From positions 287,644 to 351,643 of the forward strand of contig JACQEP010000010.1 of NCBI GenBank assembly GCA_016200485.1: DNA of 64,000 nt. The letters run 5' to 3'. Both the position numbers and the translations under genes were made by a program. Below the pieces are notes generated by a model. It saw nothing but the letters and a program-made list of their open reading frames with translations. It was not told the origin of the DNA and made no database searches. Shown here piece after piece: positions 1-64,000 of the stretch (position 1 is the first letter of the stretch; each line of letters begins with the position of its first letter). Source of the DNA: Gammaproteobacteria bacterium. GTDB taxonomy: Bacteria; Pseudomonadota; Gammaproteobacteria; Tenderiales; Tenderiaceae.

Positions 1-450
1 GGCAATACCGATGCGCTGGCGATAGCCCTTGGACAAATTACCGATCAGTCGCCGCCCGACATCTGTCAAACCACAACGTTCCTTCGCCGATGCGATCGCC
101 TTGGCACGCTGTTCCTTCGGGATGCGATTAAGACGGGCACAATAATTGAGATATTCATCCACCGTCAGCTCACGATACAGTGGCGGCGTATCGGGCAGAT
201 ACCCCAACTGCGCCTTGGCGGCCTTGGGCATATCCAGCAGGTCGATGCCATTGATCTGCACCCGACCGGCGCTGGGTGCCAAATTGCCGCTGATCATCTG
301 CATGGTGGTCGATTTGCCCGCGCCATTGGGGCCGAGAAAGCCAACCACCTCGCCCTTTTTAACTTCAAAACTAATGTTATCAACCGCGCAGAGATGGCCG
401 TAATAACGGCTCACCTGATCGACTTGAATAAGAGGGGCATCCTGATCCAT
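1..450 (-). CDS. ABC transporter ATP-binding protein (partial; C-terminal part lies beyond window start)
   Basis: Reverse-strand translation from ATG at 450 reads [56 protein letters not shown]..., with Walker A and an LSKGYRQRIGIA signature-like motif. The listed + ORF 146..403 is antisense to it. Confidence 0.8.
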   Translation of the reverse strand, partial: MDQDAPLIQVDQVSRYYGHLCAVDNISFEVKKGEVVGFLGPNGAGKSTTMQMISGNLAPSAGRVQINGIDLLDMPKAAKAQLGYLPDTPPLYRELTVDEYLNYCARLNRIPKEQRAKAIASAKERCGLTDVGRRLIGNLSKGYRQRIGIA

Positions 451-551
451 GACTGAGTATTATATGTTTCCAGTTAGGCGATTCGTTAAGGCACAGTATA
501 ATCAATCTTTGTCTAAAGATCGCTGCATCTCAAAAAAGTTCCTCAAACATC

Positions 552-2501
552 ATGTTACTCGGCATCGACACCGGCGGCACCTTCACCGATTTCGTCCTTT
601 ACAACGGTCATTCGTTGCGCATTCATAAACGGCTTTCCACGCCACAGGCACCAGAACAGGCCATCTTGCAGGGGATCGCCGAACTTGGCGTTGATCCTCA
701 GCATCTGACGGTGATTCACGGTTCCACCGTAGCCACCAATGCCGCACTGGAAGGCAAAGGCGTGCGCACTGTCTTCATCACCAATCATGGACTGGGCGAT
801 CTACTGACCATCGGCCGTCAGGCGCGGCGCGAGCTTTATAATCTACAACCTGCGCCGCAACCGCCGCCGGTGCCTCAAAATCTGTGCCTGGAAACGGGTG
901 GCCGGCTCGGTGCCGACGGCAGCATCGTCGAAGCGCTGACGGCAGAAGACCTTATACTGCTTCAGCAACAACTTGCAACACTACAACCGGAGGCGGTGGC
1001 GATCAATCTTTTATTTTCCTTCCTCAATGACCGCTTCGAGCGGCAGATTGAGGCGATCATTTCCGCGCATATTTTCACCAGCCGCTCATCGGCGATTTTG
1101 CCTGAATACAAAGAGTATGAACGCGGCATCGCCACCTGGCTTAACGCGTGGATCGGCCCACTCGTGCAGCGCTACCTCGATCGATTACAGACGGGATTAC
1201 CGAATACCAAAATCAGCGTCATGCAGAGCTCTGGCGGCACGCTCGCCGCCAATCAAGCGGCGCGACTCGCCGTCAACATGTTGCTCTCCGGCCCGGCGGG
1301 CGGATTGGCAGGTGCACGTTTTATCGGCAGCCAAACCCAATGTCCGCGTTTGCTTACTTTCGACATGGGTGGCACATCGACGGATGTGGCATTGATCGAC
1401 GGCGAACCACAACTCACATCCGAAGGCCGCATCGGTCCTTATCCTGTTGCGGTACCGATGGTGGACATGCATACCCTTGGCGCGGGCGGCGGCTCATATG
1501 CCTATCTTGATGCCGGCGGCCTGCTGCAAGTGGGCCCCGAATCGGCGGGCGCCGATCCAGGGCCAGCATGTTATGGCCGTGGCGGCACGCGCCCCACAGT
1601 CACCGATGCCAATTTAATCCTTGGCCGTCTGCGCCCCGATGCCTTTTTGGGTGGCCAGATGAAACTTGATCGCGATGCCGCCCGCACGGCAATTGCCAGC
1701 ATCGCCAAACCACTAGGGCTCAGTATTGATGAAACTGCGCTGGGCATAATCCGCATCGCCAACGAACACATGGCACAAGCCCTGCGTTTGATCTCGGTAC
1801 AGCGCGGCATTGATCCGCGCCAGCTTACCTTGATGCCGTTTGGCGGCGCCGGCGGGCTTCATGTGTGTGCACTCGCGGAATCACTGGGCATGCATCAGGC
1901 ACTGGTGCCGATCCATAGCGGAGTACTGTCAGCCTTCGGCATGTTGGTTTCACCACGATCACGTGAATTATCGCGCAGCATCATTACACCACTGACAGAA
2001 ATCTCGACACAAACGTTGGAATCATCCTTTACCCAATTAGAATCTCAAGGCCAACGGGCACTGATCGATGAAGGCGCTGCCGCAACAGAGATTGCCTGTA
2101 AACGTTCGCTTGATTTACGCTATCAGGGGCAGGCCTATCACTTGAATATTCCGTGGCAGGAGTTGATGAGCGCCGTTGATGCCTTTCATGAAGTGCATCA
2201 CAAACGCTATGGGCATCGTTTGAACAACACCGTGGAATTAGTAAACATCCGTACCCGGCTTGCGGCACCCAGACCCGAGCTGAAACTGCCATTACGTGTA
2301 TTCGCTCAGACCAGCCCGACTCCAGTTCATGATCAAAGCGGCACAACCATTTGGCAGCGTGATCAGCTGAATCCCCGGCAATCGATTGCGGGACCGGCAT
2401 TGATTACCGATGACATCGCCACCACGTTTATTGCGAACGGCTGGCACAGCGAGATGGATGATTATGGCAATTTGCTTTTAACGCGAGTACACAAAACATA
2501 A
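552..2501 (+). CDS. hydantoinase/oxoprolinase family protein (HyuA-like, N-methylhydantoinase A/acetone carboxylase beta type)
   Basis: 649 aa. N-terminus GIDTGGTFTDFVL and a second DMGGTSTDV motif are typical of the Hydantoinase_A fold. No HyuB partner is visible. Confidence 0.8.
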   Translation: MLLGIDTGGTFTDFVLYNGHSLRIHKRLSTPQAPEQAILQGIAELGVDPQHLTVIHGSTVATNAALEGKGVRTVFITNHGLGDLLTIGRQARRELYNLQPAPQPPPVPQNLCLETGGRLGADGSIVEALTAEDLILLQQQLATLQPEAVAINLLFSFLNDRFERQIEAIISAHIFTSRSSAILPEYKEYERGIATWLNAWIGPLVQRYLDRLQTGLPNTKISVMQSSGGTLAANQAARLAVNMLLSGPAGGLAGARFIGSQTQCPRLLTFDMGGTSTDVALIDGEPQLTSEGRIGPYPVAVPMVDMHTLGAGGGSYAYLDAGGLLQVGPESAGADPGPACYGRGGTRPTVTDANLILGRLRPDAFLGGQMKLDRDAARTAIASIAKPLGLSIDETALGIIRIANEHMAQALRLISVQRGIDPRQLTLMPFGGAGGLHVCALAESLGMHQALVPIHSGVLSAFGMLVSPRSRELSRSIITPLTEISTQTLESSFTQLESQGQRALIDEGAAATEIACKRSLDLRYQGQAYHLNIPWQELMSAVDAFHEVHHKRYGHRLNNTVELVNIRTRLAAPRPELKLPLRVFAQTSPTPVHDQSGTTIWQRDQLNPRQSIAGPALITDDIATTFIANGWHSEMDDYGNLLLTRVHKT

Positions 2502-2754
2502 AAAATCCAACGCGGAGACGCGGAGACGCGGAGAAAGGCAAAAATTCTTGTGATGATGTTTGTTCAGTCCAGTAATACCTTCGCTTGTTGAAGGACTTCA
2601 AAAAACTACAACCCACTCTCCCGCTTGCGGGAGAGGGTTGGGGAGAGGGTGAGTGGTTGTGCAAAATCGCGTCACTGCAGGAGCCTCCAGTATTTTAATC
2701 ATCTCCGCGCCTCTGCGTCTCCGCGTTGGATTTTTTATGTTTTGTGTACTCGCG
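2482..2754. repeat. MITE-like element bounded by ~52-bp inverted repeats (cgcgagtacacaaaacataaaaaatccaacgcggagacgc...); internal GGGAGAGGGTTGGGGAGAGGG core
   Basis: Left arm 2482-2533 and right arm 2703-2754 are reverse complements (about 40 nt identical, the remainder near-identical). An internal palindrome ctctcccgcttgcgggagag is followed by gggttggggagagggtgag. The left arm supplies the last 7 codons and the stop of the hydantoinase gene. Confidence 0.6.
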
Positions 2755-2761
2755 CCAGGCG

Positions 2762-3979
2762 CTACTCCCCAATGACAACCCGGCACGCCCCTACCGCCCA
2801 ACCCACTGCCTGCAAATAGGCATCCTTGATCACATCTGACTCTAAATTACCAAGCGCGACATTCTCCCAGTTGCTACGCTCATAATTCAAGACGCAACGC
2901 AGAATCTCACCCGGCGTCCCTTTGAACTCCAATAACGCATCAGTAATCTGATCGGATAGCGTCAGAGAGTTTACGATCCTGTCCATTGGCATATCTAACA
3001 ACGCATCCAGCACCGACAACAAACCAACAGTAAAACAAGCATCCTCGGGTTCGAATTCAAGCGCCTGCGCCAGCAGTTCGCACATCTTGCCGCGCACAAC
3101 AGCAGTGACCATCAATTCGTTTGGCTTGTCATCGATACGCGACAGAATCAGCAGCGTCGCCCATTTTTGAATCGCGCGCGCGCCAAGAAATACGATAGCC
3201 CGCTGAATGGATTCCATCGGCCGTGGCAAACCAAAGAATGCAGAATTGATATAACGCAGTAATTTATAACTCAGCGCTACATCCTTGGTAATCATGGCTT
3301 CAAGACGAGCCACCTTGACATCGGTGCGCTGCACTTCGGTCAGCAATTGCATCAATGCCGCTTGATTGGCAGGCATACGCTTACGCTTGATGATGCGCGG
3401 CCGGCAAAAGAAATAACCCTGAAAATAATTAAATCCCAACTCGCGGCAAAAATCGTATTGCTCCTGGGTTTCAACCTTTTCCGCCAGCAACTTCAAATGC
3501 TCAAACTTGCGCAGCTTTTCATAAAGCTGCCGTAATTCCAGCTCGGTGTGCGCCTGGATATCAATCTTGGCGATCTTGGCTAATTTGATTAGCGGTATAT
3601 ATTTGTCATCATAAATAAAGTCATCCAGGGCAATGGTATAGCCCAGACTCACCAGGCGCTGCACGCCACGCACCACCATCTCGTCCGGCTCAATATCTTC
3701 CATCAACTCGATGACAAGTTGATCGCCCGGGAATGGCAATGCTTCCTGCGAAATGATGAAGCTGCGAGTGAGATTGATAAACGCTGAACGAACACCGACC
3801 AGATAATCGAGACCAATCTCGGTCAGAGCACCCAGTAATACTTCCGTCGTTGCCGCATCGCCCGACGACTTGGCGTGATTATCGGCATCGGCTCGATACA
3901 AAAGCTCGTAAGCAAAAACGTGCAACGTTCGTGTATATATTGGTTGGCGCGCGATAAAGATCTCGGCCATGCTATCCAC
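2762..3979 (-). CDS. EAL domain + HDOD domain signalling protein (putative c-di-GMP phosphodiesterase-like)
   Basis: 405 aa. The N-terminal half has EAL-type motifs (QPIY...ELLYR, ELMED, KIDI); the C-terminal half is HDOD-like. Confidence 0.75.
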   Translation of the reverse strand: MDSMAEIFIARQPIYTRTLHVFAYELLYRADADNHAKSSGDAATTEVLLGALTEIGLDYLVGVRSAFINLTRSFIISQEALPFPGDQLVIELMEDIEPDEMVVRGVQRLVSLGYTIALDDFIYDDKYIPLIKLAKIAKIDIQAHTELELRQLYEKLRKFEHLKLLAEKVETQEQYDFCRELGFNYFQGYFFCRPRIIKRKRMPANQAALMQLLTEVQRTDVKVARLEAMITKDVALSYKLLRYINSAFFGLPRPMESIQRAIVFLGARAIQKWATLLILSRIDDKPNELMVTAVVRGKMCELLAQALEFEPEDACFTVGLLSVLDALLDMPMDRIVNSLTLSDQITDALLEFKGTPGEILRCVLNYERSNWENVALGNLESDVIKDAYLQAVGWAVGACRVVIGE

Positions 3980-4087
3980 CTATTTCGTAAGAAGTTTTCT
4001 TCCTTGCTGCCGTATGTATAGTATCGGCCGCCAGAGCTTTTTCCTGATCGCCCCTGCCAATAAATAATGGGCTTTTATTTCAGCAGG

Positions 4088-5446
4088 TTAGATGAATACT
4101 AACGTTGCCAACCCAAGGAAGACAAAGAAACCGACCACATCGGTCACAGTGGTCAACACCACCGATGACGACAGGGCTGGATCAAACCCCATGCGCCGCA
4201 TCAGCAGCGGAATTGTGGCCCCGGCCAGAGCCGCCGCCATGAGGTTGACGAGAATCGCGGCCGCGATCAAACCACCGATCACATAATCACCAAACCAGAG
4301 GAACGACACTACCGCCACCACAAAGGCCCAAAGCAAGCCGTTCAACATCCCTACGGCGAGCTCTTTAATCAGGATGCGTTTGACGTTGGATTGACCGATA
4401 TAACCCAACGCCATGCCACGTATCACCAACGTCAGCGTCTGAGTACCGGCAATCCCGCCCATACTGGCGACGATGGGCATCAGCACCGCTAGCGCCACCA
4501 CTTTTTCAATAGTCGCATCAAACAGGCCAATCACCCAGGAAGCAATAAAGGCCGTCACCAGGTTAACCCCCAACCATACCGCACGCCGCCGTGAACTGGT
4601 CACGACCGGGGCAAAGATATCGTCCTCTTCGTCCAAGCCGGCCATACTCATGATCGAGTGTTCGGCTTCGTCACGGATGACATCAACCACGTCGTCGATG
4701 GTGATACGCCCGAGCAACTTGCCTTCTTCATCCACCACCGGTGCCGAAATCAAGTTTCGATGCTCGAACAGGCTGGCGACCTGGCTCGCAGGCATGCTGG
4801 CGGTAATCGGCTCAATATCCTTCACCATCACCTGCCCCACCAGCAGCTCGGGATCCTTGGTCAGCAAATGATTGATGGCCAATAACCCGATGTATTTATC
4901 CGCGCGATTAACCACAATCAAATGATCGGTCATCTCGGGGATCTCGCCCCGTATCCGCAAATAACGCAACACCACATCCAGCGTCACATTGGGACGGACC
5001 GTGATAGTGTCGATATTCATCAGACCGCCGGCGGTATCCTCGGGATAAGACAATACCGCCTCCAGTCGAATACGATCCTGCTCACCCATCGACTGCAATA
5101 CCCGATGAATCACAATGTCGGGCAAGTCCTGCAAGATATCCGCCAGATCATCGGTATCCAAACCTTCCGTCGCCGCCACCAACTCTTCCGGATCCATTTG
5201 CCGGATCAGTTTGGCGCGCACATCGTCATTCACATACAACAGGACATCGCCGTCCTTGTCTGCCTCTACCAGTTCCCACACCAGCTCACGCTCATTCTGA
5301 GGCAAGGATTCAAGCAGGTGGGCGATTTCGGCGGGGTGCAGTTCATTGACCATTTGCCGGATATGCACCAAACGCCCCGATTGCAGCGCCTCAGCCAGGC
5401 GCTGCAATCGACTTTGAGGTATTTGCTGATTCTTTAATTCCGGCAT
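4088..5446 (-). CDS. mgtE: magnesium transporter MgtE
   Basis: 452 aa with an N-terminal MgtE_N region, tandem CBS-like segments and a C-terminal 5-TM region rich in Gly/Ala, the typical MgtE architecture. Confidence 0.9.
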   Translation of the reverse strand: MPELKNQQIPQSRLQRLAEALQSGRLVHIRQMVNELHPAEIAHLLESLPQNERELVWELVEADKDGDVLLYVNDDVRAKLIRQMDPEELVAATEGLDTDDLADILQDLPDIVIHRVLQSMGEQDRIRLEAVLSYPEDTAGGLMNIDTITVRPNVTLDVVLRYLRIRGEIPEMTDHLIVVNRADKYIGLLAINHLLTKDPELLVGQVMVKDIEPITASMPASQVASLFEHRNLISAPVVDEEGKLLGRITIDDVVDVIRDEAEHSIMSMAGLDEEDDIFAPVVTSSRRRAVWLGVNLVTAFIASWVIGLFDATIEKVVALAVLMPIVASMGGIAGTQTLTLVIRGMALGYIGQSNVKRILIKELAVGMLNGLLWAFVVAVVSFLWFGDYVIGGLIAAAILVNLMAAALAGATIPLLMRRMGFDPALSSSVVLTTVTDVVGFFVFLGLATLVFI

Positions 5447-5550
5447 AAAAACTCGCAGCTACTCAACTCACACTGCTGGGGATGATAACTTGGGATTCTA
5501 CGAGGGATAAGGTGAGGGCGCCAGCCCTATCGATGAATCAGGTTCCCTAG

Positions 5551-5693
5551 CAACCTGTTGAAAAAACGCGCTAAGGGGCACATCGCGGCGTTGAAAACGG
5601 ACTCAAAATGCTCATTTACGCCGTATAAACTCCGCTTTTCCGCCCGCTCCCGTCTCGCGCTACATCCCCTGATCACGTTTTTTCAACAGGCTG
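5551..5693. repeat. MITE-like element with 18-bp terminal inverted repeats CAGCYTGTTGAAAAAACG
   Basis: caacctgttgaaaaaacg at 5551-5568 and cgttttttcaacaggctg at 5676-5693. The same TIR type (cagcttgttgaaaaa) bounds the element at 40220-40359. The right TIR overlaps the last codons of ptsI. Confidence 0.5.
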
Positions 5694-7449
5694 CTATCGT
5701 TGCGACAGCATTGAGCTCATCGACAAACAATTCCGTCTCGACCGTCGATGGCAGACGCAATACCCGCCGCGCCTTTTTGGTGAGCTGCTCGATATCACTG
5801 TTCTGAATAATATGCTTGATTTCAGGAATCATCGCCGGTTGCATACTGAATTCGCGCAACCCTAAACCCAGCAACAATCGGGTATACCGTGGCTCGCCCG
5901 CCATCTCACCACACATCGCCACCGGGATACCCGCCTTATGGCCGGCGCGGATCGTCATATCAATCAGTCGCAAAACTGCCGGATGGGTCGCCTGAAACAT
6001 GTGCCCGAGATTGGTATCGAGACGATCTGCCGCCAAAGTATATTGAATCAGGTCATTGGTCCCGATCGAGAAAAAGTCCAGATGCCTGGCCATTGCCTCG
6101 GCCGAGAGCGCCGCCGCCGGGATTTCGATCATCCCGCCCACAGGCAAACGTTCATCGAAAAACTTTCCTTCCCGCCCCAGCTCGCGCTTGGCTTGTTCGA
6201 TCAGCTCCAGTGTCTGGAGTATTTCCTGGACACTGCACAACATCGGGATCATTAGATTCACCGGCCCCTCTGTCGAGACGCGCAGTATCGCCCGCAACTG
6301 TGTCTTAAACATCGCCGCATCGCGCAAACAAAGCCGGATCGCACGCAAACCCAGCGCCGGATTAACAGCGCTCCCGCCACGAGTTTCCAGACGCCTGTCC
6401 CCCGGCAGCGCCTTATCGGCACCCAGATCCAAGGTTCTGATCGTTAGCGGCGCGCCATTTAATGCCCGCACCAGCTTAAGATAATCTTCGTATTGCTCCT
6501 CCTCACTCGGCAACTCTTCGCGATTGAGAAACAAATATTCGGTACGATACAAACCCACGCCACGCGCACCGACGCGCTTCATCTCTGCCAGATCTTCCGG
6601 CAGCTCGACATTTCCGCGCAAAGAGATAGACCTCCCGTCACGGCTGACTGCAGGTGTCGTTTTCAACTTCCGCAGCAAGGCATGCTGCCGCCTGTCATCC
6701 GCGTGGCGGCGCCGGTAATAGGTAATATCCTGCTGATCCATGCCCGCCAGGATCACACCAATATGGCCATCGACCACCAACTGTTCTCCATGCCGCACAT
6801 AACGCAGCACATTGCGTACGCCAACCACCGCGGGAATTCCTAAACTACGCGCCAGGATCGTCGTATGCGAGGTAGGGCCGCCATACTCGGTCACGAAGGC
6901 AATGACGCCTTCGTTCTGCATCGTGACCGTATCGGCAGGCGACAGATCATCCGCCACAATCACGCAACCCGCAAGCTTGCCACTGACTTGCAATTTATCT
7001 TCATGATTCAACAAAATTCGCAGAATGCGATTGACGACATGATCGACGTCATCCTTGCGGGTACGCAAATAGGGATCATCCATCTGCTCAAATACATTCA
7101 CCAATGCATCGCGTTGCAGCTTCAATGCCCACTCGGCATTGCAACGCCGCTGCACAATCAGTTTGACCGGATCGCTCGCTATCGCTTTGTCCTCAAGCAT
7201 CAGCAAGTGAGTATCAATGAACGAGGCAATATCGACCGGGATTGAAACAGGAATTCGATCGCGGATACGACGCAATTCCGCTTGAGCGGCCAGGACAGCC
7301 CCATTAAAACGCTCGATTTCCTGGGCGACCAATTCATCATCGGTCAACAGATATTCGGCAATTGCAGGTTGATTGCTCTGCAATAGATAGGCCCTGCCGA
7401 TGGCAATGCCACGTGACACCCCCATCCCCTTGAGCCCGACGCTTGCCAC
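5683..7449 (-). CDS. ptsI: phosphoenolpyruvate-protein phosphotransferase (PTS Enzyme I)
   Basis: 588 aa with an EI N-terminal phospho-His domain and a PEP-utilising TIM barrel (GGxTSHxxILAR-like SHTTILARSLGIPAVVG). It lies directly downstream of an HPr gene. Confidence 0.85.
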   Translation of the reverse strand: MASVGLKGMGVSRGIAIGRAYLLQSNQPAIAEYLLTDDELVAQEIERFNGAVLAAQAELRRIRDRIPVSIPVDIASFIDTHLLMLEDKAIASDPVKLIVQRRCNAEWALKLQRDALVNVFEQMDDPYLRTRKDDVDHVVNRILRILLNHEDKLQVSGKLAGCVIVADDLSPADTVTMQNEGVIAFVTEYGGPTSHTTILARSLGIPAVVGVRNVLRYVRHGEQLVVDGHIGVILAGMDQQDITYYRRRHADDRRQHALLRKLKTTPAVSRDGRSISLRGNVELPEDLAEMKRVGARGVGLYRTEYLFLNREELPSEEEQYEDYLKLVRALNGAPLTIRTLDLGADKALPGDRRLETRGGSAVNPALGLRAIRLCLRDAAMFKTQLRAILRVSTEGPVNLMIPMLCSVQEILQTLELIEQAKRELGREGKFFDERLPVGGMIEIPAAALSAEAMARHLDFFSIGTNDLIQYTLAADRLDTNLGHMFQATHPAVLRLIDMTIRAGHKAGIPVAMCGEMAGEPRYTRLLLGLGLREFSMQPAMIPEIKHIIQNSDIEQLTKKARRVLRLPSTVETELFVDELNAVATIAAC

Positions 7450-7453
7450 TATT

Positions 7454-7723
7454 CTACTCGCCCTCGCCGAATTTATTTTCTACCAACTCCTGTAACGCAA
7501 CGAGCGCCTGCTGCGCATCCTGACCATCGATCAGCAATTCCAGCGTTGTACCGCAACTTGCCGCCAACATCATCACACCCATGATGCTCTTGCCATTCGC
7601 CTCACGCTCGCCTTTACGCAAACGGATTTCACTTTGGAAACTGGAGGCCAGCTTTACGAATTTGGAAGCCGCTCTGGCGTGCAAACCCAGCTTGTTAATG
7701 ATATCGATTGATACTTGAATCAT
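7454..7723 (-). CDS. ptsH: phosphocarrier protein HPr/NPr
   Basis: 89 aa with the GLHARAAS active-site His-15 context. The gene is 4 bp upstream of ptsI. Confidence 0.85.
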   Translation of the reverse strand: MIQVSIDIINKLGLHARAASKFVKLASSFQSEIRLRKGEREANGKSIMGVMMLAASCGTTLELLIDGQDAQQALVALQELVENKFGEGE

Positions 7724-7736
7724 CGGACGTATCTAT

Positions 7737-7876
7737 TCACCACAGAGGTACGGAGAACACAGGGAAAACATCGATTGGAAACGCGCCTGGCGCACTGAGC
7801 AATTCCCTACTCTGGTAATAACAAGTCTTCGATATTCCATCATCTCCGTGTCCTCTGTGTCTCCGTGGTGAATAAT
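7737..7876. repeat. small MITE-like element with inverted arms built from CACAGAGG/CGGAGA heptad-like units
   Basis: ttcaccacagaggtacggagaacacagggaaaa at 7737-7770 is inverted with respect to ccatcatctccgtgtcctctgtgtctccgtggtgaa at 7838-7873. A related single arm occurs at 19190-19225, and a cgcggagacgcggagac run occurs at 2505-2530. Confidence 0.5.
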
Positions 7877-7881
7877 TCGGG

Positions 7882-8274
7882 CTAACTCGCCTCGCAGGCA
7901 AAAATGCCATCGCGACCGCCGCTCACCGCCTTTTGCGCCAACTCTTTAAGCTCAAGCCGAGGATAATTCAGCACTCGCACCAGCATCGGCAGATTCAATC
8001 CGGCAACTACGCGCACACGCTCCAGCCCCACGAGGCGATTGGCAATGTTGCTCGGCGTAGAGCCATACATATCCGTCAACACCAGGACGCCACCGCCTTG
8101 ATCCAGCCGGTCTATCGCCGCCAATGCCATTTCCATCATGACGTCCGGACGACACCCCGCGGTCACTGACACCACCTCCAATGACATGGGACACATGCCC
8201 AGCATGTTGGTTGCAGACTCAATCATCGCATTACCAATATGGTCATGAGTGATCAGCAATAATCCTATCGTCAT
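7882..8274 (-). CDS. PTS EIIA component, mannose/fructose family (regulatory, no cognate permease)
   Basis: 130 aa. The N-terminus IGLLLITHDHIGNAM resembles the EIIA-Man His-10 region. The gene sits in the conserved hprK-rapZ-EIIA(Man)-ptsH-ptsI arrangement. Confidence 0.8.
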   Translation of the reverse strand: MTIGLLLITHDHIGNAMIESATNMLGMCPMSLEVVSVTAGCRPDVMMEMALAAIDRLDQGGGVLVLTDMYGSTPSNIANRLVGLERVRVVAGLNLPMLVRVLNYPRLELKELAQKAVSGGRDGIFACEAS

Positions 8275-9125
8275 GACACCTCCCGGTGGCGCAACAGAAC
8301 ATTCTCCCGCACAGCACCAAAATGCTCCGCCAGACGTTTGGCCAAATAAACAGAGCGATGCTGACCCCCGGTACAGCCAATGGCCACCGTCATATAAGTA
8401 CGGTTATCTGATTCGAAACTTGCCAACCAGCGCTCCAGAAACCCGGCAATATCTTCAAACATCTGACCCACCACCGGCTGCTGCGCCAGAAACTCCGCCA
8501 CCGGCTGATCAAGGCCGGTCAGACTGCGCAGCTGTGGCACCCAATGAGGATTGGGCAAGCAACGGACATCAAACACAAAATCGGCATCATTGGGAACACC
8601 GTGCTTAAATCCAAAGGAAAAGAAAGTGAGCGTCATGGCTTTGGCCTCGCTCAACATCCGTTCCCGCACCAGGTCGCGCAATTCATGAATATTGGTACGC
8701 GTCGTATCAAGACACCAGTCGGCATTGATCGCAACGTCTGACAGCAGACGACGCTCACTTTCAATCGCTTCTTTAAGCGATATCTCGCGCCGGGTCAGCG
8801 GGTGTTTGCGTCGCGTCTCGCTGAAACGTTTGATCAACGTGGCGTTATCGGCTTGCAGGAATATAATCTCGCACTCAAGCCCCATTTCCCTGATTTCAGA
8901 CACATACTCAGGGAAGTTTTTAAAATCTCCCGCCAGGTTGCGGGCGTCGATACCTACCGCTGCATGCTCATAATCGCGCCGTGGTGACGATGAAATCTGC
9001 TGCGCAAACGCCGTCAACAAACTCAACGGCAAATTATCGATACAATAAAACCCAAGATCTTCAAGCGCATGCAAGACCACGCTCTTGCCGGAACCAGACA
9101 ACCCGCTGACAATCACCAGCTTCAT
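8271..9125 (-). CDS. rapZ: RNase adaptor protein RapZ (YhbJ)
   Basis: 284 aa with the N-terminal Walker A GLSGSGKS and the characteristic C-terminal CTGGQHRS motif. Confidence 0.9.
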   Translation of the reverse strand: MKLVIVSGLSGSGKSVVLHALEDLGFYCIDNLPLSLLTAFAQQISSSPRRDYEHAAVGIDARNLAGDFKNFPEYVSEIREMGLECEIIFLQADNATLIKRFSETRRKHPLTRREISLKEAIESERRLLSDVAINADWCLDTTRTNIHELRDLVRERMLSEAKAMTLTFFSFGFKHGVPNDADFVFDVRCLPNPHWVPQLRSLTGLDQPVAEFLAQQPVVGQMFEDIAGFLERWLASFESDNRTYMTVAIGCTGGQHRSVYLAKRLAEHFGAVRENVLLRHREVS

Positions 9126-9655
9126 GCCGCCCCCTGCCGCATCGTTGCGTTCAATTTAGCCAACAAATCCTCTCCTGCCTCGTAACCTTGATCTGACAAT
9201 TGCTGAATACGCACCAGGGTTTCAACCAGCAAGGGCAAATTACGTCCCGCAGACACCGGCAGACTGCGCCAAGAAACTTCCTGGCCACATATTTTTTCTA
9301 CGCCGTATCGGCCCAAGATTCGATCATGCCCAACACAATCAACGTATTCCATCTTGAGAATCAAATCCAGCTGCACAGAAGCTTGCGTTACCGCTGCGCT
9401 ATAAATCCGAGCGAGATTGAGCACACCGATACCACGCACTTCGATAAACCCGGAAAAGCCTTTCTGGGCAGACCCCATCACCACACCTGATGACATCACA
9501 GAAAATTCAGGCGCATCATCTGCCACCAGCCGATGACCGCGATCGACTAATCCTAGGGCTAATTCGCTCTTACCAATTCCAGCCACGCCCTGGAGCAATA
9601 CCCCGCAACCCAAAACACTGACCAAAGTCCCCGGGGCCATGCTAGACAAGATCAA
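9122..9655 (-). CDS. hprK: HPr kinase/phosphorylase, short form (kinase domain only)
   Basis: 177 aa. P-loop GVAGIGKSELAL followed by GHRLVADD, consistent with the HprK C-terminal domain. There is no N-terminal domain: the start lies 12 bp after the rpoN stop. Confidence 0.8.
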   Translation of the reverse strand: MILSSMAPGTLVSVLGCGVLLQGVAGIGKSELALGLVDRGHRLVADDAPEFSVMSSGVVMGSAQKGFSGFIEVRGIGVLNLARIYSAAVTQASVQLDLILKMEYVDCVGHDRILGRYGVEKICGQEVSWRSLPVSAGRNLPLLVETLVRIQQLSDQGYEAGEDLLAKLNATMRQGAA

Positions 9656-9667
9656 CCTGCCTTTCGC

Positions 9668-11194
9668 TTACACAAAACGCTTGCGCTCACTTGAAGGTGG
9701 AATCGACATCGCTTCACGATATTTGGCCACCGTGCGCCGTGCAACATTAACCCCCTGATCCTCAAGAATTTCGGCAATCTTGCTATCACTCAGCGGTTTA
9801 CCCGGATTCTCGGCACCAATCAATTTCTTGATCACCGCCCGGATTGCCGTCGATGAACAGGAGTCTCCGGCGGTTGTCGTGACATAACTGGAGAAGAAAT
9901 ATTTCAGCTCAAACACCCCGCGCGGGGTATGCATATATTTTTTCGTTGTCACACGCGAGACCGTGGATTCGTGCAACTCCAACTCTTCGGAGATATCGTG
10001 TAACACCAGCGCCTTCATTGCCTCTTCACCGTGCTCCAGAAAACCTCGCTGGTGTTCAACAATCGCCGTTGCCACCCGCAACAAGGTCTCATTGCGACTC
10101 ATCAGGCTCTTGATAAACCAGCGCGCTTCCTGCAAATGATTGCGCAAATACGTGTTATCGGCGCTATTATCGGCACGCCGGATCAGCCCCGCGTAATGTG
10201 AATTTATTTTCAGTCGTGGCGCGGCATCCGAGTTCAGTTCAACCTTCCACTTGCCTTGAACCTTTTTCACAATTACATCAGGAATCACGTATTCGGGCGC
10301 CGACAATGCAACAGCCCCCCCTGGTCTTGGATTCATGGCGCGTATCACGCCAACTGCGCATTGAAGCTCTTCCAGTGACAGCTTCATGATTCGCAGCAGC
10401 CGGTTGGCGTCGCGATCCCCTAGTAAATCGAGATGTTCCTTGACGATTTGGATCGCGTTCACAACACCGGGTTGATCTTTATCAAGCGCCTGCAATTGCA
10501 ACAACAAACACTCGCGCAAATCTCGCGCGCCAACGCCTACAGGATCGAAATTCTGGATTCGATGCAATACCATCTCCACCTCATCCAGACCCACCTCATA
10601 ATCCAGATCAAGACCGTCACGAATCTCTTCCAGCGAGCCAATCAGATAGCCATCTTCATCAATCGAGTCGATAATGGCCTCGGCCACTGCGAGATCGGCA
10701 GCACTAAACGGCGTTAACCGCATCTGCCATACCAAATGATCGCGCAGGCTCTCCGCCCCTTCGCTCTGATTTTCAAACATCCGCTGATGATCATCGGCCG
10801 TCATGCCATGGGTAGTGGGCGTGAACGTGTCGTAAACATCCTCCCAATTGCTGTCCACCGGCAATTCATCCAGCATTTGAGCGTCTTGCAAATCAACGGC
10901 GCGATCGACATCGTTGGCCGTTTGCACCACATCCAGCGATTCTGTCACGGATTGTGGCACCGACTCGGTCACATCACCCGACTCATTCCAGTGCTCAGGC
11001 TCACCCGTCATATCGCCCGTCATATCACCCGAATCACCCGCATCGCCGAGTTCAAGCAGCGGATTGCTATCCAACGCCTCCTGAATTTCTGCTTGAAGAT
11101 CAATCGTCGATAGCTGCAACAGGCGTATCGCCTGCTGCAATTGTGGCGTCATGGTGAGTTGCTGACCAAGCCGAAGCTGGAGTGATTGTTTCAT
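9668..11194 (-). CDS. rpoN: RNA polymerase sigma-54 factor
   Basis: 508 aa. The N-terminal region I (LQLRLGQQLTMTPQLQQAIRLLQLS) and the C-terminal RpoN box (ARRTVAKYRE) are present. Confidence 0.95.
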   Translation of the reverse strand: MKQSLQLRLGQQLTMTPQLQQAIRLLQLSTIDLQAEIQEALDSNPLLELGDAGDSGDMTGDMTGEPEHWNESGDVTESVPQSVTESLDVVQTANDVDRAVDLQDAQMLDELPVDSNWEDVYDTFTPTTHGMTADDHQRMFENQSEGAESLRDHLVWQMRLTPFSAADLAVAEAIIDSIDEDGYLIGSLEEIRDGLDLDYEVGLDEVEMVLHRIQNFDPVGVGARDLRECLLLQLQALDKDQPGVVNAIQIVKEHLDLLGDRDANRLLRIMKLSLEELQCAVGVIRAMNPRPGGAVALSAPEYVIPDVIVKKVQGKWKVELNSDAAPRLKINSHYAGLIRRADNSADNTYLRNHLQEARWFIKSLMSRNETLLRVATAIVEHQRGFLEHGEEAMKALVLHDISEELELHESTVSRVTTKKYMHTPRGVFELKYFFSSYVTTTAGDSCSSTAIRAVIKKLIGAENPGKPLSDSKIAEILEDQGVNVARRTVAKYREAMSIPPSSERKRFV

Positions 11195-11274
11195 GAGTGA
11201 TGGATTACGCTTACACCAATTATCAATAAGTTACCAGTTTACAGTGTTTGCCTCAGGGTGGGCAGCATTGCAAT

Positions 11275-12000
11275 TTAGAGATGAAAGTGCTCACCCAAAT
11301 AGACCTTACGGACATGCTCGTCAGCGAGAATTGCCTCCGCCCCACCCTGAGCAATCACCTGCCCCTCGCTCATGATATAAGCCCGCTCACATATCCCCAA
11401 GGTTTCTCTGACATTGTGATCGGTAATCAACACGCCGATCCCCAATCCTCGCAAGTAGCTGATAATTCTCTGAATATCAATTACCGAGATCGGATCAACC
11501 CCGGCAAAAGGCTCATCTAATAGAATAAAGCGCGGCCGTATGGCCAAGGATCGGGCAATCTCGACCCGGCGCCGCTCACCGCCAGACAAACTCATTCCGA
11601 GGCTGTCTCGAATATGGCCGATCCGCAGCTCATGCAGCAGATTATTCAACATTTCCTGCTGCTGCTGTTTCGTCACACCCTTCTGCGTCTGAAGGATAGC
11701 GGCAATATTGTCGGCCACTGAAAGTTTGCGAAACACTGAGGCCTCTTGTGGCAAGTACCCCACCCCCAGACGAGCCCGCGCATGCATCGGCAAACGGGTA
11801 ATGTCACGGCCATTGAGCAACAATCGCCCTTCATCGCTAGCGATGAGGCCGACGATCATGTAGAAACACGTCGTCTTACCTGCGCCGTTCGGGCCCAGCA
11901 ACCCTACCACTTCACCGCTATTGAGCTCGAGAGAAACGCCATTGACGACCTTGCGACCACGATAAGTTTTGTGAATATTTTCGACGCTGAGCACGGTCAT
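11275..12000 (-). CDS. lptB: LPS export ABC transporter ATP-binding protein LptB
   Basis: 241 aa with Walker [10 protein letters not shown], signature [13 protein letters not shown] and a C-terminal VYLGE motif. The gene lies immediately downstream of lptA. Confidence 0.95.
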
Positions 12001-12003
12001 ATC

Positions 12004-12528
12004 TTAATTGCTGCCAGCCGCATCGGGTTTCTTGCGTGGCTGGATCACGACCTTCACCCGCCCCGGTTTCTGAGTACTTGTAGCCTTACCTGCCCGCACC
12101 AGGCGTTGCTCAGTTTCATATTCAATACGATTGCCGGTAAACACATTATCGCCCTGACTCAAGCGCGCCGTGCCATCCAGCACCACCACCCCCTGCATGG
12201 CTTGATATTCAATTTGCTCGGCCTCACCGTTAGTTTCCTGAGCTTTGCCCGGTGCAGGCGCTTGATGAAAGCGCGCTGGCTTACCCGTTGCCACCATCTT
12301 ATCGAGTTCGCGCCGGTCGCGACTGTGAATCACCACCTCATCCGCCCACAGCTGATTGCCACCCTGCTTAAACTGAACATTACCGCGATAAGTACTCACG
12401 CCACGTGTGTCATCGATATCCAGGCTGTCCGACTCAATATAAATCGGTTGTTCTGAGTCCACCTGTGCCTGGGCTACAGAAATCAGTACCAGCGAGAGCA
12501 TGACACCTCTAATGACGCTCAACCACAT
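12004..12528 (-). CDS. lptA: LPS transport periplasmic protein LptA
   Basis: 174 aa with a signal peptide and an OstA-like beta-jellyroll, in the conserved lptC-lptA-lptB order. Confidence 0.85.
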   Translation of the reverse strand: MWLSVIRGVMLSLVLISVAQAQVDSEQPIYIESDSLDIDDTRGVSTYRGNVQFKQGGNQLWADEVVIHSRDRRELDKMVATGKPARFHQAPAPGKAQETNGEAEQIEYQAMQGVVVLDGTARLSQGDNVFTGNRIEYETEQRLVRAGKATSTQKPGRVKVVIQPRKKPDAAGSN

Positions 12529-13084
12529 ACTCGCCTCGCACCTTCGACAATAATTGCAAATGACCTGCTTGCATGTCCACTTTCATACCTTCACCCCAAG
12601 TAACACCTCGGGCATCGCGAATTTCCACTGCCTCACTTGTCTCAGCCAATTCGCTGGTCTGATAAACTTTCAGCTCGCGGGTATTGATATCGACAGGACC
12701 ATCCTCGGCCAAAGGCTGACGCCGAATCAAAACAGCCCCTCGTAGCAGTAACAGATCCTGATCTTGATACGCTGTGGCAGTCTCAGACTTGATGGTCCAG
12801 ACCTGCCCATCCGGCCGATAATTTGTAAAGTTCGGCGCAACCAGCTCGGCGGCATTTTCTCCTTCGAAATGCAGCATCGATTTCGCCTCAAGCTGCTGGC
12901 TTAATCTACCTTCAACATCCATGGTCTTGGCAACGAACCCTTCGAGATAATAATCCGGCGCCTTCTCGGCACCCGCCATATGCTGTGCACCTGGCTCTGT
13001 ACTGCGCTGTAACCAAACACTGGCAGCGGCCACTGACACCAATACCAATAGGCCAAGATAACGTTTATCGACACTGATGGCCAT
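12509..13084 (-). CDS. lptC: LPS export system protein LptC
   Basis: 191 aa with an N-terminal TM anchor. Its position between kdsC and lptA matches conserved synteny. Confidence 0.8.
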   Translation of the reverse strand: MAISVDKRYLGLLVLVSVAAASVWLQRSTEPGAQHMAGAEKAPDYYLEGFVAKTMDVEGRLSQQLEAKSMLHFEGENAAELVAPNFTNYRPDGQVWTIKSETATAYQDQDLLLLRGAVLIRRQPLAEDGPVDINTRELKVYQTSELAETSEAVEIRDARGVTWGEGMKVDMQAGHLQLLSKVRGEYVVERH

Positions 13085-13090
13085 CGTCGT

Positions 13091-13615
13091 TCATTCCAGA
13101 TAATGGGCCAACTGCGCCTGCCAATTACCTTGAGCTTCCATGATCAATTCACAGATGTCGCGCGCAGCCCCGCAACCGCCACGACTGGGTGTTTGCCAGT
13201 GGGCATGTTGCTTGACCAAAACATGCGCATCCTGCACCGCCACAGCAAACCCGACCTGGCGCATTACCGGCAGATCGATCACATCATCGCCGACATAGGC
13301 CACATCACGCGGATCAAGCTGCAGATCATTGATGAGTTGCCGAAAAGCGACGCGTTTGTCTTGCTGCCCTTGATAGACATGCTTGACACCGAGACCATTC
13401 ATGCGATGATTTACTACCGGCGAATTACGGCCGGTAATAATCGCAATTTCGACGCCGGTCTCTTGCAGCATTTTCATGCCGTGGCCGTCGCGAGAATTGA
13501 ATTTTTTATACTCATGCCCCTGATGATCCATAAACAAACCACCATCGGTCAGCACACCATCGACATCGAAAATCACCAGCTTGATCCGCGCGGCCTTGGC
13601 CAGAATATCCTGCAT
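13091..13615 (-). CDS. kdsC: 3-deoxy-D-manno-octulosonate 8-phosphate phosphatase KdsC
   Basis: 174 aa, HAD-IIIa family, with the IKLVIFDVDGVLTDG motif. Confidence 0.9.
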   Translation of the reverse strand: MQDILAKAARIKLVIFDVDGVLTDGGLFMDHQGHEYKKFNSRDGHGMKMLQETGVEIAIITGRNSPVVNHRMNGLGVKHVYQGQQDKRVAFRQLINDLQLDPRDVAYVGDDVIDLPVMRQVGFAVAVQDAHVLVKQHAHWQTPSRGGCGAARDICELIMEAQGNWQAQLAHYLE

Positions 13616-13627
13616 CTTTCCTTCCTC

Positions 13628-14641
13628 TCAAACGACGCCGGCGCGCAACAAGTCGTGCATATTCAGCGCCCCGACCAGCGCGCCCTTGGCATCCACCACC
13701 GGCAGGGCGTTGATCTTGTGCGTTTCCATCAACCGTAAAGCCTCGGCTGCCAATTCATCTTCAAGCACGGTTTTGCATTGCCGCGACACCAGATCGGCAA
13801 TTTTGGCTTTATAAACATCGACACCTTTATCGATGGTGCGGCGCAAATCACCGTCGGTAAAGATACCGATCAGCTGTCTCTGTTGATTCACAACGGCTGT
13901 CATCCCCAGACCCTTGCGTGACATTTCCATCAACGCATCGACCAGCGAAGCATCTTCACCCACTACGGGCAGGCGCTCGCCACTGTGCATGATGTCGCGA
14001 ATCAGCAGCAACAAACGCCGACCCAAACGCCCCCCCGGATGCGAACGGGCAAAATCTTCGGCAGTAAAACCTCGCGTTTCCAATAATGCAACAGCCAAGG
14101 CATCGCCCATCACCAGCGAAGCAGTCGTGCTGGCCGTCGGCGCCAAACCCAAAGGGCACGCCTCTTGCGCGACACCGACATTGATATGCACATCCGCCGC
14201 CTTGCTCATCGTCGACTGCGGATTGCCAGTGCACGCAATCAGCGGCACGCCCAAGCGTTTAATCAACGGCAAAATGGTAATAATTTCTTCGGTTTCACCG
14301 GAATTGGAAAATGCCAACACCACATCCTTAGTGGTGATCATGCCGAGATCGCCATGACTGGCCTCACCCGGATGCACAAAAAATGCGGGCGTGCCGGTGC
14401 TGGCAAGCGTGGCGGCGATCTTGCTGCCGATATGGCCGGACTTGCCCATGCCGATGACGACAATACGCCCCTCACAAACAAGCATGTATTCGCAAGCGCG
14501 GACAAACTGATCATCAATGCGCGACCGCAGGTCAGTGACCGCACGCGCCTCGATGTCAACGACCGCCAACGCCAGTTGTTTCAACTTTTCGCGCTCGGAA
14601 TCGCTAAGACGCGGTGCATTTGAGTGTTGTTTGACGATCAT
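13628..14641 (-). CDS. kdsD: arabinose-5-phosphate isomerase KdsD (SIS + tandem CBS)
   Basis: 337 aa with a SIS domain (VVIGMGKSGHIGSKIAATLASTGTPAFFVHP) followed by CBS pairs. Confidence 0.9.
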   Translation of the reverse strand: MIVKQHSNAPRLSDSEREKLKQLALAVVDIEARAVTDLRSRIDDQFVRACEYMLVCEGRIVVIGMGKSGHIGSKIAATLASTGTPAFFVHPGEASHGDLGMITTKDVVLAFSNSGETEEIITILPLIKRLGVPLIACTGNPQSTMSKAADVHINVGVAQEACPLGLAPTASTTASLVMGDALAVALLETRGFTAEDFARSHPGGRLGRRLLLLIRDIMHSGERLPVVGEDASLVDALMEMSRKGLGMTAVVNQQRQLIGIFTDGDLRRTIDKGVDVYKAKIADLVSRQCKTVLEDELAAEALRLMETHKINALPVVDAKGALVGALNMHDLLRAGVV

Positions 14642-14844
14642 GCCTTTTCCGGGTAACCCAATTGCGCCAGTTTGGCGGTAATCTGCTGCCGGTCGAGATG
14701 ATCGCCCTGCACCGTCACTTCAGCGCGGCCAAGATCAACGTCCACATTGTTGACACCCGCAACTGTCACCAAGCCATTGCGGACATTGGCCACGCAGCCC
14801 TGGCATTTCATATTAGCGACTTTGAATTGCAGTGTTTCCATCAC
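14638..14844 (-). CDS. heavy-metal-associated (HMA) domain metallochaperone, CopZ-like
   Basis: 68 aa with the MKCQGC metal-binding motif and a ferredoxin-like fold length. Confidence 0.7.
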   Translation of the reverse strand: MMETLQFKVANMKCQGCVANVRNGLVTVAGVNNVDVDLGRAEVTVQGDHLDRQQITAKLAQLGYPEKA

Positions 14845-14924
14845 GTCATTCCTATTTTGCGTTGTACTCCCCTCTCACACATGTGGGAGAGGGGCTGGGG
14901 GGGAGAGGGAACTTGTGTTCGCGC

Positions 14925-15824
14925 CTACGGGGCGCTCAGATAATGCCCCGCCAACCCCGCAAACACCGCGATCCCAACCCAGTTATTGTTCAAAAAAGCC
15001 TTGAAACAACCCATGCCGTCACGGTCACGAATTAGATATTGTTGATAAGCCATCAATAAGGTGGTGACTGCCACTCCCATAATATAGAACTTACCCAGCT
15101 CCGCCCGCTGCCCGATGATCAACAACACCACGACCATCATCCCCTGGATGATACCGATGATCACCCGATCAGCCTCACCAAACAGGATGGCGGTGGATTT
15201 GACCCCAATCTTCAGATCATCGGGCCGGTCGACCATGGCATACATTGTATCGTAGGCGGTGGCCCATAACACGGTAGCGATTAGCAATAACCAGGCCACC
15301 GCCGGCACCGCTCCGGTCTGGGCGGCAAAGGCCATGGGCACCGCCCAGCCAAAGGCCAAGCCGAGATAAACTTGGGGTAAATAAGTGTGCCGCTTCATAA
15401 ACGGGTAACTCACCGCCAGCACGATGCCAACCACCGACAGGGCAATCGTCAGCCAGTTGAGGGTCAACACCAACAGAAAGGCCAGCAATCCCAATCCCGC
15501 AAACAGCAGCAATGCCTCTCTGGGACTGACCAGACCTGAGGCCAGCGGCCGTTGGCGGGTGCGCTCCACAAACGGATCGAGGTCACGATCGGCGTAGTCG
15601 TTGATTACGCAGCCAGCCGAGCGCATCAAAAAAACGCCCACGACAAACACCACCGCTACCCAGATATCGGGATGACCGGCACTCGCAATCCATAACGCCC
15701 ACAGTGTCGGCCATAGCAATAAAAAGGTACCGATTGGCCGATCCAGCCGCATTAATAAAGCATAGCCGCGCAGCCGTTCTTTATTTAGCACGATGCAAGC
15801 ACTCCCTTCATGACTTGTGCACAC
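14925..15824 (-). CDS. ubiA: 4-hydroxybenzoate octaprenyltransferase UbiA
   Basis: 299 aa with NDYADRDLD and a second Asp-rich motif. The N-terminus aligns to E. coli UbiA (…LMRLDRPIG…). The true start may be an internal Met. Confidence 0.9.
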
Positions 15825-15833
15825 CCTTAGGAA

Positions 15834-15894
15834 CCTCTGATTAATCCGCAGACGCTGCTTCAGCGGATTAATCAGAGGTTCCTTAATCGATTGC
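15834..15894. promoter_or_regulatory. perfect 21-bp-stem hairpin (aggaacctctgattaatccgc / gcggattaatcagaggttcct) at the ubiC–ubiA junction
   Basis: The palindrome is seen directly in the sequence. It overlaps the ubiC 3' end and lies 10 bp upstream of the ubiA start. Confidence 0.5.
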
Positions 15895-16390
15895 CGCGCT
15901 CTTGAGGCGGTGGCGGCACAAAGATCTCACTGACCAATAACGGCAAGCCGCGTAAACGAAACACCGTGCGCCGCCCCCATAGCTGCGTTGCCTTTGCCAG
16001 TTTTTCGGGCACCGCGACATGATATAACAGCTCATTAGCATCAATCTTTGCTACCTCAATCCGCCCCCGGCGCATGGAACGATCGCGGAACAATTGTTCT
16101 CCCAGCGGCCGGCCACCCAGACACGCCAGACGCCGATGACGCCCCCGCAACACTGGGCGCGGCAACACCGTTCGCGCATACACCACCGTCCGCTCACCGC
16201 ACAACAAATGAACCTGGCGTACCCAGGCCACCTGCCGATCGCCCAAACCCAGTGCCGCGCGCTCACTGCGCAACGGCCGGGTCCAGCGCTGATCCAGAAC
16301 CCGAACTTTAAACTGCCCCGGACAGGCGCGCTTCAAACGCTTGGTCAGTGAACCGGCATCGAACAACCAGGGCGCAATCTCGGGCGGCAT
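15872..16390 (-). CDS. ubiC: chorismate pyruvate-lyase UbiC
   Basis: The C-terminus [26 protein letters not shown] aligns to E. coli UbiC [23 protein letters not shown]. The start is assigned to the internal Met (MPPEIAPW) at 16390, giving about 172 aa. Confidence 0.7.
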
Positions 16391-16514
16391 AGTTTCGCGG
16401 CGCAGTGTCACGCCACGGCGCCAATGTGGTTCACCCGGGAATCGCGATTCATGGTAACGTCGTGTCACAACACTCGCTCTAAATTTTGCCGTCATTAATT
16501 TATGAAATGACATA

Positions 16515-16650
16515 TTGCTGAATTTCAGGGGAAAGGGGAAAGATAAAAGAGGAAAGGGAATGTGTGCGCCAAAGGCGCACCGTTATATGCCGTCGGCCTT
16601 TGGCCGACCCAATCCCTTGTATCTTTTCCCTTTCCCCTTTTCTCTGATTT
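16515..16650. repeat. MITE-like palindromic element (gggaaaggggaaagataaaagaggaaagggaa ... inverted copy)
   Basis: Terminal inverted repeats at 16528-16560 and 16617-16650 enclose two nested palindromes, gcgccaaaggcgc and gtcggcctttggccgac. The element lies between the ubiC start and the recG end. Confidence 0.5.
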
Positions 16651-18759
16651 TTAAACTTCACCATATCTCTGCGCCGCACCCACCCAGCGGCGGATCAGCG
16701 GCGGTACCCGCTCCGGCCAACGCTGCAACAAAACGGTGGCTGCTTGGGCCACGGCCGGAATCAAATCGCGATCGCGGGCCAGATCCGCCACCCGCAATTT
16801 CAACAAACCGCTCTGCCGCGTCCCGAGCACTTCGCCCGGTCCGCGCAACTCCAAGTCACGACGCGCAATTTCAAAGCCATCATTCGTCTTGCGTAATGCC
16901 GCCAGCCGCGCCGTACCCTGCACCGACAGCGGTTTATGATACATCAAAACACAACTACTACTGGCGCTGCCACGACCCACCCGGCCACGCAACTGATGCA
17001 GCTGCGCCAGGCCCAAACGCTCGGCATTCTCAATAATCATTAAACTCGCGTTCGGTACATCGACGCCAACCTCTATCACCGTCGTTGCCACCAGCAAATT
17101 GATTTCGCCCGCTTTGAACCGGCGCATCACTGCTTCTTTTTCAGGCGCTTTCAAGCGACCATGGACCAGACCGATTTCAAGTTCGGGCAAAGCTTCTTTG
17201 AGTTGCTTTGCCGTCTCCTCCGCCGCCTGACACTGCAAGGCCTCTGATTCTTCAATCAAGGTGCAGACCCAATACACCTGCCGTTGCTGCGCACACACGT
17301 GCCGCACGCGCACCACCACCTCAGCACGGCGACTATCGGGAATCACGACGGTCTCGATCGGCTTGCGACCTGGCGGCAACTCATCGATCACAGAAGTATC
17401 AAGATCGGCATAAGCCGTCATCGCCAACGTGCGCGGGATGGGCGTCGCGGTCATAATCAACTGATGAGGACTGCAATCATCAACGTTGCCTTTATCGCGC
17501 AACGCCAGACGTTGATGCACACCAAAACGATGCTGCTCGTCAATCACCACCAGACCAAGCTTCGAGAACTCGACATCATCCTGGAACAACGCGTGAGTAC
17601 CTATCGCCACCGCCGCTTTTCCTGAACGCAAATGCGCCAGCGTCTCGCGCCGCTGGCGCACCGCTTGCTTGCCCGTCAACCAGGCGAACTCAATCCCAAG
17701 CGGCGTCAACCAGGCGCCAAAATTACGCAGATGTTGCTCGGCCAATAATTCGGTCGGCGCCATCACGGCCGCTTGATAACCTGATTCCACCGCCTTCAAC
17801 ACGGCAAACGCCGCAACTATCGTTTTGCCGGAACCGACATCACCCTGCACCAACCGTTGCATGGGATGCGGTTGCGCCAGATCTGATGCGATCTCAGCCA
17901 GCACTCGCCGTTGCGCCGCTGTCAATTGAAACGGCAGATTTTCCAGCAAACGATCGGCCAATCCAGAACGCACCGCTAATTCGGGAGCGCGCCGCTGCTG
18001 CACCTTCAGCCGCAGTTGGCGCAGACTTAAATGCTGCGCCAGCAACTCCTCAAACGCCAGGCGTTGTTGGGCGGGATGAGTGCCTTCCAACAATTCGTCC
18101 GTGACCGCACCACGCGGCGGCCGATGCACAGCCTGTAATGCCTCGCGCAATGTCGGCAGCTCCCAATCCGCCAACAATTCTTCTGGCAAATAATCGGGCA
18201 GCGATTGTTGCTCCACCAACAATAAAACTTGATCAACAAGCTGCCGAATCGTCCGCTGCGAAATGCCTTCGGTAACTGGATAGATCGGCGTCAAGTGATC
18301 ATCGACCGGCGCGATGGCATCCACTTCAAAGCGTCGATACTCTGGATGCACCATCTCCAACATTGCGGGACCACGCCGCACTTCACCAAAACAAAGTACC
18401 CGGCTACCGCGCACTAAACTGGATTGTTGTTGGGCATTGAAATGAAAAAAACGCAGCAGCAAACTACCCGTGCCATCGCTGATCCTGACCAACAATGCAC
18501 GCCGCTTGCCGTAGTGAATATCACCTGCTTGAATTTCACCTTCAACGACAACTTCATCACCAGGATGCAGACCACCCATCGGCGCAATGCGCGTCCGATC
18601 CTGATAACGATGCGGGAGATGAAACAACAGATCTTGAACAGTGAACAGATCGAGTCGCCGCAGCTTGTCAGCCAGGCGCGGCCCAACCCCTTTGAGATAT
18701 TGAATAGGCGAATCAAGATGCGTCGCGGCAGAAACAACGGCCACGTTTGATGTCACCAC
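16651..18759 (-). CDS. recG: ATP-dependent DNA helicase RecG
   Basis: 702 aa with an N-terminal wedge domain and helicase motifs (GDVGSGKT, DEQHRFGV, TATPIPRT). Confidence 0.95.
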   Translation of the reverse strand: MVTSNVAVVSAATHLDSPIQYLKGVGPRLADKLRRLDLFTVQDLLFHLPHRYQDRTRIAPMGGLHPGDEVVVEGEIQAGDIHYGKRRALLVRISDGTGSLLLRFFHFNAQQQSSLVRGSRVLCFGEVRRGPAMLEMVHPEYRRFEVDAIAPVDDHLTPIYPVTEGISQRTIRQLVDQVLLLVEQQSLPDYLPEELLADWELPTLREALQAVHRPPRGAVTDELLEGTHPAQQRLAFEELLAQHLSLRQLRLKVQQRRAPELAVRSGLADRLLENLPFQLTAAQRRVLAEIASDLAQPHPMQRLVQGDVGSGKTIVAAFAVLKAVESGYQAAVMAPTELLAEQHLRNFGAWLTPLGIEFAWLTGKQAVRQRRETLAHLRSGKAAVAIGTHALFQDDVEFSKLGLVVIDEQHRFGVHQRLALRDKGNVDDCSPHQLIMTATPIPRTLAMTAYADLDTSVIDELPPGRKPIETVVIPDSRRAEVVVRVRHVCAQQRQVYWVCTLIEESEALQCQAAEETAKQLKEALPELEIGLVHGRLKAPEKEAVMRRFKAGEINLLVATTVIEVGVDVPNASLMIIENAERLGLAQLHQLRGRVGRGSASSSCVLMYHKPLSVQGTARLAALRKTNDGFEIARRDLELRGPGEVLGTRQSGLLKLRVADLARDRDLIPAVAQAATVLLQRWPERVPPLIRRWVGAAQRYGEV

Positions 18760-18765
18760 AACGAA

Positions 18766-19152
18766 TTAACCCGCCAGCTCCATGATGGCATCCATTTCCA
18801 CCGCCGCACCACGCGGCAGAGATGCCACACCAATCGCGGCCCGCGCCGGATATGGAGGATGAAAATATTCCGCCATCACCTGATTCACTACCGAAAAATG
18901 ACTCAGATCGGTCAGAAAAATATTGAGCTTGGCCACATGTTGCAAGCCACCACCGGCTGCCTCGGCGACCGCTTTCAGATTTTCAAACACCTGGCGAATC
19001 TGTGCTTCCATGTCGCCCTTTACCAACTCCATCGTCGCAGGCACCAATGGAATCTGCCCGGAAAGATACACGGTTGTCCCAACCTTTACCGCCTGCGAAT
19101 AAGTCCCGATGGCTTTTGGTGCCTTATCGGTATGAATAATTTGACGATTCAT
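18766..19152 (-). CDS. ridA: RidA family reactive-intermediate deaminase (YjgF/TdcF)
   Basis: 128 aa and YjgF-like ([11 protein letters not shown]...AR..IGV..LP). It occupies the position between spoT and recG seen in pseudomonads. Confidence 0.85.
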
Positions 19153-19189
19153 GAATGCTCCTGAATAAACCTAAAAACTTCAATTTCAA

Positions 19190-19300
19190 ATTTCACCACA
19201 GAGGCACAGAGATCACAGAGGAGAAAACTTTCATGGTATTCATCTGCAGTGATCGCGCCCCATGTTCGTTCCCCCTCCTCCTTACTGGAGGAGGGGATAA
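19190..19300. repeat. partial copies of two repeat families (CACAGAGG/CAGAGA unit; ccctcctccttactggaggaggg palindrome)
   Basis: ccacagaggcacagagatcacagaggag at 19196-19223 and a 25-bp palindrome at 19273-19297 lie in the ridA–spoT intergenic region. Confidence 0.4.
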
Positions 19301-19311
19301 AAACCAATACA

Positions 19312-21525
19312 TCAACCCCGCGCCCGCGCGATCCTAATCACCGGTTCGATCGAACGAATGCGCCGCATCAAATTGGCTAAATGCTGCCGTCCCTGCACTT
19401 CCACCACCACCGACATCGTACTATGCCGGCCATCGCGCTCTTCGATACTGACGTTATCGATATTGGCACCCATCTCCGCAATCGCCGCTGCAACCGTTGC
19501 CAACACTCCACGCTGATTCAGCACATCGATACGCACTTCCACCGGGAAATCACTCTTGACGTGCGGCTCCCACTGCACATCAATCCACTTTTCCGGCAGC
19601 TTGCGATACTCGGCTACGTTTTTGCAGGATTCGACATGAATCACAATCCCACGGCCAGCGGTAACAAAGCCAACAATATTATCTCCCGGGATCGGCCGGC
19701 AACATTTGGCAAAATTGATCACCATGCCTTCGGTGCCTTTGATCATCAGTGGCCGCGACGTAGCACTCTTCTCGCCGCGCAACCAGGAAGGCACCATCTT
19801 GGTCAGCGTATCCATCAGGCCATGACTTTCTTTCTTCACCTCAGGGATAAACCGACGCGCCACCAGCATCGCCATCCGGTTACCCAGGCCAACGTCTTCG
19901 AGCAAACGGTCAACCGAGTCCAGTTTAAATTCATTCAACGCTGTCTGTAGTTCCGCAGCAGGCAAATGCTCGACCGACAAACCGTGGGCTGCCAATTCAT
20001 TATCCAACAACCGCCGACCGAGACTAATCGCCTCATCGCGCTGCAAATTCTTCAGGTAATAACGAATATTGGCCCGCGCTTTACCTGTCACCACAAAATT
20101 AAGCCATGACGGATTCGGACGCGCATTCTGGGCAGTGATAATTTCAACTGTTTGGCCGTTGGTCAACGGCGAACGCAATGGCGCCAACCGACGGTCGATC
20201 TTGGCGGCAACGCAGCGATTACCCACATCCGTATGCACCGCATAGGCGAAGTCCACGGGCGTTGAACCGCGTTTGAGCACCATGATCTTGCCCTTGGGCG
20301 TGAAGACGTAAACCTCACGCGGAAACAGATCGATCTTAACGTTCTCGAGAAACTCGACCGAACTGCCGGCATTTTGCTGCATTTCCAGCACGTTACGCAT
20401 CCACTCGCGCACCCGTGCATGCGGGCCAAGATGCTGCTGGTCTCCGGTCTTGTATTGCCAATGCGCGGCAACACCTGCGTCAGCAACCCGATCCATGTCC
20501 TCGGTGCGAATCTGCACCTCGATCGGCACACCGTAAGGTCCGAACAAAATCGTATGCACCGATTGATAACCGTTAGCCTTGGGAATGGCAATATAATCCT
20601 TGAATTTGCCTGGCACTGGCTTATAAAGATTATGAATCGCACCCAGGACGCGATAACAGCTGTCCACGCTATCCACCACAATCCGGAAGGCATAAACATC
20701 AAACACTTCAGTAAACGACAAACCCTTGCCGCGCATTTTTTGGTAAATGCTATAGAGATGTTTTTCGCGGCCAATGACCCGTCCGGACAAATGCTCCTGT
20801 TCCAAACGTTCCTTGATGCCTGATTCGATTTTATTAACGATCTCGCGGCGATTACCACGGGCGCGTTTCACCGCATCCAGCAGCACGCGATAGCGATCGG
20901 GATACAGCGCTTTAAATCCAAGATCTTCCAACTCCAGGCGCATGGCATTCAAGCCCAGACGATTGGCAATGGGCACAAAAATATCGAGTGTCTCGCGGGC
21001 AGTGCGGCGCCGTTTTTCCGGCTGCATATGCTCCAGGGTACGCATATTGTGCAACCGGTCGGCCAGTTTGATGAGCATGACGCGCAAATCGCGCATCATC
21101 GCCAGCAGCATCTTGCGGAAGTTTTCTGCCTCCGCAACCGCTTTATTTTCGAAACGGATTTGCGTCAGCTTGGTGACGCCGTCCACCAGCTCGGCAATCT
21201 CATCGCCGAACTCTTTATTCAGCGTCTCTTTGCTGACGCCGGTGTCTTCAACAACATCATGCAGAATGGCAGCAGCAACGGTGTGATAATCAAAACGCAT
21301 CTCGGCCATGATCTTGGCCACTGCCAACGGATGCGTAATGTAGAGCTCGCCGGACTGACGGCGTTGTTCTTTGTGTGATTCAGCACCAAAGACGAAGGCC
21401 CGGTGCACCTCGCTGATGTGGGCGGGTTCGAGATATTTCTCTAACTCCGCCCGCAATTCATCAAACAGAGGCTCCAGGCCTTGGGCAAGCTCAGAAGATA
21501 ACGAGACTGGATCGGAAGCGTTCAA
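19312..21525 (-). CDS. spoT: bifunctional (p)ppGpp synthetase/hydrolase SpoT
   Basis: 737 aa with an N-terminal HD domain (HDVVEDT), synthetase, TGS and ACT domains. It sits in the conserved gmk-rpoZ-spoT context. Confidence 0.9.
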   Translation of the reverse strand: MNASDPVSLSSELAQGLEPLFDELRAELEKYLEPAHISEVHRAFVFGAESHKEQRRQSGELYITHPLAVAKIMAEMRFDYHTVAAAILHDVVEDTGVSKETLNKEFGDEIAELVDGVTKLTQIRFENKAVAEAENFRKMLLAMMRDLRVMLIKLADRLHNMRTLEHMQPEKRRRTARETLDIFVPIANRLGLNAMRLELEDLGFKALYPDRYRVLLDAVKRARGNRREIVNKIESGIKERLEQEHLSGRVIGREKHLYSIYQKMRGKGLSFTEVFDVYAFRIVVDSVDSCYRVLGAIHNLYKPVPGKFKDYIAIPKANGYQSVHTILFGPYGVPIEVQIRTEDMDRVADAGVAAHWQYKTGDQQHLGPHARVREWMRNVLEMQQNAGSSVEFLENVKIDLFPREVYVFTPKGKIMVLKRGSTPVDFAYAVHTDVGNRCVAAKIDRRLAPLRSPLTNGQTVEIITAQNARPNPSWLNFVVTGKARANIRYYLKNLQRDEAISLGRRLLDNELAAHGLSVEHLPAAELQTALNEFKLDSVDRLLEDVGLGNRMAMLVARRFIPEVKKESHGLMDTLTKMVPSWLRGEKSATSRPLMIKGTEGMVINFAKCCRPIPGDNIVGFVTAGRGIVIHVESCKNVAEYRKLPEKWIDVQWEPHVKSDFPVEVRIDVLNQRGVLATVAAAIAEMGANIDNVSIEERDGRHSTMSVVVEVQGRQHLANLMRRIRSIEPVIRIARARG

Positions 21526-21542
21526 GCACTGCCTCGGCGATC

Positions 21543-21845
21543 TTAATCGTCGACACCCTCATCCGCGATGACCTGCGTCGTTTCCGCGGTCACTTCCTCA
21601 ACGGAAATCTTGGACACTTCGTCCGTGCCACGCTCGGTCTCAATCTGGTCCAGCAGTGCCAGGTTCAGCTTGTTCTCGGCGATTTCGCGCAGCGCGACAA
21701 CGGTAGGCTTGTCGTTTTCCCACGGTACCATCGGCTCCTTGCCCGAGGCAATCTGCCGGGCCCGCTTGCTGGCCACCAGCACAAGCTCAAAACGGTTATC
21801 AACGTGTTCCAGACAATCTTCGACGGTTACGCGTGCCATGGTCAA
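21543..21845 (-). CDS. rpoZ: DNA-directed RNA polymerase subunit omega
   Basis: The sequence contains [29 protein letters not shown]; the start is Met-1 or Met-3. Confidence 0.9.
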
Positions 21846-21918
21846 CTCCAGGGTAAAAAGGACAGTTTCAAGGAAACGAAGAATTATACATGATCGGACA
21901 GGGTTAGGTTAAGTCGGA

Positions 21919-22686
<768 letters not shown>

Positions 22687-23074
22687 TTACAATAGCCGCC
22701 TTTCAATAACGATAAAAAAAATGGGTAGCAAGACCATAGAGAGATTAAGACCAAAGAGATGATGCCTGATGTCTTTAAGAATTATCCAAAATGGCTGAAA
22801 TCGACACACATTGGACCATTCGAAAATATCCTAGGGAATTGGGAAAAGTAGCTCTGACATCTGAATTTGTCTGAGCATTCTTTTCGCCGACGCAATCGGT
22901 TAACCAGCAATAGGACTTTCTTTTCGTCAATTACCCATATAAAATGAACGGAAAAATAATACCCAAAAGCACCACTTTTCACACACATTGCACGTAATTG
23001 TGCTGGATATCGACGGCCGATCTAGCGGTGGAGCTGATTGTGATGCGTGTCACCATAACAAACTGGTAGCAGAG

Positions 23075-25375
23075 ATGATTAATCGCGTTTCCTCGAAACT
23101 CCTCGTTCGTGAATTATTTGTGTTTATCACCGCAGTTGTACTTAGTGCATGCGGCGGCACAGACAACAGCACTGGAACCACCAGCAATGACGAGAGCAAC
23201 GTCCTGTCTGGTAGCAATGTTAATGTCAACAATGAGAATGTGGCGACAGTTTGGAAAACCGTTGACGCCAGTTGGCAACATAGCGCAGCAATCAAGAGTG
23301 ATGGCACCTTATGGACATGGGGAGATAACGGATTTGGTGAGCTCGGGGATGGTACAAACTCCAACCGAGAAGTACCGGTGCAGATATCAGGGGCGGAATG
23401 GAAAAGTGTTGCCACAGGTAATATTCATACAATTGCGGTTAAAGGCGATGGTACCCTTTGGGCATGGGGAAATAACTTTTATGGACAACTCGGCAATGGT
23501 GCCGTGAATTATGGTGCTGGAGAGAATGCTCCAGTGCATATTGGTAATGACAATGATTGGGTCAGCGTTTCGGCAGGGTACGATTATTCTGTTGCGATAA
23601 AAGAGAACGGTACTCTCTGGGCATGGGGCAATAACATGAGAGGCCAGCTTGGAGATGATGCGACTGTAGATCATTATGTTCCGGTACAGATTGGCTCAAG
23701 CAAGAACTGGATTAGTTTAGCAGCAGGAAATCTTCATGTTGTTGCGATTAAGGCGGATGGAACCCTTTGGGCATGGGGCGACAATACGTTTGGCCAACTC
23801 GGAGACGGTACTACCGAGCAACGAAATCTGCCTATACAGGTCGGTACCGATACCGATTGGGTTACTGTCAGCGCAGGCAATTATCACACATTAGCCATTA
23901 AGCGCGATGGTACGCTCTGGGGCTGGGGAAGTAATGGTGTTGGTCAGCTTGGTGATGGTGCATCCATACAGAGACTCAGCCCCGCGCAAATCGGTCTAGA
24001 CGCTAACTGGGCTGCTGTAACAGCGGGTGCTTTTCATACAATTGCCGTAAAGAGTGATGGCACCCTTTGGGGATGGGGAGATAACTGGCGAAATCAGCTA
24101 GGTGATGGCACAACTACGCAACGGCGCAGCCCAACTCGAATTGGTGTAGACACAGACTGGTCCAGAGCTGCTGCTGGCGGCGCTCACAATATTGCACTCA
24201 AGCGTAACGGTACACTCTGGACCTGGGGCCAAAATGACTATGGCCAACTGGGCAATGGGACGAGCGTGCGAACGCAGGATCGCAGGATACCGACACGTAT
24301 CAATGACGCTATGGTGTGGAAGAAAATCGCAGCTGGTGGAGATCATACCGTCGGCATCAAGGATGACGGTACACTGTGGGCCTGGGGTGATAATACAAAT
24401 GGACAGCTTGGTGATGGCACCACTGTCTATCGAAAAAATCCAATCCAGATTGGCGGCGCGACCGATTGGACTTTTGCGACAGCAGGAACTTCATACACTT
24501 TAGCCCTCAAAAATGACGGTACGCTGTGGGCGTGGGGATATAATGGATTCGGTCAGCTTGGAGACGGCACCACCATCGATCGACATCAGCCAATACGAAT
24601 CGGCACTGCCACTAATTGGACAAGTGTAGTGGCGGGGTATAGCCATTCAGTAGCACTCAAAACTGACGGTACCCTGTGGGCTTGGGGAGACAATGCCTCG
24701 AATCAGCTTGGCATTAATACACTTACGCGTAGCAATGTTCCAATCAAGATTAGCTCAAGTATAGGCTGGCGTAGTGTAGCGGTAGGAGCCTTTCATACGG
24801 TAGCGATTAAGGCGGACGGGACTCTCTGGGCATGGGGAGGAAATTGGTATGGACAGCTCGGTGATGGTACCAATACTAATCAAAACGTCCCCGTGCAAAT
24901 CGGGACTGATCAAGACTGGAGCACTGTTGCGGCCGGAAGCGGGGATACTTTTGCAATCAAAAGTGATACCTCCCTCTGGGGCTGGGGTTATAACCAAAGC
25001 GGTCAACTTGGTGATGGATCAGTAGAAAACCGCAGTTCTCCAGTTCAGGTTCAAGCGGGCGCTGAAACTGGTTGGATTAATATAGCCATTGGTGATGATC
25101 ATTGCGTAGCAATCAAAGCTGACGGAACGCTCTGGGCTTGGGGGTATAATTTATATGGCCAACGTGGAGATGATGTGAATCTAACGGTGGACAGTACCCC
25201 ATCACGAATTAGCGATGATACACCTTGGTCAGGTGTCGCAGCTGGCGCTCAACATTCGGTTGCACTCAAAGCTGATGGAACAGTCTTTACTTGGGGAAAC
25301 AACTATTATGGCCAGCTTGGCATTGGTGTATCTGGTATAGATCAAAACAGTTTAGTGCCAATTGCTATCCCCTGA
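23075..25375 (+). CDS. RCC1-repeat (7-bladed propeller x2) lipoprotein
   Basis: About 14 tandem units of roughly 50 aa with the DGTLWAWG-N-x-GQLGDGT signature. The likely start is Met at 23075 (MINRVSS...FITAVVLSACGG, lipobox LSAC). The listed ORF start at 22988 is an in-frame upstream extension. The region is visibly AT-richer than its flanks. Confidence 0.75.
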   Translation: MINRVSSKLLVRELFVFITAVVLSACGGTDNSTGTTSNDESNVLSGSNVNVNNENVATVWKTVDASWQHSAAIKSDGTLWTWGDNGFGELGDGTNSNREVPVQISGAEWKSVATGNIHTIAVKGDGTLWAWGNNFYGQLGNGAVNYGAGENAPVHIGNDNDWVSVSAGYDYSVAIKENGTLWAWGNNMRGQLGDDATVDHYVPVQIGSSKNWISLAAGNLHVVAIKADGTLWAWGDNTFGQLGDGTTEQRNLPIQVGTDTDWVTVSAGNYHTLAIKRDGTLWGWGSNGVGQLGDGASIQRLSPAQIGLDANWAAVTAGAFHTIAVKSDGTLWGWGDNWRNQLGDGTTTQRRSPTRIGVDTDWSRAAAGGAHNIALKRNGTLWTWGQNDYGQLGNGTSVRTQDRRIPTRINDAMVWKKIAAGGDHTVGIKDDGTLWAWGDNTNGQLGDGTTVYRKNPIQIGGATDWTFATAGTSYTLALKNDGTLWAWGYNGFGQLGDGTTIDRHQPIRIGTATNWTSVVAGYSHSVALKTDGTLWAWGDNASNQLGINTLTRSNVPIKISSSIGWRSVAVGAFHTVAIKADGTLWAWGGNWYGQLGDGTNTNQNVPVQIGTDQDWSTVAAGSGDTFAIKSDTSLWGWGYNQSGQLGDGSVENRSSPVQVQAGAETGWINIAIGDDHCVAIKADGTLWAWGYNLYGQRGDDVNLTVDSTPSRISDDTPWSGVAAGAQHSVALKADGTVFTWGNNYYGQLGIGVSGIDQNSLVPIAIP

Positions 25376-25486
25376 TTAACTCGAAGGGGCTTGAATGGCC
25401 GCTTCTGAGCTATTCTGTTGAAAAACTCGGCTTCAAATTGTCCGCAATGCCTTCATGAAGCAAATTGAGACAGAATTGTCTCTTGA

Positions 25487-25557
25487 AAACCCATCATCGC
25501 GATGCGATGGTGGGTTAGAGGGGTATTAATTGTTTTAGATTACGAGGATTATCACCA
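25487..25557 (+). pseudogene. decayed 3' remnant of a higB-type (RelE/ParE superfamily) toxin gene
   Basis: A short open frame ends ...GVLIVLDYEDYH immediately before higA. The DYEDYH C-terminus is what I recall for HigB toxins. Upstream there is an in-frame stop and no intact N-terminus. Confidence 0.35.
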
Positions 25558-25869
25558 ATGGCCATGCACAACCCACCGCATCCCGGCGAATTCATTCGGG
25601 AAATATACATCACACCTTTCGCCATCAGCGTGCGCAAGGTAGCGGAGAGCCTGGGCGTATCGCCTTCGACGCTCAACCGGCTGCTGAACGGTGAAAGCAA
25701 TGTCTCGCCCGAGATGGCCTTACGATTGTCAAAAGCACTTGGGCGTTCGCCGGAGAGCTGGCTGTCGATGCAGGATCATTATGATCTCTGGCACGCACGA
25801 AAAAATATCAATCTGAAAGCGGTCAAGAAGCTGAAAATAGATACTGCGGATCAGCATACCGCTCAATAG
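25558..25869 (+). CDS. higA: HigA-family antitoxin (XRE-type HTH)
   Basis: 103 aa starting MHNPPHPGEFIREIYITPF, with the HTH SVRKVAESLGVSPSTLNRLLNGE; this is typical HigA. Confidence 0.8.
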   Translation: MAMHNPPHPGEFIREIYITPFAISVRKVAESLGVSPSTLNRLLNGESNVSPEMALRLSKALGRSPESWLSMQDHYDLWHARKNINLKAVKKLKIDTADQHTAQ

Positions 25870-25872
25870 AAA

Positions 25873-26014
25873 TGTAGGGTGGGTTAGCGTTTTTTGCGTA
25901 ACCCACCAACTGTGCCGTCAGGCACTCATTAAAAAATGGTTTGTGTTGCTACGCAATGCTTGGTGGATTACGGCGCAAAAAATCGCGCCTAACCCACCCT
26001 ACATTGATACTCGC
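25873..26014. repeat. ~140-bp MITE-like element, family 'gtagggtgggttag' (copy 1)
   Basis: Terminal inverted repeats tgtagggtgggttagc ... gcctaacccaccctaca enclose a conserved internal aacccaccaactgtgccgtcaggcactca. The element is near-identical to the copy at 28994-29134 and in the same orientation. Confidence 0.7.
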
Positions 26015-26039
26015 CGTTATCTTAATGGCACCATCCTAA

Positions 26040-26906
26040 TCACTCAATATTCTGCACCTGTTCCCTAATCTGCTCGATCAACACCTTAAGCTCAACACTC
26101 ACTTTCGTCAGCTCAGTGTCCGTGGATTTTGAACCCAGCGTATTCGCCTCGCGATTAAGTTCCTGCATCAGAAAATCGAGTCGTCGGCCGACGGGTTCTT
26201 TGCGTGCCAATACATGGCGTACTTCCTGGACATGATGGGTGAGGCGGTCGATTTCTTCATCGACATCCATTTTTTGCATCAACAGGACGATTTCCTGCTC
26301 CAGACGCCCGGGTTCCAATTCGACTTTGAGTTCACCTAAGCGATCTTCGAGACGAGTGCGAATCTGCGTCCGTAATTCGGGCAGACGGACGCGGGCACCG
26401 GCCACCAGTTGATCAATCGTGTCGCAGCGTTGTTCGATGACGGCCTTGAGCTTGGCGCCTTCGCGGGCGCGGTTGTCGATCATCTCGGTGAGGGTTTCGT
26501 CGAGCAAGGCGATGACGGCTTCGTAGAGCGGCTCGAAATCCTGTTCGGTGATTTGCATCACGCCGGGCCAACGCAATACATCCAGCGGATTCACTGGCGC
26601 GCTATCGGCAAAATAGGTGCTGATGTCATTGCTGGCCTTGGCGACACGTTTGACGACATCGGTGTCGAGGGCGAATTCACGCGCTTCGGTCGCCACGGCC
26701 TGAAAACGCAACCCGGCATCGACCTTGCCGCGACTCAATCGCTCACTGATCCGCTCACGGATGCGGGATTCAATGCTGCGCAAGTCATCGGGTATCCGCA
26801 GGCTAACATCAAGATAACGATGATTGACGGAGCGCAGTTCCCAGCGCAGGCGGCCAAATTCGGTGTCGCGCTCGCGGCGGGCGAACGAGGTCATGCTTAA
26901 AATCAT
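26040..26906 (-). CDS. yicC: YicC family stress-induced protein (YicC_N + DUF1732)
   Basis: 288 aa starting MTSFAR...LRWELRSVNHRYLD. It is divergent from rph, as in E. coli. Confidence 0.85.
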   Translation of the reverse strand: MILSMTSFARRERDTEFGRLRWELRSVNHRYLDVSLRIPDDLRSIESRIRERISERLSRGKVDAGLRFQAVATEAREFALDTDVVKRVAKASNDISTYFADSAPVNPLDVLRWPGVMQITEQDFEPLYEAVIALLDETLTEMIDNRAREGAKLKAVIEQRCDTIDQLVAGARVRLPELRTQIRTRLEDRLGELKVELEPGRLEQEIVLLMQKMDVDEEIDRLTHHVQEVRHVLARKEPVGRRLDFLMQELNREANTLGSKSTDTELTKVSVELKVLIEQIREQVQNIE

Positions 26907-26952
26907 GTGAGTGCAAACTCCAAAAAAGAAAATAGGTATAACTGCTGAAAGA

Positions 26953-27055
26953 CTCCCTCTCCCCCAGGGAGAGGGTTGGGGTGAGGGGGTAATTCGTGCA
27001 ACTGCTTAATTACATCCCCTCATCCTAGCCTTCTCCCTAAGGGAGAAGGGACTAG
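26953..27055. repeat. ~105-bp REP/MITE-like element with GGGAGAGGGTTGGGGTGAGGGG core
   Basis: The sequence ctccctctcccccagggagagggttggggtgaggggg...ccttctccctaagggagaagggactag is the reverse complement of the element at 40240-40344. Partial cores occur at 2616-2653 and 14870-14925. Confidence 0.6.
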
Positions 27056-27085
27056 AACTGTAAAGATCCATCAAAACTCACGCGC

Positions 27086-27376
27086 TCAGACATTCACTGC
27101 CTCCCGCTCGATAAAAGGACGCAACTCGGATCGCATGGCTTTTTCGATGACCAGATCGACCGGGCAACCCAGCTCATCTTCCAGGTAAAACTGCACCCCA
27201 AAATAACGCTGCGACGTGGCCGGCCCATCAAATGCCACGACAATATCCAAATCACTATCCGGCCGGGCTTCATCACGCGCCGTGGAGCCGAACAAGGCCA
27301 ACCGGGTGACGCCAAAGCGCCGCACCAGTTCAGGCTTGGCGCGGGCAAGTGCCTGTAGTGCCTGCATCCGATTCAT
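27086..27376 (-). CDS. minimal nucleotidyltransferase (MNT/MntA-like antitoxin-type)
   Basis: Pol-beta-type NTase motif GSTARDEARPDSDLDIVV. The start is assigned to the internal Met (MNRMQ), which has an upstream agaggggg RBS. Confidence 0.7.
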   Translation of the reverse strand: MNRMQALQALARAKPELVRRFGVTRLALFGSTARDEARPDSDLDIVVAFDGPATSQRYFGVQFYLEDELGCPVDLVIEKAMRSELRPFIEREAVNV

Positions 27377-27675
27377 AACCAGCCCCCTCTTTAGTAGTTG
27401 GCCTATGGTAACCCTTAGCCCGGACATTTCACCATAAATCTGCTGCGGCCGCCTAATGCATTGAATCTTCAAGCCGTACTCGCTTTTGCCGCCTCAACAT
27501 AGTGTTGACTATGTCTTCGCCGCCAAAAGTTCCGTGCGCCTCAAATCTTCAACACCTTAGACACGCCCTCGCAACGATCCATAGTGAAATATCCGGGCTC
27601 GCCATCGACAGAGAAAGGGTAAGGGGGTTTAGGGTATAATTCCGCGCTTTCGTCTTACAAATAAAGGAATTTGCT

Positions 27676-28395
27676 ATGCGTCCCAGCGGCCGAAGCCCCG
27701 ACCAATTACGTCCGATCAAGATCACCCGCCGCTTTACCAAGCATGCGGAGGGATCGGTTTTGGTGGAATTCGGCGATACCCGGGTGATTTGCACCGCATC
27801 GGTGGAGCGCCGGGTGCCGCGCTTCATGAAAGACAGCAATCAGGGTTGGGTCACGGCGGAATACGGCATGTTGCCGCGTTCTACCGGCCAGCGCATGCAT
27901 CGCGAGGCCGCTTCGGGCAAACAGGGTGGCCGCACGATGGAGATTCAGCGCCTGATCGGCCGCTCGCTGCGGGCGGTGGTAAATCTGGAACTGCTGGCGG
28001 ATCACACCATCACCATCGACTGTGACGTGATTCAGGCCGATGGCGGCACGCGCACGGCGTCGATCACCGGCGGCTATGTGGCGCTGGTGGACGCCTGCCG
28101 TCATTTGCACAAGACGGGCGCCATCAAAAAAGACCCGCTCTACGGCCAAATCGCCTCGGTATCGGTGGGAATTTTTAATGGCGTGCCGGTATTGGATCTC
28201 GATTATGCCGAAGATTCCGCCGCTGAAACGGATATGAATGTCGTGATGAATGAGGCCGGTGCCTTTATCGAAGTCCAAGGCACGGCGGAAGGCCACGCCT
28301 TCCGCATGGATGAGCTGCAATCGATGTTGGGGCTGGCACAGGGCGGGATCACCACGCTGCTCGAACAACAACGCAAGGCATTGGCGGAAGCGTAA
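27676..28395 (+). CDS. rph: ribonuclease PH
   Basis: 239 aa starting [14 protein letters not shown]..., closely similar throughout to E. coli Rph. Confidence 0.95.
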
Positions 28396-28397
28396 CC

Positions 28398-29000
28398 ATG
28401 AAGCAAAGGCTGGTACTTGCCACGGGCAATCGCGGCAAGGTGCGTGAGATCGGTGAAATGCTCGCTGAATTTTCATGGGACGTGGTGCCGCAAACCGATT
28501 GCAACGTCACTGAAATTGAAGAGACAGGTTTGAGCTTCGTTGAAAACGCGATCCTCAAGGCGCGCAATGCGGCGGCGCAAACGGGATTACCGGCGATTGC
28601 CGACGATTCCGGGCTGGAAGTGGATTTTCTGCGCGGCGCACCGGGGATTTATTCTTCGCGCTACGCGGGCGTTGATGCGTCTGATAGTGACAACGTCAGC
28701 AAGCTGTTAACCGCGATGGCCGATGTGCCGGATACGGAACGCAGTGCCCGGTTTCAGTGTCTGATGGTGTTCATGCGTCATGCGCACGATCCAACGCCGC
28801 TGATTTGTCAGGGCACATGGGAAGGCCGCATTCTGCATGCGCCACGCGGCAATGGTGGTTTTGGTTATGACCCAGTGTTTTTTGTACCGGAACAGAATTG
28901 TGCAAGCGCGGAATTGACACCCGCGGTAAAGAATCAATTGAGTCATCGTGGACAGGCATTACGGAAGTTGGTTGAAAATTTGAAGGCATTGTCAATGTAG
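28398..29000 (+). CDS. rdgB: dITP/XTP pyrophosphatase RdgB (Ham1 family)
   Basis: 200 aa with [11 protein letters not shown] and FGYDPVF motifs. It lies 3 bp after rph. Confidence 0.9.
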
Positions 29001-29134
29001 GGTGGGTTAGCTGCGAGTTTTTTCGCAGCGTAACCCACCAACTGTGCCGTCAGGCACTCACTAAAAAATGCATTGTGTTGCTATGCAACGCTCGGTGGGT
29101 TACGCAAAATACGCTAACCCACCCTACATTTGGT
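28994..29134. repeat. ~140-bp MITE-like element, family 'gtagggtgggttag' (copy 2)
   Basis: atgtagggtgggttagc...gctaacccaccctacat is a direct repeat of the 25873-26014 copy. Its 5' end overlaps the rdgB stop codon. Confidence 0.7.
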
Positions 29135-29146
29135 TAGATCACTATT

Positions 29147-30493
29147 ATGAAAGCACCCGAACTACTCGCCCCTGCTGGCACCCTCAACAACATGCGCTAT
29201 GCCTTTGCTTATGGCGCGGATGCGGTATATGCCGGCCAGCCACGCTACAGCTTGCGGGTGCGCAATAACGATTTCGATTTGAACAATCTTGCTATCGGCA
29301 TCGATGAAGCGCACAGACTCGGCAAAAAGTTTTTTGTCGCCAGCAATCTGATGCCGCATAACCGCAAGGTAGACAGCTATCTTGGTGACATGGAACCGGT
29401 GATTGCACTCAAACCGGATGCGCTGATCATGGCCGATCCTGGCCTGATCATGATGGTGCGCGAAAAGTGGCCGGAGATGCCGATTCATCTTTCGGTGCAG
29501 GCCAACACCGTGAACTACGCGGCGGTTAAATTCTGGAAGTCACTGGGACTATCGCGCGTCATCCTGTCGCGTGAATTGTCACTGGAAGAAATCGAAGATA
29601 TTCGCCAACGCTGCCCAGACATGGAGCTGGAAGTGTTTGTCCATGGTGCATTGTGTATCGCTTATTCCGGCCGTTGCCTGCTCTCCGGTTATTTTAATCA
29701 TCGCGACCCGAATCAAGGTACCTGCACTAATGCCTGCCGCTGGGAATATGGCGTTAGCCCTGCCCGCGAGACCGAAACAGGCGATATTCAAAAAATAGAG
29801 TTCGATGTCTTTAAGGCAATGACCGAAACCGGTTACGCCGATCGCAGCGACATTCCACGCCATCCGTTGGCGGATAATGTGTATTTGATTGCCGAAAAGA
29901 ACCGGCCAGATGATTGGATGCCGATCCTTGAAGACGAACACGGCACCTACATCATGAATTCAAAGGACTTGCGCGCGATTGAGCACGTTGAGCGGTTGGC
30001 AAAAATCGGCATCGACTCACTCAAGATCGAAGGCCGCACCAAGTCACATTATTACGTTGCCCGCACTGCGCAGACCTATCGTCAGGCAATCGATGATGCC
30101 GTGGCTGGCCGCCCGTTTAATCCGCGCCTGATGGGCATCCTCGAAAACCTCGCTAATCGCGGCTACACCGATGGCTTTTATCAACGCCATCACAGCGTGG
30201 AACAGCAGAATTACATCGAAGGCATTTCAAAATCGGTGCAACAACAATTCGTGGGTGAAATTACGGGTTATGACAGAACGACAGGCATAGCCGATGTGGA
30301 GGTCAAAAACAAATTCCGTGTCGGCGATGAGCTGGAGCTGATTCTGCCGCAGGGCAATCGCATGATTCGCCTGGAGCGCATGGAAAGCCTGAAGGGCGAA
30401 GCGATGAACGAAGCCCCCGGCGCGGGATATCACGTCCGCATCCCGCTACCGGACGCCAACACTGATTACGGATTGATTGCGCGACAACTGTAG
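29147..30493 (+). CDS. peptidase U32 family protein (YegQ/TrhP-like)
   Basis: 448 aa with the U32 signature E-x-F-x-HGA-x-C-x-x-YSGRC-x-LS (EVFVHGALCIAYSGRCLLS). Confidence 0.8.
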   Translation: MKAPELLAPAGTLNNMRYAFAYGADAVYAGQPRYSLRVRNNDFDLNNLAIGIDEAHRLGKKFFVASNLMPHNRKVDSYLGDMEPVIALKPDALIMADPGLIMMVREKWPEMPIHLSVQANTVNYAAVKFWKSLGLSRVILSRELSLEEIEDIRQRCPDMELEVFVHGALCIAYSGRCLLSGYFNHRDPNQGTCTNACRWEYGVSPARETETGDIQKIEFDVFKAMTETGYADRSDIPRHPLADNVYLIAEKNRPDDWMPILEDEHGTYIMNSKDLRAIEHVERLAKIGIDSLKIEGRTKSHYYVARTAQTYRQAIDDAVAGRPFNPRLMGILENLANRGYTDGFYQRHHSVEQQNYIEGISKSVQQQFVGEITGYDRTTGIADVEVKNKFRVGDELELILPQGNRMIRLERMESLKGEAMNEAPGAGYHVRIPLPDANTDYGLIARQL

Positions 30494-30519
30494 GGGCAGG
30501 TTTTAAACCTGCCCCTACC
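30491..30519. terminator. palindromic hairpin taggggcaggttttaaacctgcccctacc immediately after the U32 stop
   Basis: The palindrome is visible in the sequence. A near-identical palindrome follows the asmA stop at 48568-48600, so this may be a REP-type terminator family. Confidence 0.5.
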
Positions 30520-30602
30520 ATTTTGAGATTTAAAATCCGCCCTTGCGAATCGGGCACCAGGCTCGCCACCGCCACAATTTCTCGGTCATATGGCCGGCAG
30601 GT

Positions 30603-30890
30603 TCAATGCATCACAAGCCGGTAATGCTCGTCCTCTGGCTTCTCATGCTTCACATCAAAACCTTCCACATAATGCATAATTCCATTTGCCAACGCTCGAT
30701 GCGGACTGTAACCCGTGATAGCGACAAACATTGGATACACTGCAGCAATCGGCAACAGTGATAGCCAGCCCAAGTGACCATCAGCCACCATAAACACCGA
30801 CGCAATCAAAAGTATGCCTAATAACAGGTCACCTAGACGCGCATAACCATCGACATTTTGAATTTTCACAACTTCATTAGTGTGTTTCAT
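30603..30890 (-). CDS. DUF2892 (YgaP C-terminal-like) small membrane protein
   Basis: Two TM helices (LLLGILLIASVFMVADG, LLPIAAVYPMFVAITG). An AAGGAG RBS lies 7 nt before the internal Met at 30890. Confidence 0.6.
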   Translation of the reverse strand: MKHTNEVVKIQNVDGYARLGDLLLGILLIASVFMVADGHLGWLSLLPIAAVYPMFVAITGYSPHRALANGIMHYVEGFDVKHEKPEDEHYRLVMH

Positions 30891-31431
30891 TGTAAATCTC
30901 CTTGTGTGAATACATTTATTGCCAGAATGCAGTTTCATTAACTCACATCATCATGAATTAAATATGAAACGGACAGTGAAGGAGTTTCGACACTCACTTT
31001 GTTTAAGTGACCATGCTGAACTCGCGCCGGTCAACACTAGCAAATGCCGTGCCAGCCGTATTTTCTATGATGCAAATCAAATGGTTGGTGAAATTACTCA
31101 GCGTCTTGCTGGTTAACAGAACAACAAGTAATGTCGCCGCCCGGCGACACAGAAACCCTGAAATACAGAGAAGCATAGACAAGACACTGAAGTTAATTGA
31201 ATTTACGTTGTCGCCAATGAGAAACGCCCTGATCAACATCATTGGATGTTTCACGCATTTTAATTACTTCACTAGCAACATCCTGACAACATCAAATAAG
31301 TGCTCTTGAATACCAACCAAACTGTGCTAGTGTTGTGTTGCAGTCCGAAGCTTACCTTTCAACCACAGCTTATCTTTCCCGTTGTCCGCAGTCGGTACTT
31401 AGTTTTTATTTCACTCAAGGAGGAGAATGTT

Positions 31432-32034
31432 ATGTCTAAACATATGTCCGCGATCATTTGCACCAGCTTGTGCCTGCTATGGAATGTCAACAGTTATGCC
31501 GATCAGGAGAAACCGAAAAATTTCACCGCCAACCTTAGCGGTGGCGAACAGGTGTTAGCTGCAACGATTAAAGACGCAAATAATAACAATATTACGATTC
31601 CTATTGGACCACTGGTCACCGGCGCCCATGGCCATGCTCGCTTTTCCTTATCGAGCGACCATACGATGCTGCATTATCAATTCGAGGCAATGGGGTTTAG
31701 TACGCCGTTGTTCATGGCCCACATCCATCTTGGACCTGAAGGCGCCAATGGCCCGGTGATACTCTGGCTCTTTGGAGATCAAAGCAATGCGCCCTTCCCT
31801 CTGCCACGAAATGACGGGCCGTGGACCGGATCGATAAGTGGCACACTTACCGCCGCCAATCTAATTCCGGCACCTGGCCTTGGACTCAATACCTTTGAAG
31901 ATGCGGTCATGAACATCATGCATGGAAACGCGTATATCAATCTGCATACAACGAAGAATGTTCCAGGTGAAATACGCGGCCAAATTCATCAAATGGGCCA
32001 TGGTCCATTTGAAAAAATGGGCGATATGCACTAA
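31432..32034 (+). CDS. CHRD domain secreted protein
   Basis: Strong aaggagga RBS and a signal peptide. The AHIHLGPEGANGPV...L motif is characteristic of CHRD domains. Confidence 0.7.
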   Translation: MSKHMSAIICTSLCLLWNVNSYADQEKPKNFTANLSGGEQVLAATIKDANNNNITIPIGPLVTGAHGHARFSLSSDHTMLHYQFEAMGFSTPLFMAHIHLGPEGANGPVILWLFGDQSNAPFPLPRNDGPWTGSISGTLTAANLIPAPGLGLNTFEDAVMNIMHGNAYINLHTTKNVPGEIRGQIHQMGHGPFEKMGDMH

Positions 32035-32092
32035 GCAATAGCCAGGGGTGCTTCGGCACCCCTTTCATTACCATCGCGGGTGATGGTTATAT

Positions 32093-32851
32093 TCAGTAGC
32101 GAATCGCGTACCAAGCCCTGCCTACCAGCTCATGCATCGCATAATAGCTGGTCGTTAACGCGCCCGGATTCGGAAAAAACTGTAGCACACCGCTGTCATG
32201 TTCCAGTAAAAACATAGTAGGTGCCGGTACCACATCCAGCCCCGCTTGCTTGAAAATCGCCACCGAACGCGGCATATGCCAGGCATGGGTGACCAGCAAA
32301 ACGCGCTTTACACCTTTTTCATCGAGGACCTTTTTCGAGAACATGGCATTCTCGCCCGTGGTGCGGCTTTCGCCTTCCAACCATACGTCAGTGATGCCAT
32401 AGTCATTTTTTAATGCTGCCGCCATGACTTGTGCCAGACTATCGCCACTGGTGTCGAAACCGTAACCGCCAGTCACCAGAATTGGTAACCCGGTGATGCG
32501 ATGCAAATAAGCGCCATAACGCAGCCGGATCAGCGTACTTTCTTCGACGGTGTCCCCACCATATTCCGGGGCATCTTTGTAACGCCCGGCCGACAACACC
32601 ACGATTGCCCCAGCACCTGAACGTTTGACCTGATCTGCCGTCAGCGCCGGCATAGTCTGTAACTGATCAATCAATGCATGCGAGATCCAGGACGTGCTCA
32701 GCAGATAGCCCAGCACCAAAACCAGCCCCAGCAACAGCTTGGCCAGAAATGGCCGGAACCACAGCAATATCCAGCCGATCGCCAACAACATCAAAAACAA
32801 ACCCGGCGGCAACAATAAACTCTTAAAGAGGTAATTAATAAGTAAATCCAT
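32093..32851 (-). CDS. ElyC/YdcF/SanA family protein (DUF218)
   Basis: 252 aa with two N-terminal TM helices followed by a DUF218-like domain (GGYGFD...LVTHAWHMPRS). Confidence 0.75.
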   Translation of the reverse strand: MDLLINYLFKSLLLPPGLFLMLLAIGWILLWFRPFLAKLLLGLVLVLGYLLSTSWISHALIDQLQTMPALTADQVKRSGAGAIVVLSAGRYKDAPEYGGDTVEESTLIRLRYGAYLHRITGLPILVTGGYGFDTSGDSLAQVMAAALKNDYGITDVWLEGESRTTGENAMFSKKVLDEKGVKRVLLVTHAWHMPRSVAIFKQAGLDVVPAPTMFLLEHDSGVLQFFPNPGALTTSYYAMHELVGRAWYAIRY

Positions 32852-32930
32852 CCAAAACGCTCCCCTGATTCAAAACGAACCGCCAGCACTGGCCTTTATC
32901 GGCGCTCGAAACTTCGCTAGTATCATTGTT

Positions 32931-33992
32931 ATGCGACATATACTGCAACTACGCCCCAGCCACAACAATCCTCGCAATAGCGAGGGCAGTTTCATTCAAC
33001 TCCAGGATGGCCGCATCCTCTTTATCTACACCCGTTTTAGCGGCGGTTATCAGGATCATGATGCCGCCTGCCTGGTCGCTCGATTATCGCCGGATAATGG
33101 CCAGACCTGGACCACTGATGATGAATTGATCGTTGCCAACGAAGGCAAACAAAATGTCATGTCCGTATCGCTGCTACGCCTTCCTGATCGCCGCATCGCG
33201 CTATTTTATGAACGCAAAAACTCAAGCGCTGATTGTCGCCCCTATCTGCGCTACTCATCTGACGAAGGCCATACGTGGACCACTCCAATTACTTGCATCT
33301 CAGATAATGAGATGGGGTATTACGTTCTTCTCAACGACCGCGTCGTACAATTGCGGTCCGGCCGCTTGGTTATGCCTGTTGCGCTGCACAACGCTCCCGG
33401 TTGGCCAAAATGGACCTCCTATGGTGTTGCGATGTGTTATCTATCGGATGACCAAGGACAGACCTGGCGCCGCAGCGTCAGCACCTTGGATGGTAAAATG
33501 GAAACCCGTCATGTAATCGTACAGGAACCAGGTGTTATCGAACTCAAGAATGGCCGCTTGATGATGTTCTGCCGCACTGACGCTGGCTATCAATATTTTT
33601 CTTACTCTGAAGACGGCGGTGATCACTGGTCGCCACTGCAAACCTCAGCCATCTTGTCGCCTCTCTCTCCAGCCTCGATCAAACGCATCCCGAACACGGG
33701 CGATTTGCTCATGATTTGGAATAATTCACCAACAGTGGAAGCCGCCTTACAAGATGAACGTACCCCGCTCACTGCCGCCATCTCGCGCGATGAAGGTAAA
33801 AGCTGGAATCACGTTATCACCCTGGAAAATGACCCGGAGGGATGGTATTGCTATACCGCCATTCACTTTGCAAAAGATAATGTCTTGCTCGCCTACTGTT
33901 CGGGCAATCGGCGCGAATACCCGGAACTCTCCATGACACAAATCTCGAAATTGCCGATCGCTATGCTTTATAAAAACTCATCACACCCTTGA
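32931..33992 (+). CDS. BNR/Asp-box repeat glycoside hydrolase (sialidase-like), no signal peptide
   Basis: Five Asp-box motifs S-x-D-x-G-x-T/S-W (SPDNGQTW, SSDEGHTW, SDDQGQTW, SEDGGDHW, SRDEGKSW) spaced as in a 6-bladed propeller. Confidence 0.75.
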   Translation: MRHILQLRPSHNNPRNSEGSFIQLQDGRILFIYTRFSGGYQDHDAACLVARLSPDNGQTWTTDDELIVANEGKQNVMSVSLLRLPDRRIALFYERKNSSADCRPYLRYSSDEGHTWTTPITCISDNEMGYYVLLNDRVVQLRSGRLVMPVALHNAPGWPKWTSYGVAMCYLSDDQGQTWRRSVSTLDGKMETRHVIVQEPGVIELKNGRLMMFCRTDAGYQYFSYSEDGGDHWSPLQTSAILSPLSPASIKRIPNTGDLLMIWNNSPTVEAALQDERTPLTAAISRDEGKSWNHVITLENDPEGWYCYTAIHFAKDNVLLAYCSGNRREYPELSMTQISKLPIAMLYKNSSHP

Positions 33993-34272
33993 TCCAAGCC
34001 AGGCAATAGCCTTTTCTCGATCCGAGAAAATCGCCATACTAAAAACAATGCCTGCCCAAAAATGCCCCAGGGATATCGATCAGTGACCACGGCCACCGCG
34101 CAAAGGTATTTTGAGCGACTATAAATCTCATGGCAGCAAAAGTGAACGAATAGGGATGCTTACGATTTGCCAAAAAGAATCGCCGGACACGGCTCTATCG
34201 TTTTAATAAAATCGATAAGCTCCCGCACTTGCACGACATCAATCTCTACGCCTTCATCGACAACTGTCTCGA

Positions 34273-34298
34273 TAAAAAAGCGCCCCATTCGGGGCGCT
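34273..34298 (-). terminator. rho-independent terminator of the OmpA-family gene
   Basis: GC hairpin agcgccccgaatggggcgct followed by a U-run (ttttttat) on the minus strand, 10 bp after the stop. Confidence 0.55.
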
Positions 34299-34307
34299 CT
34301 AACAAAA

Positions 34308-34985
34308 TTACTGCTTGGTGATTGGATCGAGCGTGATCTCGACCCGGCGATTACGGGCCTTGCCATCGGCTGTTTCGTTAGAGGCTACGGGATGGGTCTC
34401 GCCATAACCCACCGCCGCCAGTCGCTCGGCGACTACACCGTGATTTTGCAGGTATTGCGCTACAGTCTGCGCCCGCTGTTGCGACAACGCCATGTTGTGG
34501 TCAGCAGCACCCGTGCTATCGGTGTGCCCTGCAACTGTCACCAACGTCGATTCATATTCTTTCAACACCAGATTCACAGAATCGAGCGCGCTGAAAAAAT
34601 CTGGCTTCAATCCGGCACTGTTTACATCAAAGGTAATTGCGCTCGGCATGTTCAAAATAATATTGTCGCCATTACGGGTCACACTGACACCTGTATTTTG
34701 CAGCTTCTCGCGCAGCTTGGCTTCCTGAACATCCATGTAATAACCCACACCACCGCCAGCGATGGCACCAATGCCCGCACCTTTCAGAACGCGTTGCTTG
34801 CGATGTTCTTTATCCCCCGTGGCAGCCCCAATAACAGCACCCGTCACACCACCGATAAGTGCGCCGCTGGTCGCCTTGGCTGTTTGTTTTTCACCCGTGT
34901 AGGGATTCACCGTCGAGCAACCCGCCACCCCAAGCCCTACTACACAGGACCCTACTACTACCCAACGACCCAACTGCAACTTCAT
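34308..34985 (-). CDS. OmpA family lipoprotein (glycine-zipper + OmpA_C peptidoglycan-binding)
   Basis: 225 aa with lipobox VAGCS, a Gly-zipper (GALIGGVTGAVIGAATG) and OmpA_C motifs (TDSTG...N..LS..RA). Confidence 0.85.
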   Translation of the reverse strand: MKLQLGRWVVVGSCVVGLGVAGCSTVNPYTGEKQTAKATSGALIGGVTGAVIGAATGDKEHRKQRVLKGAGIGAIAGGGVGYYMDVQEAKLREKLQNTGVSVTRNGDNIILNMPSAITFDVNSAGLKPDFFSALDSVNLVLKEYESTLVTVAGHTDSTGAADHNMALSQQRAQTVAQYLQNHGVVAERLAAVGYGETHPVASNETADGKARNRRVEITLDPITKQ

Positions 34986-35113
34986 ACTGCTCTCCTTCTG
35001 GTTCAGACAAAATTCGTGCGATCTTACCGAATCGGGCTCTAACCGGCCAGAGGTTCAGCGAAGATGTCGCCTAATACGGTACAATGCTGCCCTATCTTTA
35101 ACCGGAATGACTC

Positions 35114-36286
35114 GTGTTTCATTTCACCTCCCTGCCACCGCTATCGCTTTACGTCCATATTCCCTGGTGCGTGCGTAAATGCCCGTATTGCGACTTTAAT
35201 TCGCATGCGCGCAAGGTTGATAGCGGCATACCTGAAATCGCTTACGTCGATGCCCTGATCGCTGACCTGGAACTGGAATTACCGCTGATCTGGGGCCGCA
35301 AGGTGCAAACCATCTTCGTCGGCGGCGGCACCCCCAGCCTGTTCTCGCCCGAGGCGCTGGATCGGCTGCTCTGCGGCCTGCGCGCCCGGCTGGCCTTTCC
35401 GTCCACCACCGAAATTACCCTGGAGGCCAACCCAGGCACGATCGAAAGCGGCAAATTTCATGAATTCCGGGCCGTGGGCATCAACCGGCTCTCCATCGGT
35501 GTCCAGAGCTTCGATGACGCCCTGCTTCAGCGCATCGGGCGCATCCATGGCCGCCGCGAGGCCATCCGCGCCGCTGAAGAGGCGCACCACGCCGGTTTCG
35601 ACAACTTCAACCTGGACCTGATGTTCGGCTTGCCTGCACAAACCGTGGCCATGGCCCGTAAAGACCTGGATACCGCCATCGCGCTCAGCCCCAGCCACCT
35701 CTCGCATTATCAGCTGACTCTGGAACCCAACACCCAGTTCCACGCCCAGCCGCCCCAATTGCCCGAGGACGACTTGCTATGGGAAATGCAGGATCAGTGT
35801 CACGCCCGGCTGGAAGAGGCGGGATACGGTCATTATGAGATCTCGGCCTTCGCCAAGCCTGACCGCCAGTGCCGCCACAATCTCAATTACTGGCAGTTTG
35901 GCGATTATCTCGGCATCGGCGCCGGTGCTCATGGCAAAATCAGCGATGCCCGCAGCCAATCGATCCAGCGTTCCTGGAAACTCAAGCACCCGGATCAATA
36001 CCTGGCGGCCGCAGCCACAGAGGCCCGACTGGGCGGCAGCAACCTGCTCACCCCACGAGATGCCGCCTTTGAATTCATGCTCAACGCCTTGCGCCTGATT
36101 GAGGGTGTGCCCAGCCATCTGTTTCAAGATCATACCGGCCTGCCACTGAACATCGCCCAGGAGACGCTGCACAAGGCCGAGTCCAAAGGGCTGATTGAAT
36201 GGGACGCCCACCGCATTCGGCCTACCCTCCAAGGGCAGCGTTTTCTCAATGATCTGTTGCAGATGTTTTTACCGGAAGACACCTAA
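35114..36286 (+). CDS. hemW: radical SAM haem chaperone HemW (YggW)
   Basis: 390 aa with the radical SAM motif CVRKCPYCDF and an HemN_C-like tail. Confidence 0.85.
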   Translation: MFHFTSLPPLSLYVHIPWCVRKCPYCDFNSHARKVDSGIPEIAYVDALIADLELELPLIWGRKVQTIFVGGGTPSLFSPEALDRLLCGLRARLAFPSTTEITLEANPGTIESGKFHEFRAVGINRLSIGVQSFDDALLQRIGRIHGRREAIRAAEEAHHAGFDNFNLDLMFGLPAQTVAMARKDLDTAIALSPSHLSHYQLTLEPNTQFHAQPPQLPEDDLLWEMQDQCHARLEEAGYGHYEISAFAKPDRQCRHNLNYWQFGDYLGIGAGAHGKISDARSQSIQRSWKLKHPDQYLAAAATEARLGGSNLLTPRDAAFEFMLNALRLIEGVPSHLFQDHTGLPLNIAQETLHKAESKGLIEWDAHRIRPTLQGQRFLNDLLQMFLPEDT

Positions 36287-36391
36287 ACCCGCATTTCTCA
36301 CCCCAGATCGTAGCGAGGACGCCTAGAGTGAGAAATGCGGGTTAATATGCGAAAATGCGCGGCTTGATTACAGGATTTGAAGGTAGTTGAA

Positions 36392-37237
36392 ATGACAACA
36401 TTGGTGATGCAAGGCCCGGAATTGACTCCCGCTCAGGCGCAAGCGATTGCTGATCGCCTTAATGCACGACTCGAACCGTGCGCCCGCGGCCATTTTCGTG
36501 CTCAGATTATCAATACCATCGATGCTGACACACTCAATCGCCTGAGCCAGGAATATCACGCTGACTTAAACCTGCTGGCTGACAGTTTTGATCCGACTAC
36601 GGTGCGCCTAGTAATCTCGGACATGGACTCAACCCTGATCAACATCGAGTGCATTGATGAAATCGCGGACTTTGCTGGCATCAAACCCCAGGTCTCCGCC
36701 ATCACCGAAGCCACCATGCACGGCGAGCTGAATTTTGAACAATCACTGACCAAACGCGTGGGGCTGCTGACCGGACTTGATGCCGGCGCGCTTGATCATG
36801 TCTATCGCGAACGGCTGCGCCCCAATCCCGGCGCCGAAACCATGATCGCCGGCCTGCATGCCAAAGGCGTCAAAGTCGCACTGGTTTCGGGTGGCTTTAC
36901 CTACTTTACCGAACAACTCAAGACACAACTCAAGCTGGATTACGCGCGCGGTAACACGCTCGACATTATTGACAACAAACTTACAGGCAAGATACTGGGC
37001 AACATTGTCGGCGCCGAAGGCAAACGCGATTTCCTGCTCGAACTCTGCTCGACGCTAGACATTACTCCGAAACAAGCCATTGCAATAGGCGACGGCGCCA
37101 ATGATCTCATCATGATGAAAGAAGCCGGACTCAGCATTGCCTACCACGCCAAACCCAAGGTCCAAGCTCAAGCCCATACAGTACTGAATCATTGCGGACT
37201 GGAGGGTGTATTGAGCCTGCTCAACCTACCGCACTAA
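36392..37237 (+). CDS. serB: phosphoserine phosphatase SerB
   Basis: HAD motif ISDMDST...IECIDE aligns to E. coli SerB. The start is assigned to ATG at 36392 with a GAAGG RBS; the listed ORF starts at an upstream TTG. Confidence 0.85.
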   Translation: MTTLVMQGPELTPAQAQAIADRLNARLEPCARGHFRAQIINTIDADTLNRLSQEYHADLNLLADSFDPTTVRLVISDMDSTLINIECIDEIADFAGIKPQVSAITEATMHGELNFEQSLTKRVGLLTGLDAGALDHVYRERLRPNPGAETMIAGLHAKGVKVALVSGGFTYFTEQLKTQLKLDYARGNTLDIIDNKLTGKILGNIVGAEGKRDFLLELCSTLDITPKQAIAIGDGANDLIMMKEAGLSIAYHAKPKVQAQAHTVLNHCGLEGVLSLLNLPH

Positions 37238-37250
37238 ACCACCTTGGCCG

Positions 37251-37508
37251 CTAGGGAGAAACGATATCCAATAGCAAACTCCGCTTGCCGTTGGATTCGA
37301 TTTCCTTCCGGAAACTCCCTAACGCATCATCCCAGGCGGACAACAGCTCTCGCAACTCGCGGCACTTTTTATCACTCACATCCGCGCGACAATTGTCGTC
37401 AGCAAAATTTCTCAATTCATACGCCAATGCATTCCCCAACACCGTCAAACGCTGCGCGCTCATACACTCTTTACTGATCATACCCCGTGACCCCTGATTG
37501 TTTTTCAC
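37251..37508 (-). CDS. hypothetical small protein
   Basis: 85-aa ORF with no recognisable motifs and a weak RBS. It is listed only because it fills a gap that is otherwise non-coding. Confidence 0.3.
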   Translation of the reverse strand: MKNNQGSRGMISKECMSAQRLTVLGNALAYELRNFADDNCRADVSDKKCRELRELLSAWDDALGSFRKEIESNGKRSLLLDIVSP

Positions 37509-37756
37509 TTCGTGTTGATTGATTCAGAAGCAACAACACCGAAAGACCATTGGCAATATCATAACCACAGAAATAATCCACCGCAAAGCACAAAAAATAT
37601 GTGCCTGAAGTACTGAAAAAATTCCTCATGAACTCAAATAATTACTAGCAAATAAGAATATTAGTGATTAATGATTCTTTGGTGGCGCAACGCTTGCGCA
37701 ATCACAAATAACACAACATTGACACGGCTATAACAGCCACCCAATGGTGTCTTAAG

Positions 37757-38218
37757 TTATATTGCAAATGCTTTAATTCTACGACTTGACCACTGATCAC
37801 ACGACCAACGGCCAACCCCAGCCGTTGCCAATAACAGTAAAACTACACCCCAAGCCTGATGATCGGTCGCGGCAGCAGGATCAAGATCCGGATAACTGAT
37901 TACGGCCATAATATTGAACATAAACAACAGCAATGCAGCAGGCCGCGCCAGCAAGCCAATTACCAGCAATACAGGCATCACCAATTCGATAAACGTTCCA
38001 AGATAGGCCGCATAGAGTGGCGAAAGTAATGGCACTGCATATTCGTTCTCAAAAAGATAAAGTGTGGTATCCCAACTGGTAATTTTCAGATAACCCGATT
38101 TGAAAAACGCCCACGCCACCCACACACGCAATAATAAAAATGCCAGCGGTGCCAGCCAGTCCAGAACTTTGGCGACATATTGCCACGCATGAAAAACAGG
38201 ATTAACAGCTACTTTCAT
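37757..38218 (-). CDS. DoxX family membrane protein (BufD/GigD-like, 4th gene of bufferin-type operon)
   Basis: 153 aa with 4 TM helices of DoxX type. It overlaps the preceding DUF2063 gene by 17 nt, consistent with an operon. Confidence 0.8.
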   Translation of the reverse strand: MKVAVNPVFHAWQYVAKVLDWLAPLAFLLLRVWVAWAFFKSGYLKITSWDTTLYLFENEYAVPLLSPLYAAYLGTFIELVMPVLLVIGLLARPAALLLFMFNIMAVISYPDLDPAAATDHQAWGVVLLLLATAGVGRWSCDQWSSRRIKAFAI

Positions 38219-38984
38219 CAGCTTTCCCCCTCTGTTTTAAACCAATAAAAATCCGGCGCGACAGACAAAAGGCCATGACAGTCGCCACATCCGTCTGATC
38301 CGCATAAGCAGTAAATACCTCACCCACTGGCACACCACCCGCCAAGGCCGTTACTAGCGCATATTCGGACACTCCTAACCGGACGATCTCGACATCAAAA
38401 TCAGTGCGATAGATCAGTAACCGATCACCGCCACTGCCAAGATCGATTTCCTCAAGTTCATCCCGGCGATGTTGTTGCCATATTTCCAGCACCGGGTACT
38501 GTGACTCAAGCCAGCGCAGGGCGGGATGCGGTATCAGTACACCATCATCGTTCATCTCAGCTGCATTCAAAACCAAGCTTGCTTCAGCATTAATGCCCGC
38601 ATGAAAAACTTCGTGATAGGCCCACTCCAGCCGCGCGATATCTGACAAATAGGGAAGTGCTTTGGCCGGAAGAAAATCTTTCAGAAACTCCGCCAGCGTC
38701 ACACCGTAGGCATGCACATTGGCGCTGGTGCGTGGATCATGTTGCCGATAAGCCTCTGCCAATGCCCCAAAGAAGGCCTCCCCCCCTAACCGTTTTATGA
38801 CGGGATACACAGCGGCCAGCGCCTCATGATGCCCGAGCACAAAATTATTGCGGTATACGGTCAACCGCTCGCGGCTGGAGAAGTGATCGCTTATCAGTTC
38901 ATCCGGCACCGCATTCAGCTGCCGCACCACAATCAGTTGACCCATTTCGAGTTGTAAATCACGCAGTGAGTGCATAACACCCAT
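38202..38984 (-). CDS. DUF2063 domain protein (BufC/GigC-like MNIO partner)
   Basis: It follows the DUF692 gene with overlap, as in gig/buf operons. The start is uncertain: the listed ORF extends to 39056, with internal Met candidates at 38984 and 38975. Confidence 0.7.
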   Translation of the reverse strand: MGVMHSLRDLQLEMGQLIVVRQLNAVPDELISDHFSSRERLTVYRNNFVLGHHEALAAVYPVIKRLGGEAFFGALAEAYRQHDPRTSANVHAYGVTLAEFLKDFLPAKALPYLSDIARLEWAYHEVFHAGINAEASLVLNAAEMNDDGVLIPHPALRWLESQYPVLEIWQQHRRDELEEIDLGSGGDRLLIYRTDFDVEIVRLGVSEYALVTALAGGVPVGEVFTAYADQTDVATVMAFCLSRRIFIGLKQRGKADESSC

Positions 38985-39837
38985 CCATAATGTGTTGTGC
39001 GCGCTGTGCTTCGGCCACCAACACCGGCAGCGGCGGCAAGACGGCGTCCCATTCAATTAACACCGGAATGCCCGCAAAACGGGCAACTGCGTGCTCATAC
39101 AAATCCCAGACCTCTTTCGATACTGGCTGGTCGTGGGTATCGATAATAAAGGTCGCCGCGTCGCGCAACTTCCTGGTGTGGCCGGCTAAATGTATCTCAC
39201 CGACAACGCCTGGCACGATATTGTTCAAATACGTTTTCGGATCGAACCGATGATTGATGGCGCTGACATACACATTATTAACGTCCAGCAATAACCCGCA
39301 ACCGCTACGGATCACCAGCTCGGAAAGAAATTCCCATTCACTCATGGTTGAATGTGCGTAGCGCACATAACTTGACAGATTTTCCATCAGAATTTGGCGG
39401 CCAAGAATCTCCTGGGCCTGCGTGACCCGGCCCGCGAGATGCATCAACGCCTCTTCGGTATACGGCAACGGCAGTAAATCATGGAAATGATGGCCTTGTA
39501 CTGATGACCATGACACATGCTCCGAGATCAAGCCGGGCTCAATATACTCGATCAAACGCTTGAGTTGTTTTAAATGAACCTCATCCAGCGGATCGGTCGA
39601 ACCTAGCGACAATCCTACTCCGTGAAGACTGACTGGATAATGTTCACGAATCTGCCCCAGTATCTGCCACGGCCGCCCACGCTCGCCAAAATAATTCTCA
39701 CTATGCACTTCCAGCCAGCCGACATCGGGATGTGCATGCAAAATGTCCTCATAATGCTCGGCCCGAAGACCGATCCCGGCGCACGCCGGGATCGGATGTG
39801 CAACCCGAGACCTGGGGTTTCGATGTTGCGTCACCAT
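38959..39837 (-). CDS. DUF692 multinuclear non-haem iron oxidase (MNIO; MbnB/BufB-like)
   Basis: 292 aa starting GIGLRAEHYEDIL...EVHSENYF, with LMENLSSY and EIHLAGH motifs typical of the DUF692/UPF0276 TIM barrel. Confidence 0.85.
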   Translation of the reverse strand: MVTQHRNPRSRVAHPIPACAGIGLRAEHYEDILHAHPDVGWLEVHSENYFGERGRPWQILGQIREHYPVSLHGVGLSLGSTDPLDEVHLKQLKRLIEYIEPGLISEHVSWSSVQGHHFHDLLPLPYTEEALMHLAGRVTQAQEILGRQILMENLSSYVRYAHSTMSEWEFLSELVIRSGCGLLLDVNNVYVSAINHRFDPKTYLNNIVPGVVGEIHLAGHTRKLRDAATFIIDTHDQPVSKEVWDLYEHAVARFAGIPVLIEWDAVLPPLPVLVAEAQRAQHIMDGCYALTA

Positions 39838-39842
39838 GACCG

Positions 39843-40109
39843 TTAAGCCTTCGGTTTGGCACTGCTATTAACGATCTTGTCGCATGTCCCCTTCGGTACG
39901 ACAAGAAATGCATTTGGGTCGGCATCTTTCTCGGCGTGACCGACACAGGAATTGGTCGAGGTCTTGCAATCGTTTTTGCCTGCTTTGACAATACCGTAGC
40001 ATTTCTCCATGTCATCCTTGGCTGCCAGGGCCGATGCAGACGCACCCATCAGGCTTAATGCGATGGCCGATGCCATAATTGCTTGAACTGAAGATTTACG
40101 ATTACCCAT
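39843..40109 (-). CDS. DUF2282-type signal-peptide/Cys-rich precursor (bufferin/GigA-like RiPP precursor)
   Basis: 88 aa with a Sec signal peptide and a core carrying 4 Cys (EKCYGIVKAGKNDC...NSCVGHAEKD...GTC). An AAGGAGA RBS precedes it. The gene is 5 bp upstream of the DUF692 gene. Confidence 0.75.
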   Translation of the reverse strand: MGNRKSSVQAIMASAIALSLMGASASALAAKDDMEKCYGIVKAGKNDCKTSTNSCVGHAEKDADPNAFLVVPKGTCDKIVNSSAKPKA

Positions 40110-40158
40110 AGTTGCTTCTCCTTATCTGTAATGATGAACTCAGTTTCGACACACCCGT

Positions 40159-40205
40159 GGTGCTCGCAGATAGAGACGCATGAAGTCTTATTTTGTTACA
40201 GGAGG
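40159..40205 (-). promoter_or_regulatory. putative ECF-sigma-type promoter of the buf-like operon (TGTAAC-N15-GCGTCT + conserved GGTGCTCGCAGATA box)
   Basis: The minus-strand reading ...CTGTAACAAAATAAGACTTCATGCGTCTCTATCTGCGAGCACC is almost identical to the motif at 41695-41741 upstream of the lactonase gene. Confidence 0.45.
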
Positions 40206-40219
40206 AAATGAAAAATTAG

Positions 40220-40359
40220 CAGCTTGTTGAAAAAGGCTCTTAGTCCCTTCTCCCTCCGGGAGAAGGCTAGGATGAGGGGATAAAATCAAGTAGTGATGAG
40301 GCATTTAACCCCTCACCCCAACCCTCTCCCTGGAGGAGAGGGAGTTTTTCAACAAGCTG
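40220..40359. repeat. 140-bp MITE (15-bp TIR CAGCTTGTTGAAAAA) carrying the GGGAGAAGG...CCTCACCCCAACCCTCTCCC core
   Basis: TIRs at 40220-40234 and 40345-40359. The internal ~105 bp is the reverse complement of the 26953-27055 element. Confidence 0.65.
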
Positions 40360-40461
40360 TTACTGATCTTTTTTTCGAATCATGGAGATAAAAAACAAAA
40401 GGACGGCATCGCTGCCGTCCTCCTTGCTTTCGCAACTTAATGAGGATCGTGTTTCAATCGA

Positions 40462-41550
40462 TTAGCGCACCGCCATACCTTGCGCAAACAACGGCAAACC
40501 GCCATCGACATTGCCCATACCGGTCAAACTGCCGTCGTGCTCGATCTTGAACATGTCTACACCACCGTTCGCCGGATCTACGGCGTAAACAAAACGGCCG
40601 TCCTTGGACACATCAATATCAAGCGGCCGATCACCGGCCCCGGCCAAACCATTCAGCAATGTCACGGCACCCGTCTGCGCATCAACGTGAAAGGCCGATA
40701 AGGAGTGCGTACCGGGATTGGTGGTAATGACATCGCCCCGCTGGTTCACAACGATCCAGCATGTTGCGATCTGGCCGTTAGCTGCTGATGCGGTAATGGT
40801 TTGCAAGCTGCCGTCGCGCAGCAGATCATAAGACGACACTGCATTACTGCCTGCCTCCACCGCCAGCAGATGCCCTACCCTGTCAAAAGCAACACCAAAG
40901 GGGACGTTGCCGGCGGATGCCGAGACCACAGGCGTGACATCCGGCAAGCCATGCTCACGCGTGCGATATACCAACAATCTGTTATTGGCTTTATCGGTGA
41001 CCACCAGCGACTTTCTCTGCGCATCGAATGCAACCTGACCAAAGGAGCCCGAGCCCAACGCACGCGTGGAATCCGGCAGTGGCACCAACTGCCCATGATC
41101 GCTCAACCGGAAACCTGTAATATTCGCGGGGACACCGTTGTTGAGCACATAAACGATATGTTCCGAAACGGTCACACTCACCGGAAAACTGCCGCCGGAA
41201 CCGGTTCTGTCACTCAACTCGATACCATCATTCTTCACGCGGAACACAGAAATATCGTTGCTTCCCGCGTTAACGGCCAGCAACCATTTACCCTCGTCAG
41301 CGAGCACCAGCGATCCTTGAGACGCCAACGGATCCAAGCCGCCTCCGGAACCTTTGCCACCCGTAGAGACCGCATCTGTTTTAATGAGAATTCCTTGCGC
41401 ATCACGGCTAAAAACAACGATCCGGTTATCTTCAGGCGCGTTAGTCATGGTATATGCCGCGCCTCCTGAATGAGCCTGCGCGCCGAACGATCCTAACAGG
41501 AATATCGCCGCTGTCGCGCTCCCTAGAAAATATCTTTTAATGTCCATGAT
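40462..41550 (-). CDS. secreted 7-bladed beta-propeller lactonase-family protein (YVTN/3-carboxymuconate-cyclase-like)
   Basis: A signal peptide (MDIKRYFLGSATAAIFLLGSFGAQA) is followed by repeated propeller-like blades (SVF..., VYAVDPANGG...). The start is set at the internal Met at 41550. Confidence 0.65.
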   Translation of the reverse strand: MMDIKRYFLGSATAAIFLLGSFGAQAHSGGAAYTMTNAPEDNRIVVFSRDAQGILIKTDAVSTGGKGSGGGLDPLASQGSLVLADEGKWLLAVNAGSNDISVFRVKNDGIELSDRTGSGGSFPVSVTVSEHIVYVLNNGVPANITGFRLSDHGQLVPLPDSTRALGSGSFGQVAFDAQRKSLVVTDKANNRLLVYRTREHGLPDVTPVVSASAGNVPFGVAFDRVGHLLAVEAGSNAVSSYDLLRDGSLQTITASAANGQIATCWIVVNQRGDVITTNPGTHSLSAFHVDAQTGAVTLLNGLAGAGDRPLDIDVSKDGRFVYAVDPANGGVDMFKIEHDGSLTGMGNVDGGLPLFAQGMAVR

Positions 41551-41694
41551 TTTTTTCCTCTTGGTTGTGAATGAAGAAAGATCAAATCGGCGGCCCAATG
41601 CCGCCTTCGCGGTACTGCTGTCCGCGTGCAGCCGCCTCGTAACGCCAAATAGCGTCAAAGTTGCAATGATGAAATAGATTTACCCGCGCCGGCC

Positions 41695-41741
41695 GGTGCT
41701 CGCAGATAAAGACGCGGGACTCCCCGCTTTGTTACAGATGG
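41695..41741 (-). promoter_or_regulatory. putative ECF-sigma-type promoter of the lactonase gene (second copy of shared motif)
   Basis: The minus-strand reading ...CTGTAACAAAGCGGGGAGTCCCGCGTCTTTATCTGCGAGCACC lies between the anti-sigma gene's 3' end and the lactonase start. Confidence 0.45.
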
Positions 41742-41750
41742 GAATGAAAA

Positions 41751-42014
41751 TTACTGATCTTTTTTCGAAGTGGACTTCGAGGAGGAGGATTGGCGCTGGC
41801 GCAGCAGCAAGGCCACCTGATTATCAATGGCGCCGCTGTCTGGAGATTTCTTCAAGCCCGCCAGCGTACTGACAGTGGTTCGCATCTGACGAATGAAGTT
41901 GCGGCAATGAACGCAGATAAACAGGTGCCAGCGGAATTGAATCCTCCCCCATAAGGAGAGGCGTTTTTCCAGGTAGTCACTGGCGTGGTCATGAATATCC
42001 CGGCACTTAAACAT
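41751..42014 (-). CDS. anti-sigma factor, zf-HC2 (putative zinc-finger) type
   Basis: H-x3-C-x2-C motif (WHLFICVHCRNF) near the N-terminus. Its start codon overlaps the sigma-factor stop (TAATG), indicating translational coupling. Confidence 0.65.
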   Translation of the reverse strand: MFKCRDIHDHASDYLEKRLSLWGRIQFRWHLFICVHCRNFIRQMRTTVSTLAGLKKSPDSGAIDNQVALLLRQRQSSSSKSTSKKDQ

Positions 42015-42622
42015 TAGCCAGCCTCGCCGCGCTGAAATTGATCGATGGCCTGCCACAGTCGCAAGCGGGCGCGATGCAACAACACTCGACTATTAGACTC
42101 GGAAAGCTCCAGAATATTACAAATTTCATCCATCTCCAGCCCCTCAACATCGCGCAGCGTCAACACCGTCCGTTGCACTTCCGGCAACGCAACAAGCGTA
42201 CAATCGATCACTGCCCGTAATTGTTCACTGGCCAACATCAGTTCCGGGGTATCTTGATGCCAGTGGCCGGGCGGTTCCACCCAGTGACCATCCGGCTGAA
42301 ACATCTGGCCAGCGGCTGCGGCGACCAACTCAATATCTGCGGCATCCCCGACAGCGACCGAACGCCGCTCGCGGCGCAGACGCGTTTTGGCCAGATTGCC
42401 GACAATTTGCAGAATCCAGGTCTTAAGACTGGCACGCCGTTCAAACTGAGGCAGGGCCTGGATCACGGCCAGCCAGGCATCCTGCACGATTTCTTCGGCA
42501 AACTCGCTACCGATAATGGCGCGCGCCACATGCTGCATCAGTCCATGATACTCGCCAACGACGTGCCGGAATGCCTCCTCGTCGCCCGCCAGTAATCTGG
42601 TAATTAATTCGCCGTCATCCAT
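42014..42622 (-). CDS. ECF (group IV) sigma-70 family RNA polymerase sigma factor
   Basis: 202 aa with sigma-2 (…FRHVVGEYHGLMQHVAR…) and sigma-4 (LPEVQRTVLTLRDVEGLEMDEICNILELSESNSRVLLHRAR) regions. Confidence 0.85.
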   Translation of the reverse strand: MDDGELITRLLAGDEEAFRHVVGEYHGLMQHVARAIIGSEFAEEIVQDAWLAVIQALPQFERRASLKTWILQIVGNLAKTRLRRERRSVAVGDAADIELVAAAAGQMFQPDGHWVEPPGHWHQDTPELMLASEQLRAVIDCTLVALPEVQRTVLTLRDVEGLEMDEICNILELSESNSRVLLHRARLRLWQAIDQFQRGEAG

Positions 42623-42680
42623 GACCGGTTAGCTTAGGTTGTTTAGGCAGCGCAATACAAGCTGGCTCGAGATGCAATCA

Positions 42681-43373
42681 TCATGAAATCTTTTTAAACA
42701 GCAAATCCCAGATGCCATGCCCCAGCCGCTGGCCTCGGCTTTCAAATTTGGTGACAGGTCGGTAATCCGGTCGCTCGGCACATTGACCGGCACCAGCGAG
42801 ATTTTCGAAACCTTCAGCCGCATTTAATACATCCATCATCCACTCAGCATAATCCTGCCAGTCCGTCGCCAGATGCAACACGCCGTTGACTTTGAGCTTA
42901 CGCCGCAATAACTGAATAAAATCGGGCTGAATCAGCCGCCGTTTGTGATGCTTTTTTTTATGCCAGGGATCAGGAAAGAAAATCAGCACTCGATCGAACG
43001 ATTGATCCGGAATCCGTGTTTGCAGAATATCGACGGCGTCGGCACAAAGCACGCGCACATTGGTACTGCCTTGCTCACCCAGCCTGGACAGCAAACGGCC
43101 AACACCTGGCCGATGCACTTCAATACCGAGAAAATCCTGCTCGGGATGCGTCGCCGCCAATGGTGCCAGCGCATCACCCATACCAAAACCAATCTCCAAC
43201 GTGAGCGGTGCGGAGCGGCCATATATTTCAATAAAATTTAATGGCGTCGCACCTGGTTCCAGGCCAACGCGTGGCCACATTTCATCCAGGGCACGCTGTT
43301 GTGCTGCCGTGGTGCGGCCAATGCGACGGACAAAACTGCGGACGGTGCGGAGGGGACGATTGCTATTGGGCAT
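42681..43373 (-). CDS. trmB: tRNA (guanine-N7)-methyltransferase
   Basis: 230 aa with a SAM-binding motif (LEIGFGMG) and a conserved FPDPWHKKKHHKRR segment. Confidence 0.9.
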   Translation of the reverse strand: MPNSNRPLRTVRSFVRRIGRTTAAQQRALDEMWPRVGLEPGATPLNFIEIYGRSAPLTLEIGFGMGDALAPLAATHPEQDFLGIEVHRPGVGRLLSRLGEQGSTNVRVLCADAVDILQTRIPDQSFDRVLIFFPDPWHKKKHHKRRLIQPDFIQLLRRKLKVNGVLHLATDWQDYAEWMMDVLNAAEGFENLAGAGQCAERPDYRPVTKFESRGQRLGHGIWDLLFKKIS

Positions 43374-43542
43374 GGTTAACCACGAAAAAACCCTTTAAAA
43401 TCGCAAAGGACGCGAAGGATCGCGAAGTTATTGCATTCACCAACGATAGATACCTTCAACTGGGCAACAGTATTTATAAGCGAGATACATTTCGGTAAAT
43501 CTTAGCGCACCTTTGCGGCCTTAGCGGTTTTGTATTTAAGTA

Positions 43543-44364
43543 TTAGAAAAAAGCTCCCTCCACTGGCGACGAGGCACTGGCGTATAGCTTGCGTGGCATA
43601 CGTCCCGCGAGGAATGATTCACGCCCGGCTTCGACCGCTTTTTTCATCGCCGAGGCCATTAATATGGGATTTTTTGCAGCGGCGATCGCGGTATTCATCA
43701 ACACACCATCACAACCAAGTTCCATGGCGACTGCAGCATCTGAAGCAGTGCCGACACCCGCATCGACCAACACCGGTACTTTCAATTCTTCAACGATGAA
43801 GCGGATGTTGTAGGGATTGCGTATCCCCAGTCCGGAACCGATCGGCGCGCCGAGCGGCATGACGGCCACACAACCCATCGCTTCCAATTCCTTGGCGACG
43901 ATCAAATCATCCGAAGTATAGACCATGACCTTAAAACCATCCTTGATCAGCACTTCCGCAGCTTTCAGGGTCGCCATCACATTGGGAAATAATGTCTTCT
44001 CATCACCCAAGACTTCCAGCTTCACCAGATCGTGGCCATCGAGCAATTCACGCGCCAAGCGACAGGTGCGGATCGCATCCTCAGCGCTGTAACAACCGGC
44101 GGTATTGGGCAGATAGGTGTAGCGGCTCGGCGGCAACACATCGAGCAGACTTGGTTCATTTGGATTCTGGCCGATGTTGGTACGGCGAATGGCGACGGTG
44201 ATGATTTCTGCACCACTGGCTTCAACAGCACGGCGCGTTTCTTCCATGTCACGATATTTGCCGGTACCCACCAACAGGCGCGATTGATAGGCCTTGCCGG
44301 CCACAATTAACGGATCGTTCGCGGCAGTCGTTTCTTCGCGCGTAAGTTGTGCTGTGTCAGTCAT
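43543..44364 (-). CDS. thiG: thiazole synthase ThiG
   Basis: 273 aa (ThiG TIM barrel, …[13 protein letters not shown]…). thiS lies immediately upstream. Confidence 0.9.
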
Positions 44365-44395
44365 GCTATTTATCCTGATTTAAACTGCTAACGTA

Positions 44396-44596
44396 TTATC
44401 CGCCGCCAATGGCATGCACGATTTCAACCTTGTCTCCGGAAGAAAACCGCTGCGCGGCATGAAGACTGCGCGGCACAATCTCGAGATTAACCTCCACTGC
44501 CAGTCGCCGTCCTTGCAACCCCATGTCCGCAATCAAATTGGCGACGGTGTAATCCTCAGCCACCTGCCGAGGCACTCCATTCACAACAATTTCCAT
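44396..44596 (-). CDS. thiS: sulfur carrier protein ThiS
   Basis: 66 aa ending in GG, with a ubiquitin-like length. It lies upstream of thiG. Confidence 0.8.
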   Translation of the reverse strand: MEIVVNGVPRQVAEDYTVANLIADMGLQGRRLAVEVNLEIVPRSLHAAQRFSSGDKVEIVHAIGGG

Positions 44597-44694
44597 CCAC
44601 TGCTCCCGTCACAACCGGTCATGCTCAAGAAGGGGGCCATTTTACATCAATCGGATTGACCTTAGGATCTGAACCAGTGAAAATGTGGCTCCTC

Positions 44695-44769
44695 GCGGGC
44701 GTCGTATAATGGCTATTACCCTAGCTTCCCAAGCTAGAGACGTGGGTTCGATTCCCATCGCCCGCTCCA
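44695..44769 (+). tRNA. tRNA-Gly (anticodon CCC)
   Basis: Cloverleaf read by eye: acceptor GCGGGCG/CGCCCGC, anticodon stem ctagc/gctag with loop ttCCCaa, T-arm GGTTCGATTCC, and a 3' CCA. Confidence 0.85.
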
Positions 44770-44836
44770 AGCTCATATTTAACAACGAAGAAGGGGGCTA
44801 AGCCCCCTTCTTTACATCAACTCCCTCCGCCCCCAA

Positions 44837-45322
44837 TTACAAACTACGGCGCTGCGGCAAAACCTGCTCCAGTGCCAGATGCTCATGCAATTCCTGGGGC
44901 GCCAGTTTGGTCAAATTCTTGGGCACTTCGCTGATCTCCAGCCCGGCCTTTGGCGACGCGGTGAACGCGCCGCGCAAATAACCCAACATCCGCTTGTCCG
45001 CCACCAGCACCAAGTGCTTCGCCTTTTGATCCCCCACTGCTTTCAATGCAGTCTCCGCTATCTTTTTGGCGAAACGCCGTTCGTTCTCCTCGTGGTGCTG
45101 ACTGCGGTGATCGTCAAAACTTTGGCCACCACCACCGTCTGGCGCCATCACCCTGCCTGGCCGGGTGTCGCTGAATAACTCCGCCCCCGACGCGACACCT
45201 TCCGGGTTGATCAGATCGCTCTTTTCGATGAGGTTGGGGCCACCCTTGGCCACTTGCCCGGATTCGAGGAGAAAAAAACGGGCCCTGGCACCGTCGGTCA
45301 CGACTACGCAATAGTTATTCAT
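44837..45322 (-). CDS. host-attachment-protein family (Host_attach/PF10116-like) protein
   Basis: About 160 aa. The pattern (YCVVVTDGARARFF...HLVLVADKRMLGYLR) is what I recall for the 'protein required for attachment to host cells' family. The start is at the internal Met (MNNYC). Confidence 0.55.
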   Translation of the reverse strand: MNNYCVVVTDGARARFFLLESGQVAKGGPNLIEKSDLINPEGVASGAELFSDTRPGRVMAPDGGGGQSFDDHRSQHHEENERRFAKKIAETALKAVGDQKAKHLVLVADKRMLGYLRGAFTASPKAGLEISEVPKNLTKLAPQELHEHLALEQVLPQRRSL

Positions 45323-45422
45323 ATCACCCTCCAATCGTTGAAACAATCAACAGCCCTTTGTTAAATCATGGACCTGAAAGGCAGGGAAAACAAGGATCCG
45401 CATACAAACTCGCGGGAAAAAT

Positions 45423-45524
45423 TTAGTGCCCGAAAAAGCCCAGCATGTAGAGCATCAACAACAGGGTTATGATGCCGGACACGACGAATACACTAATGAT
45501 CATGAGCGCAAAAACAGCTCGCAT
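45423..45524 (-). CDS. possible 33-aa single-TM small membrane peptide (not in ORF track)
   Basis: ATG...TAA translates to MRAVFALMIISVFVVSGIITLLLMLYMLGFFGH. It is fully hydrophobic and has a weak RBS. Confidence 0.25.
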   Translation of the reverse strand: MRAVFALMIISVFVVSGIITLLLMLYMLGFFGH

Positions 45525-45562
45525 AAGTTGACCTGATTACTCTGACGAGTTTGAAGGATGAA

Positions 45563-45967
45563 TTATTGGGTTGCTACTGCGGGGTCATTATACATCAACC
45601 TCAAGGGCTTATTGCAGGCCGGACAATAGGTCCGTTTGGGCAGCCAGTCACTTGGCTCCAGGGGGATGGCGATCTCTTGGCCGCAGGCCGGACATACCCC
45701 CCCCACCTTTTCCAGCGCTGATTTCATGCCATAACGCCGCAAAGCCACAATCGGTCCTGCCAGTAAAAACGTGGGGACCAGCACAAAATGGGCAATCGGG
45801 ATAAACACCGTTACCAGCGCCACCGCCCATAGAATCACCAGCATTTTTAGCGCACGCCGCAAGCGCTCGGTATTTGAAAACGCTTGACTGTATAGAGTCC
45901 CTGCCTGAGCGGGGAAATTATCCGACTCAATCTCAATGATTGTTGTGTTGATTTCCATCACCACCAT
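45563..45967 (-). CDS. hypothetical membrane protein with C-terminal zinc-ribbon (CPAC...CPAC)
   Basis: Two TM helices are followed by C-x2-C...C-x2-C. The start is at Met 45967 with an AGGAA RBS. The longer listed ORF to 46117 lacks an RBS. Confidence 0.5.
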   Translation of the reverse strand: MVVMEINTTIIEIESDNFPAQAGTLYSQAFSNTERLRRALKMLVILWAVALVTVFIPIAHFVLVPTFLLAGPIVALRRYGMKSALEKVGGVCPACGQEIAIPLEPSDWLPKRTYCPACNKPLRLMYNDPAVATQ

Positions 45968-46220
45968 TATTCCTAATCTTCCGCCACTTGCCAACCCGCT
46001 GTTAATCCTGGAATCGGCAGTTGACCGCTTCCTTGGATATTTAACATTATGATACTCACTAACGTTCCCATGAAAATTGAGATCACCTGTTTGGTGAACT
46101 CGCTCTGAAAACCACACACTCCATCTCGTCCAACTACCAATTACAGGATAGCTGGTGAAAAGGGCGTGAATTTAGTATGGTAGACACCAATTTAGTTTCC
46201 ACATATCTCGACTACCTTGC

Positions 46221-48563
46221 ATGCCCATCAAAAAAATTCTTAAATACACTGGCGGTGCCATTGGCACTCTCCTGCTACTCATTGTCCTCGCAATCGCGGC
46301 GATACACTTGTTTTTTGATCCCAATCAACTAAAACCTCAGATCAGCGCCGCTGTCAAAGATGCCACGGGGCGCGAACTTACCATTAGCGGCGATATTGGG
46401 TTATCAGTATTCCCCTGGCTCGGCATCGAACTGGGCGCGGCTTCGCTGAGCAATGCACCGGGATTTGACAACGAGCCGTTCGCCAAGATCGATAAGGCGG
46501 AGATCAAGATCAAACTGCTGCCCTTGTTAAAACATGAAGTACAGATGAAAACTGTGGCACTCAATGGCATGGCCATCAATCTTGCCATCGCCAAAGATGG
46601 CACCAGCAACTGGCAAGACATCATGCAAGCACTTGCCAGTAACAAAGCCAAACCTGAGCCCGCCAAACCTGCTTCTGATTTCACCTTGGCCGCGATCGCC
46701 ATCAGCGGCCTGACAGTCAGTAACGCCAAAGCAGTTTACGATAACCAGCAAACTCAAAGCCGCTACGCGATTGAAAAACTAAACCTCAGCACCGGCCCGG
46801 TCGCGCTTGAAGCACCCATTGATTTCAAACTCGATGCCGATCTGAGCAGCAGCAAACCCAAGGCCACGGCCAACATCAAACTTGCCAGCCGTATCCACAT
46901 GGATCTGCCTAACAGCAAGTTTCAGTTGGAACAAACCCAACTTGATGTCAGCTTTGATAGTCCGGCGCTTAAACAGCAGGGCCAATTACAGATCGCCGGC
47001 AACATCCAGCTCGACACCGCGCAATCTCACTATCAAATCAAACCCGCCGATATTGGCTTGAAATCAAACCTGTTGCCAGGAGCACTGCGTCTCCACACCG
47101 ATATCGATGCCGATATGCAGGCCGGCAATGCCCATCTCGACAATCTGCGGCTTGAGCTGGCAAACATCACCGCCAATGGCAGCATCGCCGTCACTGGTCT
47201 CAATAGCGAAATTCATTATGAAGGTCAACTCAAAACGGCTGAATTCAATCCCCGGCAGACGATGCAAGCCCTCGCTATTGAAGCGCCTAAAACGGCGGAC
47301 GAGAAAGTTTTGCAAAGCGCTCGAACCGAACTTGCATTTGCGGGCGACTTGAACAATGCCGAGTTGAAACGCTTAATACTTAAACTCGATGAAACCACAC
47401 TCCAGGGCCAAGCCTCGGTACATAACTTTAGTGTTCCTGCATTAACATATGAACTCACTATCGACGCTATCGATGCCGATCGTTATTTGCCGCCCAAGGC
47501 TGATAAATCCGCTACGCCACCACCGACACCCGCCAGCGCGGGCGCAGCTGCCGCAACCTTGCCGCTGGTTACCTTGCGCAAACTTGATATCGACGGCAAA
47601 GCTTATATCGGCAAATTAAAAATATCCAACCTGCGACTCAATGACATTCGCACCACACTCAAAGCAAAAGACGGCGTGATCAAGTTAGCGCCTGTCTCTG
47701 CCAATCTCTATCAAGGCAGCTACCTGGGCGAGACACAAATTGATGCCCGTGGCGACACACCCAAAGTCAGCCTCAAGGAATCGCTGCGCGGCATTCAGGC
47801 CGGACCGTTGCTCAAGGATTTTATGGGCGACGACATGATCAATGGCAAAGGCAGTCTGGAGGCTAATCTGACTGCAGAGGGACTGACACCCGCCGAGATC
47901 ACCAAAACACTCAACGGTCAGCTACAGCTCAGCTTCGCCAATATTTCAATGAAGGGATTAAACATTGCTGCCAAGGCACGCGAGGCGCGCGCCAAACTCA
48001 AGCGTGAAACCGCTCCAAAAGCAACCGAGGCCCGCCCTACCGATTTCAGCGAAGTGAAAGCCTCTGTACAGGCTCACAATGGCGTACTGACTAACAACGA
48101 TCTCAGCGCCAAGGCACCGTTTGCGCGCATTGCAGGTGCCGGCACCGTCGATTTGGTGCAAGAACAGCTGGATTACAGGGTCAACGCCAAAATCGTCGCC
48201 AGCAGCGAAGGTGAAGGCGGTGCTGATTTGAATTTTCTTAAAGGATTAACCATTCCAGTACGCATCAGCGGCCCATTAAAGGCGCCGAAATTCGATTTGC
48301 AATACGACGATATGCTGAAAGACAAACTGACGCAGGAAAAGGCTGAGCTGAAGGAAAAGCTCGATGCCAAATTACAACAGGAAAAAGCCGCATTACAGGA
48401 AAAACTGGATAAGGAAAAAGCCGCTATTCAGGAACGCTTGAAACAAGAACAACAACAAGTTCAACAAAAACTTGAACAAAAAACTGAACAGAAACGCGAA
48501 GAGATTAAGCAACAGACACAAGACAAGCTAAAGGAAAAGCTCAAGGGTTTTCTCAACAGGTAA
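46221..48563 (+). CDS. asmA: AsmA family outer-membrane assembly protein with C-terminal KEKL-type coiled-coil repeat tail
   Basis: 780 aa with an N-terminal TM anchor and AsmA-like N and C regions. The last ~90 aa are low-complexity (QEKAELKEKLDAKLQQEKAALQEKLDKEK...). Confidence 0.8.
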   Translation: MPIKKILKYTGGAIGTLLLLIVLAIAAIHLFFDPNQLKPQISAAVKDATGRELTISGDIGLSVFPWLGIELGAASLSNAPGFDNEPFAKIDKAEIKIKLLPLLKHEVQMKTVALNGMAINLAIAKDGTSNWQDIMQALASNKAKPEPAKPASDFTLAAIAISGLTVSNAKAVYDNQQTQSRYAIEKLNLSTGPVALEAPIDFKLDADLSSSKPKATANIKLASRIHMDLPNSKFQLEQTQLDVSFDSPALKQQGQLQIAGNIQLDTAQSHYQIKPADIGLKSNLLPGALRLHTDIDADMQAGNAHLDNLRLELANITANGSIAVTGLNSEIHYEGQLKTAEFNPRQTMQALAIEAPKTADEKVLQSARTELAFAGDLNNAELKRLILKLDETTLQGQASVHNFSVPALTYELTIDAIDADRYLPPKADKSATPPPTPASAGAAAATLPLVTLRKLDIDGKAYIGKLKISNLRLNDIRTTLKAKDGVIKLAPVSANLYQGSYLGETQIDARGDTPKVSLKESLRGIQAGPLLKDFMGDDMINGKGSLEANLTAEGLTPAEITKTLNGQLQLSFANISMKGLNIAAKAREARAKLKRETAPKATEARPTDFSEVKASVQAHNGVLTNNDLSAKAPFARIAGAGTVDLVQEQLDYRVNAKIVASSEGEGGADLNFLKGLTIPVRISGPLKAPKFDLQYDDMLKDKLTQEKAELKEKLDAKLQQEKAALQEKLDKEKAAIQERLKQEQQQVQQKLEQKTEQKREEIKQQTQDKLKEKLKGFLNR

Positions 48564-48567
48564 AACG

Positions 48568-48600
48568 CGGTAGGGGCGGGTTTAAAACCCGCCCCTGCGG
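48568..48600. terminator. palindromic hairpin gcggtaggggcgggtttaaaacccgcccctgcgg after asmA stop
   Basis: Near-perfect palindrome belonging to the same family as 30491-30519. Confidence 0.5.
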
Positions 48601-48619
48601 GCAAACAAGATACAACAAA

Positions 48620-49696
48620 ATGTCCAACAAAAATTTCAGCCAACAGCTATTGACGTGGTTCGACTATCACGGCCGCAAAGATCTGCCGTGGCAACAGAAC
48701 CCGACGCCATATCGCGTCTGGGTCTCTGAAATCATGTTGCAACAAACGCAGGTCAGCACGGTTATCGATTATTTCACGCGCTTCATGCAGCGTTTTCCCG
48801 ATGTCCAGTCATTGGCCAACGCCGAGCTCGATGAAGTGCTGCACCTGTGGACGGGATTGGGTTACTACGCCCGCGCCCGCAATCTGCATCGTGCGGCTCA
48901 AATTATCCGTGATGAATACAACGGCGAGTTTCCTACCAACATTGCAGACGTCATCAACTTGCCAGGGATTGGCTTATCCACGGCGGGCGCCATTTTGAGT
49001 TTGGCGCTTAATCAACGACAGCCAATTCTCGATGGCAATGTCAAACGCGTCTTAAGCCGGTATCACGGCATTGAAGGTTGGCCTGGCACGCCAGCCATTG
49101 AAAAAGCAATGTGGCAACTGGCGGAACAGCACACACCTATGCAACGTAACGCTGCCTACACGCAGGCAATCATGGATCTGGGCGCCACACTGTGTAACCG
49201 TCGCCCAGACTGTGATCGCTGCCCGGTACACACTGGCTGCGTCGCACAACAGCAAGGATTACAGACACAACTGCCCTCGCCCAAACCGAAAAAGGCGTTG
49301 CCGCTAAAACGGACAGTGATGCTGGTACTGCGCAATGCTGCGGGCGAGGTGCTCTTGCATCAACGCCCGCCCACTGGTATTTGGGGCGGCTTGTGGAGTT
49401 TTCCTGAAGCTACAGCCAATGATGACCAGACACTGCGCCAATGGTCTGCAGATCAACTTGGCCACGAAATTACTATCCGCGAACGCTGGCCGACCGTGCG
49501 CCACACCTTCAGTCATTTCCACCTCGACATCGAACCCGTGGTTGCTGAACTCCGCCACAGCTCACCCCAAATCCGTGAAGCCAGCGCCGTGCAATGGCTT
49601 GCTCCCGGCCAACCACCCAAACTGGGGCTGGCGGCGCCCGTTAAGCTGCTGCTGCAACAACTCGCCCAGCGTTCAGCCGAGGTCGCTAATCCCTGA
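48620..49696 (+). CDS. mutY: A/G-specific adenine DNA glycosylase MutY
   Basis: 358 aa with HhH-GPD and a 4-Cys [4Fe-4S] cluster (C-x6-C-x2-C-x5-C: CNRRPDCDRCPVHTGC), plus a C-terminal NUDIX-like domain. Confidence 0.9.
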   Translation: MSNKNFSQQLLTWFDYHGRKDLPWQQNPTPYRVWVSEIMLQQTQVSTVIDYFTRFMQRFPDVQSLANAELDEVLHLWTGLGYYARARNLHRAAQIIRDEYNGEFPTNIADVINLPGIGLSTAGAILSLALNQRQPILDGNVKRVLSRYHGIEGWPGTPAIEKAMWQLAEQHTPMQRNAAYTQAIMDLGATLCNRRPDCDRCPVHTGCVAQQQGLQTQLPSPKPKKALPLKRTVMLVLRNAAGEVLLHQRPPTGIWGGLWSFPEATANDDQTLRQWSADQLGHEITIRERWPTVRHTFSHFHLDIEPVVAELRHSSPQIREASAVQWLAPGQPPKLGLAAPVKLLLQQLAQRSAEVANP

Positions 49697-49759
49697 TAGA
49701 AACGACGGATTGCTCTCTGTTAGAATCCAGCGCTCAAAATAGCAATGGGGACCACAACC

Positions 49760-50029
49760 ATGACTCACATGGTGCAATGCAAAAAACTGAAGCAGGAATT
49801 ACCTGGCCTGGCGCGCCCACCGTATCCCGGGGAGTTCGGCAAAAAGATCTATGAAAACATCTCGCAACAGGCGTGGCAGATGTGGTTGAAGCAGCAGACC
49901 ATGCTGATTAACGAATATCGCCTATCGTTGATCGACCCCAAGGCGCAGACCCTGCTCAAGGAAGAAATGGAGAAGTTTCTATTCGGCGACGGCGGACAGA
50001 TGCCTCAAGGTTACGTACCCCCGAAATAA
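49760..50029 (+). CDS. yggX: Fe(II)-trafficking/oxidative-damage protection protein YggX
   Basis: Aligns to E. coli YggX (…YPGEFGKKIYENISQQAWQMWLKQQTMLINEYRL…). The conserved mutY-yggX pairing is present. Confidence 0.85.
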   Translation: MTHMVQCKKLKQELPGLARPPYPGEFGKKIYENISQQAWQMWLKQQTMLINEYRLSLIDPKAQTLLKEEMEKFLFGDGGQMPQGYVPPK

Positions 50030-50030
50030 T

Positions 50031-50990
50031 TCACGACGCTGCCCCAGGTGCATCCTGGGCGCAGCGAAATCCCACATCCGTGCTTACCGCCGACGGGTCT
50101 GCCTGACCGCGGCGGGCTGCGCGGAAAAAGTAGCTGATCGCATAGTGGCCAACGCCGGCGCCACCGCCTTTAATCACTTTGTGGATGCCGCCATAGAATT
50201 CACTCTTGAAGGTCGCGCCCGGATAGGCTTCATACCAATCCGCCACCCACTCCGAGACGTTACCGCCCATATCCATCACTGAAAAGGGAGAGCGATCATC
50301 GGCAAAACTCCCCACTGGCCGTAACTCAACACCACTGTCATCATTTTCACCGGTATTAACGCGGCTTGAGTCCCAACTCTGACCCCAGGGATATTCCAGG
50401 CCATCCGTACCACGCGCAGCCTTTTCCCATTCGCCTTCACTCGGCAGTCGTTTCTTTTTCCAGCGGCAATAACTGGCAGCGTCATACCAATTCACCGCCG
50501 TCACCGGCAATGGATCGCGTTGACGTTGAATTTTTTCCAGTTCCGCCACTAAGGCATCTTTATCCAGCGCGCGCGTGTCCTGATCAAGATGAAAATACTC
50601 GCGCGCCACCCATTGCAAGGTTTCAATGCGGAAAGAACGCAACTTATCATCGCGCACGTTGTAACCATTTTGCACCCACAGCGCAGGCTCCGCCGTACCC
50701 GTGGCGTGAACAAAAGCCTTGTAGTCAGCATTCGTCACTTCCAGACGATCAATATAAAACGCCTTTAGCTCAACCTTGTGTTGCGGATGCTCGTCCAGAT
50801 ACATCGGTTGCCGAAAACCGAATTCCTCCGTCAACTTGGCCTCATCGACCCGATTACTCCCCATCACAAATTCGCCCGCCGGGATCAGCACCATGCCCTG
50901 CGGTGGCGGTGCTGGTGGCGGCGCTGACTCACACCCCGCCAATCCCAACACCAATGAGCACCACAAAATTACCTGGCGTCGCGCGCGCAT
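50031..50990 (-). CDS. formylglycine-generating-enzyme (FGE/SUMF1/EgtB/PvdO) family lipoprotein
   Basis: Lipobox LAGCES. FGE-sulfatase fold motifs (VTNADYKAF..., RLPSEGEWEKAARG, GGNVSEWV, GFRCA). Confidence 0.8.
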   Translation of the reverse strand: MRARRQVILWCSLVLGLAGCESAPPPAPPPQGMVLIPAGEFVMGSNRVDEAKLTEEFGFRQPMYLDEHPQHKVELKAFYIDRLEVTNADYKAFVHATGTAEPALWVQNGYNVRDDKLRSFRIETLQWVAREYFHLDQDTRALDKDALVAELEKIQRQRDPLPVTAVNWYDAASYCRWKKKRLPSEGEWEKAARGTDGLEYPWGQSWDSSRVNTGENDDSGVELRPVGSFADDRSPFSVMDMGGNVSEWVADWYEAYPGATFKSEFYGGIHKVIKGGGAGVGHYAISYFFRAARRGQADPSAVSTDVGFRCAQDAPGAAS

Positions 50991-52018
50991 CGAAACCCAA
51001 AGCTTTCGTTTTTGGTACGAGGATGGAAGAAACTGCGATTAAAGACCGGCGCCGAGATGCCGCATTTGTAAAATGAACAATCCCACCACGAACCACCTTT
51101 CAGGACTTTATATTTTTCACCGTAGTTTTCCGTGATCCGCTTATTACCGGGATAGGGCTGATACCAGGAGCTGGTCCACTCCCAGACATTACCGGACATA
51201 TCGTAAAGCCCATACGGACTCTTGCCCGACTCGAAGGCCCCCACCGGTGTGGTGTCGCCCTCGACCTTGAGCGCCGCCCAGCGCACCGGCGTATTGGCCC
51301 GCTCAATACTGAATTCATTGCCCCAGGTGAACATCTGCCCGTCCGTGCCGCGCGCCGCCTTCTCCCACTCCTCCTGTGTCGGCAAACGCTTGCCCGCCCA
51401 CTCGCAATAGGCCTTGGCATCATCCCAGGTCACATAGGTCACCGGATGGTCTGCCTTACCCTCAGGGTAGGTGCGATTCACAAAATGACTGGGCGACTTA
51501 TGCTGGGTGGCGTCGTTGAACTGCTTGTACTGGAGATTGGTCACCTCGAACTTATCAATATAAAAGGCAGGCAGGGTTTCTTCATGCTGCGGCCCCTCAT
51601 CAGGCAGGCGAAAATCCGTGCCCATGATGAATTTACCCGCCGGGATCAACACCATCTCATTCGGCTGGGCACCGCGCTTGGTCCCCGGATAATAGATCGG
51701 CAGACTCATCCCAGGCCCCTGTCCCTCGACCTTCTGCGTCGGCTGCTCCTTGCGTACTGCCGACTCCATCTGCGCCAGGGCAGCCTTAAAATTCGCCTTG
51801 ATACCCTTCTCGTTATGGCACTCCAGGCACTCCTTGGCCATCGCCTTCTTGAACAGCTCGGTATTGGCCTCCTGATGGCAGCCCACACAGCCATTCAGGT
51901 CCTCATGATGGAAGCGCACAATCTTTTCAGGCTGGCCAGCGGCCTCAACCCCCATTGCCAAGCTCAGCCCGGCCAATACCGCCACGATCCTCCAACCTGA
52001 CTTCCGCACCCGCCGCAT
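50969..52018 (-). CDS. dihaem cytochrome c – FGE-family fusion protein
   Basis: A signal peptide is followed by two CxxCH motifs (CVGCH, CLECH). After about 100 aa the same FGE fold motifs as the downstream paralog appear (RLPTQEEWEKAARG, GNVWEWT, GFRCARD). Confidence 0.75.
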   Translation of the reverse strand: MRRVRKSGWRIVAVLAGLSLAMGVEAAGQPEKIVRFHHEDLNGCVGCHQEANTELFKKAMAKECLECHNEKGIKANFKAALAQMESAVRKEQPTQKVEGQGPGMSLPIYYPGTKRGAQPNEMVLIPAGKFIMGTDFRLPDEGPQHEETLPAFYIDKFEVTNLQYKQFNDATQHKSPSHFVNRTYPEGKADHPVTYVTWDDAKAYCEWAGKRLPTQEEWEKAARGTDGQMFTWGNEFSIERANTPVRWAALKVEGDTTPVGAFESGKSPYGLYDMSGNVWEWTSSWYQPYPGNKRITENYGEKYKVLKGGSWWDCSFYKCGISAPVFNRSFFHPRTKNESFGFRCARDAR

Positions 52019-52141
52019 CCTTTCCTAACCAGCTTATTGTTTGTTGCAAGGGGCCAAGAGTAACAAAATCACCCTCCCTCAGAAAATCACCATATTACCT
52101 TGACCCGCGAGAGACGAATTGGTTTAATACGCCCTCTTCTT

Positions 52142-52217
52142 GCCCAAGTAGCTCAGTCGGTAGAGCAGGGGACTGAAAATCCCCGTGTCGGTGGTTCGAT
52201 TCCGCCCTTGGGCACCA
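52142..52217 (+). tRNA. tRNA-Phe (anticodon GAA)
   Basis: GCCCAAGTAGCTCAGTCGGTAGAGCAGGGGACTGAAAATCCCC...GGTTCGATTCCGCCCTTGGGCACCA; this is the canonical Phe cloverleaf. Confidence 0.9.
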
Positions 52218-52525
52218 ATTTTACTTCCCATTCCAAAAAACCATGACATCGAAACGGCTATAGATTTCAAGCCGTTATCATTGTCTCGTCTTCAAATATT
52301 AAGCTTCACTTTTCAGTTCCAAGCAGCCATTTTACAGGCCTCACTTACTTGTCCGTGCGGGGAAGGATTATTTGGCCCCGGTGGGCCATGTTTCCGTGTT
52401 GAGCCCACCCTCACTCCTATCGAGCATGGGGGGAGCGACTTTAACGTAAATTTTGGTCTTCACGCGCACCAGCAATCATCAATGAACCATTACCGGCAGC
52501 ATCCATCTTGCATTCGAAAATTCAG

Positions 52526-52564
52526 ACAAAAAAAGACGAACCCCAGATGAGGATGGGGTTCGTC
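52526..52564 (-). terminator. rho-independent terminator of the 52691-64000 minus-strand gene cluster
   Basis: Hairpin gacgaaccccatcctcatctggggttcgtc followed by an 8-nt U-run on the minus strand. Confidence 0.55.
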
Positions 52565-52690
52565 TTCACGAAGACAACTCACAGACTGTAGCTAAACTAT
52601 AAGGGGTAGCCTGTTCTTTGCAAATTGCTTCGAAAACCAATAATCCTTTATTTTGAAATCCTAAACAGGCAATTAACAAAGTCAGGTCAA

Positions 52691-54397
52691 TTATTGCTTA
52701 CGCGACAATCTAAATACCATAGGCAAGCCAAACAGAAACAAGCCAAGGAAATTTAAAGCACCCCCGCCACCTGCGCCGTCACTGCCAGCCGATGCAGCAA
52801 CACTGCCACTGCTTTCAACTGCTGTCGAGGTTGTAGCGCTCGAAGTATCCGGCGAAGTGTTATTCGACTGCGTATAGAAATCCGGAATTTCATAGGTACC
52901 GACAATTGTTTTCTTGAATTCGTCACCCACAAATACCGAAGCAACGTCCATCTGCTGTTCAATCGCACCTAAATCACAGGCAGCTCCGACTCGGCCATTA
53001 CCGAGCTGATCCTGCGTCAACTTACAATCCTGACCCTGATTGATTGCCAAGCTAGTCGACTTCAATGGGAAGTGAGCATTTCCCGGAACACCACTATCGG
53101 CAAGCGTTTCAAGACCAGCGATATTGGCGCCAGTAATAATCAGCGAGCTAGTTCCCTTCAGAGATTCGACTTTACACTCCGTCAAATCACCGATCAGGTT
53201 ATTCCCTGCCACCAAAATCATGCTCGGGTAGTTGTTACTCTGTTTATACATATCAGGACTACGAAGATCCGTATCGTTAAATCCACAATCTGGACCCTTG
53301 GCCGTAGAATCATTACCTGCAATTAGATTGTTTTTGAGCGTGACGATACCCGCATCCGCGTACACGCCGCCACCGCCCTCAATGCCGGCATGATTTCCAC
53401 TCATCGTGCTGTTTTGAATGTCAATCAAACCACCACCATAGAGACTTTCGTCGCCATTCAGTCGCGGCTCAGAGCCATAAATGGCCCCTGCATGCAACAA
53501 GCCATGATTATCATTAAAGGTTGAATTGACGACTAGCAACTTACCCTTGGCGTTCTCTATTGCGCCGCCACAATATGAAGTGTTGCTAATAAATGTGCTA
53601 TCGATAACTTCCATATACCCAATGGAGTTTTCTATCGCACCACCGTCCGATTGCGTTGCCCCTACCACATTGCCGCTATCATCTTTGGTTGGTGAGGTAA
53701 AATTCTTTTGGAAAGTACTACGCTTAATACTTGCGGTACCCGCATTATTAAAAATCGCACCCCCATCGCTATCCCAATTTCTAGTAGTGTGATTGGCCCA
53801 AAAAATGCTGTCACTGACCGTGAGTTTGGCATTAGGACTATTGGCAATAGCACCTCCAGTTGCTGCTGAGTTACTAAAGAACTTGACTGATTCAACGACC
53901 AGCTCACCTTCGTTCTCAACAGCGCCTCCACCAATCTGCTTATCAACAATATTGGAATCCATATAGTAATCGAGCGAACCGCCGCTGAGATTCAGATTAC
54001 GTAGTGTCAGCTTGGCGCTGGCACCAACATGAAAAAAACGGAACTGGTTTTTGGCAGCACCATTTCGTTGCAGCAGCGTCTTATTCATACCCTGCCCTTC
54101 GATGGTTAGCTCACCTTCTATCGGAAACGCTGAGTACACATCACTGCCGATTCCATCCACATCCCCCAACACAAAGGAAGCTTCTGCCATTTTGATGACA
54201 TCCGCGACCGGAGAGGCATTCGCCTTAATCACAGCCTCCTTCAGCTCACCCACGGTAGAGACCGTGTATACCTCAGCATGTACTGACGTTGACATTACCG
54301 CCGCTATCGCAGCCGAAATAGCCGTTAAACCGATCCCTGACCTGCCCCCACGAGCAAGATAATTTAATCCACCCATTACACCCCTCCTGCCTATCAT
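52691..54397 (-). CDS. Pmp-like right-handed beta-helix repeat protein with GlyGly-CTERM-type sorting tail
   Basis: A signal peptide (…VMSTSVHAEV) is followed by repeated GGAI/FxxN beta-helix rungs (GGAIANS, GGAIFNN, GGAIENS, GGAIENA, AGAIYGS). The tail is GAGGGGALNFLGLFLFGLPMVFRLSRKQ. Confidence 0.65.
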   Translation of the reverse strand: MIGRRGVMGGLNYLARGGRSGIGLTAISAAIAAVMSTSVHAEVYTVSTVGELKEAVIKANASPVADVIKMAEASFVLGDVDGIGSDVYSAFPIEGELTIEGQGMNKTLLQRNGAAKNQFRFFHVGASAKLTLRNLNLSGGSLDYYMDSNIVDKQIGGGAVENEGELVVESVKFFSNSAATGGAIANSPNAKLTVSDSIFWANHTTRNWDSDGGAIFNNAGTASIKRSTFQKNFTSPTKDDSGNVVGATQSDGGAIENSIGYMEVIDSTFISNTSYCGGAIENAKGKLLVVNSTFNDNHGLLHAGAIYGSEPRLNGDESLYGGGLIDIQNSTMSGNHAGIEGGGGVYADAGIVTLKNNLIAGNDSTAKGPDCGFNDTDLRSPDMYKQSNNYPSMILVAGNNLIGDLTECKVESLKGTSSLIITGANIAGLETLADSGVPGNAHFPLKSTSLAINQGQDCKLTQDQLGNGRVGAACDLGAIEQQMDVASVFVGDEFKKTIVGTYEIPDFYTQSNNTSPDTSSATTSTAVESSGSVAASAGSDGAGGGGALNFLGLFLFGLPMVFRLSRKQ

Positions 54398-54437
54398 TTT
54401 GAGTTATTGGCCTGCTTTTATAAACACATGCCCACGG

Positions 54438-54755
54438 CTAAAACGCCAGAATCATCTCAATTCGCTTGGTCAGTGCATTGACGTGAAAAATGCCAAACTG
54501 ATTCACGGCCGCATCATCCCTTGGAATCAACAAAATTCCATCGCCACTTTTATTTTCGCTATCTGAGCCATCTCTGGTCCCGAAGTTAACGCTCGGAATT
54601 ATTGGCGCCTCGATTACCTGCGCTCTTGGGTCACTTATAGTATTTATTGAGTACTCCTTGGCCTGCACCGGCATTTCCAGCGCAAACACCCCCACAACTG
54701 TTATGACTGGCAAAACCAGCCATAATTTGGCCTTGCGGCCAAAACACCCCCCCAT
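54438..54755 (-). CDS. hypothetical small secreted protein
   Basis: 105 aa with a signal peptide (MGGCFGRKAKLWLVLPVITVVGVFALEMPVQA) and no recognisable domain. It is spaced tightly between neighbouring cluster genes. Confidence 0.4.
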   Translation of the reverse strand: MGGCFGRKAKLWLVLPVITVVGVFALEMPVQAKEYSINTISDPRAQVIEAPIIPSVNFGTRDGSDSENKSGDGILLIPRDDAAVNQFGIFHVNALTKRIEMILAF

Positions 54756-54835
54756 ACATACCCCCTCATCTTGATCTATTTCGTAATTAAGCCTCTAACG
54801 GGCCATTTTTATCTTTATAATTTATTAATGGTTGC

Positions 54836-55675
54836 TTATTCGCCTGATGAAGCCTGCACAAAATTCGGCATCCCCTTCTCTAATACTCGCTTACTGAAAA
54901 TATTATCCCGCACGCCGACATTAACCTGAACGTCTGTCATGTCGTATACCGCCGACACCTGGCTATTCGATTTCTTTACAACGACGGTACGCCAAACCCA
55001 GGCATCATCGACCTTTTCCCACTTAATGAACTGTTCCTTGCTAACCTGGTTGGTCTTGTCATAATAATCAACACGCCTTTCAAGGCAGGTATCCCAGTCG
55101 CCAGTCTTGCTAAACCAACTCACGCGCTTGCTATAGGTCGGATCGTTCTCTCGCGGCGTACTTTCTACTAAATAAAAGTCTCGCCCCTCATGATTTTTCA
55201 CACCAAGGTATGTGTGGATGTCTTCAGCCAGACCACGCACCCGCAAATCTTCATCGTTGACACCCCAATCCATGTTTTTGGGATCACGCTGCGACACGCG
55301 ACGCACCATGTGCGTTTCCGGAAGATAAACCCACTGATCCGCTGCCTTCCCGCTGCTTTGTGTGTAGGCCCAGCGCATGAAATTAATGCCGCGATTATGG
55401 GGTGGAAACTCAGAGAAAAGAACGGTTTTATCGGTGACATCACCGACATCGCCGTCGTAACTTTTCCAAAAGCGGAAAAATTCATGATTGACACGCTTAC
55501 CTTGCTCATCGGTCAAGGTTACTTTCAGCCGCGAACGCTGATCCTCACCCGCGTATTTGTAATAACAGTGTTTGACAATCTCGTCGCCAGTCAATTCCTC
55601 GGCATGAGACACGACCATACATCCGAGCGCGACCAACGCCGCACATCCGGTTCTAGCTATCGCGTTAATACGCAT
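54836..55675 (-). CDS. LolA-like 'outer-membrane lipoprotein-sorting protein' family (PF17131-like) periplasmic protein
   Basis: A signal peptide precedes motifs recalled for this family: WVYLPETHMVRRVSQRD and a following acidic segment. Confidence 0.5.
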   Translation of the reverse strand: MRINAIARTGCAALVALGCMVVSHAEELTGDEIVKHCYYKYAGEDQRSRLKVTLTDEQGKRVNHEFFRFWKSYDGDVGDVTDKTVLFSEFPPHNRGINFMRWAYTQSSGKAADQWVYLPETHMVRRVSQRDPKNMDWGVNDEDLRVRGLAEDIHTYLGVKNHEGRDFYLVESTPRENDPTYSKRVSWFSKTGDWDTCLERRVDYYDKTNQVSKEQFIKWEKVDDAWVWRTVVVKKSNSQVSAVYDMTDVQVNVGVRDNIFSKRVLEKGMPNFVQASSGE

Positions 55676-55909
55676 ATGATTTCCTCATCTCTTCGCCACC
55701 TTCTGCGAGGTGCGCGTTTTTCCACGCTTACATTATTTTTATAATTATTTTTTTATTTGCATGTCCGCCGCAAAAATGAATCATCTGGTTGTCGGATTTT
55801 CTCAGTATATAGAAACTGATGGGGCCAAAAGATGACTAAAATATGACCAAATGGTCATCTTATGCCGCTTTGTACGCTTACAGGGATTCCCGACCAATCA
55901 CTATTCACT

Positions 55910-57013
55910 TCAAGGTGTTAGGTCCAGAACCGCCTCATCAATTCGAACCGGGGCGTAGTCCTTGGGTGACAACTGGCGCAACAGTTTCTCGGGAACGATC
56001 TGGTACTCCAGCCAGACACGCACTCTCACGGCCCTGGCCATCACTGGCGCGAGCAATTCTTCGCGCCGCTCACCTGGTCGCAAGGTGGTATCAATTATCT
56101 TGTCCAGAGCCCGCATCCCGCCCTCCGAGGCAAGATAGTCATAACGATATACCCGCTCCTCTGCGGCCAGCACCGCCCCGGCAGCGTCTAGAAACTCAGC
56201 CTTCAGCATCAGCTTATTGGGATGAGCACCGCCCGTTGGAAAATGATGCCCCACCGCTTGATTGATAACCGTCACCACAATCTTGCCGGCGACTTGTTTA
56301 AGCTCTAATTTGGCCGCTCCTTTGAGCAATGGAGAATCCGCGTGTCCGCCGGGAAAACGATGAGATGCGTGTTGAGACTGAGCCGAACTGCTACTTGGCG
56401 CACCGTCGATCTTTGGCATATGGCAATCAGCGCATTGCACACTCTGTTCGGCGTATTGACTACCGCGCCACTCTTCATAAGTACGCTCCAACGCAACGCC
56501 ATTAGGCGCGATATCGCGATGACAACCTGCACACAAACTGGAATCAAGAAAGTGATCCCCCTGTTTAGTGAGATGTGGTGCGAACGAATTCTCGCGGCCA
56601 GGACCATAGATGATATTTCGCGAATCGTAACTCAGTTCATGACCATATTGCCCTTCGCGCACTTTGCGTACCGCATGACAGGTGAGACAAGTCACGCCAT
56701 CTTGGCGCTGCGGGCCAGCGCCAACATTAATTTCAGGCGCATGACATCGCTGACAAGCGCGGGGATCTAACGGGGGGTTATTGGTCGCCGTTGCATATTT
56801 CGCCGCCTGACTTTGCCAACGCTTAAAATGGGCCTGGAAATTAGGATTGCTATTGGCGCGTGCCATCCAGGACGTTTGCCATTCTTGATAGATTTGCAAA
56901 TGACAAGCGCTGCAATCGCTACTCTCCGTTACTGCAGTGGCACGCGCCAAAGAGGTCACGAACATTGCCATCAAACCTAGCAACCACGCGCCGCGAACGA
57001 AATAATTGGACAT
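55910..57013 (-). CDS. secreted pentahaem c-type cytochrome
   Basis: A signal peptide and five CxxCH motifs (CSACH, CQRCH, CLTCH, CAGCH, CADCH). The final ~130 aa carry no haem motif. Confidence 0.8.
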   Translation of the reverse strand: MSNYFVRGAWLLGLMAMFVTSLARATAVTESSDCSACHLQIYQEWQTSWMARANSNPNFQAHFKRWQSQAAKYATATNNPPLDPRACQRCHAPEINVGAGPQRQDGVTCLTCHAVRKVREGQYGHELSYDSRNIIYGPGRENSFAPHLTKQGDHFLDSSLCAGCHRDIAPNGVALERTYEEWRGSQYAEQSVQCADCHMPKIDGAPSSSSAQSQHASHRFPGGHADSPLLKGAAKLELKQVAGKIVVTVINQAVGHHFPTGGAHPNKLMLKAEFLDAAGAVLAAEERVYRYDYLASEGGMRALDKIIDTTLRPGERREELLAPVMARAVRVRVWLEYQIVPEKLLRQLSPKDYAPVRIDEAVLDLTP

Positions 57014-57016
57014 TAT

Positions 57017-58846
57017 TTAGTGGTGGCGCCGCCGCGCCATATTCCAGAGCAATAGGCCAGCAGATAACCAAAATTCGGCACCGCCGCCGCCTGCGGCAGA
57101 TTCTGGCGCATTAGTGGAGCTCACCTTATTCGTATTATCTACTTGCCCGCTCTTGTCAGATGGCACAACATTTCCTTGTGACGAAGTAGGGTCCGGGGTA
57201 ACACTGGAACCTGGATTAGGAGTACCGAAAATGCTCTCAAAGGCTCCTCCATTACCGGCAGTGTAGTTAGTAATTTTTTTCTCATCATCCGAAATTGCAA
57301 CCGGGCACACCTGACCAGACGTCACAGTCACATCGTAATATTCAACAGCACCGATTGAACATCGCTGGCTCCGCGATTTTCCCAATTGATCTTTGATTAT
57401 ACAGGTGGCGATATTACCCGCCCCATAAACAGCACTATTAACCGTTTCTATCGGCAGATGCGCACTACCATTGGCCGCAAACGAACGGCAACTCGCCAAC
57501 CCAGGCTTTACCGCCAGCAGATCTGAATTAACCGTCAACATGTGTGGCTGACATACAGAAAACTCCCCCAGCAAGTTGTTACCCAAGGATGTTATCCCGA
57601 TATCGGTATTATAATTGGACAACGCGGTGAAACACTCGCGCCCCTTCGGATCGCTATTACCTGAGATCACGGAATTTTTTAGCTCAACAAATCCCCATAG
57701 CATCGCCAATCCACCACCACCCAGCCCCATGCCACTATTGGGATCGACAAGCACGCCTTCGGAAACATTTCCGCTGACAGTGACATTATTTAGCTTCATC
57801 TGGGATAGTGCAGGATTACTGTATTCCTCACTCGAGTTTGACGCAATAATGCCCCCGCCTTGCCCCATAGTATAGTTACCATAGATCGTTGTATTACTGA
57901 CATTCAAGTTTCCAATGCCGTTGCCTATCCCCCCGCCGCCGAGACGGGAAAAATTGCCAACAAAGCTACTGTCATCAATATCCGCATTCCCTTTTTCATT
58001 AAAGACACCCGCTCCCTGTCCGCCGGTGATATTGGCAGAGAACGTTGAACGGCGGACGATTAATCGTCCTAGAATAGCGGGCATTATTGCCGTGGCACGG
58101 TGTTGTTTATAATGCGCATCGTTATAAATTCCTGCGCCATCGATGGCATAACGCGTCCGGTTATTAGTGATAAGGCTATCTTCAACTTCGACGTATCCGC
58201 CGTCATTGCGAATCGCGCCGCCACAGTTTTCAGATTTATTATCGCGCAATATGCTATTACGCACGAATAATTGGCCTCGAATCTCCGGGCCATTCTCGAC
58301 TTGTCGGATGCCAAGCACATAAACACCGCCACCCGTATCCATCGGGTGATCGTTATTGATACAGCGATCATCGCACGTTGTTGAACCCCCGCGGAGTGTT
58401 AAGCGCTCTAACGTCAGTTTTCCAACAGGCGCCACATGCATAATTCTGAATTTAGGCACACCGGCTGTAGCATCATCCCGTTGAATTATTGTCTGCGCCG
58501 GACCATCTCCCAATCCGCGCAGCGTGACATCTCCGGTAATGGCAGGCAGTGCGTTATCACCCTCGACATGATCTGTAGCCTGAATAAAGGTATAGATACC
58601 TGCTTCAATCTCGATCACCGCGGGCTCGCCCGCCGCATTCGCCGCATTGACAGCATCGATTAACTGCTGCTCTGGCGTTTTAGGATTTGCCAGCACTGGC
58701 ACATGAAATAACGCCGCCGCCTCTACACCACAGGAAAATTGCAGGCACAGCATTGCCACTGATATCACTGATTTTATTTTTGCCGAAGCAGAAATCTCAC
58801 ACTGGCGGTTGCCTTTAAAACTATCCCACTGACAAAACATAGACAT
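57017..58846 (-). CDS. Pmp-like beta-helix repeat protein with GlyGly-CTERM-type sorting tail (paralog of 52691-54397)
   Basis: Repeated GGxI/N-x-S/T rungs (GGAIRND, GAGIYND, GAGVFNE, GGGIGNG, GGGIIAS). The tail is AAGGGGAEFWLSAGLLLWNMARRRHH. The start is set at Met 58846 with a GAGGT RBS; the listed ORF extends to 58885. Confidence 0.65.
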   Translation of the reverse strand: MSMFCQWDSFKGNRQCEISASAKIKSVISVAMLCLQFSCGVEAAALFHVPVLANPKTPEQQLIDAVNAANAAGEPAVIEIEAGIYTFIQATDHVEGDNALPAITGDVTLRGLGDGPAQTIIQRDDATAGVPKFRIMHVAPVGKLTLERLTLRGGSTTCDDRCINNDHPMDTGGGVYVLGIRQVENGPEIRGQLFVRNSILRDNKSENCGGAIRNDGGYVEVEDSLITNNRTRYAIDGAGIYNDAHYKQHRATAIMPAILGRLIVRRSTFSANITGGQGAGVFNEKGNADIDDSSFVGNFSRLGGGGIGNGIGNLNVSNTTIYGNYTMGQGGGIIASNSSEEYSNPALSQMKLNNVTVSGNVSEGVLVDPNSGMGLGGGGLAMLWGFVELKNSVISGNSDPKGRECFTALSNYNTDIGITSLGNNLLGEFSVCQPHMLTVNSDLLAVKPGLASCRSFAANGSAHLPIETVNSAVYGAGNIATCIIKDQLGKSRSQRCSIGAVEYYDVTVTSGQVCPVAISDDEKKITNYTAGNGGAFESIFGTPNPGSSVTPDPTSSQGNVVPSDKSGQVDNTNKVSSTNAPESAAGGGGAEFWLSAGLLLWNMARRRHH

Positions 58847-58853
58847 TACCTCG

Positions 58854-59594
58854 TTAGCGCTTGAGCGGCGGTTGCCGCAGAGCATTCTCGACTTCCTGTC
58901 GTCGTTGTTGTCGAAGCCGGTAGCGTTCCGGGTCTGATTCGCGCAGTTCTAGATCTTCTTTTTCTATTTCTTTAAGTGTCTGCTGAAATTCCAGCTCATC
59001 TTCTTTGCGATCCTGTGCATGACCACGTCGACGTTCTTCGAGTTTTTTGCGTTGCGCTTGGGCACTATCGAGCACATATTGGCGTTGAGCCGAGGGAAGA
59101 TTTTGGAGTCGCAGATTCCAGCGCTCATGCAGGCGAGTTCCCTGTTGCGCAACGCCGGCCTGATTCATGGTGCGGATTACTGCTTCCTGTTCCAGCGACA
59201 TCACTGGCACCAGTGCCGAGGTATCGCTTTTACCTGATGGCAACAAACGAGCACCAATCAGCAGCGACTTGGAATTTGGTTTCTTGCTTGAATATTGATA
59301 AATCGTGTTTAAACCACGGGTAATACGCCGGATACCTTCTTCCAGGGATTCATCTTTGAAATTGGCGCTTACAGTTCGATCGACCGCTGGATCTATCATG
59401 ACTTCAATTCCGGAAACGAACGCAATTCGTGTCATGATTGTCTTCAGTGCAACATCCTGCGCCTGAATGCTCAGCCTGTCCTGCTTGAGATCATAGCGAA
59501 TTTGTGGATTTTGCACTGAAACGGCAGCACTGAGTACGCCGCTCCAAAGCAGGACCCCCACGGCATACAATCTGGATATTGAGCTGATTTTCAT
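58854..59594 (-). CDS. secreted protein with STN-like N-domain and charged coiled-coil tail
   Basis: Signal peptide. The N-domain (DLKQDRLSIQAQDVALKTIMTRIAFVSGIEVMIDPAVDRTVSANFKD) resembles secretin/TonB STN domains. The C-terminal ~80 aa are rich in R/E/Q and predicted coiled coil. Confidence 0.45.
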   Translation of the reverse strand: MKISSISRLYAVGVLLWSGVLSAAVSVQNPQIRYDLKQDRLSIQAQDVALKTIMTRIAFVSGIEVMIDPAVDRTVSANFKDESLEEGIRRITRGLNTIYQYSSKKPNSKSLLIGARLLPSGKSDTSALVPVMSLEQEAVIRTMNQAGVAQQGTRLHERWNLRLQNLPSAQRQYVLDSAQAQRKKLEERRRGHAQDRKEDELEFQQTLKEIEKEDLELRESDPERYRLRQQRRQEVENALRQPPLKR

Positions 59595-59689
59595 GGCTTA
59601 TTTAACGTGACAGCGCGAAGGATCAGAAGCAATATAATATTGCTCAGTTCCTTCGCGCCGCTATGTCTCTGCCTTAGCTTATGCCGATG

Positions 59690-62185
59690 TTACTTACAAA
59701 CACCTGCACTGCAAACACCACCCACCGCGACACCCCCGCTTGCGCCGACACTTTGGCCAGTACCACCGGTATAGCCAAATGTGGTTTGGCTGCTGGCGGT
59801 AACTTTGGCAGAACCTGCCAAGCTATAAAGATCGATCAAACCACCGCGACCACCGGCTGAACCCGCGACTGCGGGATTGGCATTACCACCCTTAGCGTTA
59901 ATGACAGCTGCTCCGTTATCCACCAACTTTGGACTCACGATAGTTACCAGCGCCGCCGCATCACCGCCACGGTTACGGCCGTTACCACCATTAGCACTGA
60001 TATTAACAGTATTATAGGCATCACCCAACTCAGTCAGTAGTGAGACATTACCGGCATTACCACCACGACCGCTATTTGCGCCATTGTCATCGGCGCCGTT
60101 GGCAACGATTGCATTATTGTTGCTTACCTGATTATAACCCCAGAGCAACACCGATCCTGCATTAGCGGCAACGGTATCAGTGATCGCAAGTCCGTTGCTA
60201 ACACCACCGCTGGTATCGATTGCACCCTTGTTCACGGTATATTCCATCGTCGGAATACTTGGACCAAGAATCGGATAGAACACGACGTCAAACATGCCGC
60301 AGTAATATTCAGTTTCCAGCGTTACATCACCACCAACACCGCCTTTGGCAGGAATATTGGCTGCATTAGCAAGCACGCTGCCACCCTTGGCAATGATTTT
60401 TGCATCATTGCGCACGTCACCGCCTGGCGTCAGGAACTGGGCTGCCGTGTTGCCGAACTGCGTCATCATGCCGACATCACCTGCATTACCGCCGTGATTA
60501 CCATCACCACCACTCACATTAATTTCGCGATACCCCAGCAAGGACAAATGCTGGTCAAGAGAGTGTAAGCGCGCATCAAGCGCAATCTTGACGAAGCCGC
60601 CATCACCGCCATTACCACGCCCTGCTGCTGCAGCATGACCGCCGGAGGCATTAATATTCCCGGAGAGCTCAATATGCCCCACAGTCTGCCAAGCACGGGT
60701 AATATGGCCATAATAGGCACTGATCGTAACGTCACCGCCGTAACCAGCGCTGGAACTCAAGCCGCCAGTAGACCCCCCGACCGCAATCAGATCACCACTG
60801 TTGGCCAATGCCACTTGCATCACCATATTGCCGTCGCGAACACCGCCACCGTAATCTTTCAGCGTAATATCGCCAGCATCACCACCTTGGCCGCCATCGG
60901 TATTACCGCCAGAGGTGATGATCTTACCGCTATTCTTAAGCGTGCCCACCTGAACCGTTTTAATGGTGACGTCGCCACCATCACCACCGGCCTGAGTACC
61001 TTTGCCGCCATTGGTGGTGATGTTGCCGGAATTCAATAGGTCACCGACCGTGGCCAGCAGTTTCACTGCACCGCCTACGCCACCCGTGCCGCTATTGCTA
61101 TCACCGCCGGAGGCAATGATATCGCCGCGATTTTCGATACGGCTCTGCGCCTCTAATCGGACATTGCCGCCATTCTTGCCAGCAAGACTAGACGTCTTGA
61201 TGGTGCTAGCGCTCAGAATCGAGAAATCGGTAACAATATCGGCACTGCCTGCCTCGCTCTTACTGTTGTTTCCGGCAAGATCGATCACACTGCCAACATC
61301 ACCGAAATAATCAGCTGCGATAATCTGCAACCCACCACGCCGGTTACTTGCATCAAACGTAGTTACAGTGCCTTGATTTTGAAAATCGTTGATCAGAATT
61401 ATGTTGGCGTACACACCCGCATCGATACCGCCACGATTCAACCCCAACGTCAGGGTAGTGCCAGGCTTGACCTGGATGCCGGTCACCGGTGGTTCGTCTG
61501 CAATAGTGGCATTGCCATCAGAAATATAAACGTAGTTATTACCGAGCACCATATAGGCAACACCATTAGCTGGTGCCGAGTTGACCACCGGAATCGTACT
61601 ATTTTGACTGATGATTAGTGGATTTGATCCGAGATTAGCATTAGTGGTATTGGTCGCCGTAAACGTCGTCACGGCTTTAGTAAAATTACCATTTAGATCC
61701 GGCGCCACAACTTTCAGCCCACCCATACCACCGGGCTGGAAGATATCGACGCAACCGCCATTCCCTCCGTGACCACCATTGGCACCGCCACGTCCGCCAC
61801 TGGTCGCGATGTAATAACCGGTCTGATTCCAAGATTTTTCGTTGGCATCCAATACCCCACCCGCATCGGCACTAATGTAGGTATCGGAACTCAACCCGCC
61901 CGAACAAGTGGTTGCCGCTTCCGCTCTATCGCGCGACACATTACTGAAGCCGTTATTTTCAGGACCGGGGTTGGCATTCGGATCGATGCTATTCGCAGTG
62001 TTAGAACTGTTAGCATTAGAACCACTTGGCGACGTAACCGTGGTGTTGCTCGGCGTTGCTGCGTCTTCACCGCCGCCGCAGGCAGCCAGCAACACACTGC
62101 TCGTAATTATTACCGCCAATGGCAGTAACTGAAAACTGCGAACGGAACGCAAACCACCTTTATCACCCAATACGAACATACTCAT
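59690..62185 (-). CDS. 831-aa glycine-rich tandem-repeat lipoprotein (putative surface beta-roll/beta-helix protein)
   Basis: Lipobox LLAACGG. At least 10 units of ~30 aa of the form SG-x-I-x3-GG-x5-GG-x-GGDV-T-I/L (GGKGTQAGGDGGDVTIK, GGNTDGGQGGDAGDITLK, GGDGNHGGNAGDVGMM, and others). Confidence 0.6.
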   Translation of the reverse strand: MSMFVLGDKGGLRSVRSFQLLPLAVIITSSVLLAACGGGEDAATPSNTTVTSPSGSNANSSNTANSIDPNANPGPENNGFSNVSRDRAEAATTCSGGLSSDTYISADAGGVLDANEKSWNQTGYYIATSGGRGGANGGHGGNGGCVDIFQPGGMGGLKVVAPDLNGNFTKAVTTFTATNTTNANLGSNPLIISQNSTIPVVNSAPANGVAYMVLGNNYVYISDGNATIADEPPVTGIQVKPGTTLTLGLNRGGIDAGVYANIILINDFQNQGTVTTFDASNRRGGLQIIAADYFGDVGSVIDLAGNNSKSEAGSADIVTDFSILSASTIKTSSLAGKNGGNVRLEAQSRIENRGDIIASGGDSNSGTGGVGGAVKLLATVGDLLNSGNITTNGGKGTQAGGDGGDVTIKTVQVGTLKNSGKIITSGGNTDGGQGGDAGDITLKDYGGGVRDGNMVMQVALANSGDLIAVGGSTGGLSSSAGYGGDVTISAYYGHITRAWQTVGHIELSGNINASGGHAAAAGRGNGGDGGFVKIALDARLHSLDQHLSLLGYREINVSGGDGNHGGNAGDVGMMTQFGNTAAQFLTPGGDVRNDAKIIAKGGSVLANAANIPAKGGVGGDVTLETEYYCGMFDVVFYPILGPSIPTMEYTVNKGAIDTSGGVSNGLAITDTVAANAGSVLLWGYNQVSNNNAIVANGADDNGANSGRGGNAGNVSLLTELGDAYNTVNISANGGNGRNRGGDAAALVTIVSPKLVDNGAAVINAKGGNANPAVAGSAGGRGGLIDLYSLAGSAKVTASSQTTFGYTGGTGQSVGASGGVAVGGVCSAGVCK

Positions 62186-62250
62186 TTCTCCTTCATACCC
62201 GTATCAGATCCCCGTGAGGATCCGTTATTTTATAATGATTTTAGTATTTT

Positions 62251-64000
62251 TTATTTTTTGGTCGTTGTTGCAAATGGCCATACAGGCTTAGTGCCAAATA
62301 TGGTATTCCATGAATTTGGACCTGGCCCGCCATCACGATTAGCAGAACGGTTGGGTGCCGAAGTGTCGTTCACACGATCATAGGCTTGATAGTAAAAACG
62401 AGGTTGCGACTCTCCAGGACCATTAAAGACCTGGCCAAACCAGGTAACTTTAATATCGTCTCCCGCAACCCATCCTAGACTTCCACCACCATCTTTAGAA
62501 GATGTTGATGTGCCACCGGAAGTCAGCATGTCGCCCGCAATCTCACGCCGCACGAACATCCCTTGATCGGTACGTGACGAGAAACCAGTGCTCGACGCAC
62601 CACGTCTACCGAGGTTATAAGTTCCCACCTGCGTCTGATCAATATCCATCCAGAAACCGGTACGGTCGTTGTTTGCATCCAGATTCGCCTTATAGGCAAA
62701 ATCATTCTTGAACTCGAAGTACTCGCTCGCTATCTTGGTGGCGAAATGCTGCTCCAGATCGATATTCGGCTGGGTAGCACTATCACCCCAACCGGTACGC
62801 ACCACTGCGCGATCGGCAAAGCCAAACATACTATTGCCCACATCTCGCAACAGCATCTGGCTAATAATGCCATTCTTGGTTGCGTTACCCATTTGCACCA
62901 GTGACTCACTTGCAAAGGCAAGATTGGCCGGTGTGCCCGTGGCATTACTATCGGTAATGATCAATTGGATATAGTCTTTGCCATCGCTACCCCTCAGCAT
63001 GCGTTGTAACATCCCTTCGCTACTCTGAGAACTAATACAGACACCTGCTCCGGGAGGACAAGCCGCAGAGATCACACCATTGCTAACACTCCAATTACTA
63101 AATTGAACTGGCGTGTCTGTTACCGTAGAAGACGACAAAGTAACGGGGGCCGCCTGGAACTGAACATCGGCCAAGGTCGATGGAGCAGGAGTTGTTGTGC
63201 CCTTACTATCCTTGGACGACCCTGCCCCGGTTGTCCCCTTGGGCAATGCCGGCATGACGGGCGCGGCGCCGAACGTCGCGGTATTCCAGTCCAAAGGCGC
63301 GGAGCTGCCATAGGCCATATACCGTGATGGTGCCTGCCCACTACTCAAATTTTCATAAGCCTGAAAGCTCATCTCCAGATCTTCCCAACCCGGCGTCCCT
63401 TCATTGCTTTCCAGCTCTTCCCAGTGATTCATTACCTGACCGGCCCAGGTCACAGCCACCGTTTCACCGGCATTCCAGGTCACGCTGCGGCCGGAAGGCA
63501 GAGTACCAGTACCCGCACTCTTGGACATATCACCGCTGCGCAAGCGGCGGGTGAAGCCTTGAACCTCATAGGGAGTGGTCGTGGAAGAACATTTGTCGCA
63601 CTTGCCGACACTTTGATCCTTACCCCATTGCTGACTGAATAACTGGCCAATATCGTAGGCATAGCCGGAACGGACGCCCAGCTCGCTGATATTTTCCTCA
63701 AATTTATACGTCGACAGAAACTTGGTATCAAAAGCAGTGCCCGACTCACTAATAGATTGATTCGTCACGATGCTCGGTGAGGTTGTATCAGTGCTCCACT
63801 TGGTCTTGATCGTGGAATCCATCGACAATGCCGAATTGGTTTTATCCCATTTATTGACAGAATCATCTTTAATGACTTGATGATTAGCGATGCCCCCTAG
63901 CGGGCCAGACGTGTTGTCCGGATTACGGCGTACGAAATTCTCAGTGGAAAAATTCAGCGCGCCAGGAAGCCCGCTGGCTCCAGTCTCGATAATGATGGTC
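62251..64000 (-). CDS. large Ser/Thr-rich protein, 5' end beyond window (partial)
   Basis: The frame stays open upstream of the listed TTG/Met start through the window end (…TIIIETGASGLPGALNFSTENFVRRNPDNTSGPLGGIANHQVIKDDSVNKWDKTNSALSMDSTIK…). No domain is recognised. Confidence 0.5.
   Translation of the reverse strand, partial: TIIIETGASGLPGALNFSTENFVRRNPDNTSGPLGGIANHQVIKDDSVNKWDKTNSALSMDSTIKTKWSTDTTSPSIVTNQSISESGTAFDTKFLSTYKFEENISELGVRSGYAYDIGQLFSQQWGKDQSVGKCDKCSSTTTPYEVQGFTRRLRSGDMSKSAGTGTLPSGRSVTWNAGETVAVTWAGQVMNHWEELESNEGTPGWEDLEMSFQAYENLSSGQAPSRYMAYGSSAPLDWNTATFGAAPVMPALPKGTTGAGSSKDSKGTTTPAPSTLADVQFQAAPVTLSSSTVTDTPVQFSNWSVSNGVISAACPPGAGVCISSQSSEGMLQRMLRGSDGKDYIQLIITDSNATGTPANLAFASESLVQMGNATKNGIISQMLLRDVGNSMFGFADRAVVRTGWGDSATQPNIDLEQHFATKIASEYFEFKNDFAYKANLDANNDRTGFWMDIDQTQVGTYNLGRRGASSTGFSSRTDQGMFVRREIAGDMLTSGGTSTSSKDGGGSLGWVAGDDIKVTWFGQVFNGPGESQPRFYYQAYDRVNDTSAPNRSANRDGGPGPNSWNTIFGTKPVWPFATTTKK

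Follow-up and report, generated by a model that had tools for sequence, protein, structure and literature searches.

Two genes of a conserved eight-gene envelope cluster, which also encodes a pentaheme cytochrome, are here called helix 1 and helix 2; their products are distant relatives of the beta-helix protein Rhombotarget A (RbtA) and members of the Pmp-repeat/choice-of-anchor Q superfamily. The two proteins share one anatomy, in which a signal peptide is followed by a beta-helix, then by a variable low-complexity linker and finally by a C-terminal tail made up of GGGG-A, a hydrophobic stretch and a basic cluster. GlyGly-CTERM is the known class that both tail sequences appear to match best, an assignment that is only partly supported. 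Overall we lean, at slightly better than even confidence, toward reading helix 1 and helix 2 as an exported RbtA-like pair that would be processed at a divergent GlyGly-CTERM signal by a rhombosortase and lipid-anchored at the cell surface.

Anatomy of the paralogs and their gene cluster

The window, meaning the whole 64-kb (64,000 nucleotide) stretch of DNA that was analysed, comes from an uncultured groundwater gammaproteobacterium. The two minus-strand ORFs with the C-termini quoted in a preliminary description of the window do exist (Table 1), and they are paralogs from end to end, tails included (BLASTP 27% identity, E 5e-25). The PGAP start of helix 1 is M8 at 54376, giving a 561 aa product (MBI3772428.1, HY272_06995) annotated as 'hypothetical protein'; its stop codon occupies 52691-52693. 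Helix 2 likely starts at M14 (58846), the same coordinate used in the preliminary description, and its residue numbers refer here to the 622-aa ORF. By eye, the h-regions of the signal peptides end at VHA/E and VEA/A (slash, predicted cleavage). The helix 1 site was placed behind A41 by the -3/-1 rule rather than by a predictor, and the Ala at -1 is an invariant column of the family alignment. No hydrophobic helix lies between signal peptide and tail, as judged from the sequence by eye and from the AF2 model.

The AF2 model of helix 1 consists of stacked short strands (pTM 0.77), and the helix 2 passenger can be aligned with that of helix 1 over its entire length. In the linker of helix 1 a single short strand is the only predicted structure, and pLDDT falls below 50 from residue 508 onward; the final ~30 residues are low-complexity and rich in Ser, Thr, Asp and Gly. 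D492 is near-invariant in the family alignment and the rest of this span is unconserved.

Table 1. Features of the two paralogs and of the surrounding cluster (all on the minus strand; aa, residues or length)
Feature	Position	aa	Description and basis
Terminator-like hairpin	52532..52567		14-bp stem then T run; consensus scan alone
Helix 1, full ORF	52691..54397	568	First beta-helix paralog; counted from first ATG
Helix 1 hydrophobic stretch and basic cluster	52694..52756	548-562, 563-568	LNFLGLFLFGLPMVF, then RLSRKQ; from sequence
Helix 1 signature motif	52757..52783	539-547	SDGAGGGGA, predicted cleavage region; conservation, TIGR03501 alignment
Helix 1 linker	52784..52951	483-538	Alignment and pLDDT
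Helix 1 choice-of-anchor Q domain	52952-53113	429-482	Closes the passenger; NF041518 33.8 bits
Helix 1 beta-helix passenger	52952..54274	42-482	Right-handed; AF2 model, Foldseek, profile
Helix 1 signal peptide	54275..54397	1-41	...SVHA/EVY; by eye from sequence
Small ORF	54438..54755	105	Conserved, signal-like N-terminus; orthologs (105 and 101 aa) at the same place in L063 and L064
LolA-like/TP_0789-like periplasmic protein	54836..55675	279	MBI3772430.1; PF17131 97 bits; kept in cluster
Pentaheme c-type cytochrome	55910..57013	367	Five CXXCH, signal peptide; Pfam cytochrome families
Helix 2, full ORF	57017..58885	622	Second paralog; counted from first ATG
Helix 2 tail	57020..57103	595-603, 604, 605-617, 618-622	ESAAGGGGA, E604, FWLSAGLLLWNMA, RRRHH; from sequence
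Helix 2 linker	57104..57334	518-594	Variable, low-complexity; no conserved columns in family alignment
Helix 2 beta-helix passenger	57335..58717	57-517	Terminal motif DQLGKSR...CSIGAVEYY; alignment to helix 1
Helix 2 signal peptide	58718..58846	14-56	Predicted, ...CGVEA/AALFHV; by eye and alignment of ortholog N-termini rather than by predictor
Upstream cluster part	58854..63828		Genes C, B and A
Gene C	58854-59594	246	Faint STN-like match, charged C-terminal stretch
Gene B	59690-62185	831	Gly-rich lipoprotein, lipobox LLAAC
Gene A	62251-63828	at least 525	

The preliminary description had held that the paralogs tie the two ends of a cluster together, and this is borne out: helix 1 and helix 2 bracket one cluster, and two further contigs (L063, L064) have the same eight genes in identical order. 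Every cluster product that could be read carries an export signal. The cytochrome gene starts 3 nt past the stop codon of helix 2, and the two genes adjoin in all related loci; with the ExtKL model NF040886 the cytochrome scores 75 bits, short of the 250-bit cutoff. Genes A, B and C gave no family matches other than the faint STN match of gene C; L063 and L064 have them in the same order, and in L001 and L003 their arrangement is divergent. The terminator-like hairpin, ~125 nt downstream of helix 1, marks the cluster end. By eye, the small ORF is similar to the N-terminal cap found in the beta-helix proteins (AAVNQFGIFHVNAL versus AAKNQFRFFHVGAS).

Conservation and class of the C-terminal tails

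The tripartite layout noted in the preliminary description proved to be a genuine conserved C-terminal module. Tail 1 runs from G543-G546 and A547 through a hydrophobic stretch of 15 residues (L548-F562) to RLSRKQ, so that the protein ends only 22 residues past the Gly run; tail 2 runs from G599-G602 and A603 through just 13 hydrophobic residues (F605-A617) to RRRHH. Out of 151 stop-to-stop ORFs with 100 codons or more across the six frames of the whole window, helix 1 and helix 2 are the only ones in which a Gly run and an uncharged hydrophobic stretch occur together with a basic cluster at the end. The layout is kept in all 16 orthologs and relatives gathered, among them P0002-P0009, the helix 2 orthologs present in L001, L003, L063 and L064 (whose tails keep AGGGGA(E/D)(L/F)WL...RRR), and P0308, P0341 and P0384. 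Every sequence of the family alignment has the Gly-Gly that corresponds to G543 and G544, and conservation of G545 and G546 reaches at least 90%, while the linker ahead of them has almost no conserved columns across close homologs. Because the tail is conserved in all of these relatives while the linker varies, it is a functional module, well beyond what chance would produce. This pattern is also what is expected of a sorting signal joined to its passenger through an unstructured linker, as in VesB (PMC13393428).

Assignment of the module to GlyGly-CTERM, as made in the preliminary description, holds in part. Scored against TIGR03501 (trusted cutoff 15.5 bits), both window tails fall short: tail 1 reaches 12.7 bits, in an alignment that starts at the signature motif, and drops to 7.3 bits when a longer linker flank is included, and tail 2 has no match, its nearest model being the generic TM+RRR model GC_trans_RRR (12.2-15.3 bits, cutoff 15.85). 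Two homologous tails pass TIGR03501, however: P0007 at 21.4 bits, from a protein 43% identical to helix 1 and alignable with it end to end, and P0341 at 16.3 bits. Near-threshold scores, like that of tail 1, were obtained for P0002 (14.6 bits with TIGR03501) and P0009 (17.6 against 19.7 with MprA_tail, the GlyGly form). The TIGR03501 HMM is known to miss true examples, and a curation rule for sub-threshold tails has been published (PMC3237569); by that rule the window tails can be read as GlyGly-CTERM, since they are homologous to the two passing tails. Both also have the published layout, with GGGGA, 15 or 13 hydrophobic residues, RLSRKQ or RRRHH, and no Cys. GlyGly-CTERM is the only model class passed by any tail of the group that does not lack the defining motif of that class.

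Membership in another known class, PEP-CTERM/exosortase or MYXO-CTERM/myxosortase, is most improbable. PEP-CTERM, named as a fallback in the preliminary description, is effectively refuted, as neither a Pro-Glu-Pro motif nor a TIGR02595 match (cutoff 16 bits) occurs in any of the 16 tails. MYXO-CTERM draws on weak matches, namely the GC_trans_RRR scores of tail 2 and 21.3 bits for P0341 with TIGR03901 (cutoffs are 20 bits for TIGR03901 and 15.85 bits for TIGR03382, against 12.2-15.3 for the window tails). These alignments begin only past the signature motif, at model positions 4-8, and the signature-motif Cys that the class requires (PMC11980579) is absent from all 16 tails, which effectively refutes this class as well.

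Run against 3,478 ORF C-termini from the window and all retrieved loci, a profile of the 16 tails matches only this protein group and found no carrier with an unrelated passenger among them. Carriers of the tail come from a small range of gammaproteobacterial MAGs, either labelled Chromatiaceae or unclassified.

Sorting enzyme and proposed processing

Searches with 120 verified rhombosortases, and with an HMM built from them, found neither a rhombosortase nor any other rhomboid, whether in the 64-kb window or in the 10-kb flanks of the gene in six related contexts (L001, L003/L008, L009, L063, L064, L065). A classic rhombosortase system handles several proteins that are unrelated to one another, and in few-target systems the enzyme is usually adjacent (16 of 21 cases; PMC3237569). 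Some sulfur-oxidising gammaproteobacteria, Thioalkalivibrio sulfidophilus for example, have a rhombosortase and no targets by TIGR03501 (PMC3237569), which leaves room for divergent tails such as tails 1 and 2. Points that weigh against a rhombosortase are the sub-threshold scores, including the drop of tail 1 on a longer flank, the lack of a rhomboid nearby, the confinement of carriers to a single group, and the 13-residue stretch of tail 2.

The first three of these points, together with the periplasmic look of the cluster partners, would also suit a plain, uncleaved membrane anchor, by which the beta-helices would be tethered to the inner membrane and stay in the periplasm, for example beside the pentaheme cytochrome and the LolA-like protein, with the Gly run as a hinge. 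We nevertheless regard such an anchor as rather unlikely: a hinge would not require the Gly-Gly to be invariant and always equally far from the helix in proteins that are 27-40% identical and whose linker varies freely, the tails of P0007 and P0341 lie above the trusted GlyGly-CTERM cutoff, and passenger homologs exchange this tail for bona fide sortase-type signals.

Alternatively, GGGG-A-x-[NW] could be a lineage-specific signal read by an enzyme other than rhombosortase, such as a GlpG-type rhomboid or an undescribed intramembrane protease/transpeptidase; if so, signal and enzyme would be a new pair. Most tails, both window tails included, fail TIGR03501, some score about equally on other TM+RRR models, and the carriers are one protein group in a narrow set of MAGs; moreover, a second rhomboid, GlpG, is known to cut a GlyGly-CTERM protein at a different site (PMC11389362). 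On the other side, neither the eight-gene cluster nor its flanks contain a candidate membrane protease, the matches to other models span only the generic Gly/TM/basic part and lack the defining Cys or PEP, and ordinary GlyGly-CTERM is the simplest reading of the two passing tails. This possibility therefore seems to us distinctly unlikely.

We infer instead, from the combined analysis, that helix 1 and helix 2 may undergo rhombosortase-dependent processing. Both would be exported by Sec as right-handed beta-helix surface proteins; after removal of the signal peptide, the C-terminal helix would hold each in the inner membrane, the Gly run facing the periplasm and the basic residues lying on the cytoplasmic side. 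The divergent GlyGly-CTERM signal would be recognised and cleaved at GGGG-A. If V. cholerae VesB is a guide, the cut would be made inside the Gly run by a rhombosortase whose gene would lie elsewhere in the genome (for helix 1 the position within the signature motif also follows VesB; PMC6219818), and the glycine left at the C-terminus would be linked to a glycerophosphoethanolamine-containing lipid. The lipid-anchored protein would then be moved to the cell surface, probably via a type II secretion system, and the flexible linker would serve as a stalk.

Comparison with known systems

Like VesB and other targets of the rhombosortase RrtA/RssP (TIGR03902), helix 1 and helix 2 end in a Gly motif, a short hydrophobic helix and a basic cluster with no Cys (PMC3237569, PMC6219818, PMC13393428); they likewise have a signal peptide, no other TM segment and an unstructured linker ahead of the tail. 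They differ from VesB in having a run of four Gly followed by Ala, where VesB has a Ser-flanked Gly-Gly, and from GlyGly-CTERM systems in that the carriers found are paralogs and orthologs of one protein group rather than unrelated enzymes, and in that both window tails lie under the TIGR03501 cutoff.

With the choice-of-anchor Q proteins (NF041518, cutoff 25) the relationship is closer for helix 1, which passes over aa 429-482 with 33.8 bits, than for helix 2, which stays sub-threshold at 16.7 bits. The homologs of these passengers end in interchangeable anchors (LPSTG, IPTL-like, PEP-like or archaeal tails, or none), and the GlyGly-type tail is limited to the nine closest among 120 word-indexed passenger homologs. 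Chlamydia Pmp autotransporters share with helix 1 the GGAI/FxxN-type repeats that form the beta-helix (PF02415, 25.3 bits, cutoff 20.6). Scans with Pfam and NCBIfam and the AF2 model reveal no C-terminal autotransporter barrel in helix 1. Its C-terminus consists instead of one helix ending in basic residues, so it must be exported by a different route from Pmp.

The nearest solved relative of helix 1 is RbtA of Acinetobacter baumannii (TIGR04212, PDB 9cdu/9cdv). The top four Foldseek matches of the AF2 model in the PDB are all RbtA (E 6e-7 to 7e-6; TM-score 0.41-0.48 normalised to target), in agreement with the RbtA beta-helix fold, and a profile of the group finds RbtA as its only significant match among PDB sequences (E 4e-12). 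Signal peptide, right-handed beta-helix, C-terminal membrane segment and an alignable terminal motif, DQ.G..R...CDLGA.E, are common to both. Identity is just 16-19%, however; with the TIGR04212 equivalog model helix 1 scores 33.2 bits, far from the cutoff of 295, and helix 2 has no match. RbtA has an Ig-like domain between beta-helix and membrane segment (PMC12643943), whereas a disordered low-complexity linker takes its place here: in helix 1, aa 483-541 are poorly conserved and low-complexity from about 510, with no Ig-like domain. The genomic context, a cytochrome cluster, also differs. The preliminary description had called GlyGly-CTERM on a beta-helix passenger an unusual pairing, a view that does not survive the comparison, as the combination of beta-helix and GlyGly-type tail is already known from RbtA, a surface protein of Acinetobacter that takes its name from being a target of rhombosortase. 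Helix 1 and helix 2 are thus not a surprise, but a divergent addition to the Rhombotarget A-type combination.

Tail-bearing beta-helix paralogs

The window lies on a 434,804-bp contig of an NCBI metagenome-assembled genome labelled 'Gammaproteobacteria bacterium' (locus tags HY272_). Helix 1 and helix 2, both left as 'hypothetical protein' by PGAP, are full-length beta-helix paralogs (27% identity, E 5e-25) whose alignment extends into their C-terminal tails. In helix 1 a Gly run, GGGG (543-546), and A are followed by LNFLGLFLFGLPMVF and then RLSRKQ; in helix 2 GGGG (599-602), A and E precede FWLSAGLLLWNMA and RRRHH. The preliminary description had reported such tripartite C-termini on both ORFs; the ends read exactly as given there, and the tail observation is confirmed. 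Of 151 window ORFs (six frames, at least 100 codons), these two alone have a Gly run together with an uncharged hydrophobic stretch and a basic cluster at the end.

A protein search with helix 1 returned one identical entry (P0001, identical from the PGAP start at M8) and eight close homologs (P0002-P0009, 74-31% identity), all eight with the same tail type, which is likewise present in every helix-2 ortholog translated from the related contigs L001, L003, L063 and L064; an exhaustive profile search added three more tail-bearing relatives (P0308, P0341, P0384). Profile searches with the family alignment gave two Chromatiaceae-labelled relatives and distant homologs in a genome collection, and in metagenome contigs distant relatives only, none with the tail. 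In the ten-sequence family alignment the beta-helix terminates in DQLG..R...CDLGAVE, followed by a Ser/Thr/Asp/Gly-rich linker nearly devoid of conserved columns and then by an invariant Gly-Gly (G543, G544) and by G545 and G546, which are at least 90% conserved; the hydrophobic stretch comes directly afterwards. A conserved tail behind a freely variable linker is the pattern expected of a sorting signal, and the VesB signal has been described likewise (PMC13393428).

Among 120 word-indexed homologs of helix 1, a Gly-containing TM-basic tail occurs in 10 (P0001, P0002-P0009 and P0107, the last containing Cys and JDVT-like in appearance), while 23 terminate right at the choice-of-anchor Q motif, 6 end in different anchors (among them LPSTG, VPTL and PEP-like tails as well as two archaeal ones) and 16 have a short YLPxV-type ending. 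This interchangeability of anchors adds to the evidence for the tail as a sorting module. The 16 short endings lie 5-15 residues past the choice-of-anchor Q motif as a hydrophobic (Y/F)LP(L/A/V)V(I/V)K (P0040, P0043, P0044, P0046, P0050, P0056, P0057, P0059, P0060, P0062, P0066, P0072, P0074, P0077, P0116, P0119), which could be another short C-terminal signal.

Signal class and candidate processing enzyme

Tails were scored against NCBIfam as isolated segments of 30-45 residues. On TIGR03501, the GlyGly-CTERM model (cutoff 15.5 bits), tail 1 reaches 12.7 bits, falling to 7.3 bits when more of the low-complexity linker is submitted and to no match for the full-length protein, and isolated tail 2 has no match; HMMER bias correction easily masks short sorting-signal HMMs. 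By HMM alone, the check proposed in the preliminary description thus gives a sub-threshold result for both genes. Two relatives pass the cutoff (P0007, 21.4 bits; P0341, 16.3 bits) and others fall below it (P0002, 14.6 bits; the L003 helix-2 ortholog, 13.3 bits; P0009, 11.2 bits), P0009 also reaching 17.6 bits (cutoff 19.7) on MprA_tail, a model of GlyGly-CTERM form. The paper that defined GlyGly-CTERM notes that its HMM is unable to find all true cases (PMC3237569), and the published rule for sub-threshold cases takes in helix 1 and helix 2 through their homologs P0007 and P0341. Because both window tails score below cutoff, their class assignment rests on homology; so based, it appears reasonable, and we regard the GlyGly-CTERM interpretation as partly supported.

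A PEP- or MYXO-type signal is effectively excluded. Tail 2 and several other tails do come nearest to the MYXO-type models of generic TM+RRR form, at a sub-threshold 12-15 bits, in alignments that start downstream of the Cys-bearing motif; a Cys in the signature motif is a requirement of MYXO-CTERM (PMC11980579), and none of the 16 tails collected has one there. Neither Pro-Glu-Pro nor a TIGR02595 match was found in any tail, which disposes of the PEP-CTERM/exosortase alternative raised at the outset. Missing motifs and sub-threshold scores were the grounds for rejecting PEP-CTERM, MYXO-CTERM, JDVT-CTERM and Synerg-CTERM alike.

A search for rhombosortases with a consensus-like seed gave 2,191 matches, many named rhombosortase at source; all five that were scored on the rhombosortase model TIGR03902 (cutoff 84) reached 160-173 bits. 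Ten NCBI-sourced rhombosortases compared by accession or assembly matched neither the source genome nor its relatives. With 120 of these as tblastn queries and an HMM built from the same 120, no rhomboid-type gene was found in the 64-kb window, in the 10-kb surroundings of the beta-helix genes from six related contexts (L001, L003/L008, L009, L063, L064, L065) or in about 100 more distant loci. The enzyme usually sits next to its targets in systems that have few of them (16 of 21 genomes; PMC3237569), whereas none adjoins helix 1 or helix 2. A profile of the 16 tails, run against 3,478 ORF C-termini from the window and the fetched loci, found no carrier with an unrelated passenger, which is mildly atypical of a many-to-one system. 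Thioalkalivibrio sulfidophilus has a reported rhombosortase and no detected GlyGly-CTERM target (PMC3237569), as would fit tails in such lineages that have diverged beyond the reach of the HMM. In two different MAGs (contigs L061 and L062) a rhombosortase gene lies right after glnD or overlaps it by 11 nt, in a conserved neighbourhood (rpsB-tsf-frr-uppS-cdsA-dxr / map-glnD).

Two rival readings were weighed. That the tail is a plain C-terminal anchor, left uncleaved, we consider unlikely: the lack of an enzyme gene in the neighbourhoods searched favours it, but the invariant Gly-Gly behind a variable linker looks like a sorting signal. That it is a lineage-specific signal read by an enzyme other than rhombosortase seems quite unlikely: the confinement of the tail to one passenger family among the C-termini searched favours this reading, but two relatives pass TIGR03501. 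We lean, by a little, toward helix 1 and helix 2 being processed as divergent GlyGly-CTERM proteins by a five-step route modelled on VesB (PMC6219818). Each protein would be exported by Sec and lose its signal peptide; its C-terminal helix would anchor it transiently in the inner membrane, the Gly run lying on the periplasmic side; a putative rhombosortase encoded elsewhere would cleave within that run; the new C-terminal Gly would be transferred to a glycerophosphoethanolamine-containing lipid; and T2SS-dependent delivery would place the protein at the cell surface, with the linker as a stalk.

A conserved envelope gene cluster and its surroundings

Helix 1 and helix 2 flank part of an eight-gene envelope cluster that is conserved, with identical gene order in the window and in L063 and L064, both Logan contigs, so the earlier proposal that the two beta-helix genes belong to one cluster was borne out. 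Chromatiaceae-labelled MAGs and one ENA contig contain the same genes with the first three divergently oriented. Gaps of just 3-7 nt separate gene C, helix 2 and the cytochrome gene. Five CXXCH motifs are present in the cytochrome, which reaches 75 bits, below the cutoff of 250, on the model for the Geobacter multiheme cytochrome ExtKL, and three large exported proteins of the cluster have no family match.

Coordinates of the cluster, its genes and other features (positions in the window unless a contig is named)
Feature	Position	Strand	Size	Remarks
Cluster, window	52691-63828	-		
Cluster, L063	104-11671			
Cluster, L064	1-11298			
Cluster, L001, L003	369-12700			rearranged
Gene A	62251-63828	-	at least 525 to 687 aa	1st in order; no obvious signal peptide in window
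Gene B			831-838 aa	2nd; Gly-rich lipoprotein
Gene C			245-246 aa	3rd; faintly STN-like
Helix 2	57017-58885	-	622 aa	4th; start in preliminary description (58846) = M14
Pentaheme cytochrome			367-371 aa	5th
LolA-like protein				6th; MBI3772430.1; neighbour of helix 1
Small ORF	54438-54755	-	101-105 aa	7th; between LolA-like gene and helix 1
Small ORF, L063	9615-9932			
Small ORF, L064	9251-9556			
Helix 1	52691-54397	-	568 aa	8th; MBI3772428.1 / HY272_06995
Tail 1	52691-52830	-		
Terminator-like hairpin	52567-52532	-		cluster boundary
tRNA-Phe	52142-52217	+		directly beyond terminator; cluster boundary
FGE-sulfatase/EgtB-like genes	50031-52018	-		two, adjacent; Pfam 189 and 218 bits
AsmA-like protein	46221-48563	+	780 aa	
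CDACHH-containing ORF	22988-25375	+	795 aa	
ORFs in L009	4274-5314, 5382-6350			adjoin related beta-helix gene
Rhombosortase locus, L061	7324-10636			
Rhombosortase locus, L062	7337-10654			
rpoN, source genome				MBI3772382.1

The tRNA-Phe at the cluster's edge, a GC content that drops to 0.47-0.48 across the 52-56 kb portion of the cluster from about 0.53 elsewhere, and flanks that differ in every related contig, none of which has the tRNA-Phe, together suggest that the cluster moves between genomic contexts. The small ORF has a signal-like N-terminus, ends in ...KRIEM(I/V)(L/I)(A/T)F and has no family match; by eye it resembles the beta-helix N-terminal cap (AAVNQFGIFHVNAL compared with AAKNQFRFFHVGAS). 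The idea that it is a pseudogene fragment was rejected because it is kept as an ORF in L063 and L064. Gene A may be N-terminally misread in the window, since its L063 counterpart has 687 aa. A motif recurring at domain ends, W-(N/D/Q)-x-x-FG-x-x-PV-x-P, has two copies in gene A, is shared with the two L009 ORFs and has no Pfam or NCBIfam match.

Beyond the boundary, the two FGE-sulfatase-like genes were rejected as cluster members because tRNA-Phe and the terminator intervene and the pair is absent from related loci; the upstream one is extended at its N-terminus by a region containing CXXCH heme motifs. The AsmA-like protein scores 47.9 bits (cutoff 50) on a Leptospira-type T2SS GspN model. 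Recent work links AsmA-like GspN proteins to the transport of lipid-anchored surface proteins by the T2SS (PMC12802150); the protein in the window is probably just a housekeeping AsmA. The 795-aa ORF, with its motif at the N-terminus, has no NCBIfam match, a C-terminal half resembling RCC1-type repeats by eye (...TWGNNYYGQLGIG...) and a local reversal of GC skew around it (about 22-26 kb).

The cluster may be a surface redox module. A fuller version, speculative and very unlikely in our estimation, makes it an undescribed cell-surface module in which the two lipid-anchored beta-helices, sorted by means of a divergent GlyGly-type tail or a new dedicated signal-enzyme pair, would scaffold or shield the multiheme cytochrome for electron exchange with the outside of the cell; the hosts would be uncultured gammaproteobacteria from groundwater and caves that cycle sulfur or iron. 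The link to the pentaheme cytochrome is the only part of this analysis that might lead to something new.

Implications and comparison with Rhombotarget A

Rhombosortase and GlyGly-CTERM have been characterised experimentally mainly in Vibrio, and further reports deal with Shewanella and Acinetobacter. If the processing route favoured here is true, the system reaches uncultured groundwater and cave gammaproteobacteria whose tails the standard HMM misses, as the PGAP annotation of helix 1 and helix 2 illustrates, and such missed tails would help explain genomes with a reported rhombosortase in which no targets are detected; in MAGs of this kind, a tail profile specific to the lineage would make for better prediction of the surface proteome.

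Helix 1 passes Pfam Chlam_PMP (25.3 bits, cutoff 20.6) and the NCBIfam choice-of-anchor Q model (33.8 bits, cutoff 25) and matches TIGR04212, 'rhombotarget A', weakly (33.2 bits; equivalog cutoff 295). An AlphaFold2 model from the ten-sequence alignment (mean pLDDT 72.9, pTM 0.77) shows a stack of short strands spanning roughly residues 43-500, with 508-568 disordered. All four of its top-ranked PDB matches in Foldseek are Rhombotarget A, RbtA (9cdu/9cdv; E 6e-7 to 7e-6), ahead of pectin-esterase and lyase-type beta-helices, and RbtA is the sole significant match of the family profile among PDB sequences (E 4e-12), the terminal motif DQ.G..R...CDLGA.E being aligned in both. RbtA, a 617-aa surface protein of A. 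baumannii, has a signal peptide and an N-terminal beta-helix; it also contains an Ig-like domain and, at the C-terminus, a TM segment (PMC12643943). Its NCBIfam model is named GlyGly_RbtA. The window proteins are not RbtA equivalogs, because the TIGR04212 score falls far short and the place of the Ig-like domain is taken by a disordered linker. The preliminary description had called a GlyGly-type tail on a Pmp-like beta-helix an unusual pairing; RbtA already establishes it, so the pattern is by itself unsurprising, and the window proteins are a divergent instance of it.
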